Source of the DNA: Schmidtea polychroa
Lineage: Eukaryota
Assembly: GCA_044892525.1 (NCBI GenBank)
Contig: CM097887.1
Coordinates: 61,566,001-61,630,000, forward strand
Length of the DNA stretch: 64,000 nt
Reading direction: 5' to 3'
Shown: one piece after another, positions 1 through 64,000 of the stretch
How positions within the stretch are numbered: position 1 is the stretch's first letter
Layout of the letters: each line of letters opens with the position of its first letter
Notes under the pieces: generated by a model
The model's database searches: none
The model's input: only the letters and a program-made list of their open reading frames with translations
Told to the model about the DNA's origin: nothing
Program-made: the position numbers and the translations under genes

Positions 1-244
1 AACTCAAACTTTATTTATTTTTAAAAATTTGTTTTCTATTAATAATAGATTTTTTTTTTCTAGAATTTTAAGAAAATTTTAATTCAAAATTTATAATAAT
101 ATTAAATTAATTTTACAATACTCGTTACTTACATTTTAAACAAAACTTATACGTCAGTTTGAAGTATTTTAAACTTGTTTTAACTAATTATTTTTTTTAA
201 CAAACCATTTTTTTTTATATATTATTAATTAGAAATATTTTGCA

Positions 245-914
245 ATGAAAATTTTATCAGTTTTTTTTTTCTAATCATTGTTTACTATGTAATGTCAGCT
301 ACAGTTAATGAAAATAATTGCGAAGGTATTTGGCACTTATTTTTATTATATTTAAAAATTGTTCAGTTTGTGTTAAGTTTGTGAGACGCCTGAAAGATAG
401 TATAGATGGAGACGAAAGTACAAATATCGAAAATATTGAAAATAAATTCAAAAAGATGAGCAAAACAAGTAAGGGAAAAGAATAAAGTCTGGTAAGGTAT
501 TATAACTGATTAATATAAAATTGTAATTTATTTTTAGTGTTATTATATTGGAGGATTGGTAACATCTACTGCATATATTGTAAAACATTTGTCTCAGCCT
601 TTGAGTTGGGTTATGCCCGCTGAAAAAGTCTGAAAAACTAAAAGCAATTGATTCACAAATTTGTGAATTAAAATATGGTATGTTCAGTTAAGATTTTAAA
701 TATTAATTCAACTATTTTTCAGACAAACCTATTGATCTTACTGGTATTAATCTAAACAAAGCTCGCGTTAAAGATCTCAAAAAATATTAGAAAGCTGGGG
801 TGAAGAATGTAAAGGTTGTACAGAAAAAACTGATTTTATCCGATTAATAAATGAAAAATGCCCATTTATGATCTTAAAGCAGCCAAGCAAAGAAATAAAT
901 TCAGGATGTTGTAA
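245..914 (+). pseudogene. MANF: MANF/ARMET-like gene, 4 exons, disrupted
   Basis: Spliced translation gives signal peptide, NCE|VCVKF..GKE, CYYIGG..K.IDSQICELKY|[28 protein letters not shown], matching the MANF saposin and SAP domains. Introns are short GT-AG. Lesions: T-run frameshift in exon 1, in-frame TAA at ~483, 2-bp loss at ~630, A-run shift near the 3' end. Confidence 0.85.
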
Positions 915-1647
915 TTAAATAAAATATTAAAATTCTTTTTGATCGAATATATTTGTGAGAAATAATTTGGAATTATTTAATTGTGGAAATCTAAAAGAAA
1001 TTCTGAAAGATATTTTAATAGAAGTTTTCCATTTGCCAACCCCAGGAAATGTATTTCATCGGGATGGTCCATCAACTGAGCTCGAAGGACTTTTTGGTAT
1101 GAATATGATTCAAAGAAACAATTATGTGAATAAATTTGATGATCGAAATCAATAAACTTAGTCTTTGTTTTTCTTTTTCTTCTTTTGATCTAGTTAAAAA
1201 TAAATTTAGTCTCTTTGATTTAGTTAAAAATAAATCCAATAATTTTAATAAATTAATAAATGATTCTACTAAATTACTTCAGTAAACTACTCTATCCTCG
1301 TTCCATCACCTTAAAGGGGTTGTGACCATCACATAACAGGGGTCTTGAGGGGGAAGGTTATCGTATTGTTATAAGGTTGTTTTATAAATCGGTATGTACA
1401 TACACACATCCACTTATATATACACATACATATACACCCACACATATATACATATATGGATATAATTTAAATTAATAATATTGATGTCGTTTTCAGGGGG
1501 TGGGGTGTTACTAAAAATAGATTTTAGTGATTTTCCGTAATTTTATTGGAAGATAGGGCCATTGAAACTAAATTTAGAGATAGGGGAATCCCAAAATCAA
1601 TAATTTGTTTTATAATTTTATTTTTATGAAATAAAGATAATTATTTT

Positions 1648-1717
1648 AATAATGTAATAATAATAATGATAATAGTAATAATAATAGTAAGAGTGATAAT
1701 GTTACTGGTAACAATGC

Positions 1718-1753
<36 letters not shown>

Positions 1754-1792
1754 TAATAATAATAATAATAACGATAATAATAATAATAATAA
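1648..1792. repeat. (AAT)n microsatellite
   Basis: Imperfect AAT/AGT/GAT trinucleotide run. Confidence 0.95.
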
Positions 1793-2099
1793 ATGTAAAT
1801 TTATATTTTTATAAGATTACTACATATGGGGGGGATCATTTACGAAAATTTATGGAATTATTATTATTTTTTTTTGGTTTCAAATATAATTTGACTCTAT
1901 ACGAAGATGATACAATTCAGTATACCTAAGGAATAGTTAATGGCTACATAATTTGAAGTGGGGTCATTTATGAAAATTTTCAATTTATATTTTAAAATAT
2001 AATATAAGTTAAATATATATTAAGATAAGCTAATTTAGTATATTTAGGTGGTAGTTGATGACTATATGGTTTATGAAAAATTTTCAACTATGATGTTAA

Positions 2100-2805
2100 A
2101 GGCAATCTAAGTTAAGTTAAATTTATAGTTTATATTTTAAAGCTAATATAATTTTATAATTTATATTTTTATGAAGTTAAATTTATAGTTTATATTTTAG
2201 AACTGATATAATTTTATAATTTATACTTTTAAGTTTATAATTTATATTTGGTGAAGTTCAATTTATAGTTTATATTCCTAAAGCTAATATAATTTTATAA
2301 TTTGTATTTTTAAGTTTATAATTTATATTTTTATGAAGTTAATTTTATGGTTTATATTTTAAAGCTAATATGATTTTATAATTTATACTTTTAAGTTTAT
2401 AATTTATATTTGGTGAAGTTCAATTTATAGTTTATATTTCTAAAGCTAATATAATTTTATAATTTATTTTTTTATGAAGTTAAATTTATAGTTTATATTT
2501 CTAAAGCTAATATAATTTTATAATTTATTTTTTTATGAAGTTAAATTTATAGTTTATATTTCTAAAGCTAATATAATTTTATAATTTATATTTTTATGAA
2601 GTTAAATTTATAGTTTATATTTCTAAAGCTAATAAAATTTTATAATTTATACTTTTATAATTAACTTAGAGTTATAATTTATAATTTATAGTCAATGTAA
2701 ATTTGTAATTTATATTTTTAGGAAATTAAATTTATAATTTATACTTTTATAACTAATTATAATTTATATTTTTATGAAATTAGGATTATAATTTATACTT
2801 TTGTA
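2100..2805. repeat. ~60-bp AT-rich minisatellite array
   Basis: Repeated unit TTATAATTTATATTTTTATGAAGTTAAATTTATAGTTTATATTT(C)TAAAGCTAATATAAT. Related units resume at 17856-18060, after the Polinton. Confidence 0.85.
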
Positions 2806-3740
2806 AGTAGTGTGGTTATATACCCAAGCAAAACAGCCCCCCAACAAAAACATGCCTCCAAATCACTTAAGCTATTAGAAAAACAACCTAAAACTTATAC
2901 TTTTATAGTATTTTAACCCTATATTTTGAAAACAACCACCCTTAATGACTCTAACTGTTTTAATCTTTAAAGCCTCAAACTCAAAAGCTTCAAACTAAAA
3001 AGAGAATAGAAAAGAAAATGGCATTATGAAAAAGTTAGAGGGCTATTTGATCTTTATCAGATTATTGATTTTAAATTATATAAATTAAAAAATAAATGAA
3101 AAAAACTGCTCTGAGGGGACAGTGGTATTTTTTTTTTTTTTTTTCACTGTCCCCTCAACAGTTTTTTTTGATCCGGATCATTTTTTTTATTTATCAACCT
3201 CTTTCGTTTATCGAATCTCTTCCAATATACAAGCTGGCCAGACTCATACATCAGAATCAATCCGATAATAGCAGCACACCTTATTATTCGCTTCTCGTTC
3301 GAATACGATTTCATCGGCGTTTTAAGTGTGCTGCTCGAAAGTACAAATGAATTCGAAAGCGAATTCGAAAGAGGTCCGAAAACAACTGAGAAATAAATGT
3401 GCACATTAAAGAATCGATCCGGGGGTGTTCGAAAGACAGGTGGCGATAATTACCGGTTCGCCACCATCACCCGTTTCAATATTTTTTTTTTCATATTTAT
3501 GTTTAAAAAATAATTAATTAATAAAAAAATAAAATAAAATAAAATAAATAAAATAAAATATACAAGTACTTTATAAATATAAGATACCCACACTATTTTC
3601 AATATTATTTTCAAATTTTTAATATTATTTTATGTTGAAAAAAAACTAACCACAGTTAGGATTTGAACCGCTATCTATTTGAACCACTGTGCCGGTCTAG
3701 CCCACTGCGCTATCTAGGTTTGGATTTTTTGTTATTTTTT
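2806..3740 (+). repeat. Polinton left TIR (~935 bp)
   Basis: Reverse complement of ~16945-17849. The inner ~750 bp is nearly identical; the outer ~150 bp is diverged with indels. Confidence 0.95.
3638..3722 (-). ncRNA. tRNA-like Pol III cassette 1 (in left TIR)
   Basis: Minus strand: A box TAGCGCAGTGG (3702-3712), B box GGTTCAAATCC (3659-3669), T8 terminator (3638-3645). No full cloverleaf. Confidence 0.65.
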
Positions 3741-3961
3741 TAAATAATCGATTCAAGTTCTTTTATTCTTTCCTGTAATTGTTTTATTTTCTTCAATCTT
3801 ATATCAGGAACATCTACAGCCTTCATATAAAAATGTCGATACTTTTCATTATCTACCATCAACTCTTTGATGTATTCTAATGGTTCTTCTTCTCTTCTTT
3901 TCATTCTCTTATGTTTAACTTCATTCAATTCATTTCTCATTCTTTCTTTTAACTCATCCAT
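3740..3961 (-). CDS. Polinton small charged helical protein (73 aa)
   Basis: ATG ORF in an AAAAATG context, just inside the TIR and between the Pol III cassettes. No recognisable family. Confidence 0.5.
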   Translation of the reverse strand: MDELKERMRNELNEVKHKRMKRREEEPLEYIKELMVDNEKYRHFYMKAVDVPDIRLKKIKQLQERIKELESII

Positions 3962-4123
3962 TTTTATAAATATTTTTTTATTGGATATATTAATTTTTGG
4001 TAGCTTAAGTTAAAACGTTTTTGATCTTAAATTTCCAAGAGTTGCCGTTGACCAATCACCTTAAAAATTTGTACAAGTACTAAATCGAATATGCTGATCA
4101 ATATTTCGTTAAAAAATAATTTG

Positions 4124-4205
4124 AAAAAAAATGACCGAAATGGGATTTGAACCCATTGGTATTGGCAATGCAGTCGAGTGCTATTACCACTAAGCTATAC
4201 TCAAA
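4124..4205 (-). ncRNA. tRNA(Cys)-like Pol III cassette 2
   Basis: Minus strand reads GAGTATAGCTTAGTGGTAATAGCACTCGACTGCA..AATGGGTTCAAATCCCATT TCGGTCA T9. It has A and B boxes, a perfect 6-bp T-arm and a 5' half resembling tRNA-Cys(GCA). Acceptor and anticodon stems do not pair. Confidence 0.7.
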
Positions 4206-4356
4206 ATAAAATAAGTTGTTAATGTGTGACTATTTATTGATGAAATTGATAATTAATTATTCATTTTCTCGACAACTACCACTCAGATCCATCTGAAAAT
4301 TTAAATATATACTAAAATCAGTACGCTGAATCAGATTCCGTTGAAAAAAAATATCG

Positions 4357-4440
4357 AAAAAAATTGACCAAAATCGAAAATTGAACCCGGTACTCCCGGT
4401 GATAAAATTGAAGCCTATTCCCACTCCGCTATAATGGCTT
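4357..4440 (-). ncRNA. tRNA-like Pol III cassette 3
   Basis: Minus strand: A box TAGCGGAGTGG (4421-4431), TTATCACCGGGAGTACCGGGTTCAATT (resembles the tRNA-Asp 3' half; degenerate B box), then GGTCAA and a T run. It is a diverged tandem duplicate of cassette 2 and its flank. Confidence 0.55.
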
Positions 4441-4494
4441 ACATAATATATTTAATTAATCCTATTTTGTGTGTGTAAATTTTAATATATAAAA

Positions 4495-5781
4495 ATGAAT
4501 AATATAAAAATTCAAGAAAAAAATAAATTAAATCTTGATTATAATAAAGAATTTACTCATGAAATCAAGAAAAACGATGTACTTAAAATCTCCCCAACTT
4601 CAGGATCTATTGCAAACTTAAATCGTAGGGGTGATATAGTTTTTCAATCTCTTCAAACATCAAACCTTATAGATATTTGTAATGCCAAATTATATTATAA
4701 AATCGAATTAGAAATTGAAGCAAACAAAGATATAACCCTAGAAAATAATTTCTTTCCAAATTTATTCTCCAACATGAGATTAAAACTAGGATCATCAGAA
4801 ATTGAAACTGTTTTGCATCCGGGAGTATATTCTACAATGTTAAATTTTATTTTGATTGGTTGTGATTATAAAAACGAATATGGTGAATTAACAGGTTGGA
4901 TTCCTGATGTTAATAAAGGGGATTTAGATAAAGATGGTTTAGATGTAAACCATGGTTACCATAAAAGAGCTGAACTTTATAAATCTAAAAAATTTGAAGG
5001 TTATTTTGAATTAAAACACTTGTTTGGATTCCTTCAAAACTATAATCGTATACTTCATAATGTTTTTATAGAATTCATCTGTAATAGAGTAGAAGGTGAT
5101 AAAAGATTGTTCTATGGAGCTGTAGATACAAAAGCTAAATTAAAATTATCAACACTTGAATTACATATACCTGAATGGACATTAAACCCACATTCTGAGA
5201 TTAAACTCCTTGAAAGATTAAATTCCAACAAGTCTATAAATGTAAATTATTTAAATAGAATCTGTAGTGAATTTAGTATGACAGAGGGTTCAACATATTC
5301 TATAAAGGTAGCAAATTTAGCATACCGACCAAGATATATCTTGATTGGATTCAAAGAAGTAGATTCATCTTTCCAAAAAAATAACAACTTGTTTATTCAA
5401 AAGATTGGAGTTGATAATTTAAAAACAATCCAAATTCAATTAAATAGTTCTTATTATCCAATAAATAGAATGGAATTTAATATTGCAAATAATGAAAACA
5501 TATTCCCATATCTAAATTATATTGAAACATGTTATGATTTCAAAGTTGAACCGCAATTAAGTTTAGAAGATTTCAAAAATTTATATTCTATATTTTGTAT
5601 AAATGTTTCAGACCAAGATGATCGCCTAGCCATAAATAATGTTGATGTTACACTTCATGTAACAAAGGATTCTAATTTTAAAGCTAAAGTATATACATTA
5701 ATATTAGAAGAAAAGAAAATAGAAATGAAATTATATGGTGGAAAGATTTCAATAATCGAAAATGTTAGGGGAGATTCTTGA
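4495..5781 (+). CDS. Polinton major capsid protein (double jelly-roll)
   Basis: 428 aa with Polinton MCP-type motifs LENNFFPNLFS, GWIPD, LKHLFGF, PRYILIGFK, IQLNSSYYP; located inside the element. Confidence 0.85.
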   Translation: MNNIKIQEKNKLNLDYNKEFTHEIKKNDVLKISPTSGSIANLNRRGDIVFQSLQTSNLIDICNAKLYYKIELEIEANKDITLENNFFPNLFSNMRLKLGSSEIETVLHPGVYSTMLNFILIGCDYKNEYGELTGWIPDVNKGDLDKDGLDVNHGYHKRAELYKSKKFEGYFELKHLFGFLQNYNRILHNVFIEFICNRVEGDKRLFYGAVDTKAKLKLSTLELHIPEWTLNPHSEIKLLERLNSNKSINVNYLNRICSEFSMTEGSTYSIKVANLAYRPRYILIGFKEVDSSFQKNNNLFIQKIGVDNLKTIQIQLNSSYYPINRMEFNIANNENIFPYLNYIETCYDFKVEPQLSLEDFKNLYSIFCINVSDQDDRLAINNVDVTLHVTKDSNFKAKVYTLILEEKKIEMKLYGGKISIIENVRGDS

Positions 5782-5810
5782 TATAATCCCTGATATTTTA
5801 ACATTTTAAA

Positions 5811-7220
5811 ATGTCTCTAAATAAATATTGGAGATGTGAAAGTTGTAATTGTCAAGTTACAAGACATCATAAAGCAAGTCATTTAAAAACTAAAAAACAT
5901 ACAGGAGGTGATCTAATTCCACGAGCTAGAGGCGATTTGCAATCTTCAAAAACAACATCTTCAATATTAAAACCTTTTACTACAGAAAAATATCCAGGTG
6001 AAAGACATTTATTTAAACACAACTATACCGGACCAGGAACAAGATTAGATATTAGATTAGATGAAAATAATAATCCTAAACAAGGAGAAGAACCAATAAA
6101 TAGAATCGACCAAGCAGCTTTAAAACATGACATTGCATACAATTCAACAAATCTTAGAGATAGACATGTTGCAGATGTGAATTTAATACATGATTTAAAT
6201 AGTATCCAAAATCCATCAACCCAAGAAAAGATTCAAAGAGCTCTAGTTAAATTAGCAATGAAAGGTAAGATTTTCATAGGCTTAGGACACAGTCCGATCA
6301 CCATGGGTGCAAGACTTCCTAGGAAAGCAAAAGATGTTGCTTATAAAAAGATTATCGAACAAGCAGAGATTGAAAGATCCCTCGAGAGTACAGCCAAGAC
6401 TAGTTTACAAACCCCAACAGAATCAGAAATAAAATATGCAAAGGAATTACACCATGAATTTAGAAAAAATAAAAAATATTTAAAAGTTCAAGTACATGAA
6501 AAAGATCAAACATGGTCTGCAGATTTAGTCTTTATGCCCAAATCATCAGACCCTGAAAAATATAAAATAATTTTAACTGTAATAGATTTATATACAAGAT
6601 TTGCTTTTGCAAGATGTTTAGAAAATAAAACAGGATATTCTATTACAGAAGCATTTGAAAATATATTTGAAGAAAATCAAAGAATCCCAAAATATTTATG
6701 GTGTGATAAAGGAACAGAATTTTATAACAAAGTTTTTACAAAGTTTTTAAATGAAAATGATATTAAATTATATTCAACAGAAAACGAAGGAAAAGCAGTC
6801 GTAGTTGAAAGATTAAATAGAACATTAAAAAATAAAATGTGGAAATATTTTACTGCTATTGGAAAACAAAAATGGAACAATGAATTGTTACAAAAGATTG
6901 TAAATGAATATAATAATGATGTACATAGTTCTATAAAATTAACACCTTTAAATGCTTCCATGAAGCCTGAAACCATTAAAGTGGTAAATATTGAAAATGA
7001 TGTTATTGAAAAACCAAAGTTTAAAATTGGTGACCGAGTAAGAATATTTAAATATAAAAATAAATTTGAAAAAGGATTCACAGCAAAATGGACAAATGAA
7101 ATTTTTATTATAAATAAAATACATTATACAACTCCAATAACATATACCATCTTTGATTTAAATAATGAAAAAATATTAGGTAGATTTTATAATAATGAAC
7201 TACAGAAAACAGATTTTTAA
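5811..7220 (+). CDS. Zn-finger / parvovirus-type PLA2 / retroviral-like integrase fusion
   Basis: CxxC..H..H N-terminus; NYTGPG, DQAALKHDIAY, RHVAD (PLA2); WSADL, VIDLYTR, WCDKGTEF, VVERLNRTLK (DDE integrase); KFKIGDRVRI C-terminal domain. Confidence 0.9.
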   Translation: MSLNKYWRCESCNCQVTRHHKASHLKTKKHTGGDLIPRARGDLQSSKTTSSILKPFTTEKYPGERHLFKHNYTGPGTRLDIRLDENNNPKQGEEPINRIDQAALKHDIAYNSTNLRDRHVADVNLIHDLNSIQNPSTQEKIQRALVKLAMKGKIFIGLGHSPITMGARLPRKAKDVAYKKIIEQAEIERSLESTAKTSLQTPTESEIKYAKELHHEFRKNKKYLKVQVHEKDQTWSADLVFMPKSSDPEKYKIILTVIDLYTRFAFARCLENKTGYSITEAFENIFEENQRIPKYLWCDKGTEFYNKVFTKFLNENDIKLYSTENEGKAVVVERLNRTLKNKMWKYFTAIGKQKWNNELLQKIVNEYNNDVHSSIKLTPLNASMKPETIKVVNIENDVIEKPKFKIGDRVRIFKYKNKFEKGFTAKWTNEIFIINKIHYTTPITYTIFDLNNEKILGRFYNNELQKTDF

Positions 7221-7231
7221 GTCGACAAGCC

Positions 7232-8077
7232 CTAAAACAAACTTTTCCATATTTCAGCTTCTTCTCTATCCAAATAAATATAATTATATTTTTCTTTCCA
7301 ATGATTATCAACAAACATATCAAACATATTCTTATCAGGTTCAACATTTGAAAATAAATCATTATAAATCATATTCTTATCACGGCGATCTAATTTAAAA
7401 AATATAAAACAATTGGAATTATTTCTTATTGAATTTTTATCTAAAGCATAATATGTTTGAGATATATAAATAACATTACAATTATTATGTCGACCTCGTG
7501 TAAAGTAACTCTTTTGAATCTCTTGATTTTTCATGTTGACAACATCATCAAATATAACTAGATTCTTTTTATCTTTAGGAAGTAAATCACAATGTAAAAC
7601 ATCTTCAGGTTTATTAGAGAATAAAACTTGAATTGCCTCCTGCCCTTCTTCACAAATATAATCATTTTTATTACTAATATCTGATTCTAAAATCTTTTCC
7701 TTATACCAATCAACCATATCACAAGGTTGAAAAACTTCTTCAGGACACCTATGTTGATTTTTAAAAATATCAATTATTGCTTTTTTAGTTAATTTATTTT
7801 CAAATCCACATTTCAAAAGTTGTAATTCTGGTTGATTTATGGTTGTAGAATAAAAGATTAAATTATTATAATCTAAAAAATCATCTTCAAGTAACATTCT
7901 CAAAACAAGTACATTCATTCCACATCCAGAAGAACCAACAATTAATAATCTAAAATTATCAGGAAATACTTTATTATTAAATTTACTTTTATGTCTATTT
8001 AAAATTGGTTTCCAAATTATTGGACTTCGTACATCCATTTTGTTTATTATAAAATGACAACTGAAGAATCTTTGCAA
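7232..8077 (-). CDS. A32-like DNA packaging ATPase
   Basis: LIVGSSGCG(M/N) Walker A with the Lys missing, LVIFDD Walker B, RGRHNN motif. Confidence 0.9.
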   Translation of the reverse strand: MQRFFSCHFIINKMDVRSPIIWKPILNRHKSKFNNKVFPDNFRLLIVGSSGCGMNVLVLRMLLEDDFLDYNNLIFYSTTINQPELQLLKCGFENKLTKKAIIDIFKNQHRCPEEVFQPCDMVDWYKEKILESDISNKNDYICEEGQEAIQVLFSNKPEDVLHCDLLPKDKKNLVIFDDVVNMKNQEIQKSYFTRGRHNNCNVIYISQTYYALDKNSIRNNSNCFIFFKLDRRDKNMIYNDLFSNVEPDKNMFDMFVDNHWKEKYNYIYLDREEAEIWKSLF

Positions 8078-8632
8078 GAATTAATAAATTCAAATAAAAA
8101 TAAATCAGTAGTAATTGATGGTAAAAAATATTTTATTGGAAAACATGTAAAAGAACAAGTTAGAGCGAAGCTCCACGAATCTAAAGAAGGTGGCATTCTT
8201 CCATTAGCTGCTTTAATACCTGCAATCATTGCTGGTTTATCAGGTGCTGCTGGAATAGCTGGAGGAATTGCAACTACAGTTCAAAAAGCTAAAGAATCTC
8301 AAAAGACAGACCTAGAAAAAGAAAAACTACAAACTGAAATCGATTCAATGAAGAAGGTAGGGCAAGCTAAAGGGGGAGTGTCCGTTGGAAAGGGTCTCTA
8401 TCTTAATCCATATGAGGGGAGTCGGCAAAAGTCTCAGGGCAAAGGTCTCTATCTTGATCCTTATAAAGGTAGAGGTTTAAATGATTTTTTAAAAAATCAA
8501 ATTTCTACATCTGAATCTTTATCTTCAAAAGATAAAGAAGATTTAAAAAAAATATGTAAATCTTTAAAGAATGGATGCCTTTGTAAAACTAAAAATGGTA
8601 AAGGATTATACTTGAAGCCCTTCGAACTATGA
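8054..8632 (+). CDS. Putative virion core/precursor protein
   Basis: GGILPLAALIPAIIAGL hydrophobic segment and repeated G(K/R)GLYL.P motifs typical of small Polinton structural precursors. Confidence 0.6.
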   Translation: MTTEESLQELINSNKNKSVVIDGKKYFIGKHVKEQVRAKLHESKEGGILPLAALIPAIIAGLSGAAGIAGGIATTVQKAKESQKTDLEKEKLQTEIDSMKKVGQAKGGVSVGKGLYLNPYEGSRQKSQGKGLYLDPYKGRGLNDFLKNQISTSESLSSKDKEDLKKICKSLKNGCLCKTKNGKGLYLKPFEL

Positions 8633-8654
8633 TACCATTTTTGATACCATTAAA

Positions 8655-35300: not shown

Positions 35301-35900
35301 AACCGATGGATTAGTAGAGAGGTTTAACGGGACATTATTAAGTAGATTAGCGGTTTTTGTGGGAAAAAATCAAAATGACTGGGATGAATATGTTAGTCAA
35401 TGCTCGTACATTCATAATATCACACCTAATGAAACTACAGGGTACTCACCATATTTCTTAATGTTTTTAAGAGAACCAGCAACACCAATCGATACAATTT
35501 TTGAACCACGAGTATCACAATATTTAGATGCGCCAGATTACGTAACACTGATGCAAGAACGAATGCAAGAAGTGTATAAAGTAGCTAATCTAAAAGTAAA
35601 ATTCAGACAAGAGCAATATAAAGCTGATTACGATAGGACATGTAAACCGCATACTTTTAAAGTGGGAGATAAGGTTAGACTTATGTCACCACAAGTAGGA
35701 AAAGGAAAAACAACAAAATTAGCAAGACCATTTAAAGGTCCATACGAGGTAGTAAAAGTAGTGCACGAAAATTTACATTTACAAAGACACAAAAATGAGG
35801 ACCCTATCATAGTACATGTTAACAGATGTAAACTTGCAGAAACAGAAATAACAGTAGAACCACCCCATAAATACAGTTTACGATCACAGAAAGGGTTGAT
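32400..35900 (+). pseudogene. Pol: aspartic protease, RT, RNase H, integrase
   Basis: ALVDTGA; SQWASPIVPVKKKDG..CIDYRKLN; YMND (YxDD mutated); MADASGKAVGAVL..IRTDHKPL; HHCC zinc finger, D-D-E, GPY. In-frame TAA at 32511-32513; frameshifts at ~33955 and ~35118. Confidence 0.95.
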
Positions 35901-36849
35901 GATGTCAACAATTTTTCTAACAATTATTGGACTTGTTAATTCAATCGATATTAAATATTTAACAGAATTTATAGGAGATAAAGAGATCCTAATAAACATT
36001 TCGCCATACGAAATCAATGTATTTAACTTAAATAGAATGCCAATAAGGGATTTATACCTAGAAACAACCAATGATACACCAATCAGACTAATGGAGAAAA
36101 GGGAAGAAAGATCCACTAATGAATTCGAAAAAGGGGATATCGTTAAATTTATAAACTTAAAACCCAACACAGAATACACCCTATGTGCACAATGGAACCT
36201 AGAGATGCATACATCACAAATAAAATGTAAAAAAATAACAACACTACAACAAAAAAAGCAGAAAATAACCAAACGAATTAACATAAGTACAATGCTCAAA
36301 ACAACTATGTCAACTACTACCTTAAGCACAACAACTACTCAAAAAACCGTTCAAACAATAACAAGTACAGATGTAACAACTGAGTACAAAACAAGAAAAC
36401 AAGCATATATAAAATTTGTAAGAGCAACACCATGGCAAATAAAGGAAAAAATAAAGTTACCACCGGGAAAACCCGTCGTGATAAGTAATTGGGATGAATT
36501 ACAAGCTTTTCAAACAAAAACACTCAAACCATGTTGGTCCTTTTATGTAATGTCAGCAAGCATCCTAGCAGTAGCAATTCTAGCAATAGCACTAGTATAC
36601 AAATCTACAAAAAATACAAGTGGAAACGGCAGCGGTATCGGCACCGACTGGTCAATAGTATACCAGGGCAGTTTCACTTGGACAGAGATATACCAGGGCA
36701 ATATACAATGTCCACTTGAGTGTAATAATTTCATAAAATGGTCAATAATATTAAATAAAATCACATATATAAATATTTATAAAAAAAGTGCGTATAAGGT
36801 TAAACCCACAATGCGCAATCAATATGTATATTTACATTTCCTTTTTTGA
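35899..36849 (+). CDS. Signal peptide / FN3-like / Thr-rich stalk / TM module fused in frame to the integrase C-terminus
   Basis: Within ORF 35104-36849: MMSTIFLTIIGLVNS, LKPNTEYTLC, TTMSTTTLSTTTT, FYVMSASILAVAILAIALVY. Confidence 0.65.
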   Translation: MMSTIFLTIIGLVNSIDIKYLTEFIGDKEILINISPYEINVFNLNRMPIRDLYLETTNDTPIRLMEKREERSTNEFEKGDIVKFINLKPNTEYTLCAQWNLEMHTSQIKCKKITTLQQKKQKITKRINISTMLKTTMSTTTLSTTTTQKTVQTITSTDVTTEYKTRKQAYIKFVRATPWQIKEKIKLPPGKPVVISNWDELQAFQTKTLKPCWSFYVMSASILAVAILAIALVYKSTKNTSGNGSGIGTDWSIVYQGSFTWTEIYQGNIQCPLECNNFIKWSIILNKITYINIYKKSAYKVKPTMRNQYVYLHFLF

Positions 36850-36879
36850 ACAGAAATCAATAGAATAGCAATATCGACA

Positions 36880-38676
36880 ATGCAATCCAATTTCCCAAAC
36901 AATCAGTTCAATAATCAACAATCAATGAAAAAATATTCATTTACAATCCATAAACATTATCATAGTTTTTATAAGAATCTCCAAAACAAAATCAGTACAG
37001 ATGGCTCACCCATAACAATTAGAAGCTTCCCAAACCAAGTCTGCATACCCAACGACATGAAAATTGAAATAGAAAAAAGAGAGATGCATTTGATCAAATT
37101 CAACGAAGCTCGAAGAGTCAAGCTAAGAGAGCTGATCGGGACATATGATCGTTACCCTAATGTCGAAAATGCAGTAAGAGAGGGAAAAAAGGTACCACAT
37201 CGTATCTTATTCCATATGACCAAAACAGAGGTCTCAATATCTCAGCAGAAGATTCCAATAATCACAAAAAGCAACTGTACAACGGTCATGAAGACCATCA
37301 ACAACAACCGAAGCATGCCAAATGAATTCAATGAGCTGACAGTGCAAATGAACAACCTACCCTGTGTAATAGCCATCGAGGTGCTATATATCCCAACAAT
37401 TCCAAACCCATTCAGAGAGCTCCAATTAATTAAATCCAACATCATAATATATCAAGATTTCATAACAAAGAAAGTGTCATTCACACATCAAGATCTCCCC
37501 ATACCCGAGAGACAACAGAAAATTGTATTCGTAGATGTCAAAGAGATATGCGACATCAACAACAACCTCAGATCGGTGGAGGTATGTATCCGAAATTTCC
37601 GAGGAGAGATTATATACAGAAAACAAATAACACCCCGAACAAAAGTGTGGCACTATTATCCCGAAAAAACAAAAGCAGATCGAGATTCAATCATAGGGAA
37701 CGAGGACGAATATCGAGCTTTGGTAGATATACAAGATCTACTCCTCGAAAAATTTATAGTGGGTTACGACATCATGAGCAAGCTGAGAACTCTGACATTA
37801 GATTTATACAATATCATGGGAGTGAGGGAGATGGCAGCAGATAGATTTAAGTGCTCATTCGTAAAGAACATCGCACCACACAAAATACGATTATCAAACC
37901 TCGCATTCCAAGTGATAGCAACCCATCAAAAATGGCGAAAGGACAAGAAAATCAATGAGATCCTGAAAAGACCAGAACCATTTTCAACAGAATATACCAC
38001 CCTCATTTTTAAGGTGACTTACCAAATTGTGGAAAAACAATTGGAAGAAGTCATACATTGGGAGATTACACAATTTCAAAAAGACGAAAATAACCAGGGC
38101 TATCAACTCAGTGAGAGGAGAGAAACCAGTGATGAGCTAGAATCAGACGATGAAGATATATATATCGAGCCATCGCAAGTAGAATTAAAATTTCGAAAAG
38201 ATGGAAGGCGGAGAACATGTGAAGACGAGTTATTGGACGACGATAGCGACGACGATCTTATTTTTGTGAAACAAGAAAATAGTACAATTCAGCTTACAAC
38301 TATCAAAAGAGAACCAGGGACTAGCAATAAATTTGGAGAGATACAATGCGACCTGGATTCAGACAAAGAATATTTCTCAATAGAAGAAGAGACGGAGGAC
38401 GATTATAAAATGCAAATAGAAGAAGTAGAGGAGGAATTGGGACCAGAGCCAAATATCGCGTTAGAAGAGCCGAACTTTATAATTGAAAAAGACAAAGGTA
38501 TGATCTCAGAGAAAGACATATGTCGTCATTTCGGAAGACGAATTAACGAAGGAGACATACTGAATTTGGCCTTGGAAAAAGGATTTCGGAGAACAGTGAT
38601 GAAAGCAAGGGACTGTGAGATCGAATTAGTAATCTGCGATAAAGGTAATGAGGACATTACCTTGACGGCCCTGTGA
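36880..38676 (+). CDS. Accessory ORF with a degenerate REX4/ISG20-like DEDDh fold and acidic tail (598 aa)
   Basis: KIVFVDVKEI..VEVCIRNFRGEIIYRKQITP..LLEKFIVGYDIMSKL..GVREMA aligns by eye to REX4/ISG20 Exo motifs, with catalytic acidic residues replaced. Confidence 0.6.
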   Translation: MQSNFPNNQFNNQQSMKKYSFTIHKHYHSFYKNLQNKISTDGSPITIRSFPNQVCIPNDMKIEIEKREMHLIKFNEARRVKLRELIGTYDRYPNVENAVREGKKVPHRILFHMTKTEVSISQQKIPIITKSNCTTVMKTINNNRSMPNEFNELTVQMNNLPCVIAIEVLYIPTIPNPFRELQLIKSNIIIYQDFITKKVSFTHQDLPIPERQQKIVFVDVKEICDINNNLRSVEVCIRNFRGEIIYRKQITPRTKVWHYYPEKTKADRDSIIGNEDEYRALVDIQDLLLEKFIVGYDIMSKLRTLTLDLYNIMGVREMAADRFKCSFVKNIAPHKIRLSNLAFQVIATHQKWRKDKKINEILKRPEPFSTEYTTLIFKVTYQIVEKQLEEVIHWEITQFQKDENNQGYQLSERRETSDELESDDEDIYIEPSQVELKFRKDGRRRTCEDELLDDDSDDDLIFVKQENSTIQLTTIKREPGTSNKFGEIQCDLDSDKEYFSIEEETEDDYKMQIEEVEEELGPEPNIALEEPNFIIEKDKGMISEKDICRHFGRRINEGDILNLALEKGFRRTVMKARDCEIELVICDKGNEDITLTAL

Positions 38677-38680
38677 GGAA

Positions 38681-39770
38681 TGTTGGATGACAGGGGTCGA
38701 AGAATTGAAAAATTCGAGTTAACAAAGTATTATCAAACAGGCCCGAATCGATACCGGGTGAATATATTCGCAGAAAGAAGACTGTTTCCAAACAATCAAG
38801 CGTGATTTAACAATTACTATATTAAGAGACAAATATGATTTAATCTTTCTAACAATAATGAATCTTTGGGATTGTATATTTTATAACAATTTATATCCTC
38901 ATCTTTATTTTATTGTATATGGTATAAGCTGCATATTTTATTTTAGATTGTATCTTTCATTTTTATCTGCTGTATAGATTCACATTTTATTTTTTTTTAT
39001 ATTGTAGTAATTCATATTTTATTTTTTTACAACGTAGTAATTTATACTCTTATATCCTTTTGTACAATATATTATAATAATTTATATTTTAATTACATTT
39101 AAATAATCCACAAAAAAGGGAAATATAAAATCTGGGTAAATAAAGAAACAATTTATTAAGTAAATAAGGAAGGTCGCAGTTGGGAAATAACCCATGTGTG
39201 AGTTCTGAATAAATAAAAAGAAGAGAGGGAAATTTGGTAAATAAACAAGAGAAGTAGTTTTGAGTCCGTTTGAATGTGGGTATTGTGTAAAAACAAATAA
39301 ATGGGGTTTTCTTATGTGGATTGAGTAAACAAAAATTCAGTATATATACTGAACCAAAAATCACAAAATTCGCCCAAAAAATAAGCGATTAGTACTGCTT
39401 TAGAAGGTAAATCCTTACAAAGCATAAAAATCAGACAGACACTACAAAAACGTCTAAAGGTTATTACAAGCAACACAACACGCACATATAACACGCACAT
39501 ATAACACGCACATATAACACGCACACACAAAACACAACACGCATCGTGAAAGTAAATCAAAAAGAGTTTGAAGGGAATAATTGATTGTAAAAGAGTTTGA
39601 AACGAGAGATTGATTTTGAAGTTATTCAAGCCGATAATTTGAATTGGTAAAAAATTTTATATTAATAAATTTTAGTTACAAATTTGGCCTTTGTATTTTC
39701 ATATTTATATATTTATATAGTTATAACCAGTGCACGTTGGGTTTCAATAAATATTATTGAGACCTCAACA
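38681..39770 (+). repeat. 3' LTR (1,090 bp)
   Basis: TGTTG...CAACA, preceded by a short purine run GAGGAA. Confidence 0.95.
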
Positions 39771-40470
39771 TTTGTAAAAAATAGAGATATTTTATTAATA
39801 ATATTGGAAATACAGTCATGTTTTTGCAGTTTAACTACAAATTACTATATTCTCTTCATTGACAAGAGACATGAAATCAACTTTTCCTTGCATTATATCA
39901 CTTTTCTAATCCACTCTACTAATTTACGAATTAATTTAAATTGCCATATTCCCATCTACTAATTGGATTCGAGTCAATTGTCATTGTCATACTTGCCTGT
40001 GTATTTCAGAATTTAAGGGGTTTTAGCGGTTTCATGTCATTACCAAACATCGGAGCATGAGACGTGAAGCAAATAAGATTTAATGTGTTGGATGTAAATG
40101 TGGGATTTTTTAGTATTCTACTGGTCACTTCCGGGCCTACATCAATACGGAATGTATAGCAGTCAAACTGTAAAGGGTGACACACAGTGGCTAGTTTTAT
40201 TCATGAATTTCTTCCTTGTATGATGTGAAATAATGTTAAGTCAAAAAATATATTCTCAAAAAATGTTAAATAAGTAACAACTTAAAATGTGTAGAATTAA
40301 ATAATATTTATTCTTATTTTCATTTAATATGATTTTATTTCTTAATATATTAACCAGATTATAAAATTAAAAGATGATTCTGATTCACTAAAACCGATAC
40401 AAGGATTAATTTAATTTTTACCAAGATAAAATACATTTAAAAATTTGTTTAAATAATATTATCTTTTGAA

Positions 40471-41422
40471 ATGATATGTAAGATTTACAGTGATAAATTA
40501 AACTTTAATTTTAATTTACATTTTATATGCAGCTAAAAAACAAAATATTTTAAAAAGTAAAGCTAAGAGAAATTTCAAAATCAATAAAAATACGATTATA
40601 AATAATAGCAAGCCGGTTATTTATACTAAACCTAAGGGTAAACATCGTGTTAAAAGTAGAGATATCAAAGAATTTGTTCAAAAAGAAAATCTAAAGTATG
40701 TTTATAAACATTAATTTTTGTTTTATAAAATTTTAAGAGATGATGATCCTAATAATGATGAACAAAACTTGCCACGAGGCTTACGAAATATGCTGAAAAA
40801 TAGTCAACTATACAAAAATGATCCTAAATCTTTTAAATTTAACAGTAAATAGCGAAAATATTGTTGGTATTTATTATAATTTTATAGAAATGAAACCAGA
40901 TGAAGAAAGAGCTAAGAAAAAAGTTGTCGAAGTTCCTAAGATGGTGCAACATAAAAAAGAGTCTGAAAATCGTTTTCTGTGGCGAATTCACGAAGAATCC
41001 AAAACAGCCATTGAAAAAAGCCAACTTCAAAATCAAGTAATAATATCATTTTAAAAGTTAAAAATATTACCTTTATATTATAGTTTCATACAAAATTAAC
41101 TCTTCCTGGAGAAGAAGGAATAAAATTTAAGAAATCAAAGAGCACTAAAAAATCTTTAAAGTGAAATTAATTAACTTTATTTCAAATATTGAATTTCGAT
41201 TTAGACGATTGAAAGAAAAGAATAAGAAAAAATCTCAATTGAAATTGTCCAAGAGATTTGAAGATATCGAGACGTTGACAGGTAACCTTTTTGATTAATA
41301 AATGTTGGTTGATTTCTTTAGATGTTGTCAAATTCGGTGATGTTGTCAAGGGCCCTCCTATGTTCAAATCAAAATTTGTTATTAAACCCAAAAAATCAAT
41401 TTTTCAAGGAGTTTCAAAATAA
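40471..41422 (+). CDS. CCDC137: CCDC137-like protein, 7 short exons
   Basis: Spliced reading DEQNLPRGLRNML, VPKMVQHKKESENRFLWRIHEE, DVVKFGDVVKGPP matches CCDC137-family blocks; GT-AG introns of roughly 44-55 bp. Confidence 0.7.
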
Positions 41423-42496
41423 ATTAAATTTGTTTCTGCTTATTATTTGTTTTATGTGTTTGTTTAAATGAATTGGCACTTGAACGTTTTTAATTTGGTG
41501 GATTGTTATAGGTTTGAATCCCATCTGCATATATTTGTATAGTTTTGATTTGTTTGTATCCATTATACAGTGCTTATTACAACACGATGATGTGGAATAA
41601 CACACGCGTATAACATTGATTTGACAAATCTCTCGCTACTCTCATTGTCAATTACCTGACTTTCTGACACATTTGAGGCAACCTCAATTAATTGCTATTT
41701 AATAAAATGCATTAGGCGTATTTCACATCATCACATTGAAGTACTTCATCAAAATGCGTTATTAAATATCCAAAATTGACAATCCTTTGTCCCACAATAA
41801 AGTCAAAAATTACGAAATCAAGTTTTAGCATGTTATTTTTAATATTAAACAAACACTAGAATAGAAACCACCAGATTATAATGTCAAATTGTTAATGACA
41901 TTCTTTCTCTTAGACAATATTTTCATGAGACAGCATCTTCACGTCCAAAACAAACATTAAAGTTGATTAAAAGTAATATTTATGAGCTTGAATAATGTTC
42001 TTATATCACTATATATTTTTTTCTCTTGGCTGTTATTTCCAAATAAAATTCATGATTGCAAAAAAATAATGGTTTAGATACCAACATGTACTATAAATGG
42101 GATTATTCCGTTCAAATGGGTGTAATATAGGTTTTAACAAGTGGTAGGAAAAACTAATGAAAAATAAAAACACAGCATTCGTAATTTCTATAATAAAACA
42201 AAAAAAATAAGCAAAACCTCTTAAAAAATACACATTTCTACGAATTTAATTTTTTTAATGAACTATCTCAATGTTCACTTTTGTAAAATTATAATTACTC
42301 ATTTTTTGTATGTAAATACTGCCAACTCACTCAATAAAATTATTATATTTTGCCAAGCAGCGTAATATATAAGGTGACTTAATATTTTCGATATTGAAAA
42401 TGATAATTAAATATATATGCAATCAATCACAAATTCTGCCATATAACTTTAATTATATTTACTGTTAATCGACTTTTCCTCAATAAAATCGCATTT

Positions 42497-43060
42497 ATGG
42501 AGGAAATTATAGAAAATGTGAAACCTGGAGTTAAAACATCATATTATTTAGAATATACATTTGTAGCTGCTGCTAGTGAAGGGAAAATGAGAGCTTTAGC
42601 GCGTTTAAATGGTGAAAGAATTGACGTTAACTGCCGAGATGCTCTTGGTAGAACTGGTCTTCACTGGGCTTGTCAAAATGGGCATTTTGATATTGTTAAA
42701 TATTTATTGGCGAATAAAGCAGAAAAAGACATTGTAGATGCTGATCTTATCACGCCTCTTCATTTGGCTGCCTTGAATCAGCATCTCAAATGTGTTCAAA
42801 TGCTTGTTTTGGCACAATCTAATTTGAACGCTTGTACTAAATCTGGTTGCAGACCTAAGGATTTGTGTCCATATGAATCCGCTACTTGGTGGGTGTTGAC
42901 ACGTGCCGAAGAAGGTGAATATCCCGACCCGTTAGTTTTTCCAGGCCCATCAGATTTACCTTTTGTTCCTAAATACGCGTTACCAAAAAGACCTGAAACT
43001 CCCGAAGATGAACGGAAACGTAAAGCCGCAATGAATAAACAAAAGAAACCTAAAAAATAA
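42497..43060 (+). CDS. Ankyrin-repeat protein (187 aa, single exon)
   Basis: GRTGLHWACQNGHFDIVKYLL and LITPLHLAALNQHLKCVQMLV ankyrin repeats. Confidence 0.9.
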   Translation: MEEIIENVKPGVKTSYYLEYTFVAAASEGKMRALARLNGERIDVNCRDALGRTGLHWACQNGHFDIVKYLLANKAEKDIVDADLITPLHLAALNQHLKCVQMLVLAQSNLNACTKSGCRPKDLCPYESATWWVLTRAEEGEYPDPLVFPGPSDLPFVPKYALPKRPETPEDERKRKAAMNKQKKPKK

Positions 43061-43789
43061 AGTATTTTATAGGTTTATTTTAAGAATGAGTTAAAATATT
43101 TCTTTTAATAAATGTGAAATGCGCAATTGTGATTTACTAAATAAAAATATATTATATATTACGACCTGAACGCGATTTCAACTAATAGGTAGTGTGAAGG
43201 AAAAGGAAAATCGCAGAAACCAGCATTATTAATTCACAGAAGAATTGACGAAGCCAGCCAGAAGATATCAGCAAAAAAGTGCAAGCATTTTTGGAAACAA
43301 GAAAAGTAAATATTAAACTGATAACAGAGGATTGAGGTTTAGAAAGATGACTATTGTATACGGAGTTTTAGTAATCGATCACAGCAATGACCAATTTATT
43401 AATTTCGTATTAATCTTTTTGATTAAATAACACTAGGAGTCAGTAATTAAGTATTAAATAAAAACTCAACGCGTTGCAGTATTTTATTTATATTGCAATT
43501 TGCAAACAAATTTTATGCTGCAGTATTTATTGGATAACATTTGGAAAGTTATTAGACCCCTGTGACCCATATACAAACCGTCTTTCATCTATTTGTGGGC
43601 TTACACTCTTTACTTTTGACCAGAGGTCTTAAACTCAACTCAATATGATGGCCAATTTAAGACAAGAACACCCTAAACACAAAACGCAAACCTTGCATTA
43701 AGTTTATTTAAACAAAAATATATACATCACCTAGTAAACAATGATATTAAAGAAATAAAATAATCAAAAATAAAACGTCCAAATTTAAA

Positions 43790-44720
43790 ATAAATGCAAG
43801 AAGTGTCACATGAAAACTGACTCATATATAACAGAAAAACACAAAAATTACAAAAATAAACTTGAATAAAGTCGAATTAAAGAAAAAACTTTAGAAAATG
43901 TAACATAAAGAAAATTCTAGACGAAAAACCCAGGACAATCTATAAAACTGGCGAAATCCATCATGGTCCCCATTCAATACAATATAATCTAAGAAAAATA
44001 AATAATTTAGTCTAAAATATAAAAATCTTAAAAAAAGAATCCATAAAAAACGACGCTAAAATAACAATTAGAATAAATTTAATATGGAATGTTCTTGAAA
44101 TTCCTAAATCCATCATGGAAGCAAAGTTAATAAAAATAATGCAAAAATAAATTCCAGACCCCTATGAAGGATTATTGGCCAAACGCTAGTTGTGACAATT
44201 TCACTTATTGTGGAATTAGATATAATTGTAACGTTAAATTATTCTTATGTTTATGTACAGTTTCAAATTTGTTTGTTCGAGTAGTGAGATATAAATAGGA
44301 AATGAGATCCGGAAACACAATCTAAAATAGAGGGATCAGGAAAAATCGGACACAGGCCTTCTATTAGCAGTCTGTGGACCCAAGGGAGTACTGGACAGTT
44401 ATAGTATACAAAATATGTTCTCTTTTTGCTAGTACTCCAACCCTTGATATATCAACCAAGGATTAGGTTAACAAATCAGACCCGTGGCGATGGAGATGAG
44501 GAGGTTGTGTATAAGTATATAGTATAGGTGTATAGTTGTGTATAAGGTTCTTGTTTACTTATCAAGTAGCAATATGATAATAAGAGTAGAATCATAAGCA
44601 CAAGTGATTAGTGCAATAGAGACCTAAATGAAAAACGGACACAGGCCTTTTATCGGCAGTCCGCGGACCCACTGGAGTACCTGACGATTATAGTCTATCA
44701 AGACATACTCACTTCAGCAT
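43790..44720 (-). mobile_element. Old, internally deleted relative of the TG...CA family
   Basis: 44340-44470 and 44630-44700 match the reverse complement of the family 5' region (GGACACAGGCCTT..GCAGTC..GGACCC); 43790-44180 resembles the family 3' region (AAATCCATCATGG blocks). Confidence 0.5.
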
Positions 44721-45092
44721 GAAACGGTAAAATTTGGATTATCTATAACCCACCAATATTAAGAAAGTTTTCTCTTTGTATAAATTTTAGTCACTAAACA
44801 AATAATTAATTGCCACCTTGATCCTTGGATTCTTTTCATAACATAATTTATTTTAATATTTTTATTTGCTCTTGTCAAAGAGAATTTTTGTTTATCTTAT
44901 TGCAATGGTTTATGAATTTGACAACTTTATAATTGTAGATGATTTATTTCATTGACCTATTTGCAACAACTGCCAGTAACTCGACAAATACTTAATTATG
45001 TTGAAATCCTCAATTAAAAATGAAATAATTATAAAAAAATAATTTTTTTTGCTATCAACAAATAGGTATTTTAATAATTACAGCTTTTAAAT

Positions 45093-45686
45093 TTAACTTG
45101 ATGAGTATGGAATCAAAATTGGTTTGGGGCATTTTGGTTCATTGATATCTTCCTTATCCATTTCTGGTTTTTTCTCTTTTCGTACTTTTCGATTTTTTCT
45201 TGTAAAGATTTTAATTTCTGCATGATATCTTATTAAGGCTGCTAAACTCCAGCATAAGGCTACCAGTAGAAATAACATTTGATTCCATAAAATGTTGTGA
45301 CAGGCTATTGCAAAACATACATTCGCCATTAAATTTACAGATAAAATTACTAAAATTAAAACTTTTCTTGTTCCGAAGTTGTTTTTTGTAGAAGAACACA
45401 AAGACATTAGGAATAGAACTGAGAAGGCAGTCATTAATATTCCACCTACGAAAAAGAAAATAATTGAAAATACTACTGCTACTTTTCTTCCCAGAGTTTG
45501 CTGAATAACTTTGGCGTGAAAACATTCTGTAAGAATGTAGCCGCAGCCCCACAGCCGACTGGCCAAGGCAACTATAAGAAAACATAAGGATATCAAAACT
45601 GTACAATAAGAAAAATAATCCAATTTTGGTTTCCTTCTCCCATCGTTGGAAGTAGCTGAATTGGTTGTACAAATTGTACTAGTCAT
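45093..45686 (-). CDS. Small four-TM (claudin-like) membrane protein, paralog 1
   Basis: Four hydrophobic segments and a W-G-C-G..C first loop; intronless; ATG at 45686. Confidence 0.75.
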   Translation of the reverse strand: MTSTICTTNSATSNDGRRKPKLDYFSYCTVLISLCFLIVALASRLWGCGYILTECFHAKVIQQTLGRKVAVVFSIIFFFVGGILMTAFSVLFLMSLCSSTKNNFGTRKVLILVILSVNLMANVCFAIACHNILWNQMLFLLVALCWSLAALIRYHAEIKIFTRKNRKVRKEKKPEMDKEDINEPKCPKPILIPYSSS

Positions 45687-45937
45687 TAACAAGAGCTATT
45701 GATGTTATTATTAATTAAAATTAAGAATTCATTTTTAATATTTTAATCTTTTTTTCATATTCAATATTTATCAGATATCACAGTTTTGGTTGCTCAACAA
45801 GATCTTAAAAAATGATATTTTTTCATCCAAGGTTTATAAGTTAGGAACAGTTATTATTACATTATTGGGGAACAGATTATGTAATGCAAAATCGTAAAAT
45901 ATAATAATCAAAATATAATATGTAATACACCAAAGCG

Positions 45938-46615
45938 TAAGGTGACCAGATTTTTAATTGGGCAAAGCGGGACAACTTTGAAGGAGGGGGTTTCAACGAA
46001 AATTTCATATAGAATAAAAATAATATGGTAATATTTTTTGATTTTTAACATAAGTACAATTTATAAATATAAAAAAGTTGTATAATTTTATTCCTTGACA
46101 TATTTTTTATTTGAGTGAATTTGTTTCAGTAGATTGTTGTCATTTTTTAAAATATTGTAAAAATTTTATTTTTATATTTCTTTCTAAAATTTCTTTTAAG
46201 ATTAGGGCCAGTGATATACTTTTTGTTATCAATATAAAATTGAAGACTACGAGTATTTTAAGCTAAGTTTAAGAAAATTTATGTATTTATGAAATATATA
46301 AATAAATTATTTATCTTAATTTTCTATGGTAAGTAGCAGATTTGTAATATTTATTTGTTTAATTAGCTTCCTAGCACGCAGTACGAACTCGAAGTATATC
46401 ATCTGAGAAACAAATACAATGTGACTGGGTAAGAAAAGCAAATATGTTAGTCTTAGTAGTCCGTAGGATTCTTAGAATGCAAAACAATGATTTTCATAAA
46501 TATAAAATTTAACTTAATTCTAAAAGTCGGAACTTTTGGAAAACGTTGCGGGACGCGGGATAAATCGTGAAAAGTCGGGACTGTCCAGCCAAGAGCTGGA
46601 CGTCTGGTCACTTTA
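45938..46615. mobile_element. Possible degenerate hAT (Tip100-like) non-autonomous element
   Basis: Imperfect TIRs TAAGGTGACCAGA / TCTGGTCACTTTA with CGGGACA subterminal motifs; no TSD recovered. Confidence 0.35.
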
Positions 46616-48959
46616 CTTATGATTGTGTTGGGCTAGAACTGACTTCTAGACCCAAATTTCTAATTGTGACCGAAATGTGTAGGTACACAGCATGCAAAAA
46701 GCAAAAAGTATAGTTAAATATTAAAAACTACACCAAATAACCAATAGTAATTAAAGGAAAAAACAACAAAAACCTAAAACACAGAAAATCTAACTCAAAA
46801 ATAACCAAATAAACATAGAGTTACAAAAAACAAACTCGAATAACTTAAAAGATGGTAAAAACAGTAAAAGAGTCCAGAAAAACCCAGAACATTCCATAAA
46901 AATGGCGATGACCATCATAAAAGCTACCTTAAACAATAAAATTTAGGAAAAAATAAATAATTAGTAATAAAAATAAAAAATCTTAAAAAGAAATTCATAG
47001 AACAGCAGTTAAAATGAAAATTGTATTAAAAAATAAAATAGAATGTTCTGGAACCGTTCCAAATCCATCATGGACGTAAAATTAACGAAAAATAATTAAA
47101 AAATAAAAATTTAAAAATAAAAAAAAAATTATGGCACAAAAATCGCCATTAAAAATATCAAAATCACGAAATAGAAAATTCTGGAATAAAAAGAATTCGA
47201 GTTTGTTTTAATGCATCAATACATACACGTGTACAAAATAGGTATATATACCGACGCATTTTGGTCACAATTTAATCTTTTTGTATGCCAAAAAATTTTT
47301 TCTTAGAAACTTCGAGTAATACTGAAAGTAAGGACTATTGATTGATTTTATATCATAACTGTATTTCATTATTATTATGTTCATTATATTGATTAACGTT
47401 TTGTCCTTTTGTTTAATTCTACTATTACAGAACAAGAGTGACCAGCGTCGTCGTAGACGGATTATATCCACGACGCTGATCAGCCTTGTTTCCAATTAAT
47501 AGTCCACACACACACACAATCGGGTCTACGACCCTACATGCACAAAATTTCATTTTTTTTTAACCGGAAGGTCGCCACGAACAAATGGTTTCTAACCAGG
47601 AGTAGGGCGGTAAATCCATCCAGGTAGTTGGCATAGTCGCAGGGACTATGCGGACGAAATAAAATTTGGGCTAGTAATCGCGGGAAACATAATACAATAA
47701 GGCCTATCGTACCGTATTCAGTTGAGTCGGGAAAGTAGGAAAATTTTAATTAATTCGACCTTCCGGTAAACGACATATCTAAAATACACACTCAACTATT
47801 CTATAGGAATACATCATTAAGAAAATCTAAACGGGAAATATCCCAGACTTAAATGATCACGAAAGTTCTCAAGTAGTCGGCTAATTACACAAACTATTCA
47901 AATGTTTAATATTTTTGATATCAAATATTATTAATTTACTCTTATCGATATTACTGGTAATCATATTTAAATCCGAAAGTCTATAATCAAAAAGCCAGAA
48001 TCTAATTTAAATGCGATGGTGTAATTATTCTTGGATAACGATTTTAAACCCATGTGAGCCAAACTTGTGCTTCATATAATTTTAGGTTAATGTGGACATT
48101 ATATTCCAAACCGATATCATTAGAATGTATTTCAGGGAGATATATGCCTATACTAATTATTAACTTGGTACTAGATAAAAGATTTTCTACATATACCTAC
48201 TAGTATCAACATCACCTGACTATTTTAGAGATGTATATATTAGTTGATTAAAAGGAATCTGCCCTACCCAAAGGACGTTCTCTAAACATATACCCGGTAG
48301 CCCATTTTTTGGTTAATAGAGATTTGTTATTAAACCCCACCCTCTAGAATCGTGTTATAAGAATTTATCTATTAACATTTATATGAATGTGACTAATTAT
48401 TATATAATGACTCTCAGATCATTCCATGAAAGTTCTCCTGTTCATCGTCATACCTACTATATACTGGCTAGGTAAATACTTTAAAAATTAAAATATAATC
48501 CTTAATTCATATCTATTCGAATAATTATAAATCATCACTTTAGTTATTCAAAGTGTTTTTATGTTTATTGCCTTACCTAGTAAGCATCGGTTATATAACT
48601 GCTTAGAATTAAAACAGAGTCCTCATTTTGGGGCCATATGAATGCCCTTAAATGCCTAAATTAGTTCAAAGTTTTTGTCATACATATACTAGTTATATAG
48701 ATACTATAAAATAAAATATGATTTTTGGTTCATGTCTATTTGCCTAATTATAGGATAACCCTTAATCAATTCTGTAAAGATTTTGTGTTTACTGTAGTGT
48801 ATATTATATAAATACTTTAGAAATTTTTAAAACTCAACCGTATTTTTCCCATAATTATGATAATGATATGTATATATTTCGATTGTAAAAATCTTCTATA
48901 ACTACCCCTTCGAATCATATAGTCGTCAATTGAATTATTCTAGGACAACAACTCCTACT

Positions 48960-49270
48960 ATCATTCCTATTAACATCATTAGCATTATTATTATTGTTAC
49001 CATTACTATTGCTATAATTATTATTATGGTTATTATCATATCACTACTATTATTATCATTATTATTAATACTATTATTTTTCCCAGCATTATCATTAGCA
49101 TTATCATTATTAATACCATTGCTATTACCATAATTATCATTATGGTTATTATTAATAGTACTGTTATTATTAGTATTATTGTTATTATCATTATTATTAT
49201 CATTACCATTATTATTATTATTATTATTACCCTTAATATTATTATTATTATTAGTAACATGATTATCAAT
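48960..49270. repeat. (ATT)n microsatellite of copy C
   Basis: Imperfect ATT run. Confidence 0.9.
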
Positions 49271-51434
49271 AAAACGTTACTATTAATAGGAAAGTTCAAA
49301 ACCGACAGTATCGATTTTTTCTTTCCCTCATAACAAAGTTGGACCAATAATACCGCTTCTATTATTAGTAACAACCCTGCAAACCAAGGGTTACCCCTAC
49401 GAACTACTCCTAACTGACTGAATAGCACATACTCTCCCCTACACGAGCCAATCGCCATCGACCATGTCAGTAGGAACTCTAATCTTTCGATAAAACCTAT
49501 CTCACCCATGCGAATTTAACCCTTGTTACCCCAGAAGTAGAACGCATGTAAGCCACGGGACCTAGTCCCCGAAAGTGACGGTCTGAATCGGAATACCCAC
49601 CCAGTAGGACCAAAAGTAAGGAGTAATAACAAGTCGTGATTACTAACTATATAGGTTCTCATGGGGAGTTAACAAAATTACTCGATAATTATTAATTTAC
49701 GTCAAACAAAATTACTTAAATAAGAATCAACAAAAGCGAAAATGTATTTAATAAAATCAAAAATTTTGTTTACGAAACCATTCTAATCACAAAAAGAATC
49801 TTACCGGTAACATTAAGGAATGTCTAGAGAGGGGACTACTCAGAACAACCGAGTCCCAATTTTCACTTTAAATTCCTGTGGCACAGATCAGTAAAATCCT
49901 GAAACCACCATAAATCCCCAAAATTTTCACCTAAATGCCCACGAATTGGAAGTATAGCCATACTTTGGATTCCACTAAACAGTAATAACTCCAATACGGT
50001 GAATGATTGAAATCCTAAAAATCGAGGAATTAGAGACCCACTCCTGAAATTATGCAACTACAAAAGATAAAAATTTTAACTTACTATCGAGCACCAGCTG
50101 ATGAAAGGGCCACTTACAACCACTATGGTCAGGGATTCACAAAGAGTTGAATACAAATTCATACAATTTGCAACCTCCGCTTCCCATAGTGGGTCCTAGT
50201 AGCATAAATTTTACCAAAAAAAAAAATTATCCATGGAGGATTCTAAAAAATTGAAAAATAATATTTGAATAAATAGTTAAATTAAAACTTTGAATGATTT
50301 AAACAACCACTATTAAAAGTTTAATATTTGAATTAATATAGATTAGTATAAATAGTTAAATTAAATCTTTGCATGATTTAGACAACTACTATTAAAAGTT
50401 TAATTTATAAAATTTTAAACGCTCACTTCTACTGTATCAACCAGTAGTTCATCAAAACTAAGTTCATGGATTTCCACTTTAAATATACGAACTACAATTC
50501 TGTAACCGAGACTTATAAACTTGGATTTCGTAAGTCTCAAGCCAACTTAAATTAAATTAAAGAAGAAATCGAAAGGGGAAATTAATTAGCATTTTAGGTC
50601 CATTTTCCCTACCTAAGATATCGTGGAGATGCGGGTCGCGTTTATCTTAAATGTAACTGTACATTGAACGTCTTAGAGTAACCGAACGTAAATGGGAGAA
50701 CGAGGATTCGTTTTAACCTCTCTTTTATCATTACAGCCATGCCCAACACTGAGCCAAGGAAAGTACAAGAAGGTCACTCGTCAAATGACTGGAGCCTCGA
50801 CAGTATCGGCGGGGAGGCAGACGAAGCCGTCCGACTGAGGGAGGAAGCAGAAATTGCCAGGCTAAGGTCTAGATGGATCTAGTACAAGATCCATGACTGG
50901 ACCTACCAGAATGTGATCCCAGTGACCCCGAAGGTGGAACCATATATCAACCGCACCTCGTTGGCTTTGCTCGACGCATTCGACGATGCGAAGGAGGCGG
51001 TGGACCGGTTGCACCGGCTCGAGGTAGCAACCCTAGCCGGCGAGCTCGAAGATATCGATGGTTACGCTCGAGCCCAATGGCATCCTGAGCGGACCGCAGC
51101 CCTCCGCCGTGGGCTGTGGTGGGTTACAGGTACTGAAAAATCTTTACCCCCTCATGCTGTTTCCAGCGTAACCCAGAATACAATTTATAGTTGACCACTT
51201 GATACCCGTTGAGCAATCAACGTTGGTACTGTATCAAGGGCTTGGGCACTAGCAAAAAGTGAGCATGCTTAGCATACTATAATTGTCTAGTACCCACTGG
51301 GGTTCACGGACTGCCGATAGAAGGCCTATGTCCGTTTTTCTTTGTCCTTATTCCGAAAATCAACATTATGGCAAATTCGAAATACCCAGATATGAATACA
51401 CCCATAATATTTATTCACAACACAAAATCAAAAC

Positions 51435-51896
51435 TCATAGGGTTATAGTCGGTTCTTTCGGTGCAGACTCCGACGAAGTAGCCTTGAGCGTCGCTTGGGC
51501 CTGACAGGCTTGGCGGATTTTCGCCCGCGCCGCTTTACCCGGCCGGATCTTCTTCTTCGGGATCTTCGACGCTGCGCATTCCTTTCGTTGGTGGAGCAGC
51601 TCATCCATAGGGCGGATCCTGGAGATGACCTCTCGATCAAGGTTTTGTTGGTGCGACTGGACTTCTAGCTCTCTCACCCTCAGGCGGAGGGCCCGCAACT
51701 CAACTTGATCTTGGGCGCTCTGGAGTTGCAACTGGGTGATGAGTTTCATTCGCTTCTTCATATCTGTGGGCGGGAACCAGGTGCCCTCGAAGTTTCGGCA
51801 ATGGGCCTTAAGTCGCGTTAACTTGGCCCTATACTCTTCTACCTGTTGTTGCGCCCTCTCTCTGTCGGCTCTCATTTCTTCCAGGAGTTTTATCAC
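51435..51896 (-). CDS. ORF-A, copy B
   Basis: Homolog of 20971-21429. Confidence 0.7.
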   Translation of the reverse strand: MIKLLEEMRADRERAQQQVEEYRAKLTRLKAHCRNFEGTWFPPTDMKKRMKLITQLQLQSAQDQVELRALRLRVRELEVQSHQQNLDREVISRIRPMDELLHQRKECAASKIPKKKIRPGKAARAKIRQACQAQATLKATSSESAPKEPTITL

Positions 51897-52323
51897 TGAA
51901 ATAAATAAAAATTAGTATCTTTTCACACTTTCGTCAAGTATCCACGTTATATCGCTAACACCATTGTGGCAAAAGTCATAATCTCCCCGTCGCAGCCCGC
52001 ATCCGTGCGCACCTAAACCCCAACTCCGGTCTTATGAGTTTCACTAAGATGTTATGAGGTTGGTGATAATCGTCAACATCTAAAGGAATACCAGTATATA
52101 CGTATACAATAAGGAAATTCGAACAATTAACTTAGTATTAACAAACAAAACATAAAATAACAACATTTTCACATAAGTTAAGAGAAAATCAAATGCAGAA
52201 TTGCAAGACAATCACACTTTACACTGCGATGATAACGAAGTCGAGACATACTAATCATTATAGTGAGTAAGAGTCCACTCGAAGTCGTATCACAAGGCGC
52301 GGATATTTGGCCCGGCGATTATC

Positions 52324-52782
52324 TTAGTTGAATTGGGCGGTTTTCCGCGGACGCCCACGTTTTCTCGCCGGTACCGCTCCCCGTCGAGGAGTTCCTAAGT
52401 ACTCCAGCTCCCGGCGAAGAGCTGCGGTCCGCTTTGGGTGGCACTGGGCTCGGGCGTAGCCGTCGATGTCTTCCAACTCGCCGGCCAGGACTGAGGTTTC
52501 GAGCCGGTCCAGCCGGTCCACCGCCTCCTTCACATTGTCGAAGGCATCACTCAGAGCCAGTGACGTATAATTAATATACGGTTCGATCTTCGGGGTCACT
52601 GGAACCACATTCTGATAGGTCCAATCGTGGATTTTGTACCATATCCACCGGGACCTTAGGCGGGCAACCTCTGCATCTTCCCGTAGTCGTACGGCTTCGT
52701 CTGTTTCCTCGCTTGGTGGTCCGCGGCTTGAATCGGAGGATGAGGGTCCGGCCTGTGCGTTCCATATCATGGTGTTGGGCAT
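52324..52782 (-). CDS. ORF-B (AT-hook), copy B
   Basis: Homolog of 21856-22335, ending RKRGRPRKTAQFN. Confidence 0.7.
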   Translation of the reverse strand: MPNTMIWNAQAGPSSSDSSRGPPSEETDEAVRLREDAEVARLRSRWIWYKIHDWTYQNVVPVTPKIEPYINYTSLALSDAFDNVKEAVDRLDRLETSVLAGELEDIDGYARAQCHPKRTAALRRELEYLGTPRRGAVPARKRGRPRKTAQFN

Positions 52783-54254
52783 ATCTGTAATGATAAAGGG
52801 ACATTAACACGACTCCCTGTCCATCCAACTACGGGGTTAGTCAAAAACGTCTGAATACACTTTCACCACTCACATTTTAGCATAATATACATTTCACCCA
52901 ACAGTTCACCCACTCGACAATAGTCTTACGGATTTGATAATTAATACAATAAAAATGGGTAATTTACATTTTATAAATTATATTTAAAGTTCAATTTTAA
53001 TGAAATAAATTTAAAGTCACCCTTACTGCTTTAGTAAGTAATACCCTAAAATTGGGTAATTTACATTTTTTAAATTAAATTTAAAGTCTGATTTTAATGG
53101 AATAAATTTAAAGTCACCCTTACTGGTTTGGTAATTAATATCATAAAAATGGGTAATTTACGTTTTATAAATTAAAGCTAAAATTATTCATTTTAGAATC
53201 CGTTGTTTAAGTTAATTAAAATTTTAATTTGTTAACTTACTATATAGCCAGTAAATTAAAAAGAAAAACTTGGAACCAGTATGGTCAGTGGAATTTATGC
53301 TGCTCTGACCCACTATGGAAAGCGGATATTGCAAATTGACTGAATTTACATTCAGCTCTTTGTGAATCCCTGACCATAGTGGTTGTAAGTGGCTCATTCA
53401 TCAGCTGATATTCGACGGGTAAGTCAACCTTTCATTTTTTAAATTTGTCTAGTTTTAGAAATGGGTTTTCAAGCCCTCCATTTTGGACATGGCATTTCAG
53501 GCAGTTAACATGTTGGGGTTATTGTCGCTTGGTATTAATCCCAGATATGCCTATATACTCAATTCGTGGGGCATTTAAGTGGGAATTTTGGGAATTTATA
53601 TTTGTTTCGGAAATTTTTCTTTCCTCGATTTATATGCCATGGTAATTTAAAACAACAATTGGACCCCGAGGGTTTCCGAGTAGCCCTCTTCTACTCATTC
53701 CTTGGTATTACTGGTGAGACTCTTTTACTTGCTAGGATGGTTTCGTAAGCAAATATTGTTGATTTCATTAAATATATTTTCACTTTTGTTGCATCTCATT
53801 CAAGTAATTTTTATGTATCGTAAAGTAATTTATCAAGTAATTTGGTTAACTCTTCCGGGAAATATGCATAATTAGCAATCATGAATTATTATTATTCCTA
53901 ACTTTCGATCCTACTGGGCAGGTATTCTAATTCAGGTCGTTGCTCTCGGGGACCCGGTCCCTTGGCATACATGAGATCTACTTCTGGGTAACAGGGTGAA
54001 GTCTGCCAGTGTCCTGGTTTTCATATACAGATTGGAGTTATCACCACTTTAGTTGACGTTGATTGGTCCGTTCTTGAGAGAGTATGTATCACCCATTCGG
54101 TTAGTTAGGAGTAGTTCGTAGGGGTTAACCCTTGGTTTGTAGGGTTGTTACTAATAATAGAAGCGGTATTATTGGTCTAACTTTGAAAAAAAAAATCGAT
54201 ATTGTCGGTTTCGAATTTTCCTATTAATAGTAACATGCCATATATAATCATGTT

Positions 54255-54256
54255 AC

Positions 54257-54291
<35 letters not shown>

Positions 54292-54304
54292 TTAAAGGTA
54301 ATAA

Positions 54305-54336
<32 letters not shown>

Positions 54337-54477
54337 AATTAATAGCATTAGTAATGATAATGATGATGGTAATGATAATCGTAATGATAATAACAATGAT
54401 AATTTTTAATAATAATGATTATAGTAATAGAGATAGTAATACTAGTGATACTTTACCAATAATAATAATGATAATAC

Positions 54478-54514
<37 letters not shown>

Positions 54515-54530
54515 CATAATCGTAACACCA
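54255..54530. repeat. (AAT)n microsatellite of copy B
   Basis: Imperfect AAT run. Confidence 0.9.
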
Positions 54531-57407
54531 AAGACAATACAACAGCAATGTTAATAATGGCGATAACGATAAGGTTAATCCTGATAAAAAGTGTAAGTTT
54601 TATGCAGTGGGTAATAGATGTATAATCCAGGGGGGGGGGTGTTCATGAAATTATTAGTTTACCATTTTAAAGACTAAGTATATATTGAATAGGTTACTTT
54701 CAGATATTAGTATAATAGATAATGAAGGTAGGATTCAGGGGGGGATGTTTATGAATATTTATAAATTAGTGATTCCATATTATATAAGCTAAATATATAT
54801 AAAAATAAGTGAACCTAGGACAATTAGGTAAATATATAATTTAGGGGCTAATTATGTAGATTTATAAATTATCATTTTAACATTTTGTAAGTTGAATATA
54901 TATCAAAATAAATTAGGATATCTAGGTATTGGACGATAGATATATAGTTCAGAGGATCATCTATGAAAATTTATAAACTATCATTTTTATATTTTATAAG
55001 TTAAATATATATACCCAAATAAGTTAGGATCTTTCTATATGAACATTTATAAACTGTCATTTTAATATTTCATAAGTTAAATATATACATCAGAATAAGT
55101 TAGGATATTGATGAATAAATATATAGTTCAAAGAACCATTTATGAAACTAGGTAAGTTATACATATTCCAGTGGGGTTATAACCATGAACTGGTGGTTTG
55201 ACGACTTTGTGACATTGGCAAGAAAGATTACCTTTTCTTTAAGTTTAATATACCGCTATATGCAATTACATACTGATGGTAAGGACACACTCTCTATGAA
55301 GACAACGAGAAAAGGGTGTTGAGGATAATGATAATAATCCTGGAGGTGATAGTACTATTAAGGCAAAATAGAATTCTTAAGGATTTCAATACCCGTAAGG
55401 TAATTATAAAGACTTGTAATTAATACATCATTGAACGTGATTATCTTTAAAATCGAACATAATTATGAATAATATCAATAAAATCTAATAACAATAGTTA
55501 ATATTGAGCATATTGAATAATAGTTTGTGCAATTAGCCGACTACTTGATAACTTTTGTGATAAATTGAGTCTGGGATTTTTCCCGTTTAGCTGTTCCTAA
55601 TGATGTATTTCCTATAGAATATTTGAGTGTGTAATTTAGATGTGTCGTTTACCGGAAGGTCGAATTAATTAAAATTTTCCTACTTTCCCGATTCAACTGA
55701 ATACGGTACGATAGGCCTTATTGTAATATGTTTCCCGCGATTACTTGCCCGCATTTTATTTCGTCCGCATAGTCCCTGCGACTATGCCAACTACCTGGAT
55801 GGATTTACCGCCCTACTCCTGGTTAGAAACCATTTGTTCGTGGCGACCTTCCGGTTAAAAATTTGAAATTTGGTGCATGTGAGGTCGTAGACCCGTATAG
55901 TGCATGTGAAATAATTAGTGGGAGCAAGGCTGATCAGCGTCGTGGATGCCATCCGTTTATGACGACGCTGGTCACTCTTGTTCAGTAATAGAAAAAAAAA
56001 TCAACAAGATAAAAATATAATAAACATAATAATAATGCAATACAAATAAAAATGAAATTAATCAACAGTCCTTACTTTCAGTGTGGTCCAAAATTTCGGA
56101 AAAAAAAATTTTTGGCATACAAGAATATCTGAATTGTGACGAAAATGCGTCGGTATATATACCTATTTTGTACACGTGTATGTATTGATGCATTAAAACA
56201 AACTCGAATTCTTTTTATTCCAGAACTTTCTATTTTGTAATTTTGATATTTTTAATGGCGATTTTTGCGTCATAATTTTTATTTTTATTTTTAAAATTTT
56301 ATTTCCTAAATATTTTTTGCTACTTTTTCCTCCATGATGGATTTGGAACGGTTCCAGAACATTCCATATTACTTTTAATTCAATTTTTATTTTTAACTGA
56401 TATTCTACGAATTTCTTTTTAAGAAATTTTATTTTTAATACTAATTTATTTATTTTCTACATTTTATTGTTTAAGGTAGCTTTTATGATGGTCATCGCCA
56501 TTTTTATGGAATGTTCTGGGTTTTTCGGGAATTTTTTGCTATTTTTACCATCTTTTAAGTTATTCGAGTTTGTTTTTTGTAACTCTGTGTTTATTTGGCT
56601 ATTTTGAGTTAGATTTTGCATATCTTCTTGTTTTTGTATAATTTTATTTAATTTCTGTGTTTTAGGTTTTGTTGTTTTTTTTTTCCTTTAATTACTATTG
56701 GTTATTTGGTGTAGTTTTTAATATTTAACTATACTTTTTGCTTTTTACATGTTGTGTACCTACGCATTTCAGTCACAATTAGAAGTTTGGGTCTAGAAAT
56801 CAGTTCTAGCCCAACAGCTGGAATGGCCGCGAAGTCCCTATCGAGAGCCGGGTCGAGCACGAAAGCGCGGTCGCCCACGAAAGATCAATCTAGTCTAATC
56901 AAAGTGATAACCGGATCAAGAGTCAGCACTGTGCTGTACCGTGCCGTGAACAAATTCACATTGATATATGACCGGTATTCGGTTTAATAAAATTTACGAT
57001 TTGCATGTATTGATTTCGACTTCTAAATGTACATTATTGTTTAACTCGATAAACGTCCTTTGTTACTCATTTATGTCTTGTATACTAATCTAATTGTGAA
57101 CATTTTCTTTATTTGGGTAATTAAAGTTAACTGGCATCCTCATTGATTATGCCCACCTGATGTTATTAGTCTGTTATTACTCGTAATCCAGTTATAGTTT
57201 TTTTTTCACGTAGTTTGACCACTATACATCTAAGGGTTAGTATTCATACCAACACCATGAGTCTTTGACTCCTAGGAGTAGAACGGGGTTTAGAGGCACA
57301 TAAATGCGGGGTTGCGGGGTGAGGATAGTGACTCATTTAGCGATGGTGGCCGTGATAGGGCAAGAATACATCGACAATAATGTAGAAGGAATTGATGTTA
57401 CCTTTGT

Positions 57408-57876
57408 TTTAGTGCTGAAACTCATGGAAGAGATGCGAGCCGATAGAGAGCGGGCGCAACAACAAGCAGAGGAATACCGGGTCAAGCTAGCACGAGTCAA
57501 GGCCCACTGCCGGAATTTCGATTGCACCTGGTTCCCGCCAGCCGAAATGAAAAAGCGGATGAAGTTAATCACTCAACTACAACTCCAGAGTGCACAAGAT
57601 CAGGTTGAGTTGCGGGCCCTCCGTCTGAGAGTGAGGGAGCTGGAGGTCAAGGCACACCAACAGGACCTTGATCGAGAGGTCATAGCCAAGATCCGACCCA
57701 TGAGTGAGCTGCTCCACCAATCGAAGGAAGGCACCCTAACAACAGCAATCCCGAGGAAGAAAATTCGGCCGGGTAAAGCGGCGCGAGCGAGAATAAGGCA
57801 AGCCAGCCAGGCCCAATTAACTCTCCACTCTACTGGATCAGGGGCTACCCCAATAGAATCGACAAGGAAACTATAA
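57408..57876 (+). CDS. ORF-A, copy C
   Basis: Homology to the other copies begins at TTTTAG|TGCTGAAACTC. The upstream part of the predicted 190-aa ORF is not conserved. Confidence 0.7.
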
Positions 57877-58468
57877 GTTGTCCATGTTATCCAAATAAAT
57901 CTTTACTGGTGTATCCATGTCTGTACATTTTGAATTTTTTTGTTGTTTGTTGTTGATTATTGCCGCGGGGACGAAAAGAAATTGGACATAGACCTTCTAT
58001 CGGCAGTCCGTGAACCCCAGTGGGCACTAGACAATTATAGTATGTTAAGCATGCTCACTTTTTGCTAGTGCCCAAACCCTTGATACAGTACCAACGTTGA
58101 TTGCTCAACGGGTATCAAGTGGTCAGCTATAAATTGTATTCTGGGTTACGCTGGAAACAGCATGAGGGGGTAAAGATTTTTCAGTACCTGTAACCCACCA
58201 ATTGTCTTGGGACATTTACGAGTTGAATTAGAATATTAGGATTTTTTCTTAATTTTACTAATCTGAGAATGAATCGAAGATTAAAATTCCAATGAGTCAC
58301 GAAGTCTCGATCCGCGCGCATATTTTCCGTCAACCTAATCACTAAATTTAGGTAATTACACAGACAGCAGAAATTAGTCTTTAATAATTTAGTCTAATTC
58401 GGTTGGATACTATTACATTATAGCAAGAAATCATTAGGGTGTACTAGGATAAATACTGATAATAAATA

Positions 58469-59006
58469 CTCCCTCCGTCCGGAAATATGGTATACATTTG
58501 CGAAAAAATAAAATAAATCAAAAAATGTACATGACAAGTTTATTATATTACCTTTATTTGAAACATTTTAATAAATATTAATGTAAATATTAAATAAAAT
58601 TTAAAAAAATAAATATTAATATTAATAAGTTCACTCGAAATTTGATTTGGCTTTATTGTATGCTTCTTTAGAACATACATATTTTTCTAGCAGTCGACCT
58701 TCGCGACGAAGTTTTCCTTTACTTAAATGATATATTTTGAATCTCTTCTTTCTAAATTTAACAAATTTCCTTCCACATTTTCCATATTCGTCTTGCAGCG
58801 GTACTAATTTTATCTACCTCAAGAAACACTTATGTTTGAGCGGTAAGTTTTTAACTAAGAATGATATTACTTAAGTCAAATATTTTAAGTTATATTGTCA
58901 TGAATATTTACTATGACAATGTCATGACAGTTGCCTATTTATTTTTATATTCACGATAATCTACGATTTTTGTTGAAATGTATACCATATTACCGGACGG
59001 AGGGAG
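58469..59006. mobile_element. Stowaway-type Tc1/mariner MITE (538 bp)
   Basis: 31-bp TIR CTCCCTCCGTCCGG(A/T)AATATGGTATACATTT with one mismatch; TA TSD on both sides. Confidence 0.9.
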
Positions 59007-59559
59007 TAATAAATATTTATTGCTCAATGTAGTTTACAGATTTTCTTTACAAGAATTTTTTTAAATAGAAAATAACATTATCAACGGTCCGCATAAAAAA
59101 GATATATTTGGGTCCGCGATGAGTTTTTGGTTGAGAAGCACTGAAATAGATGACTAACTAAAAACTGTCCTTACACTAATTTAAATTTTTGCAAACATAT
59201 TTTGCACAAAAGGTATTTCCAGAAACCAGTAATCACTTCAAAAATAACTTTAGAGACGCAAAGACAATGTAACTATTTGCCCTGAAACTTAATTTACAAT
59301 AAAAATTTAACAAAAATTTAATTTAAATTAAATTTATGGGCCGCACTGATTACCTCAATTCCCAAAATTGCAAAAACTGGTTGAGGATGACATTATATTT
59401 CATTATAATTAATACTAATATTTCATTGAATTATAATGCAAACATTTATTGTACAAATATCCATCTTTGAATTTAAAATAAATAATTTTTTAATCCAATA
59501 AACATTCAAAATAAATAGATTATCAATAAAATTTGAATTTAAATAAACCTATCCAAGCT

Positions 59560-60885
59560 ATGTCAAATGAACGGAAGATATACGTGGGCAACTTACCTCC
59601 GGATTCCACGTCCAGAGACATAGAAAAGTTATTCAGTTGTTTTGGTAAAATAATAGACATTGACATAAAAAATCGGAATGGCCCACCATTTGCTTTTATT
59701 CAATTTGATGATCGAAGGTACTTTACCTTTAGAGGTTGCAACGTTAACTAGTCACATTAAATCTTTTTTTTCCATTTTAGAGATGCCGAGGATGCTATTA
59801 GAGAACGAGATAATTATGACTTGGAGGGATTTTCATTGCGAGTCGAGTTTCCAAGGGAGATTAAACAGAATAAAAAAGACTATAAAGAATATTCTAGATA
59901 CGAGAACCCGTTATACGCACCGCCGTTTGATCCATATGACATGTACTTACCGTATAATTATGGACCATTTCCAAGGCAGGATAGATTTCAATATTATGGG
60001 GATTACAGGCGTAACAATAACTACAACAATTATTCATATCAAAATCGAAGACCGAGACCTCCTAAAAGTACTGATTATCGGGTTTTTATTTCAAATATAC
60101 CGCCATACTCTAATTGGCAGGATATAAAGGATTTTATGAGGAGGTATGGCGATGTAAGCTATGCAGATGTATTTGGAAACGGAACCGGTGTTTGTGATTT
60201 TGTGTCGAAAGAGGATTTTAGATACGTGTTGAAATATGTTAACAACGTTAAATTTAAAACAGTTTCGGTAATAATTAATTTAATTTACATTAATTATTAA
60301 TTTAATTAATATAATAATTTAATTGTGGATTTTATATTATAAATATTTTGTACAGAATATACAGTTCATTTTATAACCAATATTCATGGGGGCAAATTAG
60401 GTTTTTTATTCAATTATAAATTGTGGAAAGTTTCAATTTTAAACTGGTAAAAAGCTTCGGTTAAAACAAATGAAATAATTATTTCGTCTCATTGATATAT
60501 TCAATTTACTTTTAAGAATTGTACTTGGATTGCTGTAGGATTTTACTTCTGTCATTTATTTTTGAAAACTATCAAGTAAACTTTAATTATCAATCAAGCT
60601 TTGACAGATTAATTGCAAAGAAAATACTGATATTTTATCTATTTGATATTCTAGGGTCAAACTTCATATATCAAAGTTGAGGAAGATAAAACTAGAAAGA
60701 GAAGTTACCATAAAAGATCACCTCGAATGCATAATAAATCGAGAAGCAGATCAAGGTCGAAAAGTAAATCGAGAAGTAGTAAATCGTCTCATTCAACTAC
60801 TCGAGATAAAAGTTCAACTAGTTCAGAGAGGTCAAAGAGTGGTCGAAAACGGATTTCCAAATCCAGATCAAATGAGAATGATTAA
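59560..60885 (+). CDS. SR splicing factor, SRSF1/SRSF9-like (RRM-RRMH-RS), 3 exons
   Basis: IYVGNLPPD..PPFAFIQFDD, NWQDIKDFMR, |GQTSYIKVE, RS tail. Exons 59560-59717, 59781-60267, 60655-60885. Confidence 0.9.
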
Positions 60886-63528
60886 TGATTGCTCACTTAA
60901 ATTGAATCTGTTGTAAAACTTTGTTTATCCAATTTAATTAATAATTAAATTTTTATATTTTTTATACATACAATAAATTTTGTTGTAAATTAATACAGTT
61001 ATTACAACAGCTTGACAATCTTAAGTATAGTGGAATAAGATTATTTTTTGGAATTTCTTAATGGTCAGTAGATTATTACTAAAAACTCTACCTTCGTTTA
61101 TTCTATTAGTTTTTATTTTATTCGTTAGATGGAGTACTAAAGGGTTAAGCAAAATAAACCACCTTTGAACAACTATTTTCATTTTTCAGAATAGATCAAT
61201 GTTTTATATTAATGGGCAGGGCAGTCGAGAGCCAGGCCGGGCCCCGCTGCAATTCGTCAGTACGGGCCATCTTTGCAATTATAAACTGATATATTTTTTT
61301 AAAAACATTTGTTTTAGTTATCATTTTTATTAATTATGAAATTACATGATACATATAATCTTAAATTGTCACAAACTTAGATTTTTAAAATTATTTAATT
61401 ATATAAAAATGCCAAATACGATTATATCGCGGGCCCCGATGATTTGCATCGTCCTCTTATCAGTGATATTAATGGGGTATCTGAAACCTAGAAAACCAGC
61501 GCTCTAGATAAATATTTCCCACAACGTAACAAATTTGATGTATAGTTGTAAAAATACAAATGAAATATTAAGAAAAACAAATTAAAGATGAACAAAAATA
61601 GATTTTAATAATAAATTATCCATAGAAATAACGAAAACAAAGATTTTTTTCATTATAAATTGCAGTTTTAATCATATATCAGTGCCGGTTGGGTTGCATA
61701 GGTTTTTGCATGATGAGAACTTGTTGCCGCATACCTTTCGACACTTGAAACCAGCTTCGCAATATTGCATACATTCTTTAAATAAATCTTTACAATTTTC
61801 TTCACATAATTTTAATTCAACAGCAAAAAGGGTTTTATTCACTACAAACAAACAAAATATCTGAAAATATTAAACAAGTAAATAAATGTCGCAGTTTATG
61901 TCGGAAATATTCTTCATAAGCTGCTATTTTAAACAAAAACAATTTTGTAATTTCCAATCAATTTTTAATTGGATTTTATTAATTTGCAATTTCATCATTT
62001 TCAAATTTTTATATTTGTAAATGAGATTAATTTATAAATTTAATTTAATATATAAAATTATAATATAATATAATATATAAAACGAACATAATTAAAGTTC
62101 ATTTAAAATCGTGAAATGTTAAAAACTTTAAAATTTTTTAAAAAATATATTTGATAGTTTTATAAAATTCACTAAAGGTTGATAATAAATATATTATTTA
62201 TTTATATTTTACAAAAATCGTAAAGCTACATACCAAATTCAGAAAAATGTTCATTATTTTCAAAGAATAGAGTAATTTAGATAAAATTTTATCACATTTA
62301 ATTTAATTTGCTGCGAAAAAACATTTTATATCTGAACTCAACGTGTGCTACCGAATGAATAAATTAGTTACACTCAAATTTAGATAAAGAAAATAAATTC
62401 GTACAAGGACTTTTAAATATTTAAATTGCTTTATAAAAATTTAGTTAATTTAAAAAAATTTTGAACTCCTTTAACCCTTAATAACCTAAATAATATATTT
62501 TTTTACTAAAATGAACTAACTATTATTTCTCACAAAACTTCATTAGAACACATCAATTGCTTGTTACAGCTCTACTGACTTTTCTGTACATACACAAACA
62601 CTTCCCAACACGATTTGTTTTATACAAACAAATACAAATTTTGCAAATAACGAACCAATGGAATGTTATGCCAAAAAGGGTTAATTGAGAAAATAATCAA
62701 AAAAATTGTTAATTTTCTAATTTTGCAATATCAGTTTAAAAAATAAATATTTTATAAATATGTCCTTAGGTATTTTTTTCTTTGTCGCAACCATTTATCT
62801 ATATCAAACAGTTTTCTAAATTTTTTAATATTAAAAACAGCTCACTAAAAGTTGTCTATGCTATATGAATTACGTGTGCTTATATTATTTTTGAAAATCG
62901 ACCATTTTATTCAAATTTACTTTAAATACTTTGTTTTTCAAATTGTTTTTTCACTATTGCTAACGTCACTTGTGAGTGGTGCAGCTTGGTTACATCTTGT
63001 TTTTATTGGGATATGTTATGGATTTTTCCTTTTCTTCTGAAATCGGATTTTTTATTAAACCCTTGAAGTACTTGTAATCCTCAGCTTCCTAATATTTTAC
63101 TCCAACAAAATAAAAAAGTAATTTGTAGTGTTCATGGATTAATAATTTAAATTAAAAAAATATTTTTCTAAATAAATAAACTTTTAATAAAATATTTTTT
63201 TTTAAATTTTCAAATATTTTAGATTTAAAATTTTTTATTATTTTTTTCGAATATGCAATTTAAAATCTATAAAGTTTTTCGTTTCTAACTGATGATGACA
63301 GTAAATTTGACGAAATGTATAATATAAGTGATATTTAAGTGCGTTTTCTAACATTATTATAATGTCATAAAATAAATAAGAAAAATTACAAACAATGTAC
63401 ATTTATTTTTTTTTCATTATTTGTAAATGGATTCACCGTGTCAGAATTTTGTCTGTTTATAAATATGAAAAAATAATTAAAAATGAATTCTTAATTTTAA
63501 TTAATAATAACATCAATAGCTCTTGTTA

Positions 63529-64000
63529 ATGTCTAGTACTACTTTTACATCCAATTCAAGTTCATCTTATGATGAGAAAGGAAGGCAAAAATTGGATTAC
63601 TTTTCCTACTACTCAGTTTTGGTATCTTTATGTTTTCTTATAGTTGCCTTGGCCAGTAGATTTTGGGGCTGCGGCCACATCATTACAGAATGCTTTCATT
63701 CCAAAGTTATTCAACAAACATTGGTAAGAAAGATGGCAGTAGTATTGGCAATTATTTTCTTTTTCATAGGTGGAATATTAATGACTGCCTTCTCAGTTCT
63801 ATTCCTAATGTCTTTGTGTTCTTCTACTACAAACAACTTCGGAACAAGAAAATTTTTGATTTTAGTAATTTGGCCTGTAAATTTAATGGCGAATGTATGT
63901 TTTGCGATAGCAAATCACATTTTATGGAATCAGTTGTTATTTCTCCTAGTGGCCTTATGCTGGATTTTTGCGGCATTGATAAGATATCATGCCGAAATAA
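63529..64000 (+). CDS. Small four-TM membrane protein, paralog 2 (runs off the window)
   Basis: Open frame from ATG 63529, highly similar to 45093-45686; shares ~47 bp of identical upstream sequence. Confidence 0.8.
   Translation, partial: MSSTTFTSNSSSSYDEKGRQKLDYFSYYSVLVSLCFLIVALASRFWGCGHIITECFHSKVIQQTLVRKMAVVLAIIFFFIGGILMTAFSVLFLMSLCSSTTNNFGTRKFLILVIWPVNLMANVCFAIANHILWNQLLFLLVALCWIFAALIRYHAEI

Follow-up and report, generated by a model that had tools for sequence, protein, structure and literature searches.

Pol III-type units at the ends of an animal Polinton: a candidate folded RNA gene and short A/B-box units, two of them probably taken from the host rDNA spacer

The ends of a Polinton in an AT-rich animal genome carry two kinds of unit with the sequence anatomy of type 2 Pol III genes. 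The long unit, which we call u4, is likely a Pol III gene whose transcript is a folded RNA, and the short units are likely DNA sites for TFIIIC or Pol III, two of which appear to have been captured from the host's rDNA spacer. We give this combined reading about an even chance of being right. The original prediction, made from a 64,000-nt stretch of DNA (hereafter the window), was that the element carries a cluster of tRNA-derived Pol III mini-genes that might be analogues of adenovirus VA RNAs or of the TMERs of murine gammaherpesvirus 68. The system is real, and its interest rests on u4, not on the three short cassettes that had been flagged.

The element (2806..17849, about 15 kb) is of the Polinton/adintovirus type. 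It has the AG termini, the 6-bp target-site duplication (TSD) and the long terminal inverted repeats (TIRs) of a Polinton/Maverick; the TIRs, at 2806..3742 and 16943..17849, are about 0.9 kb long. It also has the expected rve integrase, packaging ATPase and double jelly-roll capsid. On the plus strand are the capsid gene (4495..5781; PF21738), which is divergent from cassette 3, and a gene with a PLA2-like domain and the rve integrase (5811..7220). On the minus strand are an A32-like packaging ATPase (7232..8038) and a protein-primed PolB region (12602..16905), which is split into three ORFs in the window copy. The three PolB pieces had no direct match in Pfam, PHROG or PDB. They align at 57-59% with an ORF of a sister element that matches PF03175, so we consider that the element has a protein-primed PolB. 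For ORF 9571-10023, where an adenain-like cysteine protease was sought, we found a weak match to Peptidase_C39 alone (E = 0.05), and there is what we take to be a motif likeness to such a protease. A 73-aa ORF between cassettes 1 and 2 (3740..3961, minus strand) matches no family. A 20-mer from the capsid gene has 2,141 matches in the 781-Mb genome, which corresponds to about 2,100 capsid-bearing copies. The window also contains a 192-aa ORF (8054-8632) whose match, of the adenovirus protein X type, is weak (E = 0.016), a large Gypsy-type element with several ORFs, a Bcl-2-like domain and a match to Monjiviricetes fusion glycoprotein (27589-38676), and, outside the Polinton, a run of Ns (23806-24022). 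Judging from the likeness of this Gypsy element, the host may be a planarian.

The long unit u4 (3099..3472, minus strand) had been overlooked. It lies outside the flagged coordinates, about 170 nt beyond the T-run of cassette 1. This predicted Pol III RNA gene has a tRNA-Asp-derived head, a multi-stem folded body, a 3' hairpin with an A-rich loop, and a T-run. A second copy lies in the right TIR (17213..17594, plus strand) and ends in T4 and then T5. The A box (3463-3453), which is one position off the usual consensus, and the B box (3420-3411) are 43 nt apart, and the intervening sequence resembles that of the host tRNA-Asp (z = 5.4). We counted 2,844 genomic matches to the head and none to its control. 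We rejected the idea that u4 is a tRNA-derived SINE: at the first 30 matches it was inside a Polinton end every time (30/30 loci), with no dispersed solo copies that have their own TSD and A-tail. (The original prediction had itself raised the possibility that the units belong to a host SINE family scattered across the genome; at the sampled sites they do not.)

The u4 stretch of about 375 nt folds with a z-score of -9.0, and in a fold scan (150-nt windows every 300 nt) only its two TIR copies stand out. In the predicted structure, long-range stems close the fold, which also contains three inner hairpins, and the A-rich loop belongs to a hairpin at the tail. The best-conserved part is a 61-nt hairpin of 25 pairs, of which 8 are G-U (3208..3268, minus strand); it is the size of a pre-miRNA. 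To look for constraint, we gathered copies by homology from all of the genome loci that we fetched, removed duplicates, and compared changes found in a single copy (mostly post-insertion) with changes shared by at least four copies (inherited via replication). Across 157 copies of u4 and 96 high-probability pairs, 46 of 63 singletons broke a pair, as compared to 5 of 16 shared changes (p = 0.003; the copies are related and mosaic, so the p-values of these tests overstate their independence). Most of the pair-keeping changes are one-sided shifts to or from G-U, and RNAalifold gave no covariation support on 16 representatives (term +0.21; two-sided change in 1 of 66 pairs). In three copies (L126, L277, and L281), an inner stem is replaced by a different stem in the same place.

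Could the signal at u4 instead be the 3' end of Pol II read-through, or could the stems be DNA structures of protein-primed replication, with the boxes left over from a tRNA-Asp? We consider this unlikely. An AATAAA near 3190 permits reading by Pol II and, along with the A-runs in u4, would permit polyadenylation or oligo-dT priming. The terminator is ambiguous, as most copies end in T4 and then T3-5 and contain another T4 about 95 nt into the unit (host terminators that we saw ranged from T4 to T9). For the tail hairpin, the two strands fold equally well (z = -7.3 and -8.2), and box sparing in the head, taken alone, is not significant (p = 0.22). However, the core fold is stronger on the sense strand (z = -4.9 versus -2.3), and the G-U pairs of the core are invariant. 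Furthermore, in a diverged group of elements with 86-88% capsid identity, the head has been rewritten around the boxes, which stay in tRNA register, and the 61-nt hairpin is almost unchanged. Selection for a protein does not account for u4 either, as its 56-aa ORF is open with an ATG in just 39 of 147 copies. Rfam placed u4 in no known RNA family, and a search of the element and of the rRNA genes for a long complement of the hairpin gave 12 nt at best. The arm motifs of the hairpin were not found in a relevant paper.

Contig coverage gives a weak hint that u4 exists as RNA. We examined 6 of the 12 listed runs; which runs are RNA-like is our guess, as none is recorded as RNA, and contigs carry no strand, start, end, or level. 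Contigs from the RNA-like runs X1 and X2 (study P1) and X7 and X8 (study P3) cover u4, with X7 covering 3161-3357 and X8 having a single contig across 3128-3418. The RNA-like cover drops near 3100-3160, close to the predicted end of u4, and the DNA-like run X3 continues. The summed depth of X1 and X2 is 2,600-22,000 at 3166-3409, 12-21 just beyond 3105, and 0-930 in internal bins, and the depth of X3 stays within about fourfold except at a skipped repeat (3471-3531); contig depth cannot be used to rank genes. The drop in cover upstream of u4 is confounded by skipped repeats. Loose T-tails in X2 at 3181 would suit oligo-dT priming on a minus-strand RNA, which is a weak indication. What hints at an RNA is that, in both studies, contigs cover u4 and stop close to where it is predicted to end. 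At cassette 1, a contig of X2 (3572-3689) extends past the T-run, so no discrete short RNA is indicated there, and this also favors read-through. X1 and X2 have no cover on cassette 2 (4142-4263) and little on cassette 3, which we read as indicating that these runs are other than plain DNA, and not that the cassettes are silent. X10 yielded no cover. Judging from its sequence, u4 would be a better VA/TMER candidate than the flagged cassettes are. The claim that the Polinton carries such an RNA gene stands insofar as there is a credible candidate, which is folded and keeps its pairs, but it is not any of the three flagged cassettes.

The short cassettes themselves are where they had been placed. 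Cassette 1 (3638..3720) lies in the left TIR, with a copy in the right TIR (16965..17047, plus strand), and cassettes 2 (4124..4205) and 3 (4357..4439) follow it; all three are on the minus strand. The T of the A box is at 3712, 4197, and 4431 on the minus strand and at 16973 on the plus strand. The layout of A box, B box, and T-run also held up: the B-box G is 43-44 nt and the T-run is 66-68 nt downstream of the A-box T. This is the register of host tRNA genes (we compared the host tRNA-Lys), and, as in host tRNA genes, a run of T7-T9 comes directly after position 73. The units thus have A and B boxes in register and then oligo-T, as a type 2 Pol III gene does. Cassette 1, which ends in T8, has a second B box that the original prediction missed; it arose by a 16-nt duplication and is absent from some copies. 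Searching the genome with the pattern of box, box, and T-run gave 4,002 matches in forward orientation, as against 0 with the reversed control pattern. (In reverse orientation there are 10,581, a number inflated by T-runs that overlap.)

As predicted, the tRNA fold has been lost. ARAGORN found no tRNA in the entire window, and none of the units has a functional tRNA cloverleaf. The expected low scores were also seen, with the Rfam tRNA model matching cassette 2 alone, at 26.7 bits (the cut-off is 29). Cassette 2 is derived from tRNA-Cys (48/73 identical to the host tRNA-Cys between boxes, z = 3.2). The tRNA-Asp likeness that had been claimed for cassette 3, whose B box is degenerate, was not supported (z = 0.2 against the host tRNA-Asp); none of the four host tRNAs that we compared is clearly its parent.

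Cassette 1 belongs to the TIR and is the element's own unit, and its boxes are constrained. Over 170 copies, we counted 13 singletons and just 1 shared change (A/G at the degenerate R of the A box) at the 21 positions of the boxes, and 13 singletons and 26 shared changes at the 45 other positions (Fisher p = 1.3e-4, with the same caveat of related and mosaic copies). For cassettes 2 and 3, we compared 99 and 93 copies and found 1 and 0 shared changes outside the boxes. Within the Polinton these two thus have almost no shared variation in which constraint could show, and the predicted pattern of conserved boxes and diverged spacers is confirmed for cassette 1 only. In the diverged elements (86-88% capsid identity), the boxes and T-runs of the short units are kept at varying spacer lengths.

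The original prediction was that the flagged cassettes make decoy RNAs, and their anatomy is that of complete genes, with T7-T9 right after position 73. Cassette 1 has constrained boxes and a constrained T-run, and RNAs of 75 nt are lost by standard libraries, so the present data are compatible with functional Pol III small-RNA genes, whose products would be decoys for La, Dicer, PIWI, or tRNA-processing enzymes. Nevertheless, we think this quite unlikely. The short units have no stable fold (z = +0.8, -2.7, and -0.05), and the alleles of cassette 1 have no meaningful common fold (consensus -4.4 kcal/mol). The sequence between the boxes is highly variable, as is its length, units of different origin are interchangeable, and two of the three cassettes are nearly identical to a row of units in the host's rDNA spacer. 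Kept boxes, a free interior, and interchangeable origins suggest that the short units are selected for binding protein or for being transcribed as such, and not for an RNA product. The constraint on cassette 1 in the absence of a fold suits a DNA site better than an RNA product. The original prediction had offered TFIIIC sites as an alternative to decoys, and the short units fit it as far as sequence goes, with boxes kept and no conserved fold.

A block on the minus strand that contains cassettes 2 and 3 (3997..4483) is shared, at 96-98% identity, with the intergenic spacer of the host's rDNA. We located the rDNA arrays with a 5.8S search, and Rfam placed the first matches to the box pattern between 28S and 18S. 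In 11 of 12 fully covered spacers, on 7 contigs, we found cassette 3 and, after it, cassette 2 in 2-3 copies; the spacing is about 243 bp, and the units run antisense to the rRNA. The single fully covered spacer that lacks the row is on contig C97. Of 4 partly covered spacers, 2 have the row, 1 has a 79-80% version beside a Polinton insertion, and 1 has nothing in the part that is covered. In copy L002, the Polinton block is identical to the spacer at 283/289 and 284/295 aligned positions. Another tRNA-like unit lies upstream in the spacer, and overall the spacer row is made up of 4-5 degenerate tRNA-like A/B-box units of three sequence types, about 240 bp apart (L312:2300-3400; L324, G000:C115:22487-23454). 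Contig joints that skip the 3997-4483 block occur in both DNA-like and RNA-like runs.

From these alignments, the block is likely a recent capture from the host rDNA spacer. In a diverged group of Polintons, a version of cassette 2 with 89% identity is located elsewhere in the TIR, and two separate captures would be the simplest reading, with the direction of transfer judged from sequence. An ancient Polinton origin for the spacer row, with transfer in the reverse direction, is also conceivable. The original prediction had viewed cassettes 2 and 3 as an old tandem duplication: we confirmed the homology of their flanks, yet the same pair is also present in the rDNA spacer. These loci show that sequence is exchanged between Polintons and rDNA and that an animal rDNA spacer can hold a row of tRNA-like units.

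Several other arrangements of such sequences came to light. In one region (L314, G000:C1:33510-40000), a Polinton ends within an rDNA spacer, which is a possible route of sequence exchange, and about 8 kb separates the parts of a nearby 28S gene. A 1,245-bp satellite (L043-L052, G000:C1:145883-162151) contains an 86% version of the spacer unit that holds cassette 2, with its boxes largely kept. Host tRNA genes are in very large tandem arrays (L065-L090, L121-L124, and L344), with 1,001 matches to the Cys pattern and 1,727 to the Asp pattern; the array units are 398 bp for Asp-Gly and about 793 bp for Lys.

Most but not all capsid-bearing copies have units. We fetched 99 of the first 100 capsid matches (30 of them with 1.5 kb upstream), a sample that is biased toward capsids like that of the window. 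At least one unit is present in 94 of the 99, with 93 recognized by homology and 1 having diverged units, and the other 5 lack them. Left ends have 0, 1, 2, or 3 short units in 7, 24, 24, and 44 of the 99 elements, with cassette 3 present in 58 and cassette 2 in 55. Among the 22 distinct sites of short units at the start of contig C1 (L031-L060), 9 are in Polintons, 3 are in rDNA spacer, and 10 are in satellite. Units are absent from one sister Polinton that is full length and whose 328-bp TIRs are 99% identical, so they are dispensable for at least that family: they are accessory and not essential to Polinton transposition. On a capsid tree of 43 rows, which were hand-picked to include diverged and unit-less elements, the presence of units requires 7 changes and no single origin was found; this scatter fits recombination or repeated loss. 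Viral contigs had no relatives of the capsid and no match to the u4 hairpin. The 37 metagenomic capsid loci (94 kb, mostly short contigs without ends, and hence uninformative about TIRs) had no tRNA and no A+B unit.

We also noticed that, upstream of the capsid gene, unit-less sisters (L245, L256, L272, L160, L164, L167, L168, and L170) terminate in fold-back structures of 200-330 bp that have AGTAGT/ACTACT at either end. One of them, L245, shares 96% DNA identity with the window element in the capsid and 57-59% protein identity in the polymerase, which suggests that Polinton families swap modules.

Perhaps all of the short units are neutral cargo, picked up by insertion into rDNA or tRNA arrays and hitch-hiking with a successful lineage. 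The unit-less sisters and the scattered presence on the capsid tree would suit this, as would the Polinton end inside an rDNA spacer and the presence, at different TIR positions, of two separate blocks that resemble the spacer (97% and 89% identical). Cassettes 2 and 3 are better candidates for this reading than cassette 1 is. But the boxes of cassette 1 are selectively spared and units have been gained repeatedly by duplication, including the duplication of the B box, so we rate this the least probable of the readings.

We thus favor a folded Pol III RNA from u4 and TFIIIC or Pol III sites in the short units. We observed the anatomy, the copy numbers, the near-identity to the spacer, the sparing of boxes in cassette 1, and the pair-keeping changes in u4, and we infer every step beyond the anatomy and the constraint tests. 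Pol III would transcribe u4 outward from both ends into a structured RNA of about 375 nt. The short units, gained by duplication and capture, would load TFIIIC beside u4 and the capsid promoter, and this loading may, in the face of Polinton silencing by the host, hold open both the end of the element and the capsid promoter next to it. The u4 RNA, with its A-rich tracts and its pre-miRNA-sized hairpin, might act as a VA/TMER-like decoy or as a precursor of small RNA, and so might help this lineage of Polintons to amplify. In S. mediterranea, Polintons are repressed by SMEDWI-2 and piRNAs, and planarian Polintons are targets of piRNAs and H3K9me3 (PMC8532177); if our host is similar, this would supply the selective pressure. 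A bolder account, which we offer tentatively as a possibility that is probably wrong in some part, is that a VA/TMER-like Pol III gene arose independently in the Polinton from a tRNA-Asp of the host, that this gene is present in both TIRs and abundantly expressed, that its hairpin yields a small RNA or jams silencing, and that B-box units taken repeatedly from the rDNA spacer aided the expansion to thousands of copies.

Non-coding Pol III RNAs are known tools of counter-defence in adenoviruses, herpesviruses, and some retroviruses, and Polintons share their types of capsid and polymerase with adenoviruses. With about 2,800 copies of u4 and unit-less sisters in the same genome, there is a natural comparison for studying the birth of a gene from a tRNA and the escape from silencing by an endogenous DNA virus. 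Among the matches listed in our literature searches, whose scope did not extend to subscription papers or Repbase, we found no report of degenerate Pol III units or of a structured Pol III RNA in Polinton TIRs, and none of tRNA-like units in planarian rDNA spacers.

The TMERs are clustered near a genome end, as are the Polinton units. The TMERs of murine gammaherpesvirus 68 resemble u4 in having a type 2 internal promoter and a tRNA-derived 5' part that is followed by hairpins (PMC8223928, PMC5785229). The Asp-like head of u4 corresponds to that 5' part, but no cloverleaf is predicted for it, so release by tRNase Z is doubtful. Also, u4 is longer than the TMERs, has A-rich tracts, and is carried by an integrating Polinton, and any processing of it is hypothetical. 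Adenovirus VA RNA is likewise a structured RNA whose gene has A and B boxes, and the virus that makes it has a jelly-roll capsid and a protein-primed PolB (PMC8223928, PMC5785229). There was no match to the Rfam models of VA RNA in 2700-4600 at E ≤ 10. VA RNAs are about 160 nt long; u4 is about twice as long, is located in TIRs, and has a recognizable tRNA-Asp head.

TMERs, VA RNAs, and the cassettes of BLV and foamy viruses are all viral Pol III RNAs, and the Pol III miRNA cassettes of BLV and foamy viruses are, like the Polinton units, small Pol III hairpin units in an integrated viral genome (PMC8223928, PMC4267658, and PMC5785229). The Polinton units differ in belonging to a DNA element and in having an intragenic B box, and the u4 hairpin is only a candidate miRNA. 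Genes for tRNAs occur in Polinton-like viruses and virophages (PMC12220804) and in MELD viruses (PMC8502044), where tRNA-type sequence is thought to be host-derived, as it would be here. Those tRNAs were called by ARAGORN or Rfam, whereas our units fail both and keep only the promoter boxes; the term "VA RNA" has 0 occurrences in the accessible text of the MELD virus paper (PMC8502044). The units differ from SINEs in that we saw no copies outside of Polintons, rDNA spacer, or spacer-derived satellite, and in that the short units end in T-runs and not in poly(A). In their general plan, tRNA-derived SINEs have a tRNA head, a body, and an A-rich part, and TFIIIC-bound tDNA/ETC elements use B boxes as chromatin barriers; u4 resembles the former and the short units resemble the latter.

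Follow-up and report, generated by a model that had tools for sequence, protein, structure and literature searches.

The window analysed here is a stretch of 64,000 nucleotides from Schmidtea polychroa, and all coordinates refer to it. Positions 20271-39770 are occupied by a decayed Ty3/gypsy LTR retrotransposon of the GAG-ENV-POL type, approximately 13.5 kb in size once a 5.95-kb insertion in its 5' LTR is subtracted. Its parts are as follows.

20271-20649, + strand: first piece of the 5' LTR; TG start, 4-bp target duplication shared with the 3' end
20650-26602, strand not assigned (.): insertion splitting the 5' LTR; 5.95 kb, TG...CA, 4-bp duplication, without long ORF
26603-27317, + strand: 5' LTR, second piece; ends CA
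27320-27337, + strand: putative primer-binding site; TGG start, two bases past the 5' LTR, no tRNA assigned
27589-28563, + strand: Gag; weak Retrotrans_gag/PNMA match, zinc knuckle, stop at 28006-28008
29770-30045, + strand: Bcl-2-like domain; PF00452 E 3.3e-6, 28 bits, below the 31.4 cut-off
30196-32117, + strand: class III (Monjiviricetes/gB-type) fusion glycoprotein with its TM region, after an internal signal segment; PF24664 E 1.4e-73
32418-35850, + strand: PR-RT-RNase H-integrase and GPY region; Pfam matches in that order
35872-35889, + strand: Y-x-L-R motif closing the integrase region; common to relatives
35899-35943, + strand: internal signal-like segment; by hydropathy
35944-36250, + strand: FN3-like beta-sandwich of about 100 residues; two Cys, two N-glycan sequons
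36259-36540, + strand: basic, Ser/Thr-rich stalk; core 36286-36396
36541-36597, + strand: transmembrane (TM) helix; 19-residue hydropathy 2.54, frameshift near 36590
36594-36719, + strand: short basic cytoplasmic tail; other frame in the window copy, closes after 41 codons
36720-36879, + strand: spacer of 160 bases; acceptor-like site (pyrimidine tract and YAG) ending at 36853
36880-38676, + strand: separate ORF with a DEDDh (RNase T/ISG20-like) exonuclease fold, at about 37520-38025, and an acidic tail
38681-39770, + strand: 3' LTR; TG...CA

Paired TG...CA LTRs, a target-site duplication and the PR-RT-RNase H-integrase order are those of Ty3/gypsy elements (Metaviridae), and a class III fusogen between Gag and Pol is the arrangement of the gB-type GAG-ENV-POL errantiviruses. 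The two LTRs are 1.09 kb each, and their alignment shows 9 differences over 1089 places and 2 gaps; a check for a polypurine tract upstream of the 3' LTR gave a short purine-rich run only. Seven frame breaks, three stops and four frameshifts, interrupt the coding parts. Besides those listed above for Gag and the TM helix, the fusogen ORF is broken by a stop (30604-30606) and a frameshift (near 30912-31017), and Pol by a stop (32511-32513) and by frameshifts near 33938-33983 and 35089-35122. The window copy is dead and is only a record of the element plan; it lacks the intact ORFs of the listed errantiviruses and is a decayed copy of the kind. The Bcl-2-like stretch has a weak match (E 0.007) to the same slot of L001, a related metagenomic element, while a PDB sequence search with it gave no match of that family. 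A second Y-x-L-R motif (27553-27576) lies in frame directly upstream of the first Gag ATG, and the Gag start may therefore be earlier or non-ATG.

The insertion in the 5' LTR is probably the solo LTR of another, larger (giant) element; further copies of this 5.95-kb TG...CA repeat are present at about 46627-51116, 51118-56815 and 57404-58199 of the window. The window also holds a Maverick/Polinton at about 2960-17733, with terminal inverted repeats, a double jelly-roll capsid, an integrase with a PLA2-like domain, an A32 ATPase, a protease-like ORF and a broken polymerase-like gene, as well as two host genes, one for an ankyrin-repeat protein (42407-43060) and one for an RRM protein of the SR type (59761-60300).

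The region 35899-36597 continues the frame of the integrase core and GPY domain (ORF 35089-36849). A signal-like segment, a Thr-rich stalk and a TM segment had been predicted here in frame, and all three are borne out by the ORF, by hydropathy and by composition. The signal-like segment has 18 uncharged residues and a best 8-residue hydropathy of 2.85, inside the range of 2.29-3.86 for all 14 such segments scored in the element and its relatives, and Ser/Thr make up 21 of the 37 residues of the stalk core. Together with the PF24664 fusogen, this type I module gives two membrane proteins in one element, as the original prediction held. The Y-x-L-R motif after the integrase is found in 8 of 12 proteins checked and presumably resembles the chromatin-binding motif of foamy viruses. 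The role of the foamy-virus motif, rather than the post-integrase pattern described here, is the subject of PMC6042332 in its consulted sections.

The head of the module had been predicted to be an FN3-like segment. Its L-x-P-x-T-x-Y motif is located at 36157-36177, a pattern before strand F which we take to be an FN3 signature, and a single-sequence model (pLDDT 66.7) has seven strands. Foldseek searches with this model have a best E of 8.9e-3, with FN3 or fibronectin in 5 of the first 10 titles, and no match at E<=0.001. VIA gives Z scores of 6.2-7.9, the top row being a non-FN3 sandwich tied with FN3 rows, and Atlas scores of 0.86-0.89, a level that serves only as a lead, come with the fn3 family or clan in 10 of the 10 best family-assigned matches. 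A Pfam fn3 search returned nothing at E<=10, a PDB sequence search no match, and a search of the viral fold library nothing with E at or below 0.001. FN3 domains usually carry a Trp in strand B, which is missing here. The motif of the prediction is present and a Pfam fn3 match is absent; for the seven-strand model FN3 rows predominate, at modest pLDDT, Z below 8 and Foldseek E of at least 0.009. The agreement of several results, each weak, suggests an FN3-like head.

The cytoplasmic tail was originally placed at 36601-36849. That stretch is out of frame, other copies being in another register near 36590, and it is rejected. Contigs in the other register account for all depth in run X5 and for a minor contig in X4, with none in X1 and X2. 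The loose ends of diverged contigs from X2 and X4 (four contigs each; by eye) give open, hydrophobic sequence in the other register alone, whereas the window's register runs into two stops there. In that other register the first 20 codons of 36594-36719 hold 8 K/R, versus 2 in the annotated frame; K/R counts past ten TM helices scored in relatives range from 1 to 10 (median 5.5). From the contigs in the other register, the open hydrophobic ends and the basic 41-codon tail it follows that the annotated tail is a frameshift product of the window copy, and the sequence of TM helix and then basic residues expected of a type I protein is found with the tail in the other frame. An alternative in which a stop at 36847 is private to the window copy and the tail runs into the exonuclease was dropped on seeing the frameshift near 36590.

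Presence of the module in other copies had been named beforehand as a check, and it was found: contigs join integrase and module in three of four runs from two studies, one of which may be the window's own source, and distant relatives carry the module too. The contigs joining the integrase end to the module differ from the window at 13 of 798, 14 of 682 and 12 of 915 letters. In three runs (X1, X2, X4) most of the TM helix is missing from a contig. Only two of the seven module differences listed fall on third codon positions, 40 of 967 differences being shown. Both observations speak against retained function within this host family. The acceptor-like site in the spacer is a candidate drawn from the sequence alone; the same rule finds one such site in the 11.4-kb internal region and none in L001.

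A search with integrase plus module against 1.84 billion proteins listed 150 matches, all via the integrase; 72 extend at least 100 residues past it, and 10 of these 72 have a strongly hydrophobic segment there. An integrase tree was built from 61 rows, namely the window, L001 and the best-scoring matches, the other 91 matches being left out, with module labels assigned by hydropathy and by eye. The window falls inside a 14-row clade (support 99/96), in which eight rows (window, L001, P0006, P0010, P0011, P0015, P0020 and P0022) have signal...TM after the integrase. The heads are FN3-like in seven of the eight and Cys-rich in P0010. In the remaining six rows the record shows no module; five come from contigs 1.2-3.0 kb long and the sixth from one of 8.4 kb, so that loss is not separable from truncation. 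A sister trio (P0034, P0069, P0115) has a signal and other ectodomains after the integrase, and P0026 has a signal-like run immediately before the end of its record. All 11 labelled rows fall in one 19-row group, whose support (90/78) is not strong; the label requires eight changes on the tree, a number as low being reached in 12 of 500 shuffles. Outside that group, the integrase of P0092 is followed by a chromodomain, then a long ectodomain with a TM segment, an arrangement taken from its sequence to be probably an ordinary downstream Env.

Of the 11 module-bearing elements, five have a record that reaches before Pol (window, L001, P0020, P0022 and P0069), and all five have PF24664. L001, P0020 and P0022 each encode Env, Pol and the module without a break in a single ORF. 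The single frame of intact relatives reads (Gag, Bcl-2-like), signal, Env, TM, Pol, signal, one to three FN3, stalk, TM and short basic tail. L001 is a 12.9-kb metagenome contig with a single 3426-aa ORF and two signal...TM cassettes, in the order Bcl-2-like slot, signal, Env, TM, protease-like repeats, signal-FN3-stalk-TM, Pol, Y-x-L-R and signal-FN3-FN3-stalk-TM. Its extra cassette lies at about 4750-5310, between Env and protease and flanked by protease-like repeats, and a separate exonuclease ORF follows the polyprotein, as in the window. Extra protease-like repeats are also seen between integrase and signal in P0006, P0003, P0014 and P0020, with ankyrin repeats too in P0006. The 2627-aa Gag-Env-Pol-module polyprotein of P0022 is assigned to a Flavobacteriaceae MAG; the contig is most likely eukaryotic and binned by mistake. 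Locus scans of viral contigs and of prokaryote genomes gave nothing, and that of metagenomes gave one locus. With its tail corrected, the module is real and clade-wide.

The heads of the relatives are better defined. A profile of eight of their domains matches neogenin (E 2.6e-4), fibronectin (E 4.5e-4) and tenascin (E 1.9e-4). The L001 head domain is modelled at pLDDT 85, with a fibronectin FN3 as its best match (Z 8.9, rmsd 2.3 over 83 residues) and a best Foldseek E of 5e-3. A profile built without L001 recovers two of the three L001 domains (E 4e-7 and 6e-10), and leave-one-element-out profiles find 9 of 11 domains, with 0 of 300 shuffles as high (boundaries by eye). Both the profiles and the model identify the heads of the relatives as FN3. 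The window head scores 4.5 bits against the relatives' profile, with 20 of 1000 shuffles as high, and in a second test against the relatives' domains 248 of 500 shuffles are as high; ordinary host FN3 domains reach the same level with that profile (4.1 and 7.8 bits). Either the window head is a very diverged FN3, or another domain has replaced the original one in that slot.

Pairs of elements are 52-84% identical in RT, 40-76% in integrase and 46-58% in the C-terminal half of Env, versus 13-37% in the FN3 heads, a near-random level; shuffled heads have a mean identity of 18 and a maximum of 29. Fast divergence of a receptor-binding protein beside a slow fusion protein is a familiar viral pattern. 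Throughout the clade the slot after the integrase persists, but the head it holds evolves fast, occurs in repeats (one to three FN3) or is swapped for other folds. The original prediction of a captured host receptor-like module is not supported in the sense of a traceable donor, given that a homolog search with the module alone gave 0 of 619 candidates, that the window head scores at host-FN3 level, and that the slot is common to the whole clade. Because a host donor was not found, the module is taken to be old cargo rather than a recent capture.

The exonuclease ORF downstream has an Atlas score of 0.94 to RNase_T, an E of 0.56 to ISG20 and homology to the L001 exonuclease (E 7e-11). D-x-K replaces the catalytic D-x-E (ExoI) in all three window-family members (window, P0151 and P0152), whereas the L001 exonuclease (10617-12107) has D-x-E intact and lies above the Pfam RNase_T cut-off. 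The window-family ORFs, with their altered catalytic motif, are 52-55% identical. From its motif the window exonuclease is probably inactive, possibly a pseudo-nuclease. In the gene models of P0151 and P0152 the exonuclease ORF is fused with exons that resemble host genes, in P0151 a biotin carboxylase; these fusions are likely annotation chimeras. An exonuclease-like stretch is seen by eye at the N-terminus of P0069.

The module may be a second type I glycoprotein on the particle, serving attachment or tropism beside the class III fusogen, a tentative reading to which we give a little under an even chance. The attachment role is proposed because a fixed fusogen with a fast-changing head on a stalk looks like split entry systems, and the head-on-stalk geometry with a short tail also counts for it. 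The chain would thread the ER membrane with Gag in the cytosol, Env in the lumen, Pol in the cytosol, the FN3 head in the lumen and the basic tail back in the cytosol. Signal peptidase would release the head in the lumen, and the element's protease would cut the integrase from the signal near Y-x-L-R. Module and Env would be produced in a one-to-one ratio, and the module would travel with Env into budding particles, where the head on its glycosylated stalk could bind a host cell-surface molecule and leave fusion to Env. In a fuller and more doubtful form of this reading, possible rather than probable, the entry apparatus would be split between a conserved fusogen and a swappable FN3-headed attachment protein made from one Gag-Env-Pol polyprotein, the latter occupying the post-integrase slot that is usually that of Env. 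If so, stem or germ cell tropism would evolve in the attachment cassette, which is changed, repeated or duplicated, with the fusogen fixed.

Several observations count against attachment. Rhabdovirus G and baculovirus GP64, both class III fusogens, attach and fuse unaided, so that such a fusogen can do without an attachment partner. Accessory proteins in conflict with the host would be expected to change fast and swap domains just as much, and the clade has Bcl-2-like, exonuclease and ankyrin cargo. The window head is not tied to the relatives by sequence; module-less rows, TM-skipping contigs, the less than strong support of the 19-row group and the eight label changes on the tree weigh in the same direction. 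A complex prediction for the Env ectodomain and the last FN3 domain of L001, made without alignments and with the partner fold uncertain, scored 0.00 and counts neither for nor against a pairing.

The module might instead be an accessory protein at the surface or in the ER of the producing cell that, by imitating or binding host receptors, damps defence, blocks superinfection by sister elements or aids cell-cell spread, and is dispensable on the particle; it would then be akin to viral Ig/FN3-fold immune modulators. We consider this rather unlikely, though it fits the host-directed cargo gathered by the clade (the Bcl-2-like domain, present also in Burro according to the consulted sections of PMC6431247, the exonuclease ORF and the ankyrin repeats of P0006) and the fast-diverging, interchangeable heads (one to three FN3, Cys-rich in P0010, other folds in P0034, P0115 and P0069). 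Against it, the module shares a chain with Gag, Env and Pol and would therefore be made at structural-protein amounts, its stalk suits reach from a particle surface, and its slot is retained more steadily than other cargo. Should the module be such a host modulator, it would still be a new class of retroelement accessory gene.

A topological device, in which signal and TM tether the Pol C-terminus to the budding membrane for packaging and the head rides along as a stable domain that does little by itself, appears improbable. Signal and TM are indeed constant where the heads are near-random in sequence, and the diverged same-host contigs match from the TM end onward and not before. A signal anchor alone, however, would hold Pol, and a folded FN3 with kept Cys, up to three repeats and a second whole cassette in L001 exceed the needs of a tether. 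Chance read-through, or a functionless host fragment hitch-hiking in one decayed copy, could account for the seven frame breaks, the weakness of every FN3 test on the window's own domain and the few third-position differences, but is very improbable and largely refuted by the relatives, since the same ordered architecture recurs in seven other clade elements at 40-47% integrase identity to the window, the same downstream exonuclease ORF follows in L001, introns are absent and a donor was not found.

The Pol tail in these elements conceals an unannotated surface protein that Pfam misses. The closest described element is Smed_errantivirus_3 (Chary and Hayashi, PMC13524379), which, as far as its published description was consulted, shares with the window element its gene order, class III fusogen and Ty3/gypsy Pol; 69 of 83 Env residues are identical (by eye, supplement row). 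Intact ORFs are the listing criterion in that paper, where Smed_errantivirus_3 has 3 intact copies, whereas the window copy is broken. Its consulted sections describe no membrane protein after the integrase; the main text makes no mention of fibronectin, FN3, Bcl or exonuclease, and the text of seven supplements, figures aside, none of fibronectin or FN3. The same sections recall that herpesvirus gB needs other glycoproteins and call the entry of gB-type errantiviruses unknown. The module is a named candidate for this missing attachment step, testable in a planarian model.

The giant planarian retrotransposons Burro/GYPSM1, as covered in the consulted part of a review (PMC6431247), also have Gag, a Bcl-2-like domain and Env in frame before Pol in one polyprotein, with accessory domains. 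A putative Bcl-2-like domain stands before Env in the window element, the position it has in Burro, with a PF00452 match below the curated cut-off. Burro exceeds 30 kb, whereas the window element, with its 1.09-kb LTRs, is not of giant size. The BIR, MATH, ankyrin, AAA and dUTPase domains of Burro, published as HHpred calls, have no Pfam match in the window element, and that part of the review names no membrane module after the integrase for Burro. Extra 3' ORFs encoding small TM proteins and DEDD exonucleases are likewise found in the rotifer elements Vesta, Juno and TelKA (PMC5408684); in the consulted text their ORF3 is separate and replaces Env, the exonucleases are DEDDy and fibronectin is not mentioned. 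The GAG-ENV-POL order, the Bcl-2-like cargo and the exonuclease cargo are thus already published, going by the consulted parts of PMC13524379, PMC6431247 and PMC5408684. The literature searched, with Sacco et al. 2022, Grohme et al. 2018 and Repbase outside its scope, has no description of a post-integrase membrane module.

Unlike the rotifer elements, the window element has a fusogen and a second TM protein together, the latter fused to Pol, and a DEDDh-type ORF behind. Entry is split in herpesviruses (gD and gH/gL with gB) and in paramyxoviruses (HN, H or G with F), and flaviviruses process a polyprotein with internal signals. The pairing of a conserved fusogen with a variable head-on-stalk protein, as in herpesvirus gD, gH/gL and gB and in paramyxovirus HN/H/G and F, would by analogy be at work in the present clade as read from its sequences.

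Follow-up and report, generated by a model that had tools for sequence, protein, structure and literature searches.

Solo-LTR-like units of 5.8 kb in Schmidtea polychroa carry two open reading frames under purifying selection, and are probably terminal repeats of a giant Gypsy/Burro-type element

Three complete copies of a 5.8-kb repeat unit, found in a 64-kb stretch of the Schmidtea polychroa genome (contig CM097887.1, positions 61,566,001 to 61,630,000; this whole stretch is called the window below, and all coordinates count from its first letter), each contain two open reading frames, ORF-A and ORF-B, that are under purifying selection, while nothing else in the unit appears to be coding. 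The reading preferred here, to which a probability of roughly 0.7 is given, is that the units are solo LTRs of a giant Gypsy/Burro-type element and carry a spliced accessory gene with two isoforms. As judged from the sequence, the units are probably LTRs and would be transcribed and spliced; the further proposition that the LTR amounts to a complete, intron-containing, alternatively spliced gene lying between the LTR promoter and U5 is put forward tentatively, and should be regarded as rather doubtful.

The copies occupy 20650..26602 (copy A), 51117..56816 (copy B) and 46626..58200 (copy C), limits that had been proposed in the initial annotation and that were borne out by self-BLAST and by reading of the junctions. 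Copy A, which is solo-LTR-like and lies with its ORFs on the minus strand, is 5953 bp long including a 217-N gap at 23806-24022. Copy B, also on the minus strand and with both ORFs intact, is 5700 bp long and is nested inside copy C, which it splits into two pieces (46626-51116 and 56817-58200); copy C lies on the plus strand, opposite in orientation to copies A and B. All three have the termini TGGTGGG...CCCAACA (written in the plus orientation of copy A), that is, TG...CA ends with an inverted match of 6/7, while any inverted match beyond about 11 nt is not significant (p ~0.1 for positions 8-30). Each copy has its own 4-bp target site duplication (TSD): TCCT for copy A, GCTG for copy B and, for copy C, CAAT in its own orientation (ATTG on the plus strand). 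The imperfect 7-bp inverted ends and the distinct TSDs had been described previously and are upheld, except that the termini were at that time written on the strand opposite to both ORFs. Copy A is inserted in the 5' LTR of a host element, the 3' LTR of which is 99% identical and retains the empty target site, a single TCCT at 39055..39058 (plus strand). A central (AAT)n tract, also described earlier, was located in every copy (24028-24216 in A, 54257-54520 in B and 48984-49253 in C).

The reported absence of reverse transcriptase, integrase and transposase from the units was confirmed both by Pfam searches and by tblastn with the window's own pol and integrase proteins, which found no remnants; nor does the unit contain any ORF of at least 80 aa besides ORF-A and ORF-B. 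Within the 64-kb window there is no direct pair of units around a PBS, gag-pol and PPT, and all three complete copies, together with two related fragments (frag1 and frag2, see below), are solitary. As it encodes neither RT nor integrase, the unit depends on enzymes supplied in trans, and in this, as in its 4-bp TSDs and TG...CA-type ends, it resembles LARD/TRIM and Ginger elements. However, identification as a LARD or TRIM fails, since the unit has no internal LTR pair (the first and last 1.5 kb of copy A share just two 11-nt chance matches), no PBS (that of the host-element type being confined to the host element) and no PPT. A cut-and-paste DNA transposon, Ginger-like or other, fails as well: Ginger-type elements have terminal inverted repeats (TIRs) of tens to hundreds of bp, whereas the inverted repeat of the unit is only 7 bp, with a match of 6/7 and no long TIRs.

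In copy A the ORF-B exon (21856..22337, minus strand) follows an acceptor-like TTACAG, opens with CC ATG and encodes 159 aa; its equivalent in copy B is at 52324-52784 (minus strand), while that in copy C (50739..56898, plus strand) is interrupted by the nested copy B and by one in-frame stop. The protein is helical, with a putative C-terminal AT hook, RKRGRPRK, that is present in all three copies and in copy C is still readable past the insertion. As a Pfam match the AT hook (PF02178) is marginal, scoring 17.0 in copy A and 16.0 in copy B against a cut-off of 17.4, and no other Pfam domain was found in the unit. The ORF-A exon of copy A (20971..21428, minus strand) follows an acceptor-like TTTTAG, opens with TG CTA and encodes about 150 aa, predicted to form a helical hairpin or coiled coil followed by a basic C-terminal helix; its equivalents are at 51435-51895 in copy B (minus strand) and 57413-57876 in copy C (plus strand). 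Five of the six ORF copies are thus intact. No similarity of either protein to any solved structure was found, by sequence or by fold, and the sole match in homologue searches was a 638-nt ENA metagenome contig (L001), in which the reading frame is kept and which is collinear with the unspliced DNA; viral and JGI metagenome contigs yielded no relatives of the unit.

That both ORFs are under purifying selection, as the initial annotation had suggested, is clear from dN/dS values of 0.09-0.28 for ORF-A (Nei-Gojobori method, six pairs including one outside relative; Fisher p from 2e-6 to 9e-24) and 0.15-0.24 for ORF-B. Substitutions are biased by codon phase in ORF-A and ORF-B and nowhere else in the unit, and synonymous divergence reaches about 1 against a protein identity of 76-82%. 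The stretch of ORF-A that had been singled out as identical in the three copies comprises 26 residues, for which 11 codons differ synonymously. GC3 in the two ORFs is 57-69%, as against 14-41% in the other ORFs tested in the window; so high a GC3 in a genome of 30% GC is a puzzle in its own right, for which selection on synonymous sites or exon definition could be considered.

Upstream of the ORFs on the same strand is a core-promoter-like motif, GTATATATAC-N14-CAAAATTC (TATA/initiator), which in copy A lies at 25918..25949 (minus strand), 653 nt from the sense 5' end, and in copies B and C at 56131-56162 (minus strand) and 47242-47273 (plus strand). It is preceded by an A-rich, U3-like 5' region (25950..26602 in copy A, minus strand) that is 89-92% identical between copies A and B and shows no coding signal. 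A predicted coding exon 1 runs from an ATG to a donor-like AAA/GTAAGG (copy A, 25869..25905, minus strand, 37 nt; copy B, 56076-56118, minus strand, and copy C, 47285-47327, plus strand, both 43 nt); it is open and ends in phase 1 in all copies although the lengths differ by 6 nt. Between this donor and the ORF-B acceptor of copy A is an intron-like, AT-rich stretch (22338..25868, minus strand) that contains a conserved non-coding block (about 25350-25640) as well as the (AAT)n tract and the N gap. The donor and both acceptors are conserved in all three copies, both acceptors are phase-1 compatible with exon 1, and nucleotide conservation sets in at the ORF-A acceptor, where it climbs from about 52-55% in one 100-column window to 79-85% in the next. 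An AATAAA in copy A (20945..20950, minus strand) lies about 20 nt past the ORF-A stop and about 300 nt before the 3' end of the unit, with conserved equivalents at 51410-51415 in copy B (minus strand) and 57894-57899 in copy C (plus strand). The acceptor-like sites recognised at the outset before both ORFs stand, and now form part of a full predicted splice model.

The U5-like terminal region (20650..20880 in copy A and 51117-51347 in copy B, both minus strand; 57970-58200 in copy C, plus strand) is the most conserved part of the unit, at 96-97% in all pairs over one 100-column stretch, and its sense-strand RNA is predicted to be folded. The fold of the terminal 231 nt has a z-score of -3.8 on the ORF strand against -2.2 on the other, and five of its pairs show compensatory changes, with 31 G.U cells against 5 A.C cells; the structure used in this covariation test was derived from copy A, and two of the five sequences are partial. 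It is also the ORF strand that is A-rich at the U3-like end.

Two fragments in the window are related to the unit. The first, frag1 (18502..19857, minus strand), is an older partial copy, 69-80% identical, that covers the first 1.3 kb or so of the unit, counted from the sense 5' end; its TATA-like site is degenerate and offset, and the conserved block lies upstream of that site. The second, frag2 (43594..44755, plus strand), is a 1.16-kb LTR-like relative with a homologous U3 and the TATA at the aligned position, in which the terminal conserved region, partly duplicated, comes directly after the U3/TATA part and ends in AACCCACCA; it thus has the same ends as the 5.8-kb unit but is without the gene module of about 5 kb. 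The complete copies are themselves recombinant mosaics: identity between copies A and C is 96-100% in the central part but 47-86% over the ORFs, and between B and C it is 99% in the final 100 nt.

A direct comparison is offered by the Burro-like element that is the host of copy A, which has the organisation gag-CCHC-BCL2-like-glycoprotein-PR-RT-RH-IN, a PBS, a TSD of TTTG and a non-coding LTR of 1.09 kb. Both its LTRs contain the GTATATATAC-N14-CAAAATTC motif (26888-26919 and 39340-39371), with specified bases identical to those of the unit and at almost the same position (660 nt into the LTR, 653 nt into the unit); the motif, which was noticed post hoc, occurs nowhere else in the 64 kb, where 0.03 occurrences would be expected. 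Read on the ORF strand, the unit starts with TGTTGG, as does the Burro-like LTR, and in both there is a donor-like site some 65-80 nt after the TATA. In sequence, the unit and the Burro-like LTR have in common the terminal hexamer and the motif alone (18 specified bases, similarly placed), a global alignment of the unit's U3 with the Burro-like LTR being not above shuffles (z 0.9). Of the two identities raised in the initial annotation, a solo LTR of a giant Gypsy element that itself encodes proteins is favoured by this hexamer, by the position of the TATA-N14-initiator motif, by the donor-like site and by frag2; the likeness to sag and nef drawn there holds only loosely, since here the coding part comes after the LTR promoter rather than within U3.

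If the units are indeed solo LTRs, the family would be one of giant Ty3/Gypsy retrovirus-like elements related to the Burro elements of planarians, inserted by an integrase and then reduced by LTR-LTR recombination. On the ORF strand the LTR would consist of a U3 of about 680 nt with the TATA/initiator, a transcribed part of about 5 kb and a structured, U5-like part of about 270 nt. The transcribed part would be a small gene, in which an ATG exon of 12-14 codons, ending in a consensus splice donor, is followed by an AT-rich intron of about 3.5 kb and then by two acceptor exons used alternatively, ORF-B and ORF-A, both in frame with exon 1, with the poly(A) signal 20 nt after ORF-A. With a promoter, an ATG exon, two acceptor exons and a poly(A) signal, every LTR, even a solo one, would therefore be a self-contained transcription unit that specifies two small proteins. 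The proteins may be nuclear accessory factors of the element, ORF-B as an AT-hook binder of DNA or chromatin and ORF-A as a basic protein that oligomerises and acts on transcription of the element or on the handling of its RNA. Recombination between lineages would be expected from template switching between co-packaged RNAs.

Other explanations must of course be weighed against this. That the units are stand-alone, non-autonomous gene cassettes with TG...CA ends, which never belong to a larger LTR element and for which a Gypsy/Burro, Ginger-like or Maverick-type (rve) integrase acts in trans, would fit the solitary state of all copies in the window, their perfect TSDs, and the presence in each of a complete gene whose signals are promoter-like, splice-like and poly(A)-like. 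It would also fit the age of copy A, which is younger than its host element; as a divergence of only about 1% separates the LTRs of that host, any full-length insertion would need to have collapsed to a solo LTR within a short time. A Maverick that encodes an rve integrase does lie nearby, but it has 6-bp TSDs, 940-bp TIRs and ends unrelated to those of the unit. Moreover, no mechanism is known by which such a cassette would be copied, because its own transcript would be without 680 nt at the start and 280 nt at the end, and long TIRs are absent; the layout matches that of the adjoining true LTR and of the LTR-sized frag2, the mosaic recombination fits retroviral template switching, and nothing specific speaks for a non-autonomous element mobilised in trans. 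The cassette is accordingly judged unlikely. A little less likely again is that the units are solo LTRs with the opposite sense strand, the ORFs being antisense genes like the antisense bZIP gene of deltaretroviruses. Comparison of the ends with the host LTR by eye leans this way, with 17/21 matches in the opposite orientation (11/14 and 6/7 for the plus strand of copy A) against 13/21 in the ORF orientation (8/14 and 5/7), and the conserved block of copy A (25340-25790) folds somewhat better on that strand (z -3.8 against -2.6). In the other scale are the TATA-N14-initiator motif, which lies on the ORF strand, about as far from the start of the unit as its counterpart is from the start of the neighbouring LTR, the A-richness of the ORF strand at the U3-like end, and the terminal G.U and A.C counts and fold z-scores, all of which favour the ORF strand.

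The two remaining explanations question the ORFs or the assembly. GC-rich DNA yields long ORFs in several frames, and beyond the metagenome relative no homologue or known domain other than the AT hook was found, so that one might suppose the ORFs to be without function for the element, whether as chance ORFs in a GC-rich patch or as a decaying captured fragment of a host gene; the low dN/dS, the high synonymous divergence beside conserved protein, the intactness of five of six ORF copies and the frame kept in the outside relative make this very improbable. Least credible is an error of assembly, whether the collapse of full-length elements to a single LTR or a chimeric join: the gap in copy A does adjoin a microsatellite, but the three copies are independent of one another and have exact TSDs, the empty site is exact, the nested insertion is clean, and the sequence at the position of the gap is continuous in copy C.

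Among known systems, the solo-LTR reading invites comparison first with genes carried in retroviral LTRs. MMTV sag lies in U3, while lentiviral nef and spumaviral bel/bet overlap it; for all of these the coding sequence is U3-located and the 5' exon is supplied by the provirus. The unit resembles them in having coding sequence within the LTR, apparently expressed via acceptors just before the ORFs, but differs in that its ORFs lie downstream of its own promoter-like site, and come with an ATG exon, a donor and a poly(A) signal that could allow even a solo LTR to express them. In deltaretroviruses and spumaviruses the major splice donor is inside R, which is about 200 nt long and non-coding; the donor-like site tens of nt past the TATA/initiator in both the unit and the Burro-like LTR recalls this, whereas about 5 kb separate promoter and poly(A) signal in the unit. 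If that part is R, we know of no precedent for its length. The Burro (GYPSM1) elements, which are Gypsy-like and of giant size, occur in dugesiid planarians (Grohme et al. 2018; Jurka 2007; PMC6431247), and accessory ORFs are a known trait of theirs (PMC6431247). The present units share with the Burro-like element in the window an AT-rich genome, TG...CA ends and 4-bp TSDs; compared with that element's LTR, the only one used here, they are far longer (5.7-6.0 kb) and contain two selected ORFs, and no internal region belonging to them was seen in the window. Comparably extreme lengths, of 1.9-6.5 kb, are found in the LTRs of the Ogre retrotransposons of legumes, which have extra ORFs in their internal region (PMC6431247). 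Ogre differs both in belonging to a plant lineage and in the internal location of those ORFs. To our knowledge no conserved protein-coding genes occur in Ogre LTRs.

LTRs are normally regulatory DNA, and their solo forms are generally regarded as dead remnants. Should an LTR contain a whole spliced gene under purifying selection, these remnants could instead amount to a dispersed multi-copy gene family, and the annotation of such repeats in planarian genomes would change. The element would have two copies of the gene and each solo LTR would stay expressible, a novel route by which a retroelement could spread accessory proteins (here one with an AT hook and a basic one with a coiled coil). Such an LTR would, moreover, be the first in which the repeated transcribed part is kilobases long, and this would raise the question of how reverse transcription handles a repeat region of several kb. 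Burro-type elements, which are abundant, belong to the transposons that PIWI controls in the tissues of planarians (PMC8532177); if the preferred reading is correct, the two ORFs would provide concrete candidates for accessory factors of these giant elements.

Comparison of the window with itself, together with a reading of the junctions, bears out the three complete copies of the unit proposed in the initial annotation: copy A at 20650-26602 (5953 bp, including 217 N), copy B at 51117-56816 (5700 bp) and copy C, in the opposite orientation, at 46626-58200, where it is divided by B into two pieces (46626-51116 and 56817-58200) that were compared separately throughout rather than as a joined sequence. 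The inverted ends also stand: in the + orientation of A, all three copies begin with TGGTGGG and finish with CCCAACA, an inverted match of 6/7 that is not significant beyond about 11 nt. Each copy is flanked, as had been claimed, by its own 4-bp duplication, namely TCCT for A, GCTG for B and CAAT for C (ATTG on the + strand). Copy A is inserted in the 5′ LTR of another element, and the exact empty site, with a single TCCT at 39055-39058, is present in the 3′ LTR of that host element, which is 99% identical to the 5′ LTR. Two older relatives of the unit also occur in the window, one a 5′-terminal fragment of 1.3 kb (18502-19857) and the other a short form of 1.16 kb (43594-44755).

The neighbourhood of these copies contains other elements and possible genes. 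A 15-kb Maverick/Polinton-like element at 2806-17849, with TIRs of about 940 bp (core 98% identical) and a 6-bp TSD (TTTGTA), lies in a tandem-repeat array (2106-2805 and 17850-18036); it codes for a double-jelly-roll capsid protein, an A32-like packaging ATPase, an rve integrase with a phospholipase-A2-like domain, a 791-residue zinc-finger ORF and several unmatched ORFs. The sequences on either side of it (1-2105 and 18037-19857) may together represent one old copy of the unit, split by the Maverick: an (AAT)n-like tract occupies 1632-1792 and copy B is weakly matched at 1833-1888, each roughly as far from the old 5′ fragment (18502-19857) as expected. The ORF end of such a copy would lie beyond the left edge of the window. 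Around copy C there are possible host genes or gene fragments (42497-43060, 45093-45692, 59821-60300 and 63470-63998), namely a single-exon ankyrin-repeat ORF, a multi-pass-membrane-like ORF and an RRM-domain ORF; a 530-bp region of the membrane-like ORF is found again, inverted and 87% identical, at 63470-63998.

Two ORFs had been assigned to each unit, and on the evidence of their sequences both are real genes, although they lie opposite to the strand on which the termini had been written. ORF-A, for which a helical, coiled-coil protein is predicted, occupies 20971-21429 in A, 51435-51896 in B and 57413-57876 in C, while ORF-B, for a putative AT-hook protein, occupies 21856-22335 in A and 52324-52782 in B. 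The purifying selection suggested for them is evident for ORF-A in six pairs, including one relative from outside the window (dN/dS 0.09-0.28; Fisher p 2e-6 to 9e-24), and for ORF-B (dN/dS 0.15-0.24); similarly, the stretch of ORF-A described as invariant proves to be 26 residues long and the same in all three copies, with 11 codons synonymously different. When the alignment of A with B was scanned for codon-phase substitution bias, only ORF-A and ORF-B showed it. Intact ORFs are found in five of six cases; ORF-B of copy C is interrupted by the nested copy B and has one in-frame stop. In composition the two ORFs are quite distinct (52-62% GC, with GC3 of 57-69%) from the remainder of the unit, which is about 30% GC, and from every other ORF tested within the window, for which GC3 is 14-41%. 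This high GC3 persists among lineages whose dS reaches about 1.3, and it could stem from selection at synonymous sites, from exon definition where the genome is AT-rich, or from a foreign source.

Read on the ORF strand, and taking A 26602 as sense coordinate 1, the unit begins with about 650 nt of A-rich, non-coding sequence (A and B 89-92% identical), followed at sense 653 by a TATA with an upstream conserved block that can still be recognised in the old fragment. The ATG of a putative exon 1 lies 45 nt past the TATA; this exon (37 nt in A, 43 nt in B and C) is open in every copy and ends in phase 1 at a conserved AAA/GTAAGG. Beyond it lie about 3.5 kb of AT-rich, intron-like sequence with little conservation over most of its length, within which the previously reported (AAT)n tract falls, along with a conserved non-coding block and tandem repeats. 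The block lies at 25340-25790 in copy A and has counterparts in B, C and the old fragment; its copies share 94-100% identity, are richer in GC than the sequence around them and contain a palindromic stem CAGCGTCG...CGACGCTG. Its folding is stable on both strands and does not discriminate between them. The repeats, of 97, 109 and 76 nt, occupy 52938-53176 and 54832-55106 in copy B and are missing or different in A and C, making this region more variable in length and sequence.

The acceptor-like sites noted ahead of the ORFs are indeed present, as ...TTACAG two bases before the ATG of ORF-B and ...TTTTAG directly before ORF-A, and at the latter nucleotide conservation sets in, climbing from about 52-55% in one 100-column window to 79-85% in the next. 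Since the phase of the exon-1 donor is compatible with both acceptors, the simplest model is one of two alternative two-exon mRNAs, which would have in common a leader of 12-14 residues; the chance of matching phases together with a preserved frame, estimated at about 1 in 100, is suggestive rather than conclusive. An in-frame splice fusing ORF-B to ORF-A was considered and rejected, as ORF-B has its own stop just past the AT hook in all copies and there is no conserved donor before that stop. An AATAAA lies 20 nt past the stop of ORF-A and is kept in A, B and C; a further candidate for the poly(A) signal, 74 nt short of the end, was discarded because copy A alone has it. The final 230-280 nt are the best-conserved part of the unit, reaching 96-97% identity for all pairs in one 100-column stretch, and their predicted RNA fold is better on the ORF strand (z -3.8) than on the other (z -2.2). 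In a covariation test using five sequences and a structure derived from copy A, four pairs in one hairpin show compensatory changes, and G.U cells outnumber A.C cells by 31 to 5.

As to what kind of element the unit represents, the host of copy A provides a comparison. It is a bona fide LTR element spanning 20271-39770 (TSD TTTG), with LTRs of 1.09 kb that are about 99% identical (5′ at 20271-27317, interrupted by A; 3′ at 38681-39770) and have the ends TGTTGG...CAACA; a PBS-like sequence, TGGTGCCGCG..., lies two bases past the 5′ LTR. Its internal coding region (27589-38676, + strand) encodes, in order, gag/PNMA, a CCHC zinc knuckle, a BCL2-like domain, a Monjiviricetes-type fusion glycoprotein, PR, RT, RNase H and integrase, then two large ORFs without a Pfam match. 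This is the architecture of the Burro elements of dugesiid planarians, in which env comes after gag and before pol and there is a BCL2-like motif (PMC6431247). However, Burro is described as having a single polyprotein, whereas the coding region here is spread over seven ORFs, implying six or more interruptions.

The unit and the host LTR both start with TGTTGG, and they have a promoter-like motif in common: the host LTR carries GTATATATAC-N14-CAAAATTC 660 nt from its start, with a donor-like AAG/GTAAAT about 65 nt later, and all 18 of the specified bases recur, identically spaced, in copy A at 653 nt from its sense 5′ end, with one mismatch in B and two in C. The motif is absent elsewhere in the window (0.03 occurrences expected, a significance that is overstated since the motif was spotted before the test). 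Beyond this motif and the TGTTGG start, neither end-anchored nor global alignments of the unit with the host LTR gave usable homology. The short relative at 43594-44755 has a homologous U3 and a TATA at the aligned column, with the terminal conserved region, ending ...AACCCACCA, directly after; in length and layout it is therefore like an ordinary LTR, and the gene module of about 5 kb is missing. Compared with this relative, the giant unit looks like an ordinary Burro-type LTR in which a gene sits between promoter and U5. The sense orientation assumed here, that of the ORF strand, was judged from the promoter motif, from base composition and from covariation, which is modest; similarity of the end sequences to the neighbouring LTR slightly favours the opposite strand. 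We know of no precedent for a repeated transcribed region of the length implied.

Other classes of element can be set aside. The initial annotation was correct that RT and integrase are lacking: compared with the gag, pol and integrase proteins encoded in the window, the unit shows no remnants of them. Nor does it contain internal terminal direct repeats, a copy of the PBS of the neighbouring element, or ORFs of at least 80 residues beyond ORF-A, ORF-B and overlapping frames of the same GC-rich patch, and these absences together rule out a LARD, a TRIM, a long-TIR DNA transposon or an autonomous element. Rfam and tRNA scans of the window gave no matches. A full-length element with the unit as its LTR was not seen, and scans of viral and JGI metagenome contigs for other copies, using an exact 27-mer of the conserved end and peptide patterns, returned zero. 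The copies are also mosaic in their relationships. A and C are 96-100% identical across about 3.3 kb of the centre and 47-86% identical at the ORF end, where dS for ORF-A is 0.56; B and C are 99% identical in the final 100 nt, where A differs, and at ORF-A they are among the most divergent pairs (dS 0.93). Such patterns of identity are what template switching between co-packaged RNAs would produce, though gene conversion between genomic copies could also be their source.

Homologues of the two proteins are scarce. Searches of Pfam, PHROGs and PDB (by sequence) found none that were specific, and in a word search of 5.8 billion proteins with both ORFs the sole specific matches were those of ORF-A to an ENA metagenome cluster of two 157-residue ORFs, P0001 and P0002, carried by contigs 638 and 549 nt long; the protein collections searched were ones without planarian genome calls. 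An ORF-B profile run with HMMER against 1.84 billion representatives yielded no genuine homologue, a match to a repeat protein being spurious (BLASTP E about 1), as was one to an AT-hook protein, which is confined to the AT-hook/basic tail of the profile. The two ORF-A relatives, L001 (the 638-nt contig, from ENA assembly ERZ2271643) and P0002, are 80% identical to ORF-A and stem from a metagenome assembly of very low coverage; L001 is collinear with unspliced genomic sequence, acceptor-like site included, which suggests that flatworm DNA was present in the sample. The repeat family of the unit may well already be catalogued (Repbase, or a curated planarian repeat library), while in the literature searched we found no description of an LTR holding a conserved, apparently spliced protein gene downstream of its own promoter.

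For ORF-A, a model of moderate confidence (pLDDT 77) has two long helices with a conserved WFPP turn between them, then a basic helix, and Foldseek against the PDB returned generic helical hairpins only (E > 0.1). The predicted ORF-B protein is helical and has a disordered tail, in which RKRGRPRK matches the AT-hook core (Pfam score 17.0 bits, cut-off 17.4); its AlphaFold model is poor (pLDDT 62). From these predictions we propose that the two proteins may serve the element as accessory factors in the nucleus: the one with the AT hook would bind to chromatin or AT-rich DNA, and the basic coiled-coil one would form oligomers and have a role in transcription or in the handling of RNA.
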